Of a DNA stretch of 64,000 bases, positions 1 to 64,000 are shown piece after piece (position 1 is the first letter of the stretch; the number at the start of each line of letters is the position of its first letter). The stretch lies in contig CBDCXR010000004.1 of the NCBI GenBank assembly GCA_965223845.1, positions 384,001-448,000 of the forward strand, given 5' to 3'. The notes below the pieces were generated by a model. It saw nothing but the letters and a program-made list of their open reading frames with translations, ran no database searches and was not told the origin of the DNA. Source of the DNA: Planctomycetota bacterium (GTDB taxonomy: Bacteria; Planctomycetota; UBA8108; SXIK01). Position numbers and translations under genes: made by a program.

Positions 1-2
1 GA

Positions 3-473
3 AACGCGAACGGGACGGTCTGGTTCGATTTCTGGGGGCTCGATGCGAACTCGGGCGCGGTCCTCTGGGCCGAGTCCCAGGACAACGGCGTCAAGGCCGG
101 CGGAAATCACGGCGAGAAGGACTACCATCCCGTCGTCATGGGCGACCGGATCTATCTCGAGCCATTCGCGCGCTCGCTCTCCGACGGGAGTCTCGTCCCC
201 GATTGGGGATGGCCGCTCGCCGGGAAGCGGCGGGGGTGCGGGACGTTCTCGGCATCCGCGCGAGCGCTCTTCTTCCGGCACGCATCGGCGACGGCGTTCG
301 ATCTCGAATCCCGAACGCTCGATCCCGTGACGCGCGTTACGCGGCCCGGCTGCTGGATCAACATGATCCCCGCGGGAGGGATGGTGCTCGTTCCCGAGGC
401 GAGCTCGGGATGCACTTGCGATCACCCGGTGCAGACTTCGCTGGGGTTCATCGCGGAGTCGATCCTCCGGTAG
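3..473 (+). CDS. Partial (5'-truncated) PQQ/BamB-like beta-propeller repeat protein, C-terminal end
   Basis: Frame is open from base 3 (NANGTVWFDFWGLDANSGAVLW...HPVVMGDRIY). It ends with RPGCWINMIPAGGMVLVPEASSGCTC, the typical C-terminus of planctomycete PQQ-propeller proteins. Confidence 0.7.
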   Translation, partial: NANGTVWFDFWGLDANSGAVLWAESQDNGVKAGGNHGEKDYHPVVMGDRIYLEPFARSLSDGSLVPDWGWPLAGKRRGCGTFSASARALFFRHASATAFDLESRTLDPVTRVTRPGCWINMIPAGGMVLVPEASSGCTCDHPVQTSLGFIAESILR

Positions 474-680
474 CTCGCGCCTCGGCGGGGATCGCGGGCG
501 GCGATCGGTGAATCCGGTGAGCCGCTTTCGGTGCCCGGAACTCCGCGCGAATTCCCGTATGGCTCGGTAGAATGGCGGGCTGGTTGCCCGTGGGCAGACC
601 GATCCGCCTGGGTACGGGAGAAGATTGTGTATCCGACTAGAGAAGCATTCGAGCCGCGAGGTGTCCGCGGCCGAGGGGTG

Positions 681-3600
681 GTGAACGGCCGCGTTAGGGC
701 CGCTCGAATTGCGTTCATGGCCGCGCTCGCATTCGGGATGTCGATTCTCGATCTCGGCGCGCAGACACTCGTCGTCACGGAGTTCCTGACGTCGAACACG
801 AACGGTCTGCTCGATGCCGACGGCGACGATTCAGACTGGGCCGAGTTCCACAACCCGACGGACGCCCCGATTTCGCTCGACGGCTGGGGCGTCACGAACG
901 ACCCCGCCGATGCATTTCAGTGGGTGTTTCCCGCGATCGATCTCGCTCCAGGCGGGTTTCTCGTCGTGTTCGCATCGGGGAAGGATCGCGCGGACCCCGA
1001 GGAAGAGCTCCACCTGAACTTCAGATTGTCGCCGGACGGCGAGTACTTCGCGCTCGTGCGGCCGGACGGCGTCATCGAGCAGGAATTCAATCCCTATCCG
1101 ATTCAGCGGCGGAACGTCTCGTACGGAATCGGCCAGCTCGTCGAGACGACTCCGTTCATCGTCGAGGGCGGGAGCGCGCGCGTTTTCGTTCCGCAGAACG
1201 GCACGGTCGACGCTACGTGGACGACGCGTGAATTCAACGACGCCGGCTGGACGCTCGCCGAGTTGCCCGCGGGATACGACACCGAGGACGGCGGGCCGAT
1301 CATCGATGAAGTCAACCTCGCTCGGGACGGTGTCGCGACGCAATCGTCGACGGCGTTTGGGGGAGATGCGGCGCGGGCGATCGACGGGAACACGAGCGGG
1401 AGTTACGGCAGCAACTCGATCACGCACACCGGGAACAACGCCGGCTCGTGGTGGCAGGTCGATCTCGGCGAGGAGCACCCGCTCGGTCGCATCGTCCTTT
1501 GGAATCGTCTCGATTGCTGTAGTCAGCGGCTGTCGCGGTTTCGCGTGACGGTCACCGATGGCCTGGGGGAAGTGTCGTTCACGGAGGACTACTTCGAGGA
1601 TGGCGGGTTTCCCGCGAACCAGGACTTCGAGATCGAGCTTCCGATCGGGACGCGCGGAGAGATCGTTCGAGTCACCAAGTTCGCGGCTGACTCTTCGGGA
1701 AGTCACTACCTCTCGCTCTCGGAAGTCCAGGTATTCGGCGGCCCGGCCGGGCTCGGGTCGCTCCTCGCGACGGATCTCGAAGCGGAGATGAACGGCGTCG
1801 GATCGTCGCTCTACCTGAGGATTCCTTTCGACTTCGCCGGCGGAACGGAAGTCGAGTTCCTGAATCTCAACATGCGGTACAACGACGGCTTCGTCGCCTA
1901 CCTCAACAACGAGGAGATCGCGCGCGCGAACGCGCCGGGGGCGGTCGCATGGAACTCCGAGGCGACCGCCGAGCGGTCCACTGCCGAGTCGACCGCGTTC
2001 GAGACGTTCAGCGCGTCGAGCGCGGCGCTCAGGGTTGGCGAGAACGTACTCGCCGTGCATCTTCTCAACGTCGCTTCCGACGACACGAATGCGTTCGTCG
2101 ATATCGCGCTCGAAGGCGTCACGATCGAAGACGCGGGCAATGTCTACTTCACGACGCCCACGCCGGGTGGCGCGAATCCCGAAGACGGCCTCGCGGGACT
2201 CGTCGCCGACACCACGTTCAGCGTCGACCGCGGTTTCTACGAGAACCCGATCGAAGTCGAGATTTCGACCCTCACGCCGGGCGCAGTGATCCGCTACACG
2301 ACGGATGAATCCGAGCCGACCGCGACCCACGGAGAGGTCTACTCGGGTCCGATCCAGATCGACACGACCACCGTCCTCCGCGCGGCCGCGTTCCGGAGCG
2401 GATTCGCTCCGACGAACATCGATACGCACACGTACATCTATCTCGACGACGTCATCGCCTCGAGTGTGATGGATCCCGCGATCACCGGGCACGCCGTGTA
2501 CGGCCCCCAGATGCGAAACGCGCTCACCGATCTCCCCACGATTTCCCTCGTCTCGGAAGACGCGTTCAACGACGGGACCGAAGTCAGTACGTCGATCGAG
2601 TTCATCCGCCCGGAGGACGGCTCCGGCTTTCAGGAGAATCTCGGCGTGAAGCGCTTCGGCGGTGCGTTCACCAATTTCGCGAAGAAGAACTTCCGAATGT
2701 ACTTTCGGAGCGAATACGGCGTCCCGAAGCTCAAGTACCGGCTCTTCGAAGGACACGACCGAGGGATCCGAGCGGTCGAGCGATTCGATCAGCTCGAGCT
2801 GCGCTCGGGATCGCACGACATGAACCAGCGCGGGTTCTACATGTCGAACCGATTCACCGACGACACCATGCTCGACATGGGGAACGTCAATCCTCACGGA
2901 CAGTTCGTCCACCTCTATATCAACGGCACCTACTGGGGTCAGTACCACCTGCGCGAGCGGTGGAACGCCGACATGCTCGCCCAGTATCTCGGTGGCGAGA
3001 AGGAAGACTACGAGGCGATCAACGGCAACTGGAACGTCGGCGGCTGGGCGGAGCCCGGAAGTCCGTACGACGGCGACGGCTCGGCGTGGTCGCGCATCAA
3101 ATCCCTTCGGAACAACTACGAAGCGGTGCGGCGCTACCTCGACGTCGGTCACTACGTCGATTTCATGCTCATGTTCATGTTCGGGAATTCGGAGGACGAG
3201 TACCGCTGCGTCGGCCCGACGTCACCCGGGAGCGGGTTTAAGTTCTTTCTGAACGACGCCGACGGCTTTACGCGGAGCGCGGGGAATCGCACCGTGAGGC
3301 AGCAGCCCGGCCGCGAGGATGGAGACGGACCGGGAAGCATCTTCAGCATGCTGCTTGCGGAAGGTCACCCGGACTACAAGACTCTCCTCGGCGATCACGT
3401 CCACCGGCACTTCTTCAACGACGGCCCGATGACGCGCGCGAAGAATATCGCTCGGCTCGAGGAACGCTGTGACCAGGTTCGCCGCGCGTTCTACGCTGAG
3501 GCGGCGCGGTGGGGCTACCGGAGCCCGACATCGTGGGAGTCGGCGAAGAACAGTTACATCAACACGGTGCTCTCGACGCGCACGGAGACCGTGATCTCGC

Positions 3601-5222
3601 AGTACCGGAGCGCCGGATTCTACCCTCGACTCGAGGCGCCGGAGTTCGCCCAGCACGGCGGGCGCATCCCCGAGAGCTACCAGCTCACGATCACCGCTGA
3701 GGACGGGACGGTCTACTACACGCTCGACGGCCGCGATCCCCGGCTGCCGGGAGGAACCGTTCTCCCCGACGCGCTCGAAGCGGGCTCGCTCGAGAAGATC
3801 AAGCTCGTCTCCGAAGGCGCAAGCGCTCGGTGGCTCGTCCCGTCGGACGGCTCCCTCGGACTCGACTGGACGGCGTCCGACGGCTTCGACGACGGTAGCT
3901 GGAACGTCGGGGCGACGGGATTCGGCTACGAACGCTCGTCGGGTTACGAAGACCACATCGCGACGGACGTTGAAGCGGCGATGTACGACGTCAATCCGTC
4001 GATTTACCTCCGGATCCCGTTCGATCTCGACGGCGCACCCGCCGGGACGCTGAAACTGCTCGCGAAGTACGACGACGGATTCGTCGCCTACCTAAACGGA
4101 GTCGAGATTCTGCGAATCAACGTCGACGAGGAGACGGCGTGGAATTCGAGCGCGCTATCGAGCCACAGCGATTCGCTGGCGGTGATCTTCGAGGAATTCG
4201 ACATCCCGGAGCACGTCGGTCTCCTCCGAAACGGCGAGAACGTTCTCGCCTTCCAGGCGATGAACCGGACGACGACGAACGGCGATTTCCTCTTCTCGCC
4301 CGAGCTTCTCGTCGCTCGTCCGCTCGAAGGGCAGGAAATCATCCTCGATCGTACGACGCACGTGAAGTCGCGTGCCTTCGACGGTGTCAACTGGAGTGCA
4401 CTCAACGAGGCGACGTTCGTCCGGCCGTCGCTTCGAATCACCGAGGTCATGTATCACCCCGAGGATCCGGGTCCCGGCGTGGACGACGACGATGTCGAAT
4501 TCGTCGAATTCCAAAACGTGATGGACCACGCGATTTCTCTCGACGGGATTCAGCTCCGCGGCGGGATCGAGTTCGATTTCGGCGAGGGCGACGTGCCGGG
4601 GCTCGATCCGGGTGAGGTCGTCATCGTCGTCGGCGACCGGGACGGCTTCGAGGAGGTCTACGACACGACCGGAATGCTGATCGCGGGCGAGTTCCGCGGG
4701 AATCTTCACAACGCGGCGGATCAGGTGACCCTCATCGAGCACGGCGATACGACGATCGACTTCGTCTACGATGACCGGTGGTATCCGGAAACGGACGGCG
4801 GCGGATTCTCGCTCGTCATCGTGGATCCGCTAGGCGAGCTCGAGAATTGGGGACTCACCGCCGACAGCTGGCGAGTGAGCTCCGATCGAGGGGGCTCGCC
4901 GGGCGTCGACGAGACGGGCGGTTTCACGGGCGGACGTCAGTTCGTCGGTGACTCGAATCAGGACGGCTCGGTGAACATCGCCGACGCCGTGTCGCTTCTT
5001 CAGCGACTCTTCGGCGGAGGTGCGATCGACGCGCTGCCCTGTGATGGCGAAACGATGACGGACGGCGGGAATCTCCGCGTGTTCGACATCAACAGCGACA
5101 GCGGCGTGAATCTCGCGGACGCGGTCTACCTTCTCAACTATCTCTTCGCCGACGGCTCGCCTCCCGCGGCGGGAACTCAGTGCCAGCGGATCGAAGGCTG
5201 CGGGAGCGCGTGCGTCCGGTAG
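681..5222 (+). CDS. Secreted lamin-tail / F-type lectin / CotH-kinase-like / dockerin multidomain protein (paralog A1)
   Basis: ORF 531..5222; start moved to GTG 681, which precedes a signal-peptide-like segment. Motifs: LTD (VVTEFLTSN..DWAEFHN), F-type lectin (H-x26-RLDCCSQR), Fn3-associated/chitobiase-like (IRYTTDESEP), CotH-like core (VHLYINGTYWGQYHLRE), second LTD (LRITEVMYHP), C-terminal paired GDxNxDG loops. Confidence 0.85.
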   Translation: MNGRVRAARIAFMAALAFGMSILDLGAQTLVVTEFLTSNTNGLLDADGDDSDWAEFHNPTDAPISLDGWGVTNDPADAFQWVFPAIDLAPGGFLVVFASGKDRADPEEELHLNFRLSPDGEYFALVRPDGVIEQEFNPYPIQRRNVSYGIGQLVETTPFIVEGGSARVFVPQNGTVDATWTTREFNDAGWTLAELPAGYDTEDGGPIIDEVNLARDGVATQSSTAFGGDAARAIDGNTSGSYGSNSITHTGNNAGSWWQVDLGEEHPLGRIVLWNRLDCCSQRLSRFRVTVTDGLGEVSFTEDYFEDGGFPANQDFEIELPIGTRGEIVRVTKFAADSSGSHYLSLSEVQVFGGPAGLGSLLATDLEAEMNGVGSSLYLRIPFDFAGGTEVEFLNLNMRYNDGFVAYLNNEEIARANAPGAVAWNSEATAERSTAESTAFETFSASSAALRVGENVLAVHLLNVASDDTNAFVDIALEGVTIEDAGNVYFTTPTPGGANPEDGLAGLVADTTFSVDRGFYENPIEVEISTLTPGAVIRYTTDESEPTATHGEVYSGPIQIDTTTVLRAAAFRSGFAPTNIDTHTYIYLDDVIASSVMDPAITGHAVYGPQMRNALTDLPTISLVSEDAFNDGTEVSTSIEFIRPEDGSGFQENLGVKRFGGAFTNFAKKNFRMYFRSEYGVPKLKYRLFEGHDRGIRAVERFDQLELRSGSHDMNQRGFYMSNRFTDDTMLDMGNVNPHGQFVHLYINGTYWGQYHLRERWNADMLAQYLGGEKEDYEAINGNWNVGGWAEPGSPYDGDGSAWSRIKSLRNNYEAVRRYLDVGHYVDFMLMFMFGNSEDEYRCVGPTSPGSGFKFFLNDADGFTRSAGNRTVRQQPGREDGDGPGSIFSMLLAEGHPDYKTLLGDHVHRHFFNDGPMTRAKNIARLEERCDQVRRAFYAEAARWGYRSPTSWESAKNSYINTVLSTRTETVISQYRSAGFYPRLEAPEFAQHGGRIPESYQLTITAEDGTVYYTLDGRDPRLPGGTVLPDALEAGSLEKIKLVSEGASARWLVPSDGSLGLDWTASDGFDDGSWNVGATGFGYERSSGYEDHIATDVEAAMYDVNPSIYLRIPFDLDGAPAGTLKLLAKYDDGFVAYLNGVEILRINVDEETAWNSSALSSHSDSLAVIFEEFDIPEHVGLLRNGENVLAFQAMNRTTTNGDFLFSPELLVARPLEGQEIILDRTTHVKSRAFDGVNWSALNEATFVRPSLRITEVMYHPEDPGPGVDDDDVEFVEFQNVMDHAISLDGIQLRGGIEFDFGEGDVPGLDPGEVVIVVGDRDGFEEVYDTTGMLIAGEFRGNLHNAADQVTLIEHGDTTIDFVYDDRWYPETDGGGFSLVIVDPLGELENWGLTADSWRVSSDRGGSPGVDETGGFTGGRQFVGDSNQDGSVNIADAVSLLQRLFGGGAIDALPCDGETMTDGGNLRVFDINSDSGVNLADAVYLLNYLFADGSPPAAGTQCQRIEGCGSACVR

Positions 5223-5518
5223 TCGACGTCCATCGGGGTCATGTTCGCCGAATGTCCGTCCGCCGCCTCCGATACCGACGCTCGTCCGCCGGAAGAGAGG
5301 ATCTGTCCATTGCGGCGAGCGCGATTCGGTGCTGAAATGAAAGTGGAGACGTTGGGTCGAACGGTAGACTCCACACCAAGACGATTCTGATCGCTTTGAG
5401 AGACCGGGCCGGGGTCCGTTCGGATCATCGCCCCCGGAAGGGTACATCGTAGACGAGCGTCGCTCTCGGGAGAGGGCGTCCTCAGGTTGAGCGAGCGAAC
5501 GGCTCGTAGGAGGGACCG

Positions 5519-7564
5519 ATGCGTCGATGGATCGCGCCCGCGCTAGTGGCGGGAACTCTCGTTCCGAACTTGTTGTTCGGTGCACTTATCAATGTCGCCC
5601 CCATCGGGACGGCGACCCAGTCGTCGGATTTCGGGGCGGGACAGTTTCCTGCGAGTCTCGGGATCGACGGGAACACGGGGAACTTCACTCACACCGCGGC
5701 CGGAGACACGCCCGCGACGTGGCAGGTCGATCTCGGCGTCGCGCTCCCGATCGAGGAGATCATCCTTCACAACCGGGACAACTGCTGTGGCACACGCCTC
5801 CGCGACATCACGGTGCAGATTCTCGACGCGGCGGAGGCGGTCCAGTGGGAATCCGACCTTCTCAATCCCGAGAACGCGGACGGCGCCCCCGAGACGATTC
5901 CGCTCGATATCGTCGCCCTGAACGGAAGCGCAGTGACGGGCTCCATCGTGCGCGTGATTCGTACGCCGGATCCGGACTTTTCGGGGAATCCCGGAGTCGA
6001 AAACGGTGACGAGAGCGACGTGCTCTCCCTCGGCGAAGTCGAAGTCTTCGCCGACTCGGCGAGCCTCCCCCTCACGATTACGAGTCAGCCGCAGGGCCGC
6101 CGAGTCTACGTCGGAACCTGTGAGGTCTCCTTCAACGTCGGCGTCGCGGACACGGCAGACGTCACGTACCAGTGGCGGAAGGACGGCATGGACCTCGCCG
6201 GCGAGACGGGCGCCTCGCTCACGATCGAAAACGTGCAACCGGACGACGCCGGAACGTACGACGTGGTGGTCACTCGGAACGCCGAAGAGGTCACGAGCGA
6301 CGGCGCCGTCCTCGATGTCCCGGGGCGAAACCTCGCGATCTTCGGCTCGGCGTCCCAGACGACCACCGGATTTGGTGGGAACGCCGAGCGCGCGAACGAC
6401 GGCAACACGAACGGTGCCTACCCTGCCGGCTCGGTCACGCACTCGAACGGCGACGAGATGGGCTCGTGGACCGTGCAGCTCTTCGGCGAGAGCACGATCG
6501 ACTCGATCGTCGTCTGGAACCGGACGGACTGCTGCTCGCATCGGCTGATCAACACGAAGGTCTCGGTTCTCGATGCCGGTGGGGCCGAGCTCGAAAGTCA
6601 CGAGATCACCGAGGACACGACGGGCGTCGTGAACGTTCCGATCGTCTTCGCGGCGCCGGTGCCCGGCGCGGCCGCCGTTCGCGTCCAGCGAACCGCCGCC
6701 GATGGCGAGGGCGCCAACTGGCTCTCCCTCGCTGAGGTCGAGGTCTTCGGCGACGGTCCGTTCCCCGTCGACGATCCGAACCTCACGCAGCGCTGCGGCG
6801 TGAGCGTGTCGCAGTCGACGCAGCTCGGCGGATTCGCGCCGGAGCTCGCGATCGACGGCAATCTCGGGAACTTCACCCACACGCTCGGGAGCGACGACGC
6901 GGCCCAGTGGGAGATCGACTTCGGCGAGGTGATCGACATCGGCCAGGTCATTCTCTACAACCGAACGAGCTGCTGTGGTTCGCGCCTTCGCGATATCACG
7001 GTCGAAGTCCTTGCGGGCGATGTGGTGGTCTACACCTCGGAGCTCCTCAACGCCGAGAACGCGCTCGGCGCGTTCCCGAACGGTCCGCCCACGCTGGACG
7101 TCGACATCATCGAGGACACCGGCGGCACCGTTCAGGGCGACAAGGTGCGCGTTTCGCGCGCCCCGGATCCGGACCTCTCGGGTTCCGGCGGACAAGGGAA
7201 CGCGGACGAGGGGAACGTCCTTTCTCTGGGCGAGGTGCAGATCTTTGCTGCGCCGGTCCTCAGCCAGATCACGGGCGACTGCAACCAGGACGGCGAGCTC
7301 AATATCGCTGACGTCCTTTGCGGCGTCGGCCTCCTCTACCCGGGATTCCTGCTTCTCAGCGAGCCGGCGAACTTGCCGTGTTCCGGAGACCTCGGGAACC
7401 TCGCGGTGCTCGACACCAACGGCGACCTCGCCCTCGGCAACGCCGATCTGGCTCACCTCGCGATGTTCCTCTTCGGGGGTGGCGCGGCGCCGAACGGTGG
7501 CGCGGGCTGCCGCCTCATCGATAAGGGATCGTCGGGCTGCGACACCAATCCCGGCTGCCTCTAG
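5519..7564 (+). CDS. Secreted protein with three F-type lectin (discoidin-fold) domains, an Ig domain and a dockerin-like tail (paralog B1)
   Basis: RBS AGGAGG before ATG; hydrophobic N-terminus; three THT..NRxxCCxxRL..LSLxEV repeats; Ig I-set motif YQWRKDG..DAGTYDVVV; GDCNQDG and DTNGD loops at the end. Confidence 0.85.
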   Translation: MRRWIAPALVAGTLVPNLLFGALINVAPIGTATQSSDFGAGQFPASLGIDGNTGNFTHTAAGDTPATWQVDLGVALPIEEIILHNRDNCCGTRLRDITVQILDAAEAVQWESDLLNPENADGAPETIPLDIVALNGSAVTGSIVRVIRTPDPDFSGNPGVENGDESDVLSLGEVEVFADSASLPLTITSQPQGRRVYVGTCEVSFNVGVADTADVTYQWRKDGMDLAGETGASLTIENVQPDDAGTYDVVVTRNAEEVTSDGAVLDVPGRNLAIFGSASQTTTGFGGNAERANDGNTNGAYPAGSVTHSNGDEMGSWTVQLFGESTIDSIVVWNRTDCCSHRLINTKVSVLDAGGAELESHEITEDTTGVVNVPIVFAAPVPGAAAVRVQRTAADGEGANWLSLAEVEVFGDGPFPVDDPNLTQRCGVSVSQSTQLGGFAPELAIDGNLGNFTHTLGSDDAAQWEIDFGEVIDIGQVILYNRTSCCGSRLRDITVEVLAGDVVVYTSELLNAENALGAFPNGPPTLDVDIIEDTGGTVQGDKVRVSRAPDPDLSGSGGQGNADEGNVLSLGEVQIFAAPVLSQITGDCNQDGELNIADVLCGVGLLYPGFLLLSEPANLPCSGDLGNLAVLDTNGDLALGNADLAHLAMFLFGGGAAPNGGAGCRLIDKGSSGCDTNPGCL

Positions 7565-7710
7565 TCGAACGGCCTGAGGGATGTTGACGAGTGAGGGGCG
7601 ACCCGGGACGATCGGGTCGTCCCTCACTCTTTTTGGTTCGAGTTTGGGGCATGGCGGGGCGGACTCAGGGATCTAGATCCGTGGACAGGCCGCCGGCGAT
7701 AGGAGTTTGC

Positions 7711-10700
7711 GTGGAATCGAGCTGCAGTCACGTTCGGGTGGGGTTGCGGGTCCTCGGCTATTCGATCGCGGCGGTCGCGTGTCTCTGGCGGCCCTTGGCC
7801 GCTCAGAGCGACGTCCGCATCACCGAGTTTCTCGCCGTGAACGATGGCATCGTCGTGGACGAGAACGACGACGCGTCCGACTTCATCGAGGTTCACAATG
7901 CGGGAGTCTCGGCCGTGGATCTCGACGGCTGGTTCCTCACCGACGATCCGGCCGTGCTTCTTTGGCAGTTTCCGGCGGTGACTCTGGCACCGGGTGATTT
8001 CCTCCTCGTCTTCGCGTCCGGCAAGGATCGCCGCAATCCCGATTCGGAACTCCACACGAACTTCCGGCTTGCGGGGGATGGCGACTATCTCGCGATTGCG
8101 GAGCCGGACGGAACGATCGTCCACGAATTCGCGCCCACGTTTCCCACCCAGCGAGAGGATGTCTCGTACGGAATCGGGCAGACCGTCGAGGCGACGGAGC
8201 TGGTCGGCGAGCGCACGGCGGTCCGCGTGCTCGTTCCCTCGGGTGGCGGGGACGGCCTCGACTGGACCGAGCGAGTTTTCGACGACGCGAGTTGGCGCGC
8301 GGGGACGACCGGTGTCGGCTACGACACGGACGACACGATCCAGCCGGCCCCGGGTGAGTCGCGCAATCTCGCGATCGAAGGACTCGCGTCACAGTCGTCG
8401 ACCCTGGGCGGGTTCGTCGCCGGACTCGGGATCGACGGCGACCCGGGCAATTTCACGCACACGGCCGCGGGCCAGAATCTACCGGCGACGTGGGAGCTCG
8501 ATCTCCAGGGGACGTTTCCGATCGCTTCGATCGTCCTCCACAACCGCGACGGTTGCTGCGCGTCGCGGCTTCGCGACATCACGGTGTTCGTTCTCGATGA
8601 GAGCGGCAACAACACGCTCTACGAGAGCGACCTCCTCAACCCGGAGAACGAGCTCGGCGGACCGGACGAGATCACGATCAACCTCGTCGAGGAGCTCGGT
8701 GGCGGCGTGAACGGCGGCATCGTCCGCGTAGTCCGCACTCCCGATCCCGATCTTTCGGGTACCGGCGGCGCGGGCAACTCCGACGAGCCGGACGTGCTCT
8801 CCCTCGGCGAAGTCGAGGTGTGGGAGGGCGCGAGCGGATACGGCCGGTTCATCGGAACCGACGTCGAGGCGGAGATGTCCGGCGAGCACGCGACGGCGTA
8901 TCTGCGGATACCGTTCGACGTCGCTGATCCCGCTGATTTCGATCTGCTGACGCTCAGGATGCGCTACGACGACGGCTTCGTCGCCTACGTCAACGGGATG
9001 GAGGTCGCTCGTCGAAACGCCCCCGACTCGCCCGCTTGGAACTCGTCGGCATCGGGATCGCGGTCCGATTCTCTCGCCGTGGTGTACGAGACGATCAACG
9101 TGACGAGCGGGATCGACGCACTCGTCGCGGGGACGAATATCCTCGCGATCCACGGGCTCAACACGAGCACGGGCAGCTCGGACTTCCTGATCGCTCCTCT
9201 TCTCGAGGGCGCGAGTCTCGTCGGCGGCGGCGAAGTGTATTTCTTGGAGCCGACACCGGGCGCCCCGAACGACAAGCCGGGCTTCGCGGGATTCGTGGGC
9301 GACACGACGTTCAGTCTCGATCGCGGTTTTTACAGCACGCCGTTCGACGTCGAGATCACGACGAGCACGGAGGGCGCCTCGATTCGCTACACGTTCGACG
9401 GGACGGAGCCGACGCCGACGCGAGGCTTCGTCTATTCCGGCCCGATCACCATCGACACGACGACGAATCTTCGGGCGATCGCGTACAAGTCGGGCCTCGA
9501 GCCGTCGAACGTCGATGCGCAGACGTACATTTTCCTCGACGAGATCGTCGTCCAGGATCGTCAGGCCACGCTCGACCGCGGATTCCCCTCGAGTTGGGGA
9601 AGCACGTCCGCCGACTACGGCATGGATCCCGATGTCATCGGACAGAACGGTACGGATCGCTACGGCGGGAAATACACGCAGACGATCAGGGACGATCTTC
9701 TCGCCGTGCCGACCGTATCGATCGCGATGGACATCGACGATATGTTCGGCTCGGGCGGCATCTACACGAACTCGGGAAGCCGCGGCCTCTCCTGGGAGCG
9801 TCCCTGCTCGTTCGAGATCATCTATCCCGACGGTCGGCGCGGAAAGCAGGTGAACTGCGGCGTGCGCATCCAGGGCGGAGCGTTTCGGAGTCACGGACTC
9901 ACGAAGAAGCACTCGCTTCGCTTCCTCTTCAAGGCGATCTACGGGCCGACGAAGCTGCGCCATCCCTTTCTCAAGGGCGGCGGCGCCGAGAGGTTCGACA
10001 CGCTGACGTTCCGCGCGAACTCGAACGACGGCTGGCAGTGGAGCGGGGCGGGCGACAAGCCGCTTTACGTGCGCGATTCTCTCGGGCGCGAGATCATGCT
10101 CGCCATGGGGCAGCCGGCCTCGCACGAGACGTTCGTCCACCTCTTCATCAACGGGGTCTACTGGGGTCTCTACAACCCGGTCGAGCGGCCCGATCACTCC
10201 TTCTCGTCGATCTACGTTGCGGGAGAGAAGGAAGAGTGGGATGCGATCAGCAACGGCTCGGCGACGAACGGCGACAAGAACGCGTGGAATACGCTCGTCT
10301 CGCGAGCGCGGGCAGGACTGTCGAGCAACACGGCGTACTTCTCGCTCTGCGGAAAGGACCCGGACGGGACGCCGAACCCGGCGCTCGAGACGTTCATCGA
10401 CCCGGTCAACTTCGCCGACTACATGATCACGAATCTCTATCTCGGAAACACCGACTGGCCGAACAAGAACTACTGGATGGGGCGGCGGCGCGTCGATGCG
10501 ACCGGCTTCAAGTTCTACATGTGGGACTCGGAGTGGTCGCTCGATCTGCGTTCGAGCGTTAACGAGAACCGTCTCGGAGTGAACGTCGGCATCGCGGAGC
10601 CGTGGCCGTTCATGCGGCAGAACGCCGAGTTCCGCCTCCTCGTCGCCGATCGCCTGCACAAGCATTTCTTCAACGGCGGTCCGCTCTACGTCGATCCGGC

Positions 10701-12537
10701 GCGTCCGGGGTGGGATCCCGCGCATCCCGAACGGAACATGCCGGCCTCGCGCTTCATGGAGCTCATCAATATCGTCTCCCGCGCGGTGGTCGCCGAATCG
10801 GCGCGTTGGGGGGATCAGCATGCCTCGACGCCGTACACCCGGGACGAGCACTGGGCGCGCGAGCGGGACGATCTCCTCGCGAACTACTTTCCGCGGCGGT
10901 CGGCGATCGTGCTCAATCAATTCAAGAGCGCCGGGCTTTACCCGAACGTCGACCCGCCGATCTTCAGCCAGCACGGCGGTCTCATCGACCTCGGTTTCGA
11001 GCTCGCGGCACAATCGGAAGAAGGTTCGGTGTACTACACGATCGACGGCTCCGATCCGCGTCTCGTCGGCGGTGACGTGTCGCCGACCGCAGGCGAAGCG
11101 GGTGCGGTGGAACGAACCACGCTCGTCGACGTCGGAGACACCGTTCGTTATCACGTGCCGGCGAACGGCGCGCTCGGGATTTCCTGGACGAGCCGCACGT
11201 TCGCCGACGGCGGCTGGATGGTCGGGACGACGGGAGTGGGCTACGAGCGCTCGTCGGGATACGAAGACTTGATCTCGACGGACGTCGAGAGCGTTCTCTA
11301 CGACCAGAACACGACGATCTATCTCCGCATTCCGTTTCAGTTCTCGGGCGCCCGGCCGCCGCTTCTCAAGCTACTCATGAAGTACGACGACGGATTCATC
11401 GCGTATCTGAACGGTCAGGAGATCGCATCCGCCAATGTGCCCGACGATCCGGATTGGAGTTCGGGTGCGCCGTCGAGTCATTCCGATTCACTCGCGACCG
11501 TCTTTCAGGAGTTCGACGTCAGCGAGCACGCCGGGGCGCTAGTCGACGGCGAGAACGTCCTCGCGATCCACGCGATGAATCGGACGTCGACCAACGGTGA
11601 TTTCCTCATCGTCCCGCAGCTCGACGCGGCGGTTCCGCTCGAGGGTCAATCGATCGTCCTCGACGAGACGACGACGGTCCGGGCTCGGGTGCTCGCCGGC
11701 GAGACGTGGAGCGCACTCAACGAGGCCACGTTCGTTTACGCGCCGCTTCGCATCACGGAGGTGATGTACCACCCGGTGGATCCGGGGCCGGGATTCGACG
11801 ATGACGACATCGAGTTCGTCGAGGTGAAGAATATCGGCTCGGCGCCCGTCGATCTCGCCGGGGTGACGATCTCGGGGGGAATCGAGTTCGACTTCACGGA
11901 CGGAGACGTCGCGACGCTGCTCCCCGGTGACTTCGTGGTCGTCGTCAATAACTTCGAGGGTTTCGAAGCCGTGTACGATCCGGCCGGAATCCAGATCGCG
12001 GGGGAATTCGACGGCAATCTAGGGAACGACAGCGAAGTGCTCACTCTGAGCGCTCACGGATTTCCCGTGCTCGAATTCGCCTACTCGGACGCGTGGTACC
12101 CGGAGACCGACTCGGGAGGACATTCGCTCGTCATCGCGGATGCGGAGGCCGATCTCTCCGAGTGGAATGTCGCGGACGGCTGGGTCCCGAGCGCTGAGAT
12201 CGGCGGTTCGCCCGGCACGGAGGACGGGGATTTTGTCCCACGCGGCTGGCAGATCTCCGGCGACGCGAACCAGGACGGGAGCGTCGACATCGCCGACGCG
12301 CTCTCGATGCTTCGGCGTCTGTTCGGCGGTGGCGTCCTCGCGGCACTCCCGTGCGAAGACGGGGCCCTCCCGACGGAGGGCGCGAACGTAATTGTCTTCG
12401 ACGTGAACGAGGATGCAGGGTTCAATGTCGGAGACGCGGTCTTTCTGCTCAACTACTTGTTTGCCGAGGGGCCGCCACCCGGCGGTGGGTTGGGTTGCCA
12501 GCGTGTTGAAAACTGTGTGAGCGTGTGCCGGCCGTAG
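7711..12537 (+). CDS. Secreted lamin-tail / F-type lectin / CotH kinase / dockerin multidomain protein (paralog A2)
   Basis: ORF 7591..12537; start moved to GTG 7711 after AGGAG. Same domain order as A1; CotH-type motifs GNTDWPNKNY and FYMWDSE are present; dockerin-like GDANQDG and DVNED loops. Confidence 0.85.
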   Translation: MESSCSHVRVGLRVLGYSIAAVACLWRPLAAQSDVRITEFLAVNDGIVVDENDDASDFIEVHNAGVSAVDLDGWFLTDDPAVLLWQFPAVTLAPGDFLLVFASGKDRRNPDSELHTNFRLAGDGDYLAIAEPDGTIVHEFAPTFPTQREDVSYGIGQTVEATELVGERTAVRVLVPSGGGDGLDWTERVFDDASWRAGTTGVGYDTDDTIQPAPGESRNLAIEGLASQSSTLGGFVAGLGIDGDPGNFTHTAAGQNLPATWELDLQGTFPIASIVLHNRDGCCASRLRDITVFVLDESGNNTLYESDLLNPENELGGPDEITINLVEELGGGVNGGIVRVVRTPDPDLSGTGGAGNSDEPDVLSLGEVEVWEGASGYGRFIGTDVEAEMSGEHATAYLRIPFDVADPADFDLLTLRMRYDDGFVAYVNGMEVARRNAPDSPAWNSSASGSRSDSLAVVYETINVTSGIDALVAGTNILAIHGLNTSTGSSDFLIAPLLEGASLVGGGEVYFLEPTPGAPNDKPGFAGFVGDTTFSLDRGFYSTPFDVEITTSTEGASIRYTFDGTEPTPTRGFVYSGPITIDTTTNLRAIAYKSGLEPSNVDAQTYIFLDEIVVQDRQATLDRGFPSSWGSTSADYGMDPDVIGQNGTDRYGGKYTQTIRDDLLAVPTVSIAMDIDDMFGSGGIYTNSGSRGLSWERPCSFEIIYPDGRRGKQVNCGVRIQGGAFRSHGLTKKHSLRFLFKAIYGPTKLRHPFLKGGGAERFDTLTFRANSNDGWQWSGAGDKPLYVRDSLGREIMLAMGQPASHETFVHLFINGVYWGLYNPVERPDHSFSSIYVAGEKEEWDAISNGSATNGDKNAWNTLVSRARAGLSSNTAYFSLCGKDPDGTPNPALETFIDPVNFADYMITNLYLGNTDWPNKNYWMGRRRVDATGFKFYMWDSEWSLDLRSSVNENRLGVNVGIAEPWPFMRQNAEFRLLVADRLHKHFFNGGPLYVDPARPGWDPAHPERNMPASRFMELINIVSRAVVAESARWGDQHASTPYTRDEHWARERDDLLANYFPRRSAIVLNQFKSAGLYPNVDPPIFSQHGGLIDLGFELAAQSEEGSVYYTIDGSDPRLVGGDVSPTAGEAGAVERTTLVDVGDTVRYHVPANGALGISWTSRTFADGGWMVGTTGVGYERSSGYEDLISTDVESVLYDQNTTIYLRIPFQFSGARPPLLKLLMKYDDGFIAYLNGQEIASANVPDDPDWSSGAPSSHSDSLATVFQEFDVSEHAGALVDGENVLAIHAMNRTSTNGDFLIVPQLDAAVPLEGQSIVLDETTTVRARVLAGETWSALNEATFVYAPLRITEVMYHPVDPGPGFDDDDIEFVEVKNIGSAPVDLAGVTISGGIEFDFTDGDVATLLPGDFVVVVNNFEGFEAVYDPAGIQIAGEFDGNLGNDSEVLTLSAHGFPVLEFAYSDAWYPETDSGGHSLVIADAEADLSEWNVADGWVPSAEIGGSPGTEDGDFVPRGWQISGDANQDGSVDIADALSMLRRLFGGGVLAALPCEDGALPTEGANVIVFDVNEDAGFNVGDAVFLLNYLFAEGPPPGGGLGCQRVENCVSVCRP

Positions 12538-12632
12538 CTCTACGCGCAGCGGACGGACACCACGCCTGGGTCTTGAGTCGCGTATCGCGACATCGTCTCG
12601 AGTGTCGAGCTCGACGCTCGAAAGGAGGGTAC

Positions 12633-15554
12633 ATGAGCGTGCAACGTTGGAGTTTCGCTCTTTCGTTTGTAGTCGCGTTGGCCGCCTCGGTCGACGCCCA
12701 AGTGAATATCGGCGCGTTTGGAACGGCGACGCAGTCGTCCGATTTCGGTGGTGGTCAGTTTCCGGCCTCGCTCGGAATCGACGGGGACCTCGGGAACTTC
12801 ACGCACACCGCGGCGGGACAGTTCCCGGCGACGTGGCAGGTCGCGTTCGACGACGAGTTTGCGATCGAACAGATCGTGCTCCACAACCGAGACAACTGCT
12901 GCCAGTCGCGCCTTCGCGACGTCACCGTCTATATCCTGAACGAGCCGCTCGATGTCCTCGATCCGATCGCGATCGAAGAGATCGACGAGGATCTCATCGT
13001 GTTCGAATCGGATCTGCTCAACGAGCTGAACGAGGGCTTTGAGTACCCCGGCGGCCCCGAGACGCTCACTGTCGACGTCGCGGGCGAGAACGGCGGCGCC
13101 GCGAGCGGCGTGGCGGTCGTGGTTCAGCGGACAAACGATCCGTTCCTCGATGGCTCGGGAGGCCAGGGAAACGCCGACGAAGCCGACGTGCTCCAGCTCG
13201 GTGAGGTCGAAGTCTTCGCGACAGTTGACGATCTGCCGCCGCGGATCACCCTCCAGCCGGTGAGCGTGCGCGCCTCCGCCGGCGGCACGGCGACGTTTGT
13301 GGTCGAGGCGATCGGTTCCGATCCTCTCACCTACCAGTGGGAGAAGAACGAGGAAACTCTCGACGGCGCCACGGATCCCACGCTCATTCTCACCGACCTC
13401 ACGATGGAAGATTCCGGGGATTACTCCGTGATCGTCATGAACGAGGTCGGACAGGAGACGAGCGAGGTCGTCACGCTCACCGTGACTCCGCCGAACCTCG
13501 CCCTCTGCGGTGTCGCCTCGCAATCGACGGAAGGCTTTGGTGGGGCGCCGGGCCGAGCGATCGACGGCAACACGAGCGGCGTCTACCCTCAGGGATCTGT
13601 GACGCACACAGCGACCGGCGACCTCATGCCCTGGTGGGAAGTGTCCCTGATCGAGAATGCGACCATCGAAGAGATCGCGATCTGGAACCGCACCGATTGC
13701 TGCGTTGAGCGGCTCTCGAACTTCGCGGTCGTTCTCCTCAACGACGCGCGAGAGGAGGTGTGGAGTGACGAGTTCTTCACCGATGGGACGTTCCCGGACA
13801 CGACGATCGATCCGTTCATCGTCGAGGTCGACGGCGTCGAGGCACGCACCGTTCGTATCGAGAAGCTCGACGTTATCGCGGGGAGTGAGTGGCTCTCCCT
13901 CGCCGAGGTCGAAGTCTTCGGCGGCGAAGCGGCTTCGTGCGAAGTCCCGGAGGATCCCGATCTCACCGGGCGCCCCGGCGTGCTCGTCCGTCAGAGCTCG
14001 CAGCTCGGCGGGTTTATCGCCGAGAACGCGATCGACGACAACTTCGGCAACTTTACGCACACGCAGGCCGGTGTCGGTCTGCCGGCGACCTGGGAGATCG
14101 ATCTCCTCGAGAACTTCGACATCGCTGAAATCATCCTCTACAACCGAACGAGCTGCTGCGGTTCGCGTCTCCGCGATATCACCGTGTTCATTCTCGATTC
14201 GTGGGAAGACGATGCGCAGGTTCTCTGGGAGAGTGAACTGCTCAATCCAGAGAACGAGCTCGGCGAGTTTCCGACCGGTCCCGCGGAGCTGCGGCTCGAC
14301 ATCGTCGAGCTGAACGGCAGCCCGGTGAGCGGACGCGTCGTGCGCGTCGTGCGCGAGCCGGACGACGACCTTTCGGGAAGCGACGGCCAGGGAAACAATG
14401 ACGAAGCGACCGTCCTTCAGCTCGGTGAGGTCGAGATCTTCGAGCTTCCGGACTGTCCGGATGCGGGGAGCGCCGATGACGGCGACACCCACTGCTCGAA
14501 TCTCGCGATCGCGGGTCCGGATGACGAGGGTCCCGGTGACTACACGGTCACCGCGGATGGCGCCGACGACACCGACGATCTCGTCCAGTACACCTTCACG
14601 GCCGTGAATCAGGCGAGTGGGACGACTCTGACCGTCGGTCCGCAGGGAGTCGGTTCCGCCGTGTTCGCGCTCACGCTCGGCACGTGGGACATCTCGGCCG
14701 AGGTCGACGACGATCTCCGTTGTCCGGATGCCGCGGACGACATGGCGTGCGCGACCCAGACAGTCGAGGTGATCGATCCGACCTGTGTCGAAGGTGAGGC
14801 GTGCAACGTCGCCCCGAAGGGCGTGGCGGGTCAGTCGACGACCGGATTCGGCGGCACGGCGGATCGAGCGATCGACGGCAATACGGACGGGACCTACAAC
14901 AACGGCTCCGTCACCCACACGGCCGGGGACGATCCCGAGCCGACGTGGGAAGTCATCCTCGACCAGTCCTACGACGTCGAGCGCATCGTCCTTTGGAATC
15001 GGGTCGACTGCTGCAGTGCGCGGCTCACGAACTTCACGGTCGCGCTTCTCGACGCCGAGGACGACGAAACTTGGAGCGACGAGTTCTTCACCGACGGCTT
15101 CGAGTTCCCGGACACGGCGGTCGACGGCTTCGAGATCGAGGTCGGAGCGATCGGAACGAGGGTGCGGATTCAGCTCCTCAGCGATCACGCCGGATTCGAT
15201 CCCGCGCAGTTCTTCCTCTCGCTTGCCGAGGTTCAGGTCTACGGCCTTCCGGCGGGCGATCCCCCGGGAGACGAGATCCGCTACGGCGACACCAACAACG
15301 ACGGTGGAGTGAACATCGCGGATGCGATCTTCATGCTGAACAACAAGTTCGGCGACGGCGGCGACCCCAGTTGTGTGGAGACGGCCGACGTCAATGCCGA
15401 CAACAGCTACAACATCGCGGACGCGATCTTCTTGCTGAACCGCCTGTTCGGCGACGGTCCGCCTCCAATCGACGGCGCTGGCCCGGACGGGGATCAGTGT
15501 ACGGCGCTGAATCCGGAGGGTTCGCTCGGGTGTGCGCTCTACGATAAGTGTTGA
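12633..15554 (+). CDS. Secreted protein with four F-type lectin domains, an Ig domain, a Cys-rich acidic domain and a dockerin-like tail (paralog B2)
   Basis: RBS AAGGAGG before ATG 12633; signal peptide MSVQRWSFALSFVVALAASVDA; four NRxxCCxxRL repeats; Ig motif YQWEKN..DSGDYSVIV; GDTNNDG and DVNAD loops. Confidence 0.85.
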   Translation: MSVQRWSFALSFVVALAASVDAQVNIGAFGTATQSSDFGGGQFPASLGIDGDLGNFTHTAAGQFPATWQVAFDDEFAIEQIVLHNRDNCCQSRLRDVTVYILNEPLDVLDPIAIEEIDEDLIVFESDLLNELNEGFEYPGGPETLTVDVAGENGGAASGVAVVVQRTNDPFLDGSGGQGNADEADVLQLGEVEVFATVDDLPPRITLQPVSVRASAGGTATFVVEAIGSDPLTYQWEKNEETLDGATDPTLILTDLTMEDSGDYSVIVMNEVGQETSEVVTLTVTPPNLALCGVASQSTEGFGGAPGRAIDGNTSGVYPQGSVTHTATGDLMPWWEVSLIENATIEEIAIWNRTDCCVERLSNFAVVLLNDAREEVWSDEFFTDGTFPDTTIDPFIVEVDGVEARTVRIEKLDVIAGSEWLSLAEVEVFGGEAASCEVPEDPDLTGRPGVLVRQSSQLGGFIAENAIDDNFGNFTHTQAGVGLPATWEIDLLENFDIAEIILYNRTSCCGSRLRDITVFILDSWEDDAQVLWESELLNPENELGEFPTGPAELRLDIVELNGSPVSGRVVRVVREPDDDLSGSDGQGNNDEATVLQLGEVEIFELPDCPDAGSADDGDTHCSNLAIAGPDDEGPGDYTVTADGADDTDDLVQYTFTAVNQASGTTLTVGPQGVGSAVFALTLGTWDISAEVDDDLRCPDAADDMACATQTVEVIDPTCVEGEACNVAPKGVAGQSTTGFGGTADRAIDGNTDGTYNNGSVTHTAGDDPEPTWEVILDQSYDVERIVLWNRVDCCSARLTNFTVALLDAEDDETWSDEFFTDGFEFPDTAVDGFEIEVGAIGTRVRIQLLSDHAGFDPAQFFLSLAEVQVYGLPAGDPPGDEIRYGDTNNDGGVNIADAIFMLNNKFGDGGDPSCVETADVNADNSYNIADAIFLLNRLFGDGPPPIDGAGPDGDQCTALNPEGSLGCALYDKC

Positions 15555-15583
15555 TGCCTAGGCGTTGATGCCGCGTTGAGCGG

Positions 15584-15628
15584 AAGGGGCCGCCCTGCTT
15601 TTACGAGCGGGGCGGCCTTTTTTATTTT
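15584..15628 (+). terminator. Rho-independent terminator closing the secreted-protein array
   Basis: Stem GGGGCCGCCCTGCT / AGCGGGGCGGCCTT with a 6-nt loop, followed by a T-rich tail, ~30 nt after the stop at 15554. Confidence 0.8.
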
Positions 15629-15643
15629 GGACGTGGAGTTTTA

Positions 15644-15760
15644 CACGAAGGGCGCGAAGGTTCGCGAAGGCGGACGAAGGGGGAGGGAGAGGGGGAGGGG
15701 GAGAGGGGAGAAGAGGGAATAGAGATGAGAAGAGGGGAGAGAGAGAGAGAGGAAGATGGG
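15644..15760 (+). repeat. (C[A/G]CGAAG)n short tandem motif followed by a polypurine tract, copy 1
   Basis: CACGAAGGG CGCGAAGGTT CGCGAAGG, then ~80 nt of almost only G/A; a related copy lies on the minus strand at 60701..60781. Confidence 0.6.
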
Positions 15761-15848
15761 GTGAGGTTGTGCTGCTGTATTGCGGAGTTTGGCCGGTCGC
15801 CGTAGCCTTTCATTATCTCTGTTTGCGATCGGAAGCGGGGGGTGAGGT

Positions 15849-16994
15849 ATGGTCTTGGCTCGGTGGCTTTGGGCGCTCGGTTTGTTGGTCGTTTTGGTTC
15901 TCGTGCCGATCGATGCGGCAGCTGAGGAGCCGAGAGACGATCCGCAGTACGCGTTCGGGGAGTTTTCTGTTCCTCGTCCGAGTGCGGGGGAGTCGGTGCG
16001 GTCTTCGGTTGACGTGTCCGCGGCGCTCTCCTATCTCGAAGGCGGGGCGCTTGCCTGGTCGAAGAACCGTGGTTGTGTGAGCTGTCACACGAACGGGACG
16101 TATCTCGCTGAGCGTCCGTCTCTCGGCGCGCGGTTCGGGGCGGTGAGCAGCGAGATCCGCCGGTTTTTTGTTTCGGAGCTCGACGAGCTGAAGGGCGCGG
16201 AGCGCACGAAGCAGCGCGGTGGCGTCACGCCGACGCAGATCACTTACATCGCGCGGGGACTTGCCGAGTGGGACGCGCACGTCGCGGGAAAGTTGTCGCC
16301 CGAGACGAGCTCCGCGCTCGAGCTCATGTTTGAGATTCAACTCGAAAGCGGTGCGTGGGGGAACGTCGACTGTTGGCCGCCGTTCGAATCCGACGAGTAC
16401 CACGGCGCCGTCGTCGGTGCGATGGCCGCCGTCACCGCTCCCGGTTGGCTGAAGGAGCGCGCCGCCGAGACGTCGCGTACCAAGTTTCGTAAGACGGTCG
16501 AGTATCTCCAGCGTGAGACGCCGCCTCACGATTACGCGCGCGTTTGGCTTCTTCGCGCCGCGTCGCGCATTCCGGAGCTCCTCTCGCGGGAGAGGAAGTC
16601 GGCGATCGTCGCGATGATCATGAAGAAACAGCGACCTGACGGCGGGTGGGCGCTTCGCAGTTTCGCTGCGCCAGAGGCGTGGGGCCGCGGGAATCGAGCG
16701 GTGAAGCTCCGCGGCGAGAGAGAGTTCTCCGACCCGCCGAGCGATGGCCATCAGACGGGAGTCGTCGTTCTTGCGCTGCTCGAATCCGGACTGCCGGCGA
16801 GCGACGCACGGATTGCCCGGGGCGTCGCGTGGCTGAAGCGAACTCAGCGCGAATCCGGGCGCTGGTGGACGCGTTCTCTGAACACGGACAAGCAGCACTA
16901 CATCACGTACAGCGGCACCATGTTTCCGCTCCTCGCGCTGGCGAAGGCGGGGGCGCTCGAGCGGATCTCGCAGAAAAAAAAGGCCGCAGACTGA
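15849..16994 (+). CDS. Prenyltransferase/squalene-hopene-cyclase-repeat protein, short secreted type with CxxCH motif
   Basis: Signal peptide; CVSCHT; QW-type repeats QLESGAW, QRPDGGW, QRESGRW; no DXDD motif seen. Confidence 0.75.
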   Translation: MVLARWLWALGLLVVLVLVPIDAAAEEPRDDPQYAFGEFSVPRPSAGESVRSSVDVSAALSYLEGGALAWSKNRGCVSCHTNGTYLAERPSLGARFGAVSSEIRRFFVSELDELKGAERTKQRGGVTPTQITYIARGLAEWDAHVAGKLSPETSSALELMFEIQLESGAWGNVDCWPPFESDEYHGAVVGAMAAVTAPGWLKERAAETSRTKFRKTVEYLQRETPPHDYARVWLLRAASRIPELLSRERKSAIVAMIMKKQRPDGGWALRSFAAPEAWGRGNRAVKLRGEREFSDPPSDGHQTGVVVLALLESGLPASDARIARGVAWLKRTQRESGRWWTRSLNTDKQHYITYSGTMFPLLALAKAGALERISQKKKAAD

Positions 16995-17050
16995 CGATTC
17001 GCGCGGTTCCTCGAGGCCGCCCTCTGCGCGGGCGCTGAGCTTCTCGAGCG

Positions 17051-18514
17051 TCAGGCGACGACTTCGTTCAGCACCCGCCCTCCGGTGTCCGTCAGCCGCC
17101 GCAGCCGTCCGGCGTGCAGGTAGCGCAGCTTCTCGTCCTCTAGCCCCATGAGGTGAAGAATCGTCGCGTGAACGTCGCGCACGTGAATCGGGTTTCCCAC
17201 GGACCGCAGGCTGAAGTCGTCGGTCGCACCGGCCGTCGCACCGCCCTTCACTCCGCCGCCGGCGAGCCACATCGCGAGTGCGTAGGAGTTGTGCTCGCGT
17301 CCGGGGTTGTTCCCGAGTCCGCCGTTTCGAAACGGCGTCCGTCCCATCTCCGACGCCCACACGACGAGCGTATCGTCGAAGAGTCCGCGCTGCTTGAGGT
17401 CCGCGAGGAGACCCGCAATCGGACGGTCGACCTCGCGGCAGTGTTTGATCATTCCGCCCTTTACGTTCCCGTGGTCGTCCCAGCTGTCGCCGGTGATCTG
17501 GACGCCGTGGATGAGGAGCGTGTAGCGAACACCGCGCTCGACGAGACGGCGCGCGAGAAGGCACTGGCGCCCGAATCCAGCCGTCGCCGAGTCGTCGAGT
17601 CCGTACAGCTCGCGGACGTCCGCCGGCTCGGACGAAATGTCGACGATCTCCGGTGCTTCCGTCTGCATGCGGAACGCGAGCTCGAACGCGCTGATTCTCG
17701 CTTCGAGCTCGTGTGCGCCGGGTCGATCGGAGAGATGCCTTCGGTTGAGCCACTCGAGTAAGTCGAACTCGCGTCGCTGCTCGGCACGAGTGAGGCCTGG
17801 GGGTGGCTCGAGATTGAGGATCGGCGTTCCGGTCGGGCGGAGTAGCGTTCCCTGGTAGGCCGCCGGAAGATAGCCGTTCGCCCAGACGGCGGCACCGTTC
17901 ACCGGGGCGCCGCGCGGATCCTGGATGACGACGTATCCCGGCATGTTGCGGTTCTCGCTCCCGAGTCCGTACGTGACCCACGAGCCGACGGACGGACTCC
18001 CGGGGAACTGGCTCCCCGTCGTCACGTGGAGCGTCGACGGGCCGTGGTTTTGATTGTCGGTCTTGATGCCGTGAATGAAGGCGAGGTCGTCGACGTGACG
18101 GGCGAGGTGCGGAACGAGCTCGGAGAGATAGCGGCCGGATTCCCCGTGACGCGCGAACTCGAACGGGCTGCCGATGCAGGCGTGCGGGAAGCGGAGACGT
18201 CCCTCGAGCTCTCCGGAGACCCCGAGGTCGCGCGGCAGCGGCTTTCCGTGGAGACGCCGGAGCGCTGGCTTGTGCTCGAAAACGTCCATCTGGCTGACGC
18301 CGCCCTGCATGAAGAGAAAGATGCAGTGCTTCGCTCCGGCGGATCCGTGAGTGACGCGAGCCGCGAGCGGGTCGACGGATTCGGCGCCGGCCTCGTCGGC
18401 GAGCATCGCGCCGAGTGCGAGCGCGCCAACTCCGTTCCAGGAACGATGCAGAAACTCCCGCCTCGACTCGTAGGCGCTGAAGGCGCGGAGGGGGCGATCA
18501 TGGGGCGTCGTCAT
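17051..18514 (-). CDS. DUF1501 family protein
   Basis: SRREFL twin-arginine-like N-terminus; AKHCIFLFMQGGVSQMD, CLLARRLVERGV, WDDH, EMGRTP, HVRDVHATILHLMG; directly downstream of DUF1553. Start set at ATG 18514. Confidence 0.9.
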   Translation of the reverse strand: MTTPHDRPLRAFSAYESRREFLHRSWNGVGALALGAMLADEAGAESVDPLAARVTHGSAGAKHCIFLFMQGGVSQMDVFEHKPALRRLHGKPLPRDLGVSGELEGRLRFPHACIGSPFEFARHGESGRYLSELVPHLARHVDDLAFIHGIKTDNQNHGPSTLHVTTGSQFPGSPSVGSWVTYGLGSENRNMPGYVVIQDPRGAPVNGAAVWANGYLPAAYQGTLLRPTGTPILNLEPPPGLTRAEQRREFDLLEWLNRRHLSDRPGAHELEARISAFELAFRMQTEAPEIVDISSEPADVRELYGLDDSATAGFGRQCLLARRLVERGVRYTLLIHGVQITGDSWDDHGNVKGGMIKHCREVDRPIAGLLADLKQRGLFDDTLVVWASEMGRTPFRNGGLGNNPGREHNSYALAMWLAGGGVKGGATAGATDDFSLRSVGNPIHVRDVHATILHLMGLEDEKLRYLHAGRLRRLTDTGGRVLNEVVA

Positions 18515-18531
18515 GGCGTCGTTCGGTCGAT

Positions 18532-21444
18532 TCAATCCACGTAGACGAATTCGTTTGAGCAGTAAAGAAGCCGGCAAAGACCGGTGAGGCCCTTCTCTGG
18601 CGGCGAATCATCGAGGAAACGACGCATTTCGCTGCGCTCCTCGTCGCTCGGCGTCCGCGCGAGAGCGAGGACGAAGGCGCGTTCGATCTGACGGTCGCGG
18701 TCGTCACCGGCATCCGCCTTCACCCGCGCGGCAAAGTGTTCAGCCTCCTCGTTCACGAACTCGCCGTTGTAGAGCGCGAGTGCCTGGAGCGCGGTGACGG
18801 AGGCTCGCCGTCGCGGACGAGATTCATCGCAGACGAGCGCGTCGAAGGTCTGGAGAAACGGCATCGTGAGCGTCCGTTGCTGGTAGATATAGATGCTCCG
18901 CTTTCGCCCGCGCTCGTCGTAGTCGGTCGCCCACTTGCTCGCCGAGTACTTCACGCGCTCAGCGATATTCTCGGGGAGCGGCGGGAAGATCGGGAGTCCG
19001 TACGACTCGGGGTTGAGCCGTCCGCTTACCGCGAGGACACTGTCTCGCACCGCTTCCGCTTCCAGTCGGCGCCGCCGAAACCGCCAGAGGAGCCGGTTCT
19101 CGGGATCGATCGTCGCGGCCTTCGCGTCGACCCGCTGAGAAGTTTGGCGGTACGTGCTCGACGTGACGATGAGCCGGTGCATCGCCTTGAGGCTCCACTT
19201 CGCCGCGACGAACTCGCCGGCGAGCCAGTCGAGGAGCTCGGGATGCGACGGGCCGCCGCTCAGCTTCCCGAAGTCGCTCGGGGTCGCGACGATGCCGCGG
19301 CCGAAGTGACGGTACCAGAGGCGATTCACCATGACGCGCGCGGTGAGCGGGTTCTCCGGACTCGCGATCCAGTCCGCGAGCGCCATGCGGCGGCTTCGCG
19401 TCGGCCAGCGCTTGAACGGATCGAGACGAATCTTCGCCGGCTCCTGGTTGCCGGTGACGCAACTCGGAAATCCCGCCTCGACGATCTCACCCGGATTGTC
19501 GTACTCGCCGCGAATCATTACCCGAGTCGTCGGCACACCGGGTTCATACGGGGGGCCGTAGGAGTGCCGGAGCGACATTGCGAGCGGCTCGAGTCGCTTC
19601 AGGTGTTGAGGAATGAACCGCTCTCGCGTCGAGAGAAAACGGTAGCGACGGCTCTCGTCCTCGCTGACGACGCTGCGATCGTCGAGACGGCTTTCGATGC
19701 CGTCGTCTGCCCCGAGCGCGGTCGGGTAGACGAACGTCGAGATGAACTTCCCCCTTCCGGCACCGACTTCGAAGCCGTAGCCTTCGCCCGTGTGCTCGAC
19801 CGAGTACACCGCGGCGAGGCTGCCGGTGCGATCGCGCAGAAACGAGGCGCTCTTTGCATTCGCGCGGAGGTAGTCTCCTTCGAATCGCACGGCGGGTGCG
19901 TCCACGGCGCCGAGCGTCGCGACGCGCGGCTGGAGTTTCGCGTCCGCCTGGCGGAGGTCGACCGACGACACTTTGTCTCGCCACGATGCGACCGCGCTTC
20001 CCGGAGCCGGATTTGGCGTCTCCGGGTCCGCATCGAGGTCCGACGCGTCGAGCCAGAAGCGAAGACCGTTTCGCGGTGGCTCGGCGCCTGCGTTCGCTCC
20101 GTTTTCGTACCTCGCGCGTACGTAGGTGCCAAACGCCGCGCGCTCCTCCTCGGAGAGAGGGTGATCGTAGATGAGGATTTCAGCGAAGCTCCCGCGGTGC
20201 TCGGCTCCGCGCGGGGCTCCGGTCCCTTCGGTGTAGAGACCGAGACCGATGTGAGCGGGGTCGGGAAGATCGCCGAACCACTGACCGCGATTCGATCCCG
20301 CGCGTCCCGCGGTTTCGCCCGCCCCGTGGCCGTCGGTGAAGAACGTCCACCTTCTGTCGGCGGCGCTGACCACCGTCCAGTGGATCTCGCCTCCGGCGAC
20401 GGGGCGGCGATCGAAGATGTAGTCGTTCCCGTCGATCATGCTCTGGATGCCGAAACCCGAGCGGGGACCGCCGAGGCGCTCGCTGAGTTGCGTCTTCAGC
20501 TCCGCGAGCTCGCGCTTGGCGTCCGTTCGTTCGCGCTCGAGCGCGGCACGAGTCGTCGCAGCCCACTCCTTCTCGCCGGTTCGGTAAAACTCCGCGGGAA
20601 GCGGCCCGCCGATTTGGAAGATGTCACCCGGCGCGGGCCGCTCGATGTTCACCGTCGAGAAGAACGCCTTCAGGCGGTAGAAGTCCTTCGTCGGGATCTC
20701 GTCGTACTTGTGATCGTGGCATTTCGCGCAGCCGACGGTGAGTCCGAGAAAGACGGACGCAACGGTCGAGGTGATCTCGCTGAGCATTTCATGGCGCGTC
20801 TCGTCGCCGCGCGGCTCCGTGAACGGTGCGAGGCGAAGAAACGTGAGGGCGACGGTGTGCTCGGCTGGCACCGCGGGCAGGTGGCCGGCTCCCATGACTT
20901 CGGCGAACTCATCGCCCGCGAGCTGTTCACGGATGAACCGATCGTAGGGCTTGTCGCGGTTGAGGGAGTCGATGACGTAGTCGCGGTAGCGCCATGCGTG
21001 GGGGAGATCGGGGTCGCCCTCGTAACCCGCGGTGTCGGCGTAGCGCGCGAGATCGAGCCAGAATCTCGCCCATCGCTCGCCGTAGCGCCGGTCGTCGAGG
21101 AGCCGGTCGACGAGCTTTTCGTACGCGTCGGGAGCTCGATCGGCGAGGGCGTCGGCGAGTTCGGCCGGACTCGGCGGCAGCCCGATGAGGTCGAGGTACA
21201 CGCGCCGGACGAGGGCGCGCCGCGACGCCTCTTTCGCCGGCTCGAGACCGTTCTCTTCGAGCGCGTGGAGGATGAACCCGTCGATCCCGTTCCGCGGCCA
21301 ATCTCTGTTCGCGACCGGCGGCGGCTCGACGGGGAGAGGCCGGTAAAACGGCCAGGGGCGCTTCTCGGGGGGTGCCGGCGGGTCGACCCCGAACGCGATG
21401 CCGCTCGAGGTGACGACCGCGAGGATCAAGGCGAATCGGATCAT
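18532..21444 (-). CDS. DUF1549/DUF1553 (PSCyt2/PSD1) protein with an inserted LamG-like domain
   Basis: YGERWARFWLDLARYADT, GLTVGCAKCHDHKYD, NPLTARVMVNRLW, PSHPELLDWLA, RRLEAEAVRDS, SNEFVYVD. Confidence 0.9.
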   Translation of the reverse strand: MIRFALILAVVTSSGIAFGVDPPAPPEKRPWPFYRPLPVEPPPVANRDWPRNGIDGFILHALEENGLEPAKEASRRALVRRVYLDLIGLPPSPAELADALADRAPDAYEKLVDRLLDDRRYGERWARFWLDLARYADTAGYEGDPDLPHAWRYRDYVIDSLNRDKPYDRFIREQLAGDEFAEVMGAGHLPAVPAEHTVALTFLRLAPFTEPRGDETRHEMLSEITSTVASVFLGLTVGCAKCHDHKYDEIPTKDFYRLKAFFSTVNIERPAPGDIFQIGGPLPAEFYRTGEKEWAATTRAALERERTDAKRELAELKTQLSERLGGPRSGFGIQSMIDGNDYIFDRRPVAGGEIHWTVVSAADRRWTFFTDGHGAGETAGRAGSNRGQWFGDLPDPAHIGLGLYTEGTGAPRGAEHRGSFAEILIYDHPLSEEERAAFGTYVRARYENGANAGAEPPRNGLRFWLDASDLDADPETPNPAPGSAVASWRDKVSSVDLRQADAKLQPRVATLGAVDAPAVRFEGDYLRANAKSASFLRDRTGSLAAVYSVEHTGEGYGFEVGAGRGKFISTFVYPTALGADDGIESRLDDRSVVSEDESRRYRFLSTRERFIPQHLKRLEPLAMSLRHSYGPPYEPGVPTTRVMIRGEYDNPGEIVEAGFPSCVTGNQEPAKIRLDPFKRWPTRSRRMALADWIASPENPLTARVMVNRLWYRHFGRGIVATPSDFGKLSGGPSHPELLDWLAGEFVAAKWSLKAMHRLIVTSSTYRQTSQRVDAKAATIDPENRLLWRFRRRRLEAEAVRDSVLAVSGRLNPESYGLPIFPPLPENIAERVKYSASKWATDYDERGRKRSIYIYQQRTLTMPFLQTFDALVCDESRPRRRASVTALQALALYNGEFVNEEAEHFAARVKADAGDDRDRQIERAFVLALARTPSDEERSEMRRFLDDSPPEKGLTGLCRLLYCSNEFVYVD

Positions 21445-22173
21445 GGTCGAGCTCGGTTCCGCTCGCTCAGGGCTCTTTCAAGTCCCTCGCCGTCGGCCGG
21501 CCCGAGGAACCTAGGCCCGTCAGCCCAGCGACTAAGTGATCTGCAACCCGCTCATCATAAGAGGCTTGTCGCGGCGCCCGCAAGTCCGCCGCGCGTCCTC
21601 GCGCCGCCGGAACTCGGTCCCCACGTTAGTCTTATCCTCGAAGCCACGCACGCGTCGCGACGGGGGTGCCTCGACTCTCTGCGCGGGCGGATTCGGTCCG
21701 GCGACGGCGGCGGTCGAGTGCTTTGGGTCCGACTGCGACTTGCGCCCGGGGGAATTCGATTCTACCGTTCGTTAGGTTCTGATACCTTGGTCGAGCGAGG
21801 TCGGCACCATGGTCGGCCCCGTTCGGGGTCGCGTCCCCGGGGCGCGACGATCTAAGCACGGCCGAACCGAAGCCGAGAACGACGGAGTGTCGGTCGGTTT
21901 CGATCCTCACGACGGAGGAGTCCTTTCTTCGCTCGGCGCGCATGTCGAGTGGATCGAACGGCCAACTTCTGCCGCGACCCGGTCTCTGCGGACGATTTTC
22001 ACCGGGTGATTCATGAACACCGTCGCGAGAGGGCGGAGAAGCCCGACGCAAACGCGATCGGATTAGACGGATCGTGCATCATTCGGTCGCTGGCTACGAA
22101 ACTTCGGGGCACCGGCCCCACGCTCACCGGGAGGGTCCCGGTAACGATCTCAACGTGTTGGTAGGGACTCGTC

Positions 22174-22530
22174 ATGTCGTCCTTTGAGGACAAGACGCTC
22201 ACGTGCGTCGATTGCGGCGCGGAATTCATCCACTCGGCGGACGCTCAGGAACGATTCTCGGAGCTCGGCTTCGCCGACCCGAAGCGCTGTCTCAATTGTC
22301 GGCGCGAGCGCAAGCGGTCCGGTGGTGGAGGCGGCGGCGGTGGTGGTGGCGAGTGGCGGTCCGGAACCGGCGGTGGCGGCGGCCACGGCGGCGGGGGTGG
22401 AGACCGCTCGCGCGGGCCGCGTGTCGAGCACGAGGTCGTTTGCGCGGAGTGCGGCGTCACGACGACCGTTCCCTTCGAGCCGCGCGGCGACCGTCCGGTG
22501 TACTGCCGCGACTGCTACCGTCGGCAGTAG
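22174..22530 (+). CDS. Zinc-ribbon / CxxC-x17-CxxC domain protein with a Gly-rich linker
   Basis: FEDKTLTCVDCG..PKRCLNCR at the N-terminus and VVCAECG..VPFEPRGDRPVYCRDCY at the C-terminus. Confidence 0.9.
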   Translation: MSSFEDKTLTCVDCGAEFIHSADAQERFSELGFADPKRCLNCRRERKRSGGGGGGGGGGEWRSGTGGGGGHGGGGGDRSRGPRVEHEVVCAECGVTTTVPFEPRGDRPVYCRDCYRRQ

Positions 22531-22645
22531 TCCCGACGCGTAGAGGTCATCGAGAGTAGATCCCTCGCGCCCGACGTTGAGGGATCCACTCTCGATCCTC
22601 AACCGAATCGTCTGCCGTCGTGCGGTCGACGACGCGCGCGAGCGT

Positions 22646-24052
22646 TTACTCCCACCAGTACTCGTGGGTCCAGTACGCGAATTGGTCGAACCCGCCGTGC
22701 GTCTGGGGCTCGTCCGACCCGTAGGCGAACACCTTGAACCGTATGCGATCGCGGACGTCCTCGGGGATGAGGTGAGCCGCGCCACGCGTGTTCTGCCAGC
22801 GGCCGAACGTTCGGTCGAGGTGAATCCACGGCGTGGCGTACATCGTGTCGACCCAGACGAGAAGCGTTCCGTTCGGCACGGTTCCCCCCCAGACTTCTTC
22901 GCGGTTCTCTGCGTTCGGATGGAGGCACAGGTTGTAGAAGCTGGCCTCCTTCTGCTTCCTCAGATACGGAACGACATCGTCGAGGAAGTCGCGAATGGTG
23001 CACGCCGCGCCCATGTAGACGATGTCCGCCGCCGGCGGATTCGGGTTCGACGCCATCCGGCGAAGCGCCTCCGAGAGCACGATGCAGCCCATGCTGTGGC
23101 CGATGAACGTGAGCTCGTACTCGCTCGGATGCCTCGCGACGAACTCTTCGAGGTGGTGGAGGAGAACGCCGAACGCGCCGGAGCCTCGCTTCGCGGAGTG
23201 CTCGCGATCGAAGGCGGTGAGGTCGGCTTCCCGGTTCTCGAACTCGCTCGGCTTGTCGAAGAGGATCATGGTGCGCCGGAGCATGTTCTGCCACGCCGCG
23301 TCGCCCAGCGTGTCGGCAACGGGTGTCGTCGCGAATTTGACGGGCGAAGTCGCGATCCAGCGAACGACCCCCCAGAAACGCGAGGGCTCCGCGTCGTCGT
23401 CGCTCGATTCGCGGACGACGAGGCCCGGCGGGAGCTCGCCGTTGCTCGACTGATCCTTAGCTCCCTCCCAGAGTTTCGCGAAGCGTGTGAACCAGCTCTT
23501 CGGCGCCTCCACCACGACGCGCCCGACATCGGCGAGGAAGTAGAAAGGAACCGCGAGGTGCCTCCACGCGGGCTTTCGTCCCTCCCGGATCGAGACGAGC
23601 TGCTCGCCGTAAGTGTTGATCGCCTCGCTGTGCCAGTTGACGAAGATCGGGAACGCACCTGCGTCTAGGATCTTCGGTGCGTCGCGAGCCGCTCGGCGCA
23701 GCGACGTCGAGAACTCGTTCAGCCCGCCGTGGACGTAGACGAGGATCTTCTTTTTTCCGGAATTCTGGATCGCCGTGAAGACCCGATCGAGATGCGCCGC
23801 GTACGCCGGCTCCAAGTTGGGGTTGTCGAGGAGATTCTGTTGATGCCGGAAGCCGTCCCGATCCGAAAACGGCGTGTTGGATCGGATCGGAATGAAGTTC
23901 CCGTCGCTATCGACGGCGACGATGTGCGGTAGGGCGCTGTCGGGGACTACGATCGCGCAAGACGCGAGGAACCCCGTGATGAGAAGAACGGCCGCTAGTC
24001 GCAGACGACCGGCGTGCCCCGCGCCGTTAGAGATGGACAGAGAAGATCTCAC
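22646..24052 (-). CDS. Alpha/beta-hydrolase-fold lipoprotein
   Basis: Lipobox LASC; ILVYVHGGLN oxyanion motif; IGHSMG nucleophile elbow; THGGFD late His. Confidence 0.75.
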   Translation of the reverse strand: MRSSLSISNGAGHAGRLRLAAVLLITGFLASCAIVVPDSALPHIVAVDSDGNFIPIRSNTPFSDRDGFRHQQNLLDNPNLEPAYAAHLDRVFTAIQNSGKKKILVYVHGGLNEFSTSLRRAARDAPKILDAGAFPIFVNWHSEAINTYGEQLVSIREGRKPAWRHLAVPFYFLADVGRVVVEAPKSWFTRFAKLWEGAKDQSSNGELPPGLVVRESSDDDAEPSRFWGVVRWIATSPVKFATTPVADTLGDAAWQNMLRRTMILFDKPSEFENREADLTAFDREHSAKRGSGAFGVLLHHLEEFVARHPSEYELTFIGHSMGCIVLSEALRRMASNPNPPAADIVYMGAACTIRDFLDDVVPYLRKQKEASFYNLCLHPNAENREEVWGGTVPNGTLLVWVDTMYATPWIHLDRTFGRWQNTRGAAHLIPEDVRDRIRFKVFAYGSDEPQTHGGFDQFAYWTHEYWWE

Positions 24053-24073
24053 AACGAACCCCCTGATTCTGCG

Positions 24074-25615
24074 TTAACGAATCGATTCCTCGGGAAGCTC
24101 GGTCTTGATCCCCTCGTCGATCGGCATCCGATCGGGAATCGCACCGGCCTCCGCGAGCAGACGTGCGAGCTCCGCCTGAAGCTCGCGCAGCGTTTCCGCG
24201 TGCGCGGGGTCGTCGACGAGATTGCGCCGCTCCCCGGGGTCGCTCGCGAGGTGATAGAGCTCCGCCTTGTGGCGGTCCGGACCGCCGTCGCCGTGCGGAT
24301 AGTGAACGTACTTCCAATCGTCCGTGCGCACTCCGCGGACGTTCGGCGTGTACGGAAACTGCTTCTCGTAGTTGTACTCGTAGAACCAGCTTTTACGCCA
24401 ATCGGTCGCCTCACCAGCGACGAGCTGCTTCCACGAGCGACCGTGCACCTTCTCGATCGGGGGGGCGGAGCAGATCTCGAGAACGCTCGGACAAACGTCG
24501 ATGTTGAGCACTTGCTCCTCGACCACAGTGCCCGCTCGTACGAGCGGTGGATACCGAACCAGGAGCGGGACTCGAATGCTCTCCTCGTGCATCGTCCGCT
24601 TGTCGATCATGCCGTGCTCCCCGAGAAGGAAGCTGTTGTCTCCGGCGAACACGACGAGCGTGTCGTCGAGCTCACCGAGCTCCTCGAGCGCGGCGTAGAT
24701 GCGCCCCACGCTGTCATCGACGCTCGCAATCGTCGCGGTGTAGGCCTTCACGAACTGCTCGAAAACTCGGACGCCTTCGGCGCTCGTGTCGGGAAACTCC
24801 TTCCGGAAGCCGTAGAGCGGTCCGTAGATTCCGTGCCACGTCGCGAGCCGTTCGCGAATCCAGTCGGGCTTTCCCGCGAGGTCGAATCCGCTCTGAGGGT
24901 AGGGGACCATGACCCGGTCGAACACGGTCTCGTACTTCTTCTCCGGGACGAACGGCCCGTGTGGGGCCTTGTGCCCGATCATGAGCAGGAACGGTTCATC
25001 ACCTTCGCGCGCTCGGAGCCAATCGACCGCCACGTCCGTGATCCGCGACGTGTAATAGCCCTTCAGCACGCGGCGAGTTCCGTTAACGTTGAACTCGGTG
25101 TCGTAGTATTTCCCTTGTCCCTTGTGCGAGACCCAATAGTCGAATCCCGGGCGACGCTCATCGTCCTGCTCGCCCATGTGCCATTTCCCGATATAGGCCG
25201 TCTCGTACCCAGCGGCTTGAAGCCGGCGGGGGAAGCTCGGCAGGTCATTCGGGTAGTCCGTGAAGTTGTTCACGACTCCGTGGGTGCTTGCGTAGAGCCC
25301 CGAGAGAAATGACGCTCGACTGGGCGAGCAGAGCGACGTCGTCACGAACATGTTCGCGAATCGCGCGCCCTCGGCGGCGAGCCGGTCGAGGTGGGGAGTC
25401 TTGAGGAAGGGGTGCCCCTCGACGCTGAGACAGTCCCAGCGCTGATCGTCCGTCAAGATGAACACGACGTTCGGGCGAGGCGCTCTCGGGGCGCGGCTCC
25501 GGAAGAGCTCACATCCGGGAAGGGCGAGCAGCAGGAAGAGCAGGATGGTGAGGTCGCGCGCGAGTGCTCGAGGGCGATGCGGGCGAGCGCGCGCAGCTTC
25601 GAACTTCTGGTTCAT
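24074..25615 (-). CDS. Sulfatase (formylglycine-dependent S1 family), probable lipoprotein
   Basis: [43 protein letters not shown]; lipobox LPGC. Start set at ATG 25615 (ORF track gives 25663). Confidence 0.92.
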
Positions 25616-25672
25616 CTCGGTGTCCTTCGATTCGCACCCCGGACGCGATTCGCCGATTGCCACGTCGACTTT

Positions 25673-26203
25673 CTACGAGCTCGCGGGCGGATTCCCCTCG
25701 CGCTTGGAACGAAAAAAATCGGTCAAAATACGCCCGCATTCCTCGGCTCGTACTCCTCCGGCGACGAGGGGGACGTGATTGTTCCGCGGGTGCGCAAGGA
25801 TCTCGTGGACCGACGTGTGAGCGCCCGCCTTGGGGTCGAGCGCACCGTAGCACACGTACGGCAGACGCGCGAGAACGATCGCACCGGCACACATGGCGCA
25901 CGGCTCCAGGGTGACGAAGATCGCTGCGTTCGTGAGGCGCCAGCTCTCGTAGTGAGCGGCCGCTTGCGTGATCGCGAGGACTTCGGCGTGTGCGGTCGGA
26001 TCAGAAAGGAGCTCTCGTTGATTGTGCGCGCGCGCGATGACGCGGCCGGTCGGGATGTCGACGATGATCGCTCCGACCGGCACCTCGTCGCGCTCCCGCG
26101 CCCGCGCCGCCTCTCGGAGCGCGACGTCCATCAGACTTTCGGGCGAATGGAGCTCAAAGAGCGCTAGGAGTTTCGCCTCGAACGACACTCGCTGTTCCTC
26201 CAC
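25673..26203 (-). CDS. tadA: tRNA adenosine(34) deaminase
   Basis: EVPVGAIIV, DPTAHAEVLAI, TLEPCAMCAGAI, YGALDPKAGA, LTDFFRSKR. Confidence 0.92.
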   Translation of the reverse strand: MEEQRVSFEAKLLALFELHSPESLMDVALREAARARERDEVPVGAIIVDIPTGRVIARAHNQRELLSDPTAHAEVLAITQAAAHYESWRLTNAAIFVTLEPCAMCAGAIVLARLPYVCYGALDPKAGAHTSVHEILAHPRNNHVPLVAGGVRAEECGRILTDFFRSKREGNPPASS

Positions 26204-26904
26204 TTGAACTATTGCTGACGAACGAGGCGGGATCTCGCTGACGGGGTCCGTCGATTGAGCGGCGATTGGAGCGCGAGTATTACTGCACGGAGAACTTTCG
26301 ACTCGTTCATGAAATCCTCGCTTTTTTCATTGGACTTAAAGCTCGGAGAAATCTATACATTGCGCTTTCAAGTAACGTAAGCTGCGTGCAAGGATGCGGT
26401 TTGCGCAAGCCGGCCCGGTGATCTTGGGGCGGCGATGTCGGCCCGGCGATATCTGCGCTACGAATCGATTCGCGTCTTGCCTTTCGAGTTCGTCCCGAGC
26501 GATGGGTTTTCTCCCATCGGAAGAACCGATCGGGACGGATCCGTCCGGACGAGTCATTTTCCCCAGCCCGTCAAGAATCGCGAACACTTGTCGTTCGGAT
26601 GGGTTCCGCGCGAAAGGCGCTCGAGGCCGAGGTCGCGAGGGAAAAGCGCGGTTTCACGAGAGTGCACAGCGGGTGAAGCTGTGGGGTGGCGCCGTGATGG
26701 GGGGGGCTGAGTGAGGAGCTCAGAGTGCGTCGTGGGCGGCGTTGCTGGGCGGTCGACCGACGAGCGTCGGTGTTCCCAAGGCCCAAGCCGACGGAGACCG
26801 CCACCGTGGGGAGTCGTTCGCCGGGGGCAATTCATCGCGCTGCGGGAGTCGGCTTCTGCAGTGTATCCGGCGGGGTAGTACGACTTGGTCGAAGGAGTGC
26901 ATCT

Positions 26905-27390
26905 ATGGCGAAGAGTTCACTGGAACAAGCTCTCGAGGAGTTGAAGGCGGAGCGAGATCGCATCGATTCAGCGATTGAGACTCTCGAAGGCGTCATCGGA
27001 TCGGTCGGCGGGGCGACGAAGGCGAAGCGCGGTCCGCGCGTTGCCAAGGGAACGAGGAAGAAAGCCGGCGCGAAGCGTGGAGCCAAGCGGCAGCCGCGCG
27101 GCGCGATGAAGGCCAAGCTCTACGAGATCCTCGGTGCGGCGAAGAAGCCTCTCGCCGTTTCGGAAGTGAGAGATCGGTTCATCGCTGACGGCTATCCGTA
27201 CAGCACCCCGCAGGTCCTCTACACCGCTATCTTCAATTCTGCGAAGACGGATCCCGGCGTGATCAAGACCTCGAAGGGGCTCCGCCTCCGTGCGGGCGCG
27301 AGCGCCGAGCCGAGAAAGTCGGGCCCGAAGAAGAAGGCGGCGACGAAGAAGAAGGCGGGGCGCCGGAAGAAGGCGAAGCGTCGCGGCTAA
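26905..27390 (+). CDS. Basic, lysine-rich putative DNA-binding protein (coiled coil + winged-helix-like core + H1-like tail)
   Basis: RBS GAAGGAG before ATG 26905; heptad-like N-terminus LEQALEELKAERDRIDSAIETLE; LYEILGAAKKPLAVSEVRDRF; tail KKKAATKKKAGRRKKAKRR. Confidence 0.7.
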   Translation: MAKSSLEQALEELKAERDRIDSAIETLEGVIGSVGGATKAKRGPRVAKGTRKKAGAKRGAKRQPRGAMKAKLYEILGAAKKPLAVSEVRDRFIADGYPYSTPQVLYTAIFNSAKTDPGVIKTSKGLRLRAGASAEPRKSGPKKKAATKKKAGRRKKAKRRG

Positions 27391-27422
27391 CCTGAACGGC
27401 AGCCCGGGATCGTCCCGTTCCG

Positions 27423-27465
27423 CGAAGCCGAGTGCGCGGGTCTCAGACCCGCCCGCCCGGCTTCG
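27423..27465. repeat. REP-like palindrome between convergent genes
   Basis: CGAAGCCG...GCGGGTCT-C-AGACCCGC...CGGCTTCG nested inverted repeat. Confidence 0.45.
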
Positions 27466-27489
27466 TCGCATCCGGGTCGTATCCCGCGA

Positions 27490-30400
27490 CTACTTCGAGG
27501 ACTCGGCGACCTCCACCGTCACCGCCATCACGATCGGCGCGGTCCGATCCGGCCCCTTGACGATTTGGATGCGTTCGATGCGACCCGCCGTCTTCGGTCG
27601 CACGGCCAAGTAGCGAATCTGTCGGCCGCGAAGATTGAAGGCGAGCTTCGACCCCGGCACGTCGAACGGCCCGATGTAGTCGGCGAAGTGCTCGCCGTCG
27701 CGCAGCGGATGGTCTTCGGTCGCACCGCCTTCGTAGACGAGTCGGACGATCATGGAGACCGATCCGTCTTTGCGCGGACTCTTGGCGCCCCAGCCGCTCA
27801 CTCCGCTCAAGAGGTGAATGGCGCGCGCTGCCGTGTTGCACGGAATTTCGACCGACTTTGGCATGCGCGGTGGGATCGCCCCGTTTGGACTATGAAGCAG
27901 AATCGCGTTCGGAACCTCGCTCCCCTTCGGATCGACGAGGTGGAACGGGACTCCTTCGAACACCTTCGGCTTCCAATCGCGAAACACGAGGCGCTCGCCG
28001 CGGGATCGTTCGCTGAAGAACATCCCCCGAGTCGAGACGACCGTCGCGGCTTTGTCTAGCGGAATTGGGAGAAAGCGGCCGCGATCCGTGAGGAACTCGA
28101 GGAGGTCGGCCATTCGCTCCGGCGAGAGCTGTTTTTCGAAACCCGCCGGCATGAGCGAAAGGCGGGATGCCTCGATGCTCTCGACGTCCTCCCTGAGGAT
28201 GCGGTGCGGTTTCCCCTCGGCGTCGTAGATCTCGATCGCCGTGCGACTTTCCGAGGTGAGCATGCCTTCGATGACGGCGCCGTCCGATTGAACGACGGTG
28301 TAGAGTCGGAAGTTGCCTTCGACGCTCCGGCTCGGATCGAGGATGTGAACGAGAAGCTCGCTCTTTGAGTGGACTGCCATCCCGGTGAGATCCGGTCCGA
28401 TGTCGGTTCCTTCGGTGCCGTGTTTGTGGCACTTGGCGCACACCTCGAGGTACGCCGCCTTGCCGCGCTCGACGTCGCCCGTCCGCTCCGTGATCGGAAG
28501 CAGGCTGTCGATGACGCGCTGGCGATCGGGGTCGGGCAGGTCCCCGCTTCGGGCGAGAAGCGCCGTCGCCTTCGCCGCGAGCTTCGCGTCTGGGTGGCGC
28601 GCGAGCTGCTGCTTCTGATCGAGTGTGAAGAGGTCGAGGTCGACGACTCCGCCTTCGGCCGCGTCGAGAAGCGCGCTCGTCCACGGCGCTCGCCGCAAGA
28701 GAACAACTTGGGCGCGACGTTTCGCGGTCGGAGTCAGCGCGGGCAGAGCTTCGACGATCGCCGTCCCGACCGCGTCGCTCTCGCTCGTCTCGACAGCGCG
28801 GAGAAGCCCGTCGACGAGCTCCGGAGAAGACTTTGGGTCGATCGTCTCGATGACGCTTCGCGCCGCGGTCGCGTCGCCGATCCGAAACTCGATGAGCTGA
28901 CGGGCGGCGCGCGCCCGTTCATCGTCGCTTCGATCCGTGTTCTGGATCTCCCCCGCGAGGCGACCGGCGATCGCTTCGGCCTCCTTCTCGAGTCCGCGGC
29001 TTCCCCAGCGCTCCGCGAGTGTGACGAGACGGCTCTGCGCTTCGGGAGAGAGCGACGCGAGGAGCGATGCGACGCCGGCTTCGACCGCGGGATCGAGGCG
29101 CGGGCGCGCGTTCGCCGGCCAACCGCGAGCGAGGCCCGTCACCACCGCGTCGGCGAGCGGCTGCGCCGTCCCCTTGAGTCCCGCGAGGAGCTCGCCCGCG
29201 CCGCCTCGGGTCGCTTCGCCGCGGGCCGCGTGCTCCGCGACGCGCTCGGTGACTTGCACGAGAGCGGCCGAGCTCTCGCCGCCCGCGCCGGCGCCGCGAA
29301 GCGCCGCGAGGAACGACGTGACGTGACGCGCTGCGGCCGCGGTCGCCGCATCGGGGATCCAGCGATCCTCGGCGTTCATCGGTTCGGCGAGCGCGCGACT
29401 GATCGCCGCGCCGGCGGCTTCGTGCGGAGGAAGCTCCGCGAGCGCGAGAAACGCCGCGAGGCGAACTTGAGCCTCATCGTCGAGGAGCGATTTCGCGGAG
29501 AGGATCGCAGCGGTCGAATCAGCGGTCCGCGGAAGCGCGAGAATCGCGTTTCGCCGCACGCCCGCCGATGGGTGGCGTAGCGCGCCGCGAGCCGCGGCGG
29601 CCGCGCCGTCGTCATCGCCGAGCGCGCCCAGTCCGTTCAGCGTCCAGAGCGCGTGAATCGCGCCCGGATTGAGCCCGATCGCGTCGGTCGTCGCGTCGTT
29701 CACGAGGCGAACGAGCGCCGGAACGACGTCCCGGCGGCCGCGCTCGACGAGAAGACGCTGCGCTTCGCGTCGCCAGAATTGGTTGTCGATTGCGAGCGCT
29801 GCGACGAGCTCCTCCGGCGGAGTCGAGAGATCGAGGCGTCGCGGCCGGTAGGCGGGTCCATCACCGCGCGGCACGACGCGATAGATCCGGCCGTGCACCT
29901 TATCGCGGAGATCGGTGACGTAGGCGTTGCCCTTTCCGGTCTTGAACCCGCGCGGCGTCGGGTTGTGCTGCACGATGTAGTTGTACCAATCGATCACCCA
30001 CACGGCTCCGTCCGGCCCGACCTCACTCATGATCGGCGCCGTCCACTCATCGTGGCTCGCGAGGAGGTTCCACGTGTTCCGACTGACGAAATCGCTCCCG
30101 CGCGGCTCGAGGAGGAACGTCGCAACGAGGTGGCCGGTCGGACCGTTCACGAATGCGGCCCGATTCCAATACGTCTTCGGCAACCGCCGCGCGGTGTAAA
30201 TCGCGTGTCCCGCCGCCGCAGTGAAATTGCCGTGATGGTCGACCTGCCGGACCTTTTCCGAGATCGGATAGAACTTAGCGTTCGTCGCCGTGCGACCGAG
30301 AACGCTCGAGGTCCATCCGCGAACCGATTCGTAGTAGCGATTCGGGATCGGGAGGTAAACGCTCGGGTTCCCGTTTGCCGTCGAACCGAAGAGGAGACCC

Positions 30401-31821
30401 TCCTCCGTGAAGCTCACGCCCCATGAGTTGTTGTTCGTATTGCGGAGAAATTCGAACTTCGATCCATCGGGACGAAAGCGGTAGAACCCCGTGCGAAAAC
30501 TGTGCTCCTCGCCGCCGACGGTGCCGCGGAAACCGGAGTACCCGACCATGCCGTAGACCCAATGGTCGAGGCCCCACTGAAGATTGCTCGGCCCGGCGTG
30601 GGTATCGCCGGTGGACCAGCCCGTGAAAAGGACGCGACGCTCGTCGGCGCGATCGTCTCCGTCGGTGTCGCGGAGAAAGAGCGTGTGTGGCGCCTGGTGA
30701 ACGATCACTCCACCCTTGTAGTGGAGGAGGCTCGTCGGAATGCTCAATCGGTCGGCGAAGATCGTAAACTTGTCCGCGCGCCCATCGCCGTCCGAATCCT
30801 CGCAGATCTTGATCCGATCTTCGCCCTGACGATCCGGCTTCAGCTCGTTCGGATAGTCGGTCGTCTCCGCGATCCAGAGCCGCCCTCGCGCATCCCAGCT
30901 CATGCAGATCGGCTTGTAGATCTCCGGATCCGCGGCGAAGAGGTGGAGCTCGAGCTGCGGCGCGAGCACCGCGTGGCGCATGGATGCCTCGGGTCGGAGC
31001 GGCTCTTGCATCTGCGTGAGAGCGTCCCCCTGCGTTCCCCACGAACGACCGGGGAGATAGTTCGGCAAATTCGCCTTTCGGAACGTGAACGACGAAGGAT
31101 CGGGGGGAGGACTGAGGAGCGTCGGCACGACGCGGTCGTCGCCGCAGGCCCACCGGATGCCGCGCTCGATGAGAACGTGAAAGCCCGGCTGACCCCACGT
31201 GCGGTGGTCGTGCCCGTACGCGGTGTAGAAAACGCGTCCCTTGCCGTGGCGGCGGACCCAGGTCCACGGCTCGTTTCCTTGCGTGTCCGGCCGTACCTGA
31301 AGGACGACGCGATCTTCGTTGTGCTTCGTGTGGACGTAGGTTTCGTCCCAGGTACGGAACTCGGGAATGCCCGCCATGATCGGGTGGTCCGGCGCCGTGA
31401 TCCGCGTGCGAAACTCGCCCGTGCCGTGGCTCTTGAACTGCGCGCCGACGAGCTCGATGTAGGCCGGCGAGTTGAGGAAGCAGTAGGACGCGCAGTGAAT
31501 CGGGATGAAGCCGCCGCCGTTTGCAACGAAATCGAGGAGCGCCTTCTCGGCCTCGGGCTCTATGCTCGGCCAGTTCGCGAACACGATGAGGCCGTCGTAA
31601 CGGGATAGCTTCTCAGCGTTGAGATCCCCGAGGTGTTCCGTGTAGTCGATCGCGATCCCGAGCTGCGCGAGGACCGGGATGAGCTGCTTCGAACGCTCTT
31701 CGGGTTGATGGTGGCCGCGATCACCGAGAAAGAGGACGCGGAGCTCACTGGCGGCGATCTCCGACGTCACCGAACCGATGAAGAGTGCAGTGACGAGGCC
31801 GAGCAGCCGATGTCGAAACAT
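27490..31821 (-). CDS. PVC-type heme-binding CxxCH protein (ThuA-like domain, membrane-bound dehydrogenase-like propeller, HEAT repeats, cytochrome c)
   Basis: ThuA-like GGGFIPIHCAS..GRVFYTAYGHD; PICMSWDARGRLWIAE..EDSDGDGRAD; EVGPDGAVWVIDWYN; CAKCH..IGPDL..ILDPS..SLMPAG. Start set at ATG 31821. Confidence 0.9.
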   Translation of the reverse strand: MFRHRLLGLVTALFIGSVTSEIAASELRVLFLGDRGHHQPEERSKQLIPVLAQLGIAIDYTEHLGDLNAEKLSRYDGLIVFANWPSIEPEAEKALLDFVANGGGFIPIHCASYCFLNSPAYIELVGAQFKSHGTGEFRTRITAPDHPIMAGIPEFRTWDETYVHTKHNEDRVVLQVRPDTQGNEPWTWVRRHGKGRVFYTAYGHDHRTWGQPGFHVLIERGIRWACGDDRVVPTLLSPPPDPSSFTFRKANLPNYLPGRSWGTQGDALTQMQEPLRPEASMRHAVLAPQLELHLFAADPEIYKPICMSWDARGRLWIAETTDYPNELKPDRQGEDRIKICEDSDGDGRADKFTIFADRLSIPTSLLHYKGGVIVHQAPHTLFLRDTDGDDRADERRVLFTGWSTGDTHAGPSNLQWGLDHWVYGMVGYSGFRGTVGGEEHSFRTGFYRFRPDGSKFEFLRNTNNNSWGVSFTEEGLLFGSTANGNPSVYLPIPNRYYESVRGWTSSVLGRTATNAKFYPISEKVRQVDHHGNFTAAAGHAIYTARRLPKTYWNRAAFVNGPTGHLVATFLLEPRGSDFVSRNTWNLLASHDEWTAPIMSEVGPDGAVWVIDWYNYIVQHNPTPRGFKTGKGNAYVTDLRDKVHGRIYRVVPRGDGPAYRPRRLDLSTPPEELVAALAIDNQFWRREAQRLLVERGRRDVVPALVRLVNDATTDAIGLNPGAIHALWTLNGLGALGDDDGAAAAARGALRHPSAGVRRNAILALPRTADSTAAILSAKSLLDDEAQVRLAAFLALAELPPHEAAGAAISRALAEPMNAEDRWIPDAATAAAARHVTSFLAALRGAGAGGESSAALVQVTERVAEHAARGEATRGGAGELLAGLKGTAQPLADAVVTGLARGWPANARPRLDPAVEAGVASLLASLSPEAQSRLVTLAERWGSRGLEKEAEAIAGRLAGEIQNTDRSDDERARAARQLIEFRIGDATAARSVIETIDPKSSPELVDGLLRAVETSESDAVGTAIVEALPALTPTAKRRAQVVLLRRAPWTSALLDAAEGGVVDLDLFTLDQKQQLARHPDAKLAAKATALLARSGDLPDPDRQRVIDSLLPITERTGDVERGKAAYLEVCAKCHKHGTEGTDIGPDLTGMAVHSKSELLVHILDPSRSVEGNFRLYTVVQSDGAVIEGMLTSESRTAIEIYDAEGKPHRILREDVESIEASRLSLMPAGFEKQLSPERMADLLEFLTDRGRFLPIPLDKAATVVSTRGMFFSERSRGERLVFRDWKPKVFEGVPFHLVDPKGSEVPNAILLHSPNGAIPPRMPKSVEIPCNTAARAIHLLSGVSGWGAKSPRKDGSVSMIVRLVYEGGATEDHPLRDGEHFADYIGPFDVPGSKLAFNLRGRQIRYLAVRPKTAGRIERIQIVKGPDRTAPIVMAVTVEVAESSK

Positions 31822-32023
31822 ACGAATGTCTCCCAAGTGATTTTCGATCGAGTGAGCGGAACATCCTAACCGCTCTTGGCCGAACCGGTCGCCGAATCGG
31901 CCGCGCGGGAGAGGATTCTCGGGACATGAGGCCGCGGTTCGACCTGGCTTGCCCGGAACGCCTCGAGTGCGTATCCTCCCTCAAGCTTATCGGCGGTGAG
32001 CTACTCGAGCAGACCGTTCACGC

Positions 32024-33835
32024 ATGCACGACACCCTTCTCAGCCTCGCACTGATTTTCCTCGCCGGAGTCGGGGCGCAATGGATCGCGTGGCGACTGCG
32101 CCTCCCGTCGATCCTTCTCCTCCTTGGCGCGGGATTCGTCGTGGGTCCGCTCCTCGGCTGGCTAAACCCCGACGAGCTTCTCGGCGACCTCGTCTTTCCG
32201 ATCGTCTCCCTCTTCGTCGCGATCGTGCTCTTCGAAGGCGGTCTGAGCCTCCGCGTGTCCGAGCTTCGCGGGGGCGGTCCCGCGGTGCGGCGGCTCGTCG
32301 TCGTCGGCGTCCTCGTGACGTGGATCGGCTGCACGATCGGGGCGTCGACTCTGCTCGGAATGGAACTCTCGATCGCGGCCATTTTCGGTGCGATCCTCAC
32401 CGTCACGGGTCCGACCGTGACCGTCCCTCTCCTTCGATTCGTTCGTCCGACGGGTCGCGTCGCATCCGTCGTCAAGTGGGAGGGCATCGTGAACGACCCG
32501 ATCGGCGCGATGTGTGCGGTCCTCGTCTTCGAGGTCTTCTACGGCGAATCCCCGCATTCCGCATCGCACGAGTTCGTCATCGGCGCGGTGAAGACCATCG
32601 TCATCGGCGGGTCGGTCGGTGTGATCTCCGGCTGGTTCGTCACGGAGCTCCTTCGCCGCCACCTCATCCCGGATCTCCTTCACAATCCGGTCGCGCTCAC
32701 CCTCGCGCTCGTCGGCTTCGCGATCTCGAATCACTTCCAGCACGAATCCGGCCTCCTCAGCGTGACGCTGTTCGGGATCTATCTCGCCAACCAGCGCCGG
32801 GTGAGCGTGCGGCACATCGTCGAGTTCAAGGAGAGCGTCGGAGTTCTCCTCATCGCGCTACTCTTTATCATCCTCGCGGCTCGGGTCGAGCTGTCCGAGC
32901 TCCGAGTCGATCGCATGGGTGGACTGCTCGCGTTTCTTGCGCTCTTCGTGTTCGTCGTCCGGCCTCTCGCCGTGATCGCCTCGACGTGGGGCTCCGAGCT
33001 CAACTGGGCCGAGCGCGGACTGGTTGCGTGGATGGCGCCGAAAGGGGTCGTCGCGGCCGCGGTCGCTTCCGTTTTCGCCTTGAGGCTCAGGGAGCTGGGC
33101 GTGACCGGCGGAGAGCAGATGGGGGATCAGATGGTCTCGATGATGTTCCTCGTCATCATCGGTACCGTCTCGATCTACGGGCTCACCGCCGCGCCGCTCG
33201 CGCGCTGGCTCAAGCTCGCCCATCCGAATCCACAGGGAATCCTCTTCATCGGCGCGCATCGCTGGGCACGCGAGATCGCGAAGGCGCTCAAGGAAGACGG
33301 GATCGAGACCCTTCTCGTCGATACGAACTGGGATCACGTTTCCGCGGCGCGCATGGACGGTCTCCGCACGTACTACGGCAACGCGATCGCCGAAACTACG
33401 CACGAGGAGCTCGAGCTCACGGGGATCGGCCGGCTCTTCGCCCTCACGCCAAATGATGAAGTGAACACACTCGCGGCGGTCCACTACGCCGAGGAATTCA
33501 CTCGTTCCCAGGTCTTTCAACTGGCCCCGACCGACAGCGGCCGGGCGCGGCAGGATCCGATCCCGGCGCGCGCGAGGATCCTCTTCTCGGACCAGGCGAC
33601 GTTTGAGGAGCTCTCGCGGCGCTTCGCAGCGGGGGCGGTCGTCAAGAGGACTCCGATCACGCCGGAGTTCAACGCGGACGCGTTTTCCGCGCAGTACTCG
33701 GATTCTGCGCTTCCGCTCTTTCTCGTCACCGAGGCGAAGAAGCTCGTCGTCCTCACGCCAAACCAGATGCCGAAGCCGAAGTCGGGTCAGACCTTGATCA
33801 GTCTCGCCGTGCCGGATTCGGCGTCGGCGGAGTGA
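32024..33835 (+). CDS. NhaP-type (CPA1) cation:proton antiporter with a C-terminal Rossmann-like domain
   Basis: About 12 hydrophobic segments; VLFEGGL, TGPTV, WEGIVNDP, APKGVVAAAVAS; soluble tail ILFIGAH..LVDTN..ALTPNDEVN. Confidence 0.88.
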   Translation: MHDTLLSLALIFLAGVGAQWIAWRLRLPSILLLLGAGFVVGPLLGWLNPDELLGDLVFPIVSLFVAIVLFEGGLSLRVSELRGGGPAVRRLVVVGVLVTWIGCTIGASTLLGMELSIAAIFGAILTVTGPTVTVPLLRFVRPTGRVASVVKWEGIVNDPIGAMCAVLVFEVFYGESPHSASHEFVIGAVKTIVIGGSVGVISGWFVTELLRRHLIPDLLHNPVALTLALVGFAISNHFQHESGLLSVTLFGIYLANQRRVSVRHIVEFKESVGVLLIALLFIILAARVELSELRVDRMGGLLAFLALFVFVVRPLAVIASTWGSELNWAERGLVAWMAPKGVVAAAVASVFALRLRELGVTGGEQMGDQMVSMMFLVIIGTVSIYGLTAAPLARWLKLAHPNPQGILFIGAHRWAREIAKALKEDGIETLLVDTNWDHVSAARMDGLRTYYGNAIAETTHEELELTGIGRLFALTPNDEVNTLAAVHYAEEFTRSQVFQLAPTDSGRARQDPIPARARILFSDQATFEELSRRFAAGAVVKRTPITPEFNADAFSAQYSDSALPLFLVTEAKKLVVLTPNQMPKPKSGQTLISLAVPDSASAE

Positions 33836-33901
33836 GCGATGCTCCACGAGTGATTCGGCGTCTCGACGAAGCGCTCGGTCGAGGACCGCAAACGAGACGA
33901 C

Positions 33902-35212
33902 TCAGACCTCCGCCGGAACGACGAACGGGCTTCGATACGGGCGCGAGAGCATGCGATCGGCCTCGCCGTCGTTCGGGCATCGTTCCGTCTTCGGATCGAA
34001 GTCGATCGTGCGGCCGAGGCGATAGGAAATGTTCGCGAGGTGGCAGAGTGACGAGCTGAGGTGACCGTCCTCGACGTCGGTCCCGAGATCCGAGATCCGG
34101 CGGCTTCGAACGCCCGCGATGAATGTCTTCCATTCGCTGCCGGCGCCGCCACCCGACGGGCCCGGCTCGTGCTTCCGTCCGAGGAAGACGCGGTACTCGA
34201 AGTACTTGAGCGTCATGATCCCTTCGGAGCCGTAGAAGATGACTCCGACGTTGTTGCCGCCCGGATTGCCGAAGCTGCCTTCGTAGTTCGTGATCCAGTG
34301 GCGCACTTCGAAGACGAGCATGCGATTCTCTTCGGGATAGTAGAACGACGCGAGCTGAGTGTTTGGAACCTCCTTGTCGTCGTCGAAGAGGAAGCGTCCG
34401 CCGAGAGACGAGATCTTTTTCGGGAGGCCGACGCCGAGACCCCAGCGCGCGAGATCCATCTCGTGAACGCCCTGATTGCCGATGTCTCCGTTGCCGTAGT
34501 CCCAGTGCCAGTGCCAGTTGTAGTGGAAGCGATTCTCCGAGAACGGACGATCGGGCGCTGGGCCGAGCCATGTGTCGTAGTGGACGCCGGACGGCGCCGC
34601 AGCGTCCGGCTTCCGGCCGATGGTGTTCCGCCACTTGTAACAGAGCCCCTTCGCCATGTAGACATCGCCGATCACGCCGTCGCGAAGGTGCTGGATCGCC
34701 TCGCGGATCGCGGGTGAGCTGCGACCTTGAACGCCGTGCTGACACATGCGCTGGTGTCGCCGCGCGGTCCGTACGAGCTGACGACCTTCCCACACGTTGT
34801 GGGAAAGGGGCTTCTCGACGTAGACGTCCTTGCCGCTCTGCATCGCCCAGATTCCGGCGAGGCTGTGCCAATGGTTGGGCGTCGCGATGCTGACCGCGTT
34901 GATCGACGTGTCGTCGAACATCTTGCGGAGATCGGTGTACGTGGCGATCGACCGCCCCGTGCGCTTTTCGTGCTCGGCCTTCCGGCCGGCGAGGATCGCT
35001 TCGTCGACGTCGCAGAGGGCGACCACCTCGACACCGGGCACGCCTTCGAAACCGCGGAGGTGCGAATTCCCGCGGCCCCGGAGTCCGATGATGCCCATGC
35101 GGATCGTGTCATTCGGACTCGATTGCGCGCTCCGCAGCGTCCCCGTGAGTGCGACCGCGCCGGCGGCGGCTCCCGTCGTGCGGAGGAAATCCCGGCGGTG
35201 GAGCGGCTTCAT
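33902..35212 (-). CDS. Gfo/Idh/MocA family oxidoreductase with Tat signal
   Basis: RRDFL Tat motif; GIIGLRGRG; IATPNHWH; DVYVEKP; WLGPAP; NQGVHEMD. Confidence 0.92.
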   Translation of the reverse strand: MKPLHRRDFLRTTGAAAGAVALTGTLRSAQSSPNDTIRMGIIGLRGRGNSHLRGFEGVPGVEVVALCDVDEAILAGRKAEHEKRTGRSIATYTDLRKMFDDTSINAVSIATPNHWHSLAGIWAMQSGKDVYVEKPLSHNVWEGRQLVRTARRHQRMCQHGVQGRSSPAIREAIQHLRDGVIGDVYMAKGLCYKWRNTIGRKPDAAAPSGVHYDTWLGPAPDRPFSENRFHYNWHWHWDYGNGDIGNQGVHEMDLARWGLGVGLPKKISSLGGRFLFDDDKEVPNTQLASFYYPEENRMLVFEVRHWITNYEGSFGNPGGNNVGVIFYGSEGIMTLKYFEYRVFLGRKHEPGPSGGGAGSEWKTFIAGVRSRRISDLGTDVEDGHLSSSLCHLANISYRLGRTIDFDPKTERCPNDGEADRMLSRPYRSPFVVPAEV

Positions 35213-35502
35213 GACGTTTTCCCTCTCGTGAGTTCAATCGGATGCGGCCCGTTCATTGACGCCGCTTCGATTATCTCCAGCCCGACCGATCGGGGAAAGC
35301 CCGCACGTGCGCCGATCGCGGTCGAATCGGAGTCGCCTCGGGTAGAATCAGCGGGGAGCGGCGGTCACTCCGTCGCCCGGCCCATGGATCGATCGAGAAT
35401 CCTTTGAAGCCGGATGCCGAGAGGGCCGCCCGCAACGAAACCGTCGGCTGAACCCCATTTTCGCGAGACTCTCAGTACTCCTCAAACGGATCGGAACGAT
35501 CG

Positions 35503-36852
35503 ATGCGAACTGTCCCGACTCGCCAAGCGTTGACTCTTCCCGCGGCCGTTCTCTCTCTTGCGGGCCTCGTTCCCGTGCTCGGACAGACGGACCGCCCGAA
35601 CGTTCTTCTCATCGTGTCGGACGATCAGGGAACGATCGATCTCAACTGTTACGGCGCAGATGACCTCTACACGCCGCACCTCGACGCGCTCGCTCGCCGC
35701 GGCGTGCGCTTCACGCAGTTTTACGCGAACGCTCCGGTGTGCTCGCCCTCGCGCGCGGCGATTCTCACCGGGCGCTACCCCCAGCGTGCGGGGGTTCCGG
35801 GGAACGTCGGTCTCGGGAAGGTGGGGCTCCCGCCCGCGCAGACGACGGTCGCGGAGATGCTCGAGGCGCGCGGATACGCCCGCGGAATCGTCGGCAAGTG
35901 GCACCTCGGGTGGGCGGACGGAAAGGGACCGCTCGACCAGGGCTTCACTCGATTCTTCGGCCACATGAAGGGCTGCATCGACAACTACTCGCACTTCTTC
36001 TACTGGTCGGGACCGAACGTACACGATCTTTGGGATGACACCGAAGAGCACTGGGAGGACGGCGTTCACTTCGGTGACTTGATGGTGCGTGAAGCGAATC
36101 GATTCATCGAACAGCACCGGGACCAACCGTTCTTTCTCTTTCTCCCGTTCAACATTCCTCACTATCCGCTCCAAGGGCAGGCGCGCTTCCGCAAGCTCTA
36201 TCGCGATCTTCCGGAGCCGCGCCGATCGTACGCGGCGCTCGTTTCGACCTTCGACGAGAAGGTGGGGCAGATCCTCGGCAAAGTGGACGCCCTCGGTCTC
36301 CGCGATCGGACTCTCGTGATCTTCATGTCGGATCACGGCCATTCGACGGAAGTCCGGACGCGATCGGGAGGGGGAAACGCGGGTCCCTACCGCGGTTCGA
36401 AATTCTCGCTCTTCGAAGGCGGGATCCGCGTGCCGGCCATCGTGAGCTGGCCGGGCAGGATTCCGGTGGACGTGGAACGCGGGCAGCTCGCGATGGCTAT
36501 GGACTGGATGCCGACGATCGCCGAGTACACCGGCACGAAACTCGACCCGGCGAGCGTCGACGGGAAGAGCCTCGTCGGCGTGATCGAACGCGATGAACCG
36601 TCCCCTCACCGCGTCGTTCACTGGGAAACCGGCGGGGGCTCGCAGTGGGCGGTTCGCGATGGCGATTGGAAGCTCGTCGTCAACCCGCGAGATACGAACG
36701 GGAAACGGGTGGAAGGCACGGATCGCGTCTTCCTCAGCCGGATAGACCGAGACGCGACGGAGCGCGCGAACATCGCGTCCGAGCATGCGGACGTCGTCGA
36801 TCGCCTCCGCGCATTGCACGCGAAGTGGACTGGGGACTTGGAGAGAGACTGA
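35503..36852 (+). CDS. Sulfatase (formylglycine-dependent S1 family)
   Basis: PNVLLIVSDDQG, VCSPSRAAILTGRY, VGKWHLG, SDHG, KFSLFEGGIRVP. Confidence 0.92.
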   Translation: MRTVPTRQALTLPAAVLSLAGLVPVLGQTDRPNVLLIVSDDQGTIDLNCYGADDLYTPHLDALARRGVRFTQFYANAPVCSPSRAAILTGRYPQRAGVPGNVGLGKVGLPPAQTTVAEMLEARGYARGIVGKWHLGWADGKGPLDQGFTRFFGHMKGCIDNYSHFFYWSGPNVHDLWDDTEEHWEDGVHFGDLMVREANRFIEQHRDQPFFLFLPFNIPHYPLQGQARFRKLYRDLPEPRRSYAALVSTFDEKVGQILGKVDALGLRDRTLVIFMSDHGHSTEVRTRSGGGNAGPYRGSKFSLFEGGIRVPAIVSWPGRIPVDVERGQLAMAMDWMPTIAEYTGTKLDPASVDGKSLVGVIERDEPSPHRVVHWETGGGSQWAVRDGDWKLVVNPRDTNGKRVEGTDRVFLSRIDRDATERANIASEHADVVDRLRALHAKWTGDLERD

Positions 36853-36853
36853 A

Positions 36854-36979
36854 CGTTCCCGTTCCCGACAAACTTCTCCTTCTCCTCCGCCCCGGCCGCT
36901 CCGCGGGAACGGTCGCCCGTCGAGATCCCCTCTGCCCGGACCGCTCCGATGGTTTGGGAAGACGCCGGGAACGGGAACG
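36854..36979. repeat. Intergenic element bounded by 14-bp perfect inverted repeats made of GTTCCC hexamers
   Basis: CGTTCCCGTTCCCG (36854-36867) and CGGGAACGGGAACG (36966-36979), between convergent genes. Confidence 0.55.
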
Positions 36980-36983
36980 GGAC

Positions 36984-39650
36984 TCAGCGCACGATCTCGT
37001 AGTAATACGTCCGATAGCGCCCGTCGATCTTGAGAGCTCCGCGGTCGATCTCCGCGGTCTCGCCGGTCGGCACGCCGTAGATGTCGAGGACGTTCACCTT
37101 GTTGATCGGTGCGCCGCGGAGCCGGATCCGCGCTTCGACCGGCTCGAGAAGGAGAGGGGGGCGTCCTACCGTTTCGAGTTGCTCTCCGCTCGCGCTGTAC
37201 TCCGCTCCCGACTGGCGATCGCGCGCGAGAGCGGTGAGCAGAATCCGCCCGGAATCGACGAGCGGGGCGTCGTCGAGCGGAGTGAAGATGATCGAGACGA
37301 ACTTGGTGTCGACGATGACCGAAGCGGCGGGAAGCTTCTGCACCGTTCCGCCGGCGAATCCGATGATCGCCTGGGTCTTCGGCGTTCCGAGCCGGATGAC
37401 GCGCTCCTTCACGTTCCAGATCAGCTCGCCCGTGGTCGAGCGGATCACGTCGCCTCGGCGGTAGCGATCGAGGTCGATCGATTCGCTCTCCTTCCCCGCA
37501 GCGCTCCGTTCGCGGAATTTCGCGGTGACTCGGCCGATCGCGAGCGCGTCGAGCGGCGTTGCGCGCGTACCCTTCACCGACTTTTGGTCGTGCCCACCGC
37601 CGGTGAAATCTTGTCCGATCGGATCGAGGCCGCTGAAGAGCTCTTCCGTCGTGACGCGACGCGCGACGGCGATGTCCGCCTCCCGAATGTGCCCTTTGAG
37701 AAGCGCGAACGAGAGCGCGGGAAACTGTCCGATGTAGTGCGGCGTATCGGTGGAGTACGAGCGGAGCCCGGGCCAGCCGTCGCCGATCCGCGGCTCTCCG
37801 TTCAAAAAGTGAAACGACGCGTCCCAGCCCTGAAGACCCATTCCGTAGAACGCGATGAGCGGCGCCGCCTCGGCCTTCCACTCGTTCGGAGGGAGCTGCG
37901 ACCACTCCGACGTTGCAAACGGCCGATCCTCGATTTGGTAGAGGCCCATAGCGAGGAGACCGGAGCCCGGGCGATCGAGATGCGTGGCGGTGCGCACTCG
38001 ACCGGGGACGATGCGATGCCGTCCGGCGCCGCCACCGAAGTAGTTGTGGCGGTCGATCATGTCGGCCGCGGTATCGCAATAGAGATTCGCCGCGTCGGCA
38101 GCGGCCCCGCCGCCTCGCCACGCCGTCGTGACCGTGACTCCGCGAAAGCCTAGCTCGCGCACTTCGCGTATGCGCCGCGCGTAGAAGCCGTGCTCGAGCT
38201 CGGTGAGAAAACGGATGAAATCGCCCTTCCGCGCGTCTTTCTTTTTCCCGTCGAGCTCCCACGCTCCGTGGAGCTTCAGCTCGCCGTCTTCGAGTGATTC
38301 ATTCGTTCCCCATGCGCGACGAAGCTCCGGCGTCGTTTTGTAGCGCGCCTTCGCCCAGCGGCAGAACTCCGTTCGGAGAACCCGCGCGTGCTCAGGCATT
38401 TTCCCCGACGCGAGAGAGTTGAGCGGGTTGTGGAAGAAGATGCAGTCCTCGTTGTGGATTTCGAGAACTGCGAGCGCCGGATCGTCGCGGTACGCGAGAC
38501 CGGTGTACGGATTCACGTGACGGAGAAGCGCCTGCAGATAGCGAAGCTGAAGATTCTGAAGGAGTCGCGAGAAGTGAACGACGCCGGTCGTCTTGCCCTT
38601 GTCGAGCTCGGCGTAGAGCTCGGGTGGATACCCGTCGTCCGGACGGATACGAAGCGGGTAGAAGACGCTCCACGTCGAATAGATCCCGTTCTTCTTCAGC
38701 TCGGCGAACCACCAATCGAGGGCGTCGATCTTCTTCGCATCGAATCGTCCGCCCTCGAGCGGACCGAGGAAATCGAACACGGGGTGTTTCCGCACCATGT
38801 TGATTCCGTGCTTGGCGAGGTAGCGCGCTCGCGTCGCTTGAGATTCCCGCGAGAGAGGAAAACGCGCATTTGCACCGGCGCCCCAGAACTTCTGCGGCGC
38901 GGAAGCACGCTCGAATTGAAGCGCCGCGCCGCGCCGCTCGAGGAACCCGAGCTTGCCCGCGGGCCGGTGGAGGAGACCGCTCATGTCGATCACCGAGCGT
39001 TCGGAAAACTCGTCCTCGCGTGGAATGACGGGGAACCACTCGCTCGGCTTGCCCGGTCCGCTCCGCGAACCCGGCTTCGCCAGCCCCGACGGAACGAACG
39101 ATCCGTCGTCGAGGACGAAGCAATCGATCGCGCCGTGGTTCGCGAGCGAGTTCTGAATGCGAAAGAAGACGCGTTGTTTGCCGGAGCGGAGCGACACCTT
39201 CCCGGCGTCGACCCAACCGATGAAGCGGTGGTCGGGCTTCGCCGAGATCATCTGCCCCTCGCGGACGCGCGCGAGGTCGACCGAGACCCAGTTTCCGCGG
39301 CCGAAACGGTACTGGACGCCCGAACGGAAGTGATTGCAGCGGATCCAAAACGAGTGCTCACCGCCCCGCTTCACCGTGAAGTCGAAGTGCGCCGTTCCCC
39401 CGCGTTCCTTCGAGTAGTGGGAGAGCCACGCGCCGCCGGAGAGGGCGTCCTTCGCGACATCGTCGTACCAGCGATTGCTGACAAAGTCGTGATCGCGTGC
39501 GGATTCGCCTTCGATCCAGATTTCGTCGGCGGCGCTTGGCGAAAACCAGAAGAGGACTGTCGAGGCGAAGGCTACCCGGAGGACGACCGCAGTTCGCGAG
39601 CGGCCTCTCTTCGGGACGAGAGGAGGAGTAAATCGCGACCGAGTTTGCAT
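36984..39650 (-). CDS. Secreted clan GH-A-like glycoside hydrolase with an N-terminal beta-sandwich (CBM-like) domain
   Basis: GINMVRKH, LKKNGIY, HVNPYTGLAYRDDPALAVLEIHNE (acid/base candidate), DRHNYF, FATSEW (nucleophile candidate). Start set at ATG 39650 because the longer ORF overlaps two tRNAs. Confidence 0.75.
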   Translation of the reverse strand: MQTRSRFTPPLVPKRGRSRTAVVLRVAFASTVLFWFSPSAADEIWIEGESARDHDFVSNRWYDDVAKDALSGGAWLSHYSKERGGTAHFDFTVKRGGEHSFWIRCNHFRSGVQYRFGRGNWVSVDLARVREGQMISAKPDHRFIGWVDAGKVSLRSGKQRVFFRIQNSLANHGAIDCFVLDDGSFVPSGLAKPGSRSGPGKPSEWFPVIPREDEFSERSVIDMSGLLHRPAGKLGFLERRGAALQFERASAPQKFWGAGANARFPLSRESQATRARYLAKHGINMVRKHPVFDFLGPLEGGRFDAKKIDALDWWFAELKKNGIYSTWSVFYPLRIRPDDGYPPELYAELDKGKTTGVVHFSRLLQNLQLRYLQALLRHVNPYTGLAYRDDPALAVLEIHNEDCIFFHNPLNSLASGKMPEHARVLRTEFCRWAKARYKTTPELRRAWGTNESLEDGELKLHGAWELDGKKKDARKGDFIRFLTELEHGFYARRIREVRELGFRGVTVTTAWRGGGAAADAANLYCDTAADMIDRHNYFGGGAGRHRIVPGRVRTATHLDRPGSGLLAMGLYQIEDRPFATSEWSQLPPNEWKAEAAPLIAFYGMGLQGWDASFHFLNGEPRIGDGWPGLRSYSTDTPHYIGQFPALSFALLKGHIREADIAVARRVTTEELFSGLDPIGQDFTGGGHDQKSVKGTRATPLDALAIGRVTAKFRERSAAGKESESIDLDRYRRGDVIRSTTGELIWNVKERVIRLGTPKTQAIIGFAGGTVQKLPAASVIVDTKFVSIIFTPLDDAPLVDSGRILLTALARDRQSGAEYSASGEQLETVGRPPLLLEPVEARIRLRGAPINKVNVLDIYGVPTGETAEIDRGALKIDGRYRTYYYEIVR

Positions 39651-39837
39651 GATGGATGATTCGTGAATCGCCGGAAGTCGTGGACTCGATGGATGCGGAG
39701 ACCAGAGAATTGTAGCATTCCCAGTGCGCGCGGCCGGTTCCCGGCGGACGTCCCGTCCCCGGCGGATTTTGGGAGGACACTCCCGCGGCCATTTGGTATG
39801 TTCCTCGGCCCGTCCCCGACGATGTCGGGCGGCCAGC

Positions 39838-39928
39838 GGAGAGGTGCCGGAGCGGCCGAACGGGCTGGTTTCGAAAACCAGTGAACTCCTTGCGGGTTCC
39901 CAGGGTTCGAATCCCTGCCTCTCCGCCA
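39838..39928 (+). tRNA. trnS: tRNA-Ser(CGA)
   Basis: GGAGAGG/CCTCTCC acceptor stem, anticodon arm CTGGT-TTCGAAA-ACCAG, long variable arm, GGTTCGAATCC, 3' GCCA. Confidence 0.96.
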
Positions 39929-40056
39929 CTTTCGTCTCACGGAATGAGTGCGCTCGCGCGGCGCGCAGAGAGTCGCCGCGCACTTGACAGATCCGCGCCA
40001 GATCGGCCAGATGCGGCCAGCAAACTGAAATCGGCCCGACGCGAAGCGTCGTCTGC

Positions 40057-40146
<90 letters not shown>

Positions 40147-40256
40147 TTCTCTCGCCGCCGAGCAGACCGTTCGACCTGCGAGGGGAAGCTACGAATTCTC
40201 GCTCGTCGATCTGGATCGATCACGAGTTCCGAGTTCGCGGTCGAAGACTCTGCGTT

Positions 40257-43200
40257 TCAGCGGGCTTCGATGGCGTAGAGCTTCGATCGAGTCGTGATGT
40301 ATAGCACGCCGTTTGCCGCGACGGGGATCGAGTAAACAGAGTCCTCCATATCGATCCCGTCCTCGCTCTCGGTGAGCCGATTCAGCGCCTTCCCGGTGCC
40401 GACGACGACGACTTCGCCGTCCTCGTCGCCGATGTACACCTTGTCCCCGATCACCGAGGGCGAGCTCCAGATCGGGCCGAGGAGGTCGTGGACCCAGTGC
40501 TGCTTCCCGGTGGAGGCGTCGAAGCAGTAGAGGAAGCCGCGGAGATCGGCCGCGTAGACGAGGCCGTCGTGGACTGCGCAGGTCGAGATCGACCGCCCGA
40601 AATCTTCACCGCCAACGTGCCAGACGACGTGCGTCTCAGTGACGTCACCAACGCCCGACGCATCGATCGAGTAGAGATGCCCGATGCCGTCGCCGTGTTC
40701 GGGATCCTGGCCGACGGCGATGTAGACCCGGCCGTCGACGAAGGACGGCGGAGCGACGAGACTGTTTCGAGTGCCGCGGCCACCGAGCTCCCAGGTTGCG
40801 TTCTTGGGGTTGCAGTCAAAGCTCCAGATCAGTTCGCCGGTGCGTGGCTCGCAACTGTAGAGCCAGCCGTCGCCGCCCGGAAAGACAACTTGCGGCGTGC
40901 CGCCGGCGATGCCCCAGGCGGGCGACGACCACTGGCCGTGGAGGATGTCGGCGCCGGGATCGTTTCGCTGCCACACCACCGCGCCCGTCCGCTTGTTGAC
41001 CGCAATGAAGCTCGGCGCGGTCGGACTGGGAACAGTCACGTGGTCCGACCCGACGCCATTTCCCATTATGACGTAAACCATCTCCCCCGCGACGAGTGGC
41101 GAGGAGATCGCGAGATTGTGAGGAAACACGCCGAGCTCGCCGATCATGTCGAGCACCCAGATCAGATCGGCGTCGATGGAATCCTCGTACTTCTCGTCCG
41201 TCATTCCGTTGTTCTCGCCGTCCCGAAAACCTTCGACGTCGGCGCACACGAGCTCGCAGCGGTTCGAGACATAGTAGAGCCGCCCTTCCTCGACCACCGG
41301 CGTGGAGGCGACACCCTGCTCGGGCCAGTCGTTTACGCGGCCGGCCGCCAGCTTGTCGTGGGTCGCCTGCCACAGAAACTCGCCGTCGGCCTCGCGGAAG
41401 CACATGACGACGCCTCGGTCGCCCTTGATCTTCGGGTTGCGCTCGCGCCCGTTGTTCGTGCTGATGAAGATGCGGCCTTCGGCGACGACGGGGTTCCCGA
41501 AGGTCTGCGAGCCGAGGTCGGCGGTCCACTTGATGTTCCGACCCGTCGCGATGTCCCAGTCGTGTGGGACGGTTCGGTCGCTCTGATTGACATTGTTTCG
41601 GGAGGGCGAACCGCCCCACATGGGCCAATCACCGGGGCGCTGACGAAACCCGACGCTCGACATGCTGCCGATGCTGTTCGGTTCGAGCGTCGTCTTGGCG
41701 GCCGAGGACAGCGCTGCGATTTCACGCACGATGTTCGTCACGATGGCGCGGACGTCGGCCTCCGCCTCGTTCACCCGGCGCGAGAGGATCGGCACGGCCT
41801 CGTGGCCGATCTGGCGGAGCGCCCACTCTGCGTACCGGCGGACCGCGGGGCTTTCGTCCGCGAGAGCTTCGAGAAGCGCCCGAACGGCCGCGTCGCCGAC
41901 CGGGGATCCGACCCTCCCGAGAAAGCGGGCGGCGTAGCGCCGGACGGTGGCGTCGCGGTCGCCGAGCGCCGCGGCGGCCGCGGGAGCGGCGCCCCGCGCG
42001 CGCGCGGCGATCCGGAGGAGATCTCGCAGGGCGTTCTGTCGCGTCGCGGCGTCGTTCGCCCCTTCGAGTTGATCGCGGAGTCGCGTCACCGCGTCCGCCG
42101 CCTGCAGATCGACTCGCGTAAGAGAGGGCGGTCTCTCCGCCGAGTCCGCGAAGCCGCCCTGAGACATGGTCGGCCTGTGACGAAGGTCGGCGGCAGCCGC
42201 GCCCAGGTCCTCCGTCTCGTGGTGGTCCCAGACGCGGATGGTGCCGTCGGCGCTCGCCGAGACGAGCGCCGAGGCGACGAAGTCGAGCGCCAGGACCGGG
42301 GCTACGTGCCCTTTGAGGTCGGCGCGCAATTGACCCGTCGACGAACTGCACAGTCTGATCTTGCCGTCGTCCCCGCCGAGGGCGAGTGTCTTTCCGTCCG
42401 CAGAGAACGCCGCGCTCCACGACCACGTGCCGTAACCGCGGAATGTCGTCCTCGCCGCGCCGCTCTCGACGTCCCAGAACCACACGACTCCATCGCTGCC
42501 CGTCGACACCAGCGTGTGGCCATCCGGTGAGAAGCAGAGCGACCAAACTCGACCGGTCGAACCGGCGAGTCGCGCCGCGAGTCGGTTCTTCGAGAGGTCC
42601 CAGAGAATCACGTCGTGATCGAGTCCGGCGGATGCCAGCAGAAAACCGCTCGGCGAGAACGCGAGTGTGTAGACCGCGAGCGAGTGACCGCGGAGCGCCG
42701 CGAGCTGGCGTCGGCGCGCGGGATCGTGGAGCCGGATGACGAGATCGTCGCCGGCGGAGGCGAGTGTCTCTCCGTCTGGAGAGAACGCGAGCGCCCAGAT
42801 GGCGCCTTCGTGACTTGAGAGCGATGCGGGTTCGCCTTCCTCCGTCAGGCTCCACAAATTGACGGTGCCGCTCTGATCGGCCGAGGCGAGCGCTCGGCCG
42901 TCCGCGGACAGCGCCAACGCATTCACAGCGGCATCGTGGGCGTCGAGCTGCCGCCGCACGGCGCCGCTCGACGCGTCCCAGATCCGCACGGTGCGGTCGA
43001 TCCCCGCCGAGAAAATCGCGCCGTCGGCCGACGCCGCCACTGCGTGGACTTCTCCTTTGTGACCGACGAGCACGCGACGGCGCACGTCCCAGAGGGTAAC
43101 GCTGCGACCACCGACCGCGACGGAGGCGCCATCGGGTGAAAAAGCCAAGTCCGTAGCTCGTCCAGGATGCCCCGGGCGCGCTTCGAGCAGTCTGCCGGTC

Positions 43201-45410
43201 CCGACGTCCCAGAGCTTCAGAGTCGAGAGGCGGTCCGCGCTCGGGCTTACGGATGCGAGCGTTCGGCCGTCCGGAGAGAACGCGAGCGCCTCGATCGGAC
43301 CCGAGTAGCTGGCGACGGGCGCCTTGCGGGCGCCGGTGATTCCATCCCAAAGCGTGATTTGGCCGTCAGGGCTGCCGAGCGCCACGACTCTTCCGTCGCG
43401 GGTGAGCGCGAGCGACTGACACGCCGTTGTCGGCGCCTTCACGCGCACGCGTTCGCGGCGCTCGAGATCCCAGATGTAGACCTCCGTCGGAGAGCGCGCG
43501 GTCGCCCTTGTCGCCGTGCCCACTGCGGCGAGCTTCGTGCCGTCAGCGGAGAAGGCGGTCGCGACGATGCGAACGTCGTGCGGGAGCTCGTCGATATAGC
43601 TCCGCGTCGTCACGTCAAAGAGCATGATACGCGTGGGATCGTGTCGGATGTTCCTCCGCCCGTCTTTAGTTCTCACCGTCTTCGCGTGAAGATGTGCGAG
43701 GATGGTGCCGTCCGCCGAGAGAGACGACGTCGGACTCGAGAGCGACGCCGCCGTATCCGGCAAACGGAACAAGCTCCGGAGGTCGCCGGAGGAACATTCC
43801 CAGATGCCGATCACGCCGCTACCGACCCCGAAGAGCGCATCGCCCGTCGGAGAGAACGCGCTGTCCCCTCGGTTGCGAATACGCCTCTTTAGCGTGAGAA
43901 CTGAGCCATCGCGCAGATCGACGAGACTGGTCGAAGGTCCGATCATGGCCAGCGTCGCTCCGTCCGGCGAGAAGAGGACCCGGTGAGCGCCGCGAGCGGG
44001 CAGAAGACGATACGGCTGCGCTCGGTGACGGAGCGCACGCCACGCGAAGTCGCGCAGATCTTCCGGGCACTGTTCCGGGTCCTCGAGGAGCTCGAGGGCG
44101 AGATCGGGATCCTCGTCGACGACGGCGCGGACGTGCGAGAGCTGTGTGTCGTAGGCGCCGAGGCGGACGAGCTCTAGACGTTCTCGGGCGAGGTTCAGGC
44201 TCCTCCTCGAGTCGATGGCGAAGTGGTTCGAGACGATGGTGCCCGCGACGAGGGCAAGGACCACCGCCGCGCTGAGCGAGGCAACGACGGGCCTCCGTCG
44301 GCACCACCTCCAGGCGCGCCCAGCAATCGTGATCGGTCGGGCCGCGATCGGTTCGCCCCGGAGGAAGCGTTCGAGCTCGAGCGCCAGCTCACCCGCAGAG
44401 GCGTAGCGCCGCCGGGGCTCCTTCTCGAGGCATTTCAGACAAATCGTCTCGAGGTCGCGGGGAAGCCGTGGAACCAGGGTCCGCGGTGGCACCGGCTCCC
44501 CTTCGCGCACGAGCCGGAGTGTCTCGACGGACTCGTCCGCCTGAAACGGTGGACGACCGCTCAGCGCGTGGTAGAGGATCGCCCCGAGACCCCAGACGTC
44601 GGTCGTCGGCGCCACTTCGCGAGAGCGCCCCGACGCCTGTTCGGGCGCCATGTAGCTCGGGGTGCCGACGACGACGCCGCTCAGAGTCAGATCGCTGTCT
44701 CGATCGAGTTTCTTCGCGAGTCCGAAGTCCGTTACATGAGGCGCGCCCGCGGCGTCGAGAAGAATGTTTCCGGGTTTGAGATCACGGTGGAGCACGCCGC
44801 GCTCATGCGCGTGCTGGACGGCGCTCGCGACCATCGAAACGAGTCGCGCCGCGTCCCGTGGTGCGGGGATGTCGCGATGGAGGCGTCGCGCCAGGCTTTC
44901 CCCGTTCACGAGCTTCATCGAGAAGTACTGCTGCTCTTCGTGCTCGCCGACTTCGTAGATGGGGACGATGTGGGGGTGGTCGAGCGCTGCGGCGGCCTCC
45001 GCTTCGACTCGGAATCGTTCGAGGTCGCTCTTCCCCGCGAACCGGCCCGCGACCACCATCTTGAGCGCGACTTCACGATTCAGGCTCACCTGCCGCGCCC
45101 GGTAGACAACCCCCATCCCACCTCGGGCGATCTCCTGAACGAGCTCGTAGTCGCCGAAGTAGCGAACCGTCCCGAGTCTCGGCCCTGGCTGAAGCTCGCT
45201 GCGAAGCGGACTCGCCAGTTGCTCCATGCGCTCGCGGTTGACGAAGAACTCTTCGAGCTCGGATGCGTACTGCGAGTAGCGCGATAGGAGCTCATCCCGA
45301 TCCGGCGCTTCACCGTTTTCTTCCGCCCGGATGTACTTCGCGATTACGTCGTCGAGCGTCTCGCGGGACCCGGGCGTACCGAGGTCGTGTGTCGAGTCGC
45401 CGGAAACCAT
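40257..45410 (-). CDS. Hanks-type Ser/Thr kinase with TM segment, WD40 repeats, HEAT repeats and a C-terminal PQQ/BamB-like propeller
   Basis: IARGGMGVVY, VALK, HRDLKPGN, DFG, YMAPE; many GH..AFSPDG..WD repeats; VRRYAA HEAT repeats; DWPMWGGSPSRN..WSSP propeller. Confidence 0.9.
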   Translation of the reverse strand: MVSGDSTHDLGTPGSRETLDDVIAKYIRAEENGEAPDRDELLSRYSQYASELEEFFVNRERMEQLASPLRSELQPGPRLGTVRYFGDYELVQEIARGGMGVVYRARQVSLNREVALKMVVAGRFAGKSDLERFRVEAEAAAALDHPHIVPIYEVGEHEEQQYFSMKLVNGESLARRLHRDIPAPRDAARLVSMVASAVQHAHERGVLHRDLKPGNILLDAAGAPHVTDFGLAKKLDRDSDLTLSGVVVGTPSYMAPEQASGRSREVAPTTDVWGLGAILYHALSGRPPFQADESVETLRLVREGEPVPPRTLVPRLPRDLETICLKCLEKEPRRRYASAGELALELERFLRGEPIAARPITIAGRAWRWCRRRPVVASLSAAVVLALVAGTIVSNHFAIDSRRSLNLARERLELVRLGAYDTQLSHVRAVVDEDPDLALELLEDPEQCPEDLRDFAWRALRHRAQPYRLLPARGAHRVLFSPDGATLAMIGPSTSLVDLRDGSVLTLKRRIRNRGDSAFSPTGDALFGVGSGVIGIWECSSGDLRSLFRLPDTAASLSSPTSSLSADGTILAHLHAKTVRTKDGRRNIRHDPTRIMLFDVTTRSYIDELPHDVRIVATAFSADGTKLAAVGTATRATARSPTEVYIWDLERRERVRVKAPTTACQSLALTRDGRVVALGSPDGQITLWDGITGARKAPVASYSGPIEALAFSPDGRTLASVSPSADRLSTLKLWDVGTGRLLEARPGHPGRATDLAFSPDGASVAVGGRSVTLWDVRRRVLVGHKGEVHAVAASADGAIFSAGIDRTVRIWDASSGAVRRQLDAHDAAVNALALSADGRALASADQSGTVNLWSLTEEGEPASLSSHEGAIWALAFSPDGETLASAGDDLVIRLHDPARRRQLAALRGHSLAVYTLAFSPSGFLLASAGLDHDVILWDLSKNRLAARLAGSTGRVWSLCFSPDGHTLVSTGSDGVVWFWDVESGAARTTFRGYGTWSWSAAFSADGKTLALGGDDGKIRLCSSSTGQLRADLKGHVAPVLALDFVASALVSASADGTIRVWDHHETEDLGAAAADLRHRPTMSQGGFADSAERPPSLTRVDLQAADAVTRLRDQLEGANDAATRQNALRDLLRIAARARGAAPAAAAALGDRDATVRRYAARFLGRVGSPVGDAAVRALLEALADESPAVRRYAEWALRQIGHEAVPILSRRVNEAEADVRAIVTNIVREIAALSSAAKTTLEPNSIGSMSSVGFRQRPGDWPMWGGSPSRNNVNQSDRTVPHDWDIATGRNIKWTADLGSQTFGNPVVAEGRIFISTNNGRERNPKIKGDRGVVMCFREADGEFLWQATHDKLAAGRVNDWPEQGVASTPVVEEGRLYYVSNRCELVCADVEGFRDGENNGMTDEKYEDSIDADLIWVLDMIGELGVFPHNLAISSPLVAGEMVYVIMGNGVGSDHVTVPSPTAPSFIAVNKRTGAVVWQRNDPGADILHGQWSSPAWGIAGGTPQVVFPGGDGWLYSCEPRTGELIWSFDCNPKNATWELGGRGTRNSLVAPPSFVDGRVYIAVGQDPEHGDGIGHLYSIDASGVGDVTETHVVWHVGGEDFGRSISTCAVHDGLVYAADLRGFLYCFDASTGKQHWVHDLLGPIWSSPSVIGDKVYIGDEDGEVVVVGTGKALNRLTESEDGIDMEDSVYSIPVAANGVLYITTRSKLYAIEAR

Positions 45411-45412
45411 GG

Positions 45413-45979
45413 CTAACGGCCTCCCGCGAGGATTTCACGCAGCTTCTTGAGTCCGCGATGGAGGAGACCGGCGACCGCCGATTCGCTTCGTCCCAGTTGG
45501 ACGGCAACCTCCGCCAACGACCACCCCCTTAAGTGGTGCAGCACGATGCTCTCCCGCTGACCTTCCGGCAGATCGGCGAGTGCTTTCGCGAGCTCGACGA
45601 GCTGCTCCTCCTTCGCAGCGTGCTGACTTGGCGTCGATTGGACGGCCTCGAACCAAGCTTCGATTCGCGAATACGAATCGTCGAGGAGCGTCTCCAGCGA
45701 GCGTTCCTTGGCCACGTCTCGCTTCGCACGGCCGAGCGCGCGAAACGCATCGAGGAGATTATTCTTCAGGATCTGCCGCAACCAGGCGGCGAGCTCCTCG
45801 TCGGTCGAGCCTCGAAACTGAGCGCGTCTCTCGTGCGCTTCAAGAAGCGTCTGCTGAACGACGTCGGAGGCGCTCAGCTTCGCCTGGTGACGCTCGTCGA
45901 GTTGCATCCTGGCGACGAGACCCAGGAATTCACGAAAGCGCTCGATGTCGTGTTCGTCGGCCGGTCCTGACCGTTCCAC
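45413..45979 (-). CDS. ECF sigma factor, planctomycete kinase-associated type
   Basis: KLSASDVVQQTLLEAH..QFRG..AWLRQIL..RDVAKE..STPSQ..region 4 GRSESAVAGLLHRGL; abuts the kinase. Start set at GTG 45979 after GAGGTG (ORF track gives 46042). Confidence 0.9.
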   Translation of the reverse strand: MERSGPADEHDIERFREFLGLVARMQLDERHQAKLSASDVVQQTLLEAHERRAQFRGSTDEELAAWLRQILKNNLLDAFRALGRAKRDVAKERSLETLLDDSYSRIEAWFEAVQSTPSQHAAKEEQLVELAKALADLPEGQRESIVLHHLRGWSLAEVAVQLGRSESAVAGLLHRGLKKLREILAGGR

Positions 45980-46122
45980 CAAATCACCTCGCTGGGGCTT
46001 CCCGCGCGGAGATCGAAAGGTGACCCCGATTGTTTCTAGCATCGTGCATTCTGCCAGATGAGCGGATTGCTTCGACTGAATTGCGGAGAGTCCTGCGATT
46101 CACCGCGATCCCGAGGGACTTC

Positions 46123-46746
46123 TCACGTCTCCGTTTGTCTCTGAAAGATCTCGCATTGAGAGGAATCGCTTAGAGCTTCGACAACGAGATCTCTGATTTG
46201 TCTCCCGGTCCGCTTGTCGATGATTGTCTGCTCTTGCATCTCCGCGAGCACGGCCTTCGACGGTGTTCCTTCCCAGAGCACCCGGCCGTTCCTACCGATC
46301 AGGAAAGCGGCCGGCCAACTGCGGATGCCGTAACGGCGGTGATTGCGGTCGCCTTCGTCCCAGAGAACGAGGTGTTTTGCTTCCTGTGCCTCGACGCTCC
46401 GTTTCACCGTGTCGAGTTCCTCGTACCTCCCACCGCCGATCTCGATGATCACTAGCCCGTCGCCTTCGAAGTCGTCTTGCCACTTCGCCAAATGGCGCCT
46501 GAGCGGCGTGCAGTTCTCGGAAAAGTTGAACTGCAGCCAGACGACTTTCCCTTCGAGCTGCTTGAGTGTCACGACGCCATCGGCGTTCACCCAGTGTGAC
46601 CGTAAGGAGATCAACTCCGGAGGGGCGCGATCTTTGAACGACTTGAAATCACGGCTCTTGGGCGGGTGAAGGTCCGTTCGCAAGCCATCCTTGACGCAAC
46701 CGGCCAGTAGTATCGCGAATCCGAACAGAATACTGGTGTAGCGCAT
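46123..46746 (-). CDS. TlpA/redoxin-fold lipoprotein with a single active-site Cys
   Basis: Lipobox LAGC; APPEL..WVN..TLKQLEGKVVWLQF..YGIRSWPAAFLIGRNG; FSENCTPL in place of CxxC. Confidence 0.7.
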   Translation of the reverse strand: MRYTSILFGFAILLAGCVKDGLRTDLHPPKSRDFKSFKDRAPPELISLRSHWVNADGVVTLKQLEGKVVWLQFNFSENCTPLRRHLAKWQDDFEGDGLVIIEIGGGRYEELDTVKRSVEAQEAKHLVLWDEGDRNHRRYGIRSWPAAFLIGRNGRVLWEGTPSKAVLAEMQEQTIIDKRTGRQIRDLVVEALSDSSQCEIFQRQTET

Positions 46747-47011
46747 CGCTGCCTCCGTGCCTGGTTGGGCGCCTCTCCCCTAAATGAATAGGCGTCGGCC
46801 GAGGCGAAACTTTGCGCGAGTTTCCGCGCGAACTGGAGAGTGCCCCAACTTCAGGCGTCGGAAGAGATTGAGAGTGGGGCGATCGTGGGCAGCGGTTGGA
46901 TTTGCCGTGAGTTCAGGCACGAGGGCTTCCGGACCACCCCGAGTCCGAGCTCGAAGTCGGCGCTTCGGTCGTTAGCGTCAGTCCGCGCCGGAGCCTGCAC
47001 GTGCGGCGGAC

Positions 47012-48394
47012 TCAGGCCGGATCGATGTTGTGGTTCTGCCGGAAGAAGTTCGTCGGGTCGTACTTTCGCTTGAGGGCGAGCAGGCGATCGTAGCTCGCTC
47101 CGAACGATGCCCGGATGTGCTCGGTGTCGTCCCCGTCGAGAAAGTTGAGTAGATAAGCCCCTGACGCGTGTGGCATCAGCGCTTGGTAAAACTCGCGAGT
47201 CCAGGCGATGTTCTTTTCGTTGTCGGCGGGATCCGGCCACTGCGCCAAGATGCCGATGTCGTAGTCCGAGTTGCGATGGCTGAACGCGGTCGCATCCACC
47301 GGGACCCGGGCCATCGCGCCGCCGTAGAGCTCGATGATCACTGCCGTGTGCTTCGACGGCGCCCGGTTGGCGTGCTCGACGAGCACGTTGATCGCCGAGT
47401 CACTGAGATCTTTTACGTACGTCGACTTCCAGTAGTTTTGATTCCCATCCGGAAACGCCGAGTCGAAGATCGCTTGCATCTTCGGAAAGGGGATCGATTC
47501 GACGGCGTCCAAGAGTGGTGGGCCAAACTCGCGGAGAGGCCTCAGGTGTTCCAGGCCCTCGGCGAGATCGCCGCTCCAACAAGGCACGAGGGCCGCGATC
47601 GGATCGCCATCCGGCGAATGCAGAAGGCCGGCATAGGCTGTGAGCTCGTCCGGCGCGTCCGCCATGAACTCCCGATAGAACCGCAGCATTTCGGTCGCAC
47701 GGTCGCGTGGATGGATGAGAAGCCCGCCGAGCACGGTGCTGAGCGAGTGCGCGCGGTAGGTGAACTGCACGACAATCCCGAAGTTGCCGCCTCCGCCGCG
47801 CAGACCCCAGAAGAGGTCCTCGTTTTGTTCTGCGCTCGCGGTAACCAGGTCTCCGCCCGCGGTGACGATTTCGAACGCGAGTACGTTGTCGATCGTGAGG
47901 CCGTGCTTTCGCACGAGCCAACCGACGCCGCCGCCGAGCGTCAAGCCGGCGATGCCGGTCTTCGTAAACACGCCGGCCGGCACGACGAGGCCGTGCGCAT
48001 GGGTCGCCGCGTCGAGGTCCCTTAACGTGCAACCGGGCTGCGCTCGCACCGCGCGCGTGTCGGGTTCCACGCGGATTTCGCGCATCCGAGAGAGATCGAC
48101 GACGAGCCCGTCGTCGCAGAGCGCCCGGCCGCCGACGTTGTGGCCACCGCCTCGAACAGCGAGGAGGATGTCGTTCGCGCGGGCAAAGTTCACCGCCTCG
48201 ACGACGTCCCGGGCGGCACTGCACTGGACGATCAGGCCGGGATACTTGTCTACGCTGGCGTTCCAGATCGAGCGCGCGTCGTCGTATTCCGGATCTCCCG
48301 GGGCGACCGTGGTGCCGTCGAGGCTGCGCTCGAACTCGGCGATCTTCGCGGCCGCGATCACAGTGCCTTGTGTGCTGACCAAAGCTCGATTCAC
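47012..48394 (-). CDS. FAD-linked oxidoreductase (VAO/berberine-bridge-enzyme-like)
   Basis: AVRGGGHN covalent-FAD His motif, TGIAGLTLGGGVG, DLFWGLRGGGGNFGIV, LKRKYDPTNFF. Start set at GTG 48394 after AAGGGAG. Confidence 0.9.
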   Translation of the reverse strand: MNRALVSTQGTVIAAAKIAEFERSLDGTTVAPGDPEYDDARSIWNASVDKYPGLIVQCSAARDVVEAVNFARANDILLAVRGGGHNVGGRALCDDGLVVDLSRMREIRVEPDTRAVRAQPGCTLRDLDAATHAHGLVVPAGVFTKTGIAGLTLGGGVGWLVRKHGLTIDNVLAFEIVTAGGDLVTASAEQNEDLFWGLRGGGGNFGIVVQFTYRAHSLSTVLGGLLIHPRDRATEMLRFYREFMADAPDELTAYAGLLHSPDGDPIAALVPCWSGDLAEGLEHLRPLREFGPPLLDAVESIPFPKMQAIFDSAFPDGNQNYWKSTYVKDLSDSAINVLVEHANRAPSKHTAVIIELYGGAMARVPVDATAFSHRNSDYDIGILAQWPDPADNEKNIAWTREFYQALMPHASGAYLLNFLDGDDTEHIRASFGASYDRLLALKRKYDPTNFFRQNHNIDPA

Positions 48395-48517
48395 TTCAGT
48401 CTCCCTTCGTGTGTCCTCCCTCACACAGGCACCGTTGCGTTCGTGGCATCTTAGCGCATGAACCGGGCCTCGTTCGATGTCAGTCAGATCGGTGAGCTGC
48501 GCGGTGACCACGCAGCG

Positions 48518-51500
48518 TCAGTCGTTGCCGTCTTCTACGACCAGGTACCGCTCGAGCCAGTCGAACACGTTCTGTTCGATCTGGTCGATATACAAATTGA
48601 GAAGGCCGTGGCCCGCCCCCCGCAAGACGACGAGTTTTTTGTTTTCGGCCACCGTCCCCGCGAGATCGATGAGCGGCTTCTGGGACTCTTCGACCGGGTA
48701 GTAATGGTCGAGCTCGCAACCGATGAGGATCACCGGCGCCGTCACGCGCGAAATGAAGTGAACTTCGTCGGCGGAGCGCGTCGCTTCCCACTTCGGCAGT
48801 CCTCCCATGAGCAAAACACCGGCGCGGAACCGATCCTCCAGAGCGAGAAAGATCGGGCCGCACATCGCTCCCCAGCTGAGACCGTAGTACGCGATGCGGT
48901 CGGCGGCGATGTCTTGGCGCGTGATCAGGTAATCGATCGAGCGGCCGAGATCCTGGCGCAGTCTCACAACCCAGTCCCGGTAGACGACCGTGTTACGCGC
49001 CGGCTCCGGACCCTCGAAGCGCCTCTCATACGTCCCGTCGTAGATCGGATACGCGACCGCGTAGCCCCTATCGACGAGGAACGTCGTCAAGTACGCCTCG
49101 CCCGAGTCGGAGTGTTTCTTCTGCCACTGCGCTGCCTTCCCAGGAAAGTAGATCACCGCCGGATACGGCGGTGTGCCGTGCTTCGGCAACCGAAGAACGG
49201 CAGCCATCCGCTCACCGCGATAGGCCGCGTTGAAGGACACCCGCTCTTCGCGCCACGTCGTCGCGCTCGCATCGACGCTCTCCACGCGCGGTTCGAGCGG
49301 AGCGCCCCGATCGTACGAGTAGAGGGCCGTCTTGTAGACGCGAAACTCCTCGTCGGAGATTGTTCCGACTTTGCGAAAATCTCGACCGAAGGGGTTGCGT
49401 CGGTACGGCGCGAACAGCGACGCCTTCTGTCGCAATCGGCCACCGGGATAGGACACACAGCGTAACCCGTTCTTGGGTGAGCGGTCCCACGCAGAGGCCG
49501 AGATATCATCGGTGAACATGTACGACGCGTCTCCCCACGCGGCGCCCAGGAGAAAGTGACGCTCGCCCGCATCTGCGTCGGCGCTCGAGCACCATTCCCG
49601 TACGTTCCCGGCCATATCGTAGATCCCGGTGCTTCCTACACCCGCGTGGGTCATGACCGGTGCCGCGCCATCGCGTGAGAAGTTGCTGTAGGGCACGATC
49701 GAGGCCGACTCCGTCGGGCACGACGCGTCGCGCCAGTGGTGAATCGTCGGGAGCTCCTTGTCGCGAAATGCGGCGTAGGCGGTCGCCTCGTACCAGCTGA
49801 CGCCCGAGACCGGGTGGAGAGCCTCGCCCGGCGGAAAGCGGCCGTCCGACCAGGTCGCTGGGCCCGGCCTTCCCGTCCGGTCGACGAAGAGTTGCATCGC
49901 CTCTTCCCACGCCAAAGTCCTGCCGTCCTTTTGGTACATCGTCTCCCAGAGCTCCGGCCGCGCGTAGCCGCCCTCATCGACGAAGGCTTGATAGGCCTCG
50001 TTGGTCACCTCGCTCCGGTCGATCCAGTACTCGCCGAGCTCGATTTTCTCGCCGGCAACGTACACCGCTCCCCCGTCCACCGCGACCATCCCGGGTGTGA
50101 TCGCGCCGACTCGAGTGAGGTGAAAGTGCGCGGTCGTTCGCTCGGGTGCGCTGTCGATGGGTTGCGGCTTGAGCCCGGACGGCAGCCCGGTCGGGCCACG
50201 CACGACCGTCTCGTAGCCTTCCTTCTCGATGCGCCATCGGTAGACACCTCGTGGGAAGCGAACGTCTTCGAGCGGAGTCGTTCCCACCTCGAACCAGGCA
50301 TCCTCGGGGCGGGCAACGGCTTGAATCGAGATCGCGGCGCCGACCGGTTCGGAGAAGATCGAGACGATGAGTGCCGCGCGCGGCCAGAGATCCCTCAGGT
50401 TCGGATCGTCCGGCAGCGTCTCCTCGAGCTTGCGCGCGCTGACGTAAGCCTCTAGGTAGCGCTCTGAATCGATGAGTCGCCGGATCGTGGGGATCGCTTC
50501 GCCGCGGACCCTCTCGATCCGTTGGTGCTCGCGGCGGTCGGCGATTCCCTTCCACCCGAGGACACTGGCGAGCAGGACGGCGAACGCGAGCCCCACTCCG
50601 AGGAGCACAGGCATTCGGTGCCGCCGAATCTTGCGCGTGAGTCCGATCCACCTCGAGGGTGGCCGCGCGTGGATCGGCTCGAATCGAGTCAGGCGACGCA
50701 GGTCGTCGGCCAGGTCGGCCGCGCTCTGGTAGCGTCGCTCGGGCTCCTTCTCGAGTGCGTGACTCACGATGATCGCGAGATCATGATTGATCCACTTGTT
50801 GAGCTTCCTCGGAGAGGGGGGATCCCGAAAGAGAATGGCTTCCGTCAGCTCGTGCTCGTTCGCTCCTTCGAAGGGACGTCGCAGCGTCAGCGCCTCGAAG
50901 AGCGTGACACCAAAGCTGTAGATGTCACTCCGTTCGTCGACCCCACGCCGCGCGATCTGCTCGGGTGCCATGTACGGCAGCGTCCCGAGAAGCGTGCCCG
51001 ATCGCGTCAAGGTCGAGCTCTCCTCGTCCTGCACGAGACCGAAGTCGACGAGGACGAACCGCTTCTCGCCGTCCACGATGACGTTTGACGGTTTGATGTC
51101 GCGGTGGATCAATTTCGCGGCGTGGACGGCGGCAAGACCGTCCGCGAGATCCGCCATGCGCTCTACGATCTCCGCGACGGAAGACCCCTCGAGGAGAGGG
51201 CGGACGCTGGAATCGTCGGTGCGCCTCCGTTTTCGAGCTTCAGCGATGGCCATCGCGAGCGACGGCCCCTCGACGAACTCCATGGCATAGTAGTGAGTGC
51301 CGTCTCTCTCCCCGACGTCGTGGATCGGGACGACATTCGGGTGCCGAACGCGTGCGGTTGCGCTCGCTTCACGCCGGAAGCGCTCGATCGCTCGAGTCGT
51401 AAGGAGTGTGCCCCCGACGAGGACCTTGAGCGCGACGAGACGATTCAGCTTGCGCTGTCGAGCGCGGTAGACGACACCCATGCCTCCACGTCCCACTTCT

Positions 51501-51850
51501 TCGAGAATCTCGTAGTCGCCGATCGAGGAGAGCGAAGAACCGCTTTCCGATACCGGTGTGGAGATCGTTCCGGCGCTCGGCGGGCCGTCGGGCGGCGGAG
51601 ATAAGTCCTCCAGGATCCGCAGCACGTCCTCGATTCCTTCCTCGGGGATGCTGCTCGTGCCACCGGCGGGAAGAACGAGGAAGGCGTCCGCGCGCGACGA
51701 CGCTGCGAGCAGACGTTCGGCGTCGAGGCGCACGCCTTCGCCGACCTCGGCGTCGGCGAGGAATCGTCCCCGCCGCTCCGGTGGTAAGTCGAGTGCAGCC
51801 TCGAACAGCCGCATGGCTCGGCGGCTACGATCCAGCCTCGGATCCGTCAT
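48518..51850 (-). CDS. Ser/Thr kinase fused to PEGA-like, FGE/SUMF1-like and alpha/beta-hydrolase domains
   Basis: VGRGGMGVVY, HRDIKPSN, DFG, YMAPE; TM segment; EVTNEAY..HPVSGVSWYEA..YDMAGNVREW; YGLSWG and GAGHG. Start set at ATG 51850. Confidence 0.9.
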   Translation of the reverse strand: MTDPRLDRSRRAMRLFEAALDLPPERRGRFLADAEVGEGVRLDAERLLAASSRADAFLVLPAGGTSSIPEEGIEDVLRILEDLSPPPDGPPSAGTISTPVSESGSSLSSIGDYEILEEVGRGGMGVVYRARQRKLNRLVALKVLVGGTLLTTRAIERFRREASATARVRHPNVVPIHDVGERDGTHYYAMEFVEGPSLAMAIAEARKRRRTDDSSVRPLLEGSSVAEIVERMADLADGLAAVHAAKLIHRDIKPSNVIVDGEKRFVLVDFGLVQDEESSTLTRSGTLLGTLPYMAPEQIARRGVDERSDIYSFGVTLFEALTLRRPFEGANEHELTEAILFRDPPSPRKLNKWINHDLAIIVSHALEKEPERRYQSAADLADDLRRLTRFEPIHARPPSRWIGLTRKIRRHRMPVLLGVGLAFAVLLASVLGWKGIADRREHQRIERVRGEAIPTIRRLIDSERYLEAYVSARKLEETLPDDPNLRDLWPRAALIVSIFSEPVGAAISIQAVARPEDAWFEVGTTPLEDVRFPRGVYRWRIEKEGYETVVRGPTGLPSGLKPQPIDSAPERTTAHFHLTRVGAITPGMVAVDGGAVYVAGEKIELGEYWIDRSEVTNEAYQAFVDEGGYARPELWETMYQKDGRTLAWEEAMQLFVDRTGRPGPATWSDGRFPPGEALHPVSGVSWYEATAYAAFRDKELPTIHHWRDASCPTESASIVPYSNFSRDGAAPVMTHAGVGSTGIYDMAGNVREWCSSADADAGERHFLLGAAWGDASYMFTDDISASAWDRSPKNGLRCVSYPGGRLRQKASLFAPYRRNPFGRDFRKVGTISDEEFRVYKTALYSYDRGAPLEPRVESVDASATTWREERVSFNAAYRGERMAAVLRLPKHGTPPYPAVIYFPGKAAQWQKKHSDSGEAYLTTFLVDRGYAVAYPIYDGTYERRFEGPEPARNTVVYRDWVVRLRQDLGRSIDYLITRQDIAADRIAYYGLSWGAMCGPIFLALEDRFRAGVLLMGGLPKWEATRSADEVHFISRVTAPVILIGCELDHYYPVEESQKPLIDLAGTVAENKKLVVLRGAGHGLLNLYIDQIEQNVFDWLERYLVVEDGND

Positions 51851-52424
51851 CGCGACTCTCGCTTGCGGTGAGATCGTCAAAGAGCCAGGCGCGCGCGGCC
51901 TGCCAGTCGCGCTTGACCGTGGCGACCGAGGTCTCGAGGATTTCGGCGACCTCCTCGACTCCGAGACCGGCGAAGAAGCGTAGCTCGACGACCCGGCTCT
52001 TGCGTTCGTCGATCTTCGCGAGACGGCGTAGCGCTCCGTCGAGTGCTACGAGCCGCTCGTCGGGCTCGGGACTGATTACGAGGGTATCCGTGAGCGGCAC
52101 TTGCTTGCGACCACCGCCGCGCTTCCGGCTGCCGCGACGTCGTGCGTGGTCAACCAAGATGTGGCGCAATGCCTGCGCGATGAAGGCGAGGAGCTGAGAA
52201 CGGTTTCGTCCCGGAAGGACCGTACCCTGAAGAATTCGCACGTACGCCTCGTGGACGAGAGCGGTCGTCTCGAGCGTGTGACCGGGCCGCTCACCTCGTA
52301 GGTAATTGCGGGCCAGCTCGCGCAGTCGGCTGTAGATGGACTCGAGAAGCTCGTCGCGCGCGTCGCGGTCGCCGTCGTTCGCCCGCTCGAGAAGCGCCGA
52401 CAGGTGAGGATCCTGCGCGGTCAA
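51825..52424 (-). CDS. ECF sigma factor (TIGR02999-like family)
   Basis: LARNYLRGERPGHTLETTALVHEAY..ILVDHAR..KRGG..VELRFFAGL..TVKRDWQAARAWL; overlaps the kinase start. Confidence 0.92.
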   Translation of the reverse strand: MTAQDPHLSALLERANDGDRDARDELLESIYSRLRELARNYLRGERPGHTLETTALVHEAYVRILQGTVLPGRNRSQLLAFIAQALRHILVDHARRRGSRKRGGGRKQVPLTDTLVISPEPDERLVALDGALRRLAKIDERKSRVVELRFFAGLGVEEVAEILETSVATVKRDWQAARAWLFDDLTASESRDDGSEAGS

Positions 52425-52640
52425 GTGATGCGCTCCAATCCTTCGGTCGAATACGAATGCGAAGCGGATTCGCGGGATCCTTCGATTTTATGTGTTTCGA
52501 AAGAGCGCTGCCATCGCGGTTCGAACTCGAGATCGTGTTCCAAAGGAGTCCACCTTTCTCGTCGCTCGCGTTAGATCGAACTAGCGGAGAACACGCTGCG
52601 CGGCATCACCAACCGAGTGGTCGAGCAGCTCGTGAGCGCG

Positions 52641-52675
52641 GGCGACCCGGACCGTTCCCCGCGGTCCGGGTCGCC
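52641..52675 (-). terminator. Perfect 14-bp hairpin downstream of the 52704..53708 gene (putative terminator or stabiliser)
   Basis: GGCGACCCGGACCG-TTCCCCG-CGGTCCGGGTCGCC; no clear U tail. Confidence 0.5.
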
Positions 52676-52703
52676 TCTCGGCCGGCGCAGTCGCTACCGA
52701 GAT

Positions 52704-53708
52704 TCAATCGCCGACGCCTCCGGCCACTTCGAGGTGGTACGTGACGTCGACGGAGATTCCGTCCACCGGGCCGAAGAGAGAGTGCACGAACGGCTCGCCG
52801 ACGACTTTGTACTGCACGACGTGGTGACCGGCCGCGAGTGGTGCAAGGAGGAGATAAAAGCCGTCGGCGATCGCGGGCGTGCCGGTGCAGAACGGCGGAA
52901 CGCCCATCGAATCGAGGAGCTCGCTCGGCGGCAGGTGGTAGACTTCCGACTGGACCCGGTAGTCGAAGAGGTTTTCGAGCGGCGTTCCGTCGACCGTCAC
53001 CTCCAACTCGACGATGTGGTCGGGGAACTCGGCGGCGAAGCGGCGGAGATCTTCGACGCTCTCGAAGGGGAGTGGGCAGTGGAGAGAGATGTTGATCGGG
53101 GGAAAGAAGAGAGCGGTACCCGCGGGGACCGTGCAGCTGCGCTCGAAGGTTCCGCCCCCAGCGGGGGGGACCCCTCCGAGGAACCAGATGTTCCCCGATT
53201 GTCCCACGTCGCAGAATTCGCCCGTCTCGTCGAGACCGGGGTGCTCAGCCAACGGGGCCGTCCACATCCAAGTCCAGAAGTCGGCTGCGAGCTGCTCGTA
53301 GGACGTTCCGTAAGGTGACGCGTGCGTGGGGACGACGCGGGGGTTCGTGCCCGCGTTGCCTGCGAGTCCGTCGCCGCAGGACGACACGGGCGCGGGGCCG
53401 GAGCTAAAGAGCCAGTTGAAAAGACCGACGATATCGCTGACGTCGAGGCTGCCGTCACCGTTCGTGTCACCGTTGCGAACGGCGGGAGTTCTTCCGGAGC
53501 ACGTGGCGAGCGGTACGGGGCTCGGACCCCCCAGGAAGAGATTCGAAAGCGCGTAGATCCCGTCGCTCAGGTCCCTCGTCAGGTCACCGTTCGTGTCGCC
53601 GTTTTCTAGCGCGTATCCAACGACCTCGGTCGCCTCTAGATTCTCCGAGAAAACGCCTGAGACGAGCCAGGCGAGAGCGAACCCGCCGATTCTGAATGGT
53701 GCACGCAT
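52704..53708 (-). CDS. Secreted protein with an N-terminal dockerin-like module and an uncharacterised Cys-containing domain
   Basis: Start set at ATG 53708 (MRAPFRIGGFALAWLV) after GGGGAAAGGA; GDTNGD x2; then PYGTSYEQLAADFWTW..DETGEFC..WFLGG..RSCTVP..ADGFYLLL..DVTYHL. Confidence 0.75.
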   Translation of the reverse strand: MRAPFRIGGFALAWLVSGVFSENLEATEVVGYALENGDTNGDLTRDLSDGIYALSNLFLGGPSPVPLATCSGRTPAVRNGDTNGDGSLDVSDIVGLFNWLFSSGPAPVSSCGDGLAGNAGTNPRVVPTHASPYGTSYEQLAADFWTWMWTAPLAEHPGLDETGEFCDVGQSGNIWFLGGVPPAGGGTFERSCTVPAGTALFFPPINISLHCPLPFESVEDLRRFAAEFPDHIVELEVTVDGTPLENLFDYRVQSEVYHLPPSELLDSMGVPPFCTGTPAIADGFYLLLAPLAAGHHVVQYKVVGEPFVHSLFGPVDGISVDVTYHLEVAGGVGD

Positions 53709-53903
53709 CGTTCTGATCCTTTCCCCAAGGAATACTTGGTGTCGCGGAGCCCGGAACCACTCCGCGTCTCCACAAGAGGGAGGCGCAGTCTGCGGTCCCG
53801 AGAGCTCAAGAAAAGGATCGTGGTCGACGAGACGCCGAGGCTCGGCGAGCGGGCTGAACAGGTCCCGATCGACACCGGTCGGTCGCGGGAAACTCACCGA
53901 CTC

Positions 53904-54099
53904 GTCATTTGAACCCGAATTATTCATGAGCCATCTACTACGAGCGCGTATGCATCCCGTCTGGACGGCGTTACCGAATCGGATTCGATCCTCAATGAGT
54001 GAAACACTCGCCTCCGGTCGAATCCGATTCGGTGCCTTGCCAGACGGGCGCCTCCGCGCTCTCGCTACGATGTTCATGAATAATCCGGGTTTGAATGAC
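53904..54099. repeat. ~196-nt rod-like imperfect palindrome (MITE-like element or structured ncRNA)
   Basis: Five nested complementary blocks pairing from both ends to a GAGTG-AAA-CACTC apex (see findings). Confidence 0.75.
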
Positions 54100-54367
54100 T
54101 CTCGACCTGGGGTTCGTGTTCCTCGCTACCGACTTCGCTCGAGATCCAGCGCGCCCGTCGGCAACTTCCGAAAATCCGGACCGAGATTCCGCGTCGCGGC
54201 GCGAACACGCGGGGAGCGTGGGCGATCGTCGGTCAACGGTGCGACGTTCCCAAGTACACTCCGGAACCTCGCGCCGGCTGCCGATGTAGTTTTCGGGTTC
54301 GTACGTACCGAGAGAATCCCCGTGCTGGCGCGGTGGGGCGACAGCATGGATCAGCGAGCCATCGAGC

Positions 54368-55315
54368 ATGAGCGAAGAGCAGCCCGTTCTGGATCCACCC
54401 GTGACGCCGACGACCGAAGCGCGCTCGTTCTCCCCGCGCGTCGTTCTTCGCGCGATGCGAGTCCATCAGTGGGTGAAGAACTTTCTCCTCTTCGTCCCGC
54501 TGCTCGCCTCGCACGGCTACGCCGAGCTCGCCAAGTGCGGCGCGGCCGCGCTCGGGTTCGTGATCTTTGGACTCTGCGCGTCTGCCGTTTATCTCGTCAA
54601 CGACCTCGTCGACGTGGAGTCCGATCGGCTCCATCCGGAGAAGCGCCATCGACCGATCGCGAGCGGCGCGATGTCGACGGGAGTCGCGAAGGCCCTCGCC
54701 GTTCTTCTCTTTGCGAGCGCCGGCGCGCTCAGTTACTTCTTTCTCCCGCTCGAGTTCGTCGCCTGGCTTGCGACGTACATCGTCTGCACGACCGCGTACT
54801 CGATCACCCTCAAGCGAAAACTCCTCGTCGACGTCCTCACGCTCTCCGCGCTCTACACGCTTCGCATCATGGCAGGGGCGGGCGCGATCGACGTCGAGGT
54901 GTCCCACTGGCTCCTCGCGTTCTCGATGTTCATTTTCACGAGCCTCGCCTTCGCGAAGCGCTACACGGAGACGATGGGGCACGATGCAGAGAGCACTGAG
55001 CGCATCCCCGGCCGCGGCTATTACGCGGGCGATGCGGAGATCATCCGCGTCGTCGGGCCGACGAGCGGGTTTCTCGCGGTCCTCGTCCTCGCTCTCTACA
55101 TCAGCAGCCCGGACGTCAGCCGTCTCTACGGTGAGCCGCGCGTTCTCTGGCTCGTGTGTCCCGTAATGATCTACTGGATCACGCGGCTCTGGTTCCTCGC
55201 GCACCGCGGGCAGCTACACCACGACCCGATCACCTTTGCCATGCGCGACACTCGCAGCTATCTTTGCGTGGTCGTGCTCGGCGTTGTTGTAGTCCTAGCC
55301 CGCTTCCTTTCGTGA
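54368..55315 (+). CDS. UbiA-family prenyltransferase, decaprenyl-phosphate phosphoribosyltransferase-like
   Basis: RVHQWVKN, YLVNDLVDVESDRLHPEKRHRPIASG, LAFAKRYTE, DPITFAMRD. Confidence 0.88.
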   Translation: MSEEQPVLDPPVTPTTEARSFSPRVVLRAMRVHQWVKNFLLFVPLLASHGYAELAKCGAAALGFVIFGLCASAVYLVNDLVDVESDRLHPEKRHRPIASGAMSTGVAKALAVLLFASAGALSYFFLPLEFVAWLATYIVCTTAYSITLKRKLLVDVLTLSALYTLRIMAGAGAIDVEVSHWLLAFSMFIFTSLAFAKRYTETMGHDAESTERIPGRGYYAGDAEIIRVVGPTSGFLAVLVLALYISSPDVSRLYGEPRVLWLVCPVMIYWITRLWFLAHRGQLHHDPITFAMRDTRSYLCVVVLGVVVVLARFLS

Positions 55316-55319
55316 CGAC

Positions 55320-56627
55320 GTGAACTCTCCAAGCTCCGCTTCCGCCGCTGATTCGACGCCGGAGGCATCCTCGCCTCTGGACTGCCGCACGTGGACGCGT
55401 CGCGTGATCCTCGTTCTCGCGATCGCCCTCGTCGCCCGCGTCGCCTGGGCCTCGCTCGTTCCCGTCGAGCCGGTTTCGGATAGCGCGGCGTACGACGTCT
55501 TCGCTCAGAATCTCGCGAACGCGAACACCTACGGTTGGGAAGAGGACAAGCCCGACGCGTATTGGCCCGTCGGCGCGCCATTCGTCTATTCGGTTCTCTA
55601 CCGCGTGTACGGTCACGTCTATTGGCCCATCGTCGTCTTCAACGTCGCGGTGGGACTCGCCACCGTGCTCGCCGTGATGTTTCTCAGCCGGCGGCTCTTC
55701 GGGAGCGATCAGCTCGCCCTGCTGGCGGGCCTCGCACTCGCGGTGTGGCCAACGCAGGTACAGTTCTCGACCGTTCTCGCGAGCGAGCTCCCGTTCGCGC
55801 TGATGGTCGTCATCGCGCTCGGATTGGTGCTCCGGCCCGAATGGTCGCCGCTCCGTCTCGTCGCGGCCGGTGTCGCACTCGCCGCGGCGTGCTACTTGAG
55901 GCCCGTCGCGATCCTCCTCCCCTTCGTTTTCGGGCTCTTCCTTTGGCGGCAGCACGGCTTCGTGCGTGCGATCGCAGGAGGCGCGATCGTTCTCGGCTGC
56001 ATGGCGCTTCTCGTCGCTCCGTGGACCGCGCGGAACTACCACGTCTTCGGACGCTTCATCCCGGTCTCCGCGAACTCGGGCTCAAATCTTTGGATGGGGA
56101 ACAACCCAGAGTCGAAGGGGACGTATCAGCCGCTCCCCCCCGAAGTGAAAGAGATGGACACCGGCACGCGCGACGACCACCTCAAGAAGAAGGCCGTCGA
56201 GTACATGCTGAGCCACCCCGGGCGAACGATCGCACTCGCGCTTCGAAAGCTCGCGATCACGCACTCGAGCGAGACGATCGGCGTCGTCTGGAACGTCGCC
56301 GCGCTGAATCGAGTGGTGGGCGAACGCGGCGTTTGGTGGCTCAAGCTCGTCTCCGCGGGGTTTTGGCTACTCATGCTCGGCTGCGGAGTGATCGGTGTTT
56401 TCGTGGTCTTGAGACGCGAGGGGCTGGCCGGAATCGTCCACCCCGCGGTGATCCTTTGGGCGTATTTCGCCGCCGTGCACGCCGTCATCGTCGCCCAAGA
56501 CCGCTATCACCTTCCGAGCGTTCCTTTCATCGCGATGTTGGCCGCCGTGGCGCTCGACGCCGTCGCGCGCGTCGCGAGTCGAAAGCGAGCCGAGCCGGCT
56601 CCGAGTGTCGTGACCAGTCACGGCTAG
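55320..56627 (+). CDS. GT-C fold membrane glycosyltransferase (ArnT/GT39-like)
   Basis: SDSAAY..A.NL..AYWPVG.P, SE motif, PWTARNYHVFG..NLWMGNNP, RYHLP; multiple TM segments. Confidence 0.8.
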   Translation: MNSPSSASAADSTPEASSPLDCRTWTRRVILVLAIALVARVAWASLVPVEPVSDSAAYDVFAQNLANANTYGWEEDKPDAYWPVGAPFVYSVLYRVYGHVYWPIVVFNVAVGLATVLAVMFLSRRLFGSDQLALLAGLALAVWPTQVQFSTVLASELPFALMVVIALGLVLRPEWSPLRLVAAGVALAAACYLRPVAILLPFVFGLFLWRQHGFVRAIAGGAIVLGCMALLVAPWTARNYHVFGRFIPVSANSGSNLWMGNNPESKGTYQPLPPEVKEMDTGTRDDHLKKKAVEYMLSHPGRTIALALRKLAITHSSETIGVVWNVAALNRVVGERGVWWLKLVSAGFWLLMLGCGVIGVFVVLRREGLAGIVHPAVILWAYFAAVHAVIVAQDRYHLPSVPFIAMLAAVALDAVARVASRKRAEPAPSVVTSHG

Positions 56628-56673
56628 GCGCTCCTTCCGCCTCGAAGTCCCTCTTTCCTTTCCTGGATCGAAC

Positions 56674-58470
56674 ATGAACGTCGCCACGCCAACGAAAACC
56701 GCCATGAAAACTCCAAGCAAGATTCGCTCTCTCCTCATCTGCGCAATCTGCGTCGCGTTCGGTGCCGCCGCTATGTTGGTCGTGCTGTACAAGCGACCCG
56801 GAAGCGCGCTCGTGAACAAGGTCCTCGTCATGAGTGGCATCCGTGAGGACATGGGGAGCCGGTTTCCGTACGGCTGGAACAAAATGCGCGATCCGAGCGA
56901 GTGGACGGGAGTCCAATCGCCTACGCATCCCGAGTGGAAGGTGCGGAAGGGCGTCGACGTCGTGCGCGTCGCGACGGGATTCACGTATCCCGTGAACGTC
57001 GTCCACAAGGAGAACGCCGGCGGCGCGCCGGGTGATCCCTACGTCTACGTGAACGAGCTCCACGGCGCGGTGAAGTACGTGACTCGGGACGGAACGGTCG
57101 GGACGTTCGCCGACGGACTCATCAACTTCGACCCGATCCCACTCGCGAAGAGCGACGAAGCGGGACTCAGCGGGCTCGCAACGATTCCCGGATCGAACGA
57201 CCTCATCGTGACGGGAGCCTACATGGACGAGGCGAGCGGCCTTCTCCAGAATCGCGTGCTCCGGCTCGTGAGCAGTCCCGACGGAAAAACGTCGGTCCGG
57301 ACGGATACCCTCCTCGATCTCAAGGAGTTCACGAGCCCGTCGAACCAGATTCAACAGGCGCTGATCGGCCCGGACGGAAAGCTGTGGGTGTCGGTCGGTG
57401 ACGCGGAGAACCCTCATCTCAGCATCGAGAAGACGAAATTCGCCGGAAAGCTCCTTCGACTCAATCTCGACGGCAGCGCCCCGAGCGACAACCCGTTCTA
57501 CGATTCGAATCAGCCGGACTCTCCGATCAGCTACGTCTACGCCTACGGACTTCGCAACTGCTTCGACATCGCCTTCCACCCGAAGTCGAAGGAGGTCTGG
57601 GTCGTCGACAACGGCAAGCACACCGATCGTCTCGCGCAGGTCGAGCGCGCCGGGGACTACGGCTGGACGGGCGAAGTCGGGAGCACCGCGGTGAACGCGA
57701 GCTTCGTTTGGACACCGACCGTCTCGCCCTGCGGAATGGCGTTCGTCGAGGATGCGGCCAAGCTCGGCTTCGGCTCACCGGATTCTCTCTTTGTCGCGCT
57801 CTACGGTCCGCCGGGTGCGGTCGGCGCGAATCACGCCAAGCGCATCGTCGAGTTTCGTTTCGATCCCGCGACGGGACTCGTGAAGGGCGTTCCGAAGCCC
57901 TTCGTTCAGTACGTCGGCGACGAGAAGACGACCGTCCTCGGGCTCGCAGTGGGCGATGATGGACTCTACTTCACCGATTTTTTCGGTGCCTCGATCGAGA
58001 TCGATGCGACCGGCGCCGGCTCGCTCTGGCGCGTCGTTCCGTCGGAGGCGACCGCGAAGCTGAAGGCGATGGAGGACGTCGTCCTCCAGCAGCTCTCCCC
58101 GCTCGACCGCGGGCAGGTCTACTTCACGCGGAACTGCGCGCCCTGCCATCGCCTCCAAGGTGAAGGCGGCGCCGAAGGCCCCGAGCTCACGCACTTCGCA
58201 CGGGAAGCAACGGGAAGGTTGAATTCGCCAGGCTACGCGGCGCTCCTCAAGAAGCTCTCCGAGTCGACCTCGGAGTTCGTCGTCGCGGAGGCTCCGCGCC
58301 GGGCAGAAGTCGAGCAAGCGACGGGAGAGGCGCGCGTCAAGATCTGGCTGAAGCACCACCTGATCGAGCCCCGCTTCGACAATCCGCGCGGGAAGATGCC
58401 CTCCTTCAGCACGCTCTCCGAAGGGGTGCGCGAGGAGATCATGCTCTACGTCCTGAGCGCAACGAAGTAG
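56674..58470 (+). CDS. PQQ-dependent sugar dehydrogenase (GSDH-like propeller) fused to cytochrome c
   Basis: GPDGKLWVSVGD, GKLLRLNLDGSAPSDNPF, YAYGLRN, GDYGW; CAPCH..GPELT..MP; N-terminal TM segment. Confidence 0.85.
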   Translation: MNVATPTKTAMKTPSKIRSLLICAICVAFGAAAMLVVLYKRPGSALVNKVLVMSGIREDMGSRFPYGWNKMRDPSEWTGVQSPTHPEWKVRKGVDVVRVATGFTYPVNVVHKENAGGAPGDPYVYVNELHGAVKYVTRDGTVGTFADGLINFDPIPLAKSDEAGLSGLATIPGSNDLIVTGAYMDEASGLLQNRVLRLVSSPDGKTSVRTDTLLDLKEFTSPSNQIQQALIGPDGKLWVSVGDAENPHLSIEKTKFAGKLLRLNLDGSAPSDNPFYDSNQPDSPISYVYAYGLRNCFDIAFHPKSKEVWVVDNGKHTDRLAQVERAGDYGWTGEVGSTAVNASFVWTPTVSPCGMAFVEDAAKLGFGSPDSLFVALYGPPGAVGANHAKRIVEFRFDPATGLVKGVPKPFVQYVGDEKTTVLGLAVGDDGLYFTDFFGASIEIDATGAGSLWRVVPSEATAKLKAMEDVVLQQLSPLDRGQVYFTRNCAPCHRLQGEGGAEGPELTHFAREATGRLNSPGYAALLKKLSESTSEFVVAEAPRRAEVEQATGEARVKIWLKHHLIEPRFDNPRGKMPSFSTLSEGVREEIMLYVLSATK

Positions 58471-58590
58471 GTCGGCGTCGCCGTCCGAGCGCGAGCTCGA
58501 ACTCGAGCTCGAGGAGAAGCGGTTCCCGTTCGCGATGCTTCGCCGCGAGGAAGGAGCGTGTCGACTCGGACTCCGGTCGCCGATCGCCGG

Positions 58591-60567
58591 CTAAGCCCCG
58601 CACCCGAGCGCGTCCGCGGTCGGATCGAGCCCTCGCGCCGGGCTGGGCGGGGGGATCGATGGGGCGCCGGGTGAGAACAGCGCATTCAAAACGTAGAGCG
58701 CGTCGTTGATGCGGACGCCGCCGTCGTCGTCAGCGTCCGCGGCGTCGAGGCAGCGGACGTTGCCGCTCGCGAAGAGGTAGAGGAGGGTGGCGACCGCGTC
58801 GCTCACGTCGATGCTCCCGTCGCCGTTCGCGTCGCCCCGCGTGAACGTCGCGCTCGCGTCGAGTGCCGCGAGGAGGAAACGGTCCGCCGCGCCCTCGAAG
58901 AGGACTGATTCCGTTCCGTCGGGATCGATCTTTCGGTACTCGATCCGCTCGCCACCCGCGATCTCGATCGCGTAGACGATCGACCCGTCCGCGTTCGCGC
59001 CGAAGCCGCCGACGCTTGTTGCCTCCGCGAGGCGGGCAAGGAGGTGGAATCCCGTTTCGGCATCGAGTGCGACGATTCCGAGTGAGGCGACGAAAAGATA
59101 CGTCGCAGTGTCCGTCGCGCCGAGAATGGTCGGCGGGCTTCCAGAATTCGCCAGCACCTCGAGAGTTCCTCCCGCGACACCCACGAGGATCCACGCGCCG
59201 CTCTCCCTCTGAGCACAGAAGTACGCGGTATCGCCGCCCGGCGTCGCCACCGGCTCGACGGCGATGATCCCTCCGAGCTCGTCGCTCCACGCGCCGTCCG
59301 CGAGCGAGGCGACGACGACGCTCCGATCACCTTCGAATCCGGTCGCGTGAATGACGATGTCGCCGTCTGTCGTCGTCGCAGCCGAGTGGACGGCCAGGTT
59401 TCCCGTCACGAGGTAGGGCGGAAGGAGCGGGCTCCCCGTCCGCGTGAGGTTGAGCGTCTCGCCGCTCGCGACGTCGTGCAAGAAAACGTCGACGCTCTGA
59501 TCGTGGTGGCCGCCGCCGAAGAGCGCGAGCTCTCCGCGAAAAACGACGAAGCTCTCCATGTCGATGTAAGGATTGAAGCGGTCGTCCTTGGTGACTTGTA
59601 CTCGGCCGCTCGGGCCGGGTTCGTCGGTCGGGTGAACGAACGTCTCCGGCTCCCGCTCGATGTCGAGATGGTAGAGAACAGCGTCGCCGGAGTCCGACAC
59701 GGCGAGGCGCGGTTTGTCCGCGCGGTGCTCGAGGTACTCGTCCGGCGATCGCGTCACGTTCAGTGTCGCTTCGCCGTCGCGCGTGACGTACACGTTGAGC
59801 TCGTCCGATCCGACGCCCGCGATGAAGGTCACCGCGCCGGCGCTTCCGGCGAGACTCGTCAGCTTGTCGAACGGACCGGCGACACGCTCGGCGGTTGTCG
59901 AACCCCCGCGGCGCGTGAGCGGAGCGCGATAGACCGACGTCCCGCCTGGCTCGTCGACCGCGACGTACGCCGAGAGCGACGTGAGGAAGACGAAGTCGGC
60001 GTCGATCGACTCGACGCCGGCCGGAAGCTCGACCGTCGACACGCTCGGTGGCATCGCGCGGAGGTCGAACGTGACGAGCGACTCGCGATCTGCTCCGTCG
60101 GCCGAAGCTTCGAGGACGAGCGCGAGGTCGAGGCCATCGGAGCCGAGCACGGCGCCGCGCCGCCGAATCGCGTAGCGGTCATCGGAGCTGTGAAGGAGAA
60201 CGTCGACGCCGCGCGTGCTCACGAACGCGAGGCCGCTCGATCCCGGCCTGCCGTCCTCCTCGCTGAACGCTAGGAGTTGACCATGAGGCGTATGGAGTCG
60301 AGGAAGAGAGCCCGTCGCGTCCAGCGAGACGCGTGCCATCGATTCGACGATGACCGGACTCTCGCGAAGCGGTAGCGCAACCCAGCGCACACCGTCGAGT
60401 CTCGGCGAGGCCGGCTGTTCGACGCCGCCTGCTACCGTCGCGAGTCGGGCGCGACCGCCAGGATCGCGCGAGGCGACCACGACGACGTCGTCAGCTCTCG
60501 CTGACCGAATCGATGCGAGCGTAGCGAGCACGGCGAACACGAGGAGGACTGCGCCCGCCGCGTTCAC
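58591..60567 (-). CDS. Secreted beta-propeller-like protein with a C-terminal dockerin-like module
   Basis: Signal-like VLLVFAVLATLASIRSARA; repeated TLNVTRS/TLNLTRT blades; FTRGDANGDG..CLDAADADDDG..DPTADALGC. Start is uncertain and set at GTG 60567 (ORF track gives 60696). Confidence 0.7.
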   Translation of the reverse strand: MNAAGAVLLVFAVLATLASIRSARADDVVVVASRDPGGRARLATVAGGVEQPASPRLDGVRWVALPLRESPVIVESMARVSLDATGSLPRLHTPHGQLLAFSEEDGRPGSSGLAFVSTRGVDVLLHSSDDRYAIRRRGAVLGSDGLDLALVLEASADGADRESLVTFDLRAMPPSVSTVELPAGVESIDADFVFLTSLSAYVAVDEPGGTSVYRAPLTRRGGSTTAERVAGPFDKLTSLAGSAGAVTFIAGVGSDELNVYVTRDGEATLNVTRSPDEYLEHRADKPRLAVSDSGDAVLYHLDIEREPETFVHPTDEPGPSGRVQVTKDDRFNPYIDMESFVVFRGELALFGGGHHDQSVDVFLHDVASGETLNLTRTGSPLLPPYLVTGNLAVHSAATTTDGDIVIHATGFEGDRSVVVASLADGAWSDELGGIIAVEPVATPGGDTAYFCAQRESGAWILVGVAGGTLEVLANSGSPPTILGATDTATYLFVASLGIVALDAETGFHLLARLAEATSVGGFGANADGSIVYAIEIAGGERIEYRKIDPDGTESVLFEGAADRFLLAALDASATFTRGDANGDGSIDVSDAVATLLYLFASGNVRCLDAADADDDGGVRINDALYVLNALFSPGAPSIPPPSPARGLDPTADALGCGA

Positions 60568-60700
60568 GCAAAGTGCACTCGGCTGCTTTGTGCGCTGCCG
60601 ATTCGAAGTCTCGCGGTTTCGCTCTCTAAGCAAGGCTCTCGCCTCTCTGACCTCGGGGCCGAGTCTCAAGATCGTCCTCGGTTGGGATCGACACAAGTCC

Positions 60701-60781
60701 GCTCTCCTCTCAATCTATCCGCCTCGATCTCTCTCCTCTCTCTCAATCGTCGTTCTTCGCGCTCCTTCGCGCTGTTCGTGA
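60701..60781 (-). repeat. (C[A/G]CGAAG)n motif plus purine-rich tract, copy 2
   Basis: Minus strand reads CACGAACAG CGCGAAGGAG CGCGAAGA, then GAGAGAGAGGAGAGAGA...; related to 15644..15760. Confidence 0.55.
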
Positions 60782-60897
60782 CACCCTCGGCCTGAGCTGG
60801 TACGGCCCCGGTTCGGGCACCGCTCTGCCCGCACTCGATCCGTCGGCACCTCGGACGAACGAAAACGAATCGAGCACGGACAGGGCGGCACTCGCGA

Positions 60898-62772
60898 TCA
60901 GTCGTCCGCGCAGCGAAGGCGGTCGAGAGTCGGATCGAATCCCGCGATCGAGTCGCCCGGGAAGGGCGGCGGGCGACCGATTCCGAAGAGGTAGATGAGG
61001 CCGTAGACCGCGTCCGAAATATCGACTCCGCCGTCGTCGTTGACGTCGATCGCATCCGGGCACGCCGGCGCCGGTCGATTCTGAAAAAGCGTCTGAAGGA
61101 TCGCGATCGAGTCTGCGATGTCGAGCGATCGATCGCCGTTCGCGTCCCCGCGGAGGAACGCGGTGTCGTACGAGCCGACCGTCGTAAAGAGGATCGGTGT
61201 CGCGGCGATGCCGCCCGCCGTTCCGTCCGGTAGAGAGACCGTACCCTCGAGGACGGTCATTCCGTCCGCGTCGGCGACGGTGACGGTCGCGCCCGCGAGC
61301 TCGCGCAGACTAGCGACGCCGAGGGGAAGTGGTTCGCCGCCGAAGAACACCTCTTTCGAGCGGATGTCGCCGAATCCATCCGCCGCGCCGGCGAAGAGCG
61401 AGGCCGACGCGTCACCCGAGTGCAGCTCGACCGAGTAGGTCGCGCCCGGAACGAGGTCCTCCACTTCGACCTCGATCTCGTGCTCGTCGTCTTGCTCTTC
61501 GAACTCGACCTTGCCGTTTGCGAGTGGAAGGACCGGGGTTCCCGGCTGCGTGAGAACCGTGACGAACTTCAACCGCGGGAGAGGGTCTGCTCCGCCTCCC
61601 GGAGGAGGAACCGCACGGATGTCGGGGACCGTGCCGACGAGAACGAGGACGAGCTCTTCGCCATCGACGCGGTAGATTTCGACGCCGACGCCGCTCAGCT
61701 CGGAGATCGCGTCCGCGCCGAACGGGAAGATCGGTCGACCGCGCTCCTCGTGCTCGGCATCGCCGTCTTCGTCAGTCGTGAGACTCGCGACCATCACTTC
61801 TTCGGGAGCTTCACCGTCACGCGTGAAGAACGCGCGGTACTCGCGGTGCGCCATCGCGTCGTCGATGCGAACTCGGACCGTGTCGCGCTCGATCTCCGAT
61901 TGGAGCTTGACGTCTCCGCCGATTCCGGCTTCGGGCGAGCCGGGCGCGCGGGCGAGGTCGAACTCGACCTGGATCTCTCCTGGGTCTTCGCCGTTCTCGC
62001 CGTCGTCCCCGAGTGCCGGAACGACACCCGAGAGGACGACGTTTCCGTCCGCGTCCTTCACCGCAACGGAGAATCCGACGAGCATCGCCGCGTTCCCGGC
62101 GCCGAAGGGGAGCGAGCGCCCCGACTCGGTATCGAGCTTGAGCGTGCCGTTCCCACTGTCTCCCGTGGCGATCGTACCGACCTCTTCGGTCGCGCCGTCG
62201 GGAGCAGACAGACAGACCACGAAGGACGCGCGCGGGGCGAGAGCGCGAACCTTGACCTCGAGAAGGTGGCGGCCGTCCCGCGCTTTGACGCGAACGCGGC
62301 CGTTCCCCATTCCGCCCGCGGGCGGCGCGAGCGCGGCGGTGCCGACGCCGTCCTCGTTCCGATCGACGTTGCCCGCGAGTCGGCCCTCGAGGACGACCGT
62401 GCCACCGGATTCCGCGATGCGGATCCATGCACCCGCGAGCCCGCCAAAGTCGCCGAACGCGGCGAGCGAAGCCGGAAGCGAGTCGCGAACGCGGATCTCG
62501 AAGCTGCCGTTCGATTCGACCGTCGACTCGAACGCGGGTACGAACTCCATCCCGTCGGCCGAGATCGAGATCGAGAGTCCGGCGCCGGGCGCGAGTCGGT
62601 CACCCTTGATCCGAAGCTCGTCCGACTCGAGTCGGGTCTCTCCGCGGGCCCCGCCTCCATCCGGCGCGTGGAGTGAGCTCGACTCGTGCGCTTGAGCTGT
62701 CGAGCCCACCGCCAAAGCGACGACGGTCGCCGCCGAAAGGACCCCTCTCTTCCAAGAGCTGTGGCGTTCCAT
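60898..62772 (-). CDS. Secreted protein with four ~100-aa beta-rich repeats and a C-terminal dockerin-like module
   Basis: RBS GGAGG; signal peptide ending AQA; four repeats ending L.G..V...DG..VL.G.V; FLRGDANGD..CPDAIDVNDDG..DPTLDRLRC. Confidence 0.8.
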   Translation of the reverse strand: MERHSSWKRGVLSAATVVALAVGSTAQAHESSSLHAPDGGGARGETRLESDELRIKGDRLAPGAGLSISISADGMEFVPAFESTVESNGSFEIRVRDSLPASLAAFGDFGGLAGAWIRIAESGGTVVLEGRLAGNVDRNEDGVGTAALAPPAGGMGNGRVRVKARDGRHLLEVKVRALAPRASFVVCLSAPDGATEEVGTIATGDSGNGTLKLDTESGRSLPFGAGNAAMLVGFSVAVKDADGNVVLSGVVPALGDDGENGEDPGEIQVEFDLARAPGSPEAGIGGDVKLQSEIERDTVRVRIDDAMAHREYRAFFTRDGEAPEEVMVASLTTDEDGDAEHEERGRPIFPFGADAISELSGVGVEIYRVDGEELVLVLVGTVPDIRAVPPPGGGADPLPRLKFVTVLTQPGTPVLPLANGKVEFEEQDDEHEIEVEVEDLVPGATYSVELHSGDASASLFAGAADGFGDIRSKEVFFGGEPLPLGVASLRELAGATVTVADADGMTVLEGTVSLPDGTAGGIAATPILFTTVGSYDTAFLRGDANGDRSLDIADSIAILQTLFQNRPAPACPDAIDVNDDGGVDISDAVYGLIYLFGIGRPPPFPGDSIAGFDPTLDRLRCADD

Positions 62773-62846
62773 GTTCGCCTCCCTGGTTGCTGATCTTCGC
62801 CCTTCCGTTTCCGAAGGCGGCTGGGCCGGCCGCCGAGTCGAGCGAG

Positions 62847-62862
62847 AGCAACGCGTGTACCA
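62847..62862 (-). promoter_or_regulatory. Sigma54-type -24/-12 promoter for the 62772 gene
   Basis: Minus strand TGGTAC-ACGCG-TTGCT versus consensus TGGCAC-N5-TTGCW; correct GG-N10-GC spacing, ~75 nt upstream of the ATG. Confidence 0.7.
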
Positions 62863-63060
62863 GAGCGCGAGAAGTCATTAAGTGGTTTGAAAGGCTTGAC
62901 TTGAGACCCATCCCTTGCTTCGGGCGAGGCAAGTGTGTTCGAATATCGATCGAGCGGATAGATCGATTTTCGATCAACTCGGCGATCGCCGATTCACTCG
63001 GGGGCCGTCTTCGACCAGTGACTCAGGGGTCCAGCCCCGCCGGGAGCCGCGCAGCCCGAC

Positions 63061-64000
63061 GTGCCTACATCCACCACGCGCTGGAAGGACGGCCGCTTCG
63101 GCCGGTTCACTCTCGACGTACCACTCGGCGAGGGTGGTTTCGGCGAGGTGTGGTCGGCCCGTGACCCTCTGCGACCGGGCGAGCGCCTCGCGCTCAAGAT
63201 CGCGCGTTCTTCGTCCGGGGCGGTCGGCGCGGGTAGGGCTTCCCGTGAGTTCCGCTTGGGCGCTCGCGTCCGGCACCCGGTTCTCGTGGAGCTCCTCGAG
63301 AGCGGAGTGGCGGAGGGGCGCGAGTACCTCCTCGCCGAACGGATCGACGGGCGTCACCTCGAGCCGCCGTGGCCGCGCGACGGCCTCGAGGCCGTCACCG
63401 TCGATCTCCTCGGCGCGCTCGAAGCCGTTCACGCCGCGGGTCTCGTTCACGGCGACATCCAGCCGGGGAATCTCATCGTCGAGGGAGCGTCTCCGCCTGG
63501 GCCGCGCCCGACCTCGAGTGGCGCGAGCCCGCGGGCGCGTCTCCTCGACTTCGGCCTAGCGCGAGAGCGCGGGTACGAAGGCGCAAAGCGGACGGGTGGC
63601 CACCCGCTGTTTCTTTCGCCGGAGGCGCTCCTCGGCGAGACGCCGGACGAGCGTGCTGATCTCTACTCGCTCGGACTCGTTCTATTTCAGTGTCTCGTGC
63701 GCTCGATCTCGTCGCCCCTCGCCGAGCACCTCGAGTACGCGCTTGCCGGGGGCTACCGTGACGAAGCGTCCCAGGTCGACTTACCCTGGAAGTTCGGATC
63801 GCTTCTCCCGCGCCTTCTCGAGCCGCAGCCCCGCGCACGCCTTCAGTCCGCGTCGGAGGCGCTCGAACTCGTCTCCGGCGAGCGGGACGGTAGGCGAACG
63901 ACGGTTCCGTCCTTCGAATCGTCCTCGACGATCGGCGTAGGAGAGTATTCGGAGTCGCTCCGGCGAGCTCTCACGAGCGTCGCCGGCGGCGGGGCGAAGC
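63061..64000 (+). CDS. Partial (3'-truncated) Hanks-type Ser/Thr kinase-domain protein, absent from the ORF track
   Basis: Manual translation from GTG 63061: LGEGGFGEVW, LALK, VHGDIQPGN, LLDFGLA, FLSPE, ADLYSLG; the frame runs off the window end. Confidence 0.85.
   Translation, partial: MPTSTTRWKDGRFGRFTLDVPLGEGGFGEVWSARDPLRPGERLALKIARSSSGAVGAGRASREFRLGARVRHPVLVELLESGVAEGREYLLAERIDGRHLEPPWPRDGLEAVTVDLLGALEAVHAAGLVHGDIQPGNLIVEGASPPGPRPTSSGASPRARLLDFGLARERGYEGAKRTGGHPLFLSPEALLGETPDERADLYSLGLVLFQCLVRSISSPLAEHLEYALAGGYRDEASQVDLPWKFGSLLPRLLEPQPRARLQSASEALELVSGERDGRRTTVPSFESSSTIGVGEYSESLRRALTSVAGGGAK

Follow-up and report, generated by a model that had tools for sequence, protein, structure and literature searches.

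What might a bacterium gain from encoding lectins, a kinase-like domain and dockerin-like tails side by side on secreted proteins? Planctomycete genomes are rich in unexplained giant secreted proteins, and the question is raised in a particularly compact form by four adjacent genes (A1, B1, A2 and B2) in a 64,000-nucleotide stretch of a Planctomycetota genome (the window). All four products carry F-type lectin domains (FLDs), and the two A proteins also carry a CotH domain. Dockerin-bearing CotH proteins of cellulosomes have been known for years and, in the account given in PMC12484212, remain without an assigned role.

The four genes lie on the + strand in the order A1, B1, A2, B2 (ORF list of the window). 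Their translations, judged by eye, begin with signal-peptide-like N-termini, in agreement with a first-pass annotation of the window that had described four co-oriented large secreted proteins (Table 1). A1 starts at GTG 681 with GAGGGG upstream (longest frame from 531) and A2 at either ATG 7651 or GTG 7738 (longest frame from 7591), while ribosome binding sites GGAGGG and AGGAGG lie ahead of ATG 5519 of B1 and ATG 12633 of B2, respectively (longest frame of B2 from 12525). The array had been thought to be closed by one terminator; instead two strong terminators were found, one after B1 (-38.1 kcal/mol, z -5.37, with 0/200 shuffles folding as well) and one after B2 (-35.9 kcal/mol, z -6.70). 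The same terminator scan and folding detected no comparable hairpin in the A1-B1 and A2-B2 gaps. Because strong terminators follow both B genes and none lies inside a pair, the region reads, judged by its terminators, as two bicistronic operons, A1-B1 and A2-B2. A scan for sigma-70 promoters returned 0 sites.

Table 1. Features of the four-gene array (positions within the window)
Feature	Position	Strand	Evidence and remarks
A1	681..5222	+	secreted CotH-scaffold protein; ORF, Pfam and custom HMMs
A1 FLD, alpha subtype	1317..1748	+	H-X26-RLDCCSQR; Ca motif AIDGN
A1 Mid copy 1	1689..2210	+	galactose-binding-like jelly roll
A1 CotH domain	2451..3920	+	Pfam 2.3e-13; alignments
A1 Mid copy 2	3900..4388	+	custom HMM
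A1 dockerin-like tail, class T1	4947..5219	+	Pfam 25.1 bits; ends CQRIEGCGSACVR
B1	5519..7564	+	secreted polylectin; ORF, Pfam and custom HMMs
Intrinsic terminator 3' of B1	7589..7640 (hairpin 7589-7629 and U-run)	+	18-bp stem, then UUUUU
A2	7651..12537 (alternative start 7738)	+	secreted CotH-scaffold protein; ORF, Pfam and custom HMMs
A2 FLD, beta subtype	8359..8874	+	H-X28-RDGCCASR; Ca motif GIDGD
A2 CotH domain	9610..11235	+	Pfam 1.1e-19; motifs LGNTDW..NKNY and MWDSE
A2 dockerin-like tail, class T1	12241..12534	+	Pfam 24.7 bits
B2	12633..15554	+	secreted polylectin; ORF, Pfam and custom HMMs
Intrinsic terminator 3' of B2	15590..15630 (hairpin about 15590-15616)	+	GC-rich stem, then UUUUUUAUUUU

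Pfam recognised in both A1 and A2 an LTD, one F5/8 type C domain, CHB_HEX_C_1/Fn3_assoc, CotH, a second LTD and Dockerin_1, which bears out the order LTD-FLD-CotH-LTD-dockerin proposed earlier. Additional to that order is a jelly-roll module, here called Mid, present in two copies per A protein on either side of CotH. The complete arrangement in A1 is signal peptide, LTD, FLD-alpha, Mid, CHB_HEX_C/Fn3_assoc, CotH, Mid, LTD and a dockerin tail of class T1; A2 runs LTD, FLD-beta, Mid, CHB_HEX_C/Fn3_assoc, CotH, Mid, LTD and T1 tail. The predicted structure of Mid has a mean pLDDT of 76.1 and its Foldseek matches are modest (jelly rolls of GH2 enzymes and of rhamnosidases at E about 5e-4, with TMq 0.33-0.47); for this modelled module "galactose-binding-like" is a label of fold, not of function. 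Pfam at E <= 5 gave no match for the Mid modules or for the short segment behind the N-terminal LTD, and NCBIfam no family for A1, B1, A2 or B2.

The B proteins are built largely of lectin domains. Pfam found three F5/8 type C domains and an Ig domain in B1, and four F5/8 type C domains, an Ig domain and Dockerin_1 in B2. B1 is ordered FLD-beta, Ig (I-set), FLD-alpha, FLD-beta and a dockerin-like tail of class T3, and B2 FLD-beta, Ig, FLD-alpha, FLD-beta, a Cys-containing module of ~120 aa, FLD-alpha and a T2 dockerin tail. The anticipated order FLD-Ig-FLD-FLD(-FLD)-dockerin was thus recovered, with the extra module preceding the last FLD of B2; this 122-aa segment (14466-14831) has no Pfam match at E <= 5.

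Nine FLDs had been counted in the array, and two tallies agree, one of the motif NRxxCCxxR[LI] and one of PF22633, 9 of whose 21 matches in the genome fall here. The solved structures closest in sequence are all F-type lectins, namely FBP32 (3cqo, 6.6e-8), 4gwi and the lectinolysin FLD 3le0 (about 2e-5), SpX-1 (2j22) and eel agglutinin (1k12). The array domains share with them the basic triad H..R..R (kept in 9/9), the CC motif and a Ca-binding motif of the h2DGx type: AIDGN, GIDGN and GIDGD account for 7/9 domains, and ANDGN and AIDDN, one FLD each, are one residue off. They depart from the published fucose-binding motif HX24RXDX4(R/K) (PMC5712786) in having 26-28 residues between H and R in place of 24. 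The nine domains also divide into two subtypes, alpha (n=4), in which the acidic residue of RxD is present, and beta (n=5), in which it is missing and a long C-terminal loop occurs. From these residues we consider it fairly likely that alpha-type FLDs bind fucose-type sugars; the sugar of the beta type may be one other than fucose, because the acidic residue is missing and the spacing is 26-28. With three to four FLDs each, the B proteins are unusual among prokaryotic F-type lectins, for which a review describes a single domain as usual (PMC5712786).

The CotH domains scored 50.8 bits (A1) and 71.5 bits (A2) against PF08757, where the cut-off is 23.8. A profile built from 10 CotH segments, those of A1, A2 and a further A protein, A3, among them, matched Bacillus cereus CotH (5jd9/5jda) at E 6.7e-31, and the A2 sequence by itself gave no match to these structures at E 0.01. 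Equivalents of the catalytic Asp pair of B. subtilis CotH, D228 and D251 (PMC7821199), are kept in A2 and A3 along with the conserved Lys and Glu, and the catalytic motifs of A2 are canonical. In A1 the Lys, the Glu and the second Asp are present, the catalytic loop (GNSEDEY) is shortened, and ND stands in place of WD; both alterations are shared by the A1 lineage. Across 25 A-type proteins from several families the Lys, the Glu and the second (metal-binding) Asp were each found in 25/25, and the first (catalytic) Asp, as aligned, in 21/25, a pattern expected under selection for catalysis. Judged by these residues, we lean slightly towards the CotH domains of the A proteins being catalytically active.

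CotH surface proteins of Mucorales have a proposed binding or structural role, and the CotH domain here might likewise be non-enzymatic, the array then being an adhesin or glycan-capture set. Extracellular ATP is scarce, which would suit such a role, and we know of no obvious ATP supply for a secreted bacterial kinase outside the cytoplasm. The altered catalytic loop of the A1 lineage points in the same direction, as does the discussion of cellulosomal CotH in PMC12484212, which leaves its role between structural and regulatory. Set against the retention of the catalytic residues across the A-type proteins, we consider this alternative unlikely.

Dockerin tags had been attributed to all four proteins. 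This held for A1, A2 and B2, with B2 scoring 26.9 bits and A1 and A2 also exceeding the cut-off of 22.9 for type I dockerin (PF00404), a module of two Ca-loop repeats, and failed for B1, whose tail reached 14.1 bits and matched over the first Ca loop only. The B1 tail nevertheless belongs to a coherent family: by author-made regular expressions, the groups of which are recovered by similarity searches, the tails fall into class T1 on A1 and A2, T2 on B2 (C-terminus LGCALYDKC) and T3 on B1. An alignment of T1 tails (n=18) contains 4 invariant Cys, and Cys-stapled dockerin-like tails occur on 282 ORFs in the genome. Potential receptors were sought in a genome scan, which returned 11 weak matches to cohesin PF00963, 4 of them above cut-off; a lineage-specific iterated HMM, grown from weak Pfam seeds and open to drift, extended cohesin-like modules to about 45 ORFs, with ~65 modules in all. 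Proteins with up to 3 such modules are encoded elsewhere in the genome. Complex prediction with one of these, an arbitrarily picked 660-aa three-cohesin-like protein (C4:1049122-1051101), and the alignment of 18 T1 tails gave 0.01 against a mark of 0.32, a score that, given the arbitrary choice, counts neither for nor against docking. We regard docking of the tails on cohesin-like modules as an evenly balanced proposition.

Dockerin-like tails and cohesin-like modules could also belong to a classical cellulosome-like complex that degrades fucosylated or sulfated polysaccharides, and a sulfatase gene does lie 8.5 kb away. The first-pass annotation had mentioned two sulfatases and a glycoside hydrolase nearby; among the neighbouring ORFs scanned there is one sulfatase (24074-25663), located on the opposite strand past unrelated DUF1501 and PSCyt2/PSD1 genes, and neither these ORFs nor the four proteins gave any domain of a glycoside hydrolase, a lyase or an esterase. 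Degradation of this kind is therefore highly improbable. Membership of a cellulosome in the strict sense, dockerin-bearing CAZymes on a multi-cohesin scaffoldin, was not supported, as no CAZyme domain was found in the four proteins or the scanned neighbours.

To place the array in its genomic context we considered the A proteins as a family. By their sequences they are members of a very large planctomycete CotH-scaffold family, with about 65 ORFs in this genome alone, in which LTD, a variable module, a jelly roll, CotH, a second jelly roll and an LTD are followed by a Cys-stapled dockerin-like tail. In the A proteins the variable slot is occupied by a single FLD. Tails of the partner classes gather near such genes: a scaffold gene is found no more than 5 kb from 8/10 T3-tailed and 5/12 T2-tailed proteins, compared with 22/166 of those bearing other tails. 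Tandem paralogs and module shuffling are common throughout the genome.

Only 3 of the ~65 scaffold ORFs carry an FLD, and in 3/3 cases a multi-FLD gene follows; 15 of the 21 PF22633 matches fall within the three A-B loci and B4. The suggestion that A-B adjacency is conserved was upheld in relatives as well, where 8/13 sampled A orthologs keep an adjacent multi-FLD gene, 4/13 do not (L015, L016, L017 and L028) and 1/13 is cut by a contig end, and where 10/14 B genes adjoin an A and 3/14 (L008, L009 and L012) have no A neighbour; these loci were picked from B1/B2 search matches and the counts do not represent an unbiased sample. A search of relatives with B1 as sole query returned 36 loci, most of them matching no more than the Ig domain, and 5 (L025-L029) were useful. 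Given the A orthologs that lack a multi-FLD neighbour and the B genes that lack an A, the pairing is not obligatory.

The array had been interpreted as a duplicated two-gene unit; the divergence of its members contradicts a recent duplication. A1 and A2 are 43.6% identical, and the A1, A2 and A3 lineages each have closer orthologs, at 45-58% identity, in other families; the three are, on this sequence evidence, old paralogs. Nor does simple duplication account for B1 and B2, whose tails belong to different classes, T3 and T2.

It is conceivable that neighbouring genes share lectin modules only through local duplication or recombination, a historical accident with no functional coupling. Tandem paralogs and shuffled modules are indeed rife here, and in a quick FLD tree with SH-aLRT support only, A3 and its ortholog have FLDs that nest within those of the adjoining B genes. 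In the same tree, however, the A1 and A2 lineages have FLDs that cluster with their own orthologs rather than with neighbouring B domains, positions inside the B proteins are orthologous across genomes, and adjacency persists in orthologous lineages in spite of their divergence. A second cassette in the genome also speaks against an accident: its two different CotH genes and their two partners, one with a T2-like and one with a T3 tail (order A-A-B-B), carry the unrelated lectin fold Laminin_G_3, with A paired to B in 4/5 loci of relatives. The recurrence and conservation of this composition make an accident quite improbable. A variable module common to a scaffold ORF and a non-scaffold neighbour was found for 10 of the 65 scaffold ORFs, and only 8, in 6 loci, show the pattern of matched partners; in four loci the partners combine a T3 tail with one that is T2 or T2-like.

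Taken together, these observations suggest that A and B are quite probably functionally coupled and ligand-matched. A1-B1 and A2-B2 would make up a single lectin-matched cassette with four secreted products. Since the lectin type is always common to the enzyme and its partners, all of them would share a glycan target, most likely one bearing fucose. The multivalent B proteins would capture or cross-link this glycan at high avidity, and the single-FLD A proteins would bring the CotH phosphotransferase to it, where a protein or sugar hydroxyl could be phosphorylated, be it in the captured material or in the B protein itself. Through their three tail classes the proteins may plug into the cohesin-like modules of the cell, in a network of the "planctosome" type. 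Our favoured explanation, to which we give a little more credence than to its negation, is thus a ligand-matched set of dockerin-tagged extracellular proteins in which a shared lectin type aims CotH phosphotransferases and polylectins at one glycan.

Secreted kinases of the Fam20C type belong to a fold family with a remote relationship to CotH. One of them, FAMK-1 of Caenorhabditis elegans, is an atypical secretory-pathway kinase reported to phosphorylate C-type lectins (PMC6829671). By this functional analogy, the B polylectins may be substrates of the adjoining CotH kinase, with phosphorylation tuning their assembly or sugar binding and the FLD of A serving to reach B or the glycan on which B sits. 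Bacillus cotH adjoins cotG, whose product CotH phosphorylates (PMC7821199), and the A genes similarly adjoin a possible substrate gene in tight operons, with catalytic residues conserved. FAMK-1 itself differs in being eukaryotic, acting in the Golgi lumen and showing no gene adjacency. Furthermore, inspection of B1 and B2 by eye revealed no Ser-rich repeats of the CotB/CotG kind, some A orthologs have no adjoining B, and a kinase-substrate relationship alone leaves unexplained why the lectin type of A matches that of B. We consider this explanation rather unlikely.

The ligand-matched set has partial counterparts elsewhere, and literature searches found no description of a characterised system with its organisation, as had been surmised. 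Cellulosomal components of Clostridium (Acetivibrio) thermocellum reported in PMC6083626 and PMC12484212 include CseP (Cthe_0044, CotH) and Cthe_0239 (LTD, LTD, Fn3, CotH). Like these, the A proteins are secreted, dockerin-bearing and composed of LTD, Fn3-like and CotH domains. They add an FLD, two jelly-roll modules, a Cys-stapled tail and lectin-matched partner genes, and they occur in a planctomycete at a locus where no CAZyme link was found. With Bacillus CotH, an atypical Ser/Thr spore-coat kinase, the A proteins share the fold (by profile) and the conserved catalytic residues (Asp pair, Lys, Glu); the Bacillus protein is, however, a single domain of ~360 aa in the mother cell, whereas the A proteins comprise 1500-1650 aa, several domains and signal-peptide-like N-termini. 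A further parallel is the planctosome, a non-cellulosomal cohesin/dockerin complex hypothesised for freshwater Planctomycetes (PMC6461901), which would likewise bring together secreted proteins of planctomycetes that bear LTD, dockerin and cohesin modules and have no link to cellulose; as outlined in that paper, the model concerns peptidases, without CotH, lectin-matched gene sets or tail classes.

A more ambitious version of the ligand-matched set can be envisaged, in which Planctomycetota possess a modular four-part extracellular machine: two different CotH phosphotransferases would be arranged with two polylectins in a fixed geometry, set by three orthogonal Cys-stapled dockerin classes (T1, T2, T3) on cohesin-like scaffolds, and captured glycoconjugates would be phosphorylated outside the cytoplasm, possibly at sugar hydroxyls. 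Its lectin fold (FLD, Laminin_G_3 or at least two other modules) would be swapped coordinately in all genes. We think it doubtful that this full version is correct; if it were, it would constitute the first defined role for secreted bacterial CotH proteins. At a simpler level, the finding that lectin-slot CotH proteins often adjoin multivalent partners with the same module and two tail classes offers a handle on the extracellular role of CotH, and the multivalent bacterial F-type lectins of two subtypes that occur here as natural sets are potential glycan probes.

Metagenome proteins of ~2200 aa that contain two FLDs, CotH and an I-set Ig were considered as a "Rosetta stone" joining B to A; they are not plain B+A fusions, because their Ig domains follow the LTDs (sequences read by eye). 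Fusion of FLD to CotH is itself widespread in databases, with 1800 proteins at E <= 1e-10.

Four long plus-strand open reading frames (A1, B1, A2 and B2) fill positions 531-15554. After plausible starts each translation opens with basic residues, then a hydrophobic segment and a cleavage-like site rich in Ala, signal peptides being judged by eye. Pfam content in A1 and A2 is a lamin tail domain (LTD), one F5/8 type C domain, CHB_HEX_C_1/Fn3_assoc, CotH, a second LTD and Dockerin_1; in B1 it is three F5/8 type C domains and an I-set Ig domain, and in B2 four F5/8 type C domains, an Ig domain and Dockerin_1. The first-pass annotation described all four proteins as dockerin-tagged, which holds by Pfam for A1, A2 and B2, while the B1 tail reaches 14.1 bits against a cut-off of 22.9. 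Custom HMMs place Mid, a jelly-roll module of ∼170 aa without a Pfam match, on either side of CotH in the A proteins; its predicted model (mean pLDDT 76.1) has a modest likeness to jelly rolls of the galactose-binding-like type in GH2 enzymes and rhamnosidases (Foldseek E about 5e-4). B2 also carries a Cys-containing module of ∼120 aa (residues 648-769 of the longest frame) between lectin domains three and four, without a Pfam match even at E 5, and the custom HMMs leave a gap at this place in B-type proteins of relatives.

The four genes had been thought to be closed by one terminator. Two intrinsic terminators were found instead, after B1 and after B2, and for both 0 of 200 shuffles reach equal folding energy. 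No comparable hairpin lies between A1 and B1 (z -0.40 in one half of the gap, +0.83 in the other) or between A2 and B2 (z -1.25), and a scan for sigma-70-like promoters found none. Because terminators follow B1 and B2 and none lies within the pairs, the array is best read as two operons, A1-B1 and A2-B2.

Positions of features in the window
Feature	Position	Strand	Remarks
A1 likely start	GTG 681	+	
A1 CotH segment with variant loop	2451-3920		
B1 likely start	ATG 5519	+	GGAGGG upstream
Intrinsic terminator after B1	7589-7629 + UUUUU	+	-38.1 kcal/mol, z -5.37
A2 likely start	ATG 7651 or GTG 7738	+	
B2 likely start	ATG 12633	+	AGGAGG upstream
Cys-containing module of B2	14466-14831		
Intrinsic terminator after B2	about 15590-15616 + UUUUUUAUUUU	+	-35.9 kcal/mol, z -6.70
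Polypurine tract	15675-15760		
DUF1501 and PSCyt2/PSD1 genes	17051-21444	minus	
Sulfatase	24074-25663	minus	beyond genes unrelated to array
Deaminase	25673-26203	minus	
Ser/Thr kinase, WD40/PQQ	40257-45410	minus	
Ser/Thr kinase, FGE-sulfatase	48518-51880	minus	
ORF marked by dockerin-tail HMM	about 52707-54125		C4:436707-438125
ORF with weak C-terminal Dockerin_1 match	58591-60696	minus	17.6 bits, no other family assigned
ORF marked by dockerin-tail HMM	about 58594-60714		C4:442594-444714
ORF with weak C-terminal Dockerin_1 match	60898-62772	minus	16.9 bits, no other family assigned
ORF marked by dockerin-tail HMM	about 60901-62874		C4:444901-446874

The initial count of nine F-type lectin domains (FLDs) was confirmed. 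NRxxCCxxR[LI] occurs nine times (A1 one, B1 three, A2 one, B2 four), 9 of the genome's 21 PF22633 matches fall within the four genes, and the best solved-structure matches of A2 are all F-type lectins (3cqo at 6.6e-8, then 4gwi/3le0, 2j22 and 1k12). Two subtypes can be distinguished, alpha (A1, B1-F2, B2-F2 and B2-F4; AIDGNTxG...THT...WNRxDCCxxRL) and beta (A2, B1-F1, B1-F3, B2-F1 and B2-F3; GIDGxxGNFTHT...NR[DT]xCCxxRLRDITV), the C-terminal loop being longer in beta. A1 and A2 jointly cover both subtypes, and B1 and B2 each hold both. PMC5712786 gives the lectin motif as HX24RXDX4(R/K) and the Ca motif as h2DGx, and notes F-type lectin domains in Planctomycetes. The H, the R and the final R are kept in 9/9 array FLDs, with an H-R spacing of 26-28 rather than X24, and the acidic residue is kept only in the four alpha FLDs.

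The genome (7.93 Mb, 4 contigs), in which the window is C4:384001-448000, contains 70 PF08757 (CotH) matches, 145 Dockerin_1 matches listed of 421 candidates, and 11 weak Cohesin matches. Searching it with HMMs built from the window identified 65 CotH-scaffold ORFs (LTD, variable module, jelly roll, CotH, jelly roll, LTD, tail) and a dockerin-like module in 282 ORFs, lying within 40 residues of the C-terminus in 240, of which 180 have three Cys among their final 30 residues. Cohesin-like modules were found in 45 ORFs, up to three in each and most with dockerin tails too, using a lineage-specific two-round HMM whose reach depends on the weak Pfam matches that seeded it. The expansions of CotH, Cys-stapled dockerin-like tails and cohesin-like modules are very large.

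Three tail classes were recognised. T1 (C.R.EGC...C) occurs on 21 CotH ORFs and nine others, four of these being LTD/Mid scaffolds, whereas T2 (...LGC.LYDKC; 12 ORFs including B2 and B3) and T3 (GDCNQDG...LLYPGF; 10 ORFs including B1) occur on no CotH ORF. A scaffold gene lies within 5 kb of 8/10 T3, 5/12 T2 and 22/166 other tails, and searches with B1 and B2 independently arrive at these tail groups. Since B1 and B2 belong to distinct tail classes, they represent two partner classes rather than simple duplicates, which speaks against the proposed duplicated two-gene unit. The A genes do so too: A1 and A2 share 43.6% identity, and each is nearer to proteins elsewhere.

The HMMs find only eight FLD-bearing ORFs in the genome: the four array genes, A3, B3, B4 and a further ORF. 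A3 (C4:824586-829628) is built like A1 and A2; the gene after it, B3, encodes a protein with a dockerin tail and three beta FLDs. The pairing rule extends beyond FLDs to other modules, as for 10/65 scaffold ORFs a non-scaffold neighbour carries the same variable module (E < 1e-8). Four loci (the window, C4:947-964k, C4:1821-1834k and C4:2627-2644k) each have a T2 or T2-like partner and a T3 partner, with 2-6 module copies in either. At C4:2627-2644k the module is Laminin_G_3, and two CotH proteins with one copy each are followed by three- and two-copy proteins; identical gene content thus recurs with another lectin fold. Separately, B4 (L001:10777-13659 in the locus fetched from this genome) is the multi-FLD partner of a secreted protein of 1890 aa encoded just upstream (L001:5015-10684; C4:343015-348684), which combines 11 FG-GAP repeats, PPDK_N (ATP-grasp, PEP-synthase-like) and a dockerin tail. 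This is another type of ATP-binding domain whose carrier is paired with an F-lectin protein.

The A-B adjacency is deeply conserved. B1 has matches at E <= 1e-5 in 29/41 related genomes; full-length B2-like genes (E <= 1e-30) are present in 19/59 genomes of the class and are patchy, occurring in families f2, f3 and f5 and absent from the three remaining members of the window's own family. Adjacency was followed in annotated loci that were hand-picked (15 from the listed matches and five from a B1-based search), so the counts are illustrative. The expected pairing was borne out for 8/13 FLD-CotH genes, which adjoin a co-oriented multi-FLD gene (L003, L004, L005, L006, L007, L011, L013 and L029), and failed for four (L015, L016, L017 and L028); a contig end cuts L014. 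Conversely, 10/14 B-type genes adjoin an A gene, those at L008, L009 and L012 do not, and L010 is cut.

The nearest relatives of A1, A2 and A3 all lie outside this genome (A1 with G007c98, 55.5% identity; A2 with seven proteins, 51-56%; A3 with G014c76 and G005c152, 45-48%). In a quick tree of 75 FLDs, with SH-aLRT support only, alpha and beta form separate groups (support 100). The A1- and A2-lineage FLDs cluster with their own orthologs, the domains at a given position in B proteins are orthologs from one genome to the next, and the A3-lineage FLD is nested among FLDs of neighbouring B genes. Laminin_G_3 cassettes also occur in relatives (G014:C196, B-A-A; G005:C1, B|A; G007:C159, A,A|B,B; G019:C24, A-A-B), with B-B only within the 16 kb fetched at G016:C50. 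Like the A1/A2 cassette, every complete one holds two different A classes as judged by catalytic-loop motifs.

A profile built from ten of the genome's CotH segments, those of A1, A2 and A3 among them, recovers B. cereus CotH (5jd9/5jda; E 6.7e-31). According to PMC7821199, changing D228 or D251 inactivates B. subtilis CotH; the equivalents in the 5jd9 alignment are QNFDG and PWDYD. A2 (LGNTDW...MWDSE) and A3 (GNAWDW...CWDSD) follow the canonical pattern, and in A1 (GNSEDEY...LNDADG) the loop is five residues shorter with N in place of W. Among 25 A-type proteins from several genomes (16 FLD-bearing, 9 Laminin_G_3-bearing), the Lys, the Glu and the second Asp are each conserved in 25/25 and the first Asp aligns in 21/25. 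The four exceptions form the A1 lineage (A1, the planctomycete orthologs G007c98 and G014c420, and one Verrucomicrobiales protein; found in the window and at L006, L011 and L028) and have a variant loop in common, GN[SC]E-[DA]E[YH]R, together with a WD -> ND change. This catalytic loop is conserved, not decayed.

With the anatomy, the two operons and the conserved residues established, we suggest that A and B proteins sharing a lectin type would have a glycan target in common, for which B proteins may provide avidity and A proteins would bring a putative CotH phosphotransferase. The three tail classes could sort the proteins onto putative cohesin-like receptors. Two sulfatases and a glycoside hydrolase had been noted nearby in the first-pass annotation. 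The surroundings do not support a role in polysaccharide utilisation: there is a single sulfatase, separated from the array by unrelated genes, and the window ORFs scanned for domains include no glycoside hydrolase.

With the FLD and Mid part of A2 as query, 7999 proteins were scored and 1800 of them reach E <= 1e-10. Among the top 120, most combine CotH, LTD and F5/8 type C domains; they come from Pirellulales, other Planctomycetota and Verrucomicrobiales, and are named just 'lamin tail domain-containing protein', 'CotH kinase family protein' or 'hypothetical'. Some database forms of ∼2200 aa have an extra second FLD and I-set Ig domains. In the literature, cellulosome components include CotH proteins of unclear role (PMC12484212), among them CseP and the LTD-LTD-Fn3-CotH protein Cthe_0239 (PMC6083626), a 'planctosome' has been proposed (PMC6461901), and a secreted Fam20C-type kinase phosphorylates lectins (PMC6829671). 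In the accessible parts of the literature on CotH with dockerin, lamin tail, Planctomycetes and lectins, we found no description of CotH-lectin gene sets.

The window has a G+C of 63-69% and carries the planctomycete hallmark genes DUF1501 and PSCyt2/PSD1. A GA-rich polypurine tract of ∼90 nt lies immediately 3' of the B2 terminator, ahead of the next gene. A 176-aa MafB19-like/dCMP_cyt_deam_1 deaminase (E 6e-35) is, judging by its size, probably a TadA-type tRNA deaminase. Two giant Ser/Thr kinases are also encoded, one of 1717 aa with Pkinase and WD40/PQQ beta-propellers, the other of 1120 aa in which Pkinase is combined with a SUMF1-like FGE-sulfatase domain and which also matches peptidase S9 weakly.
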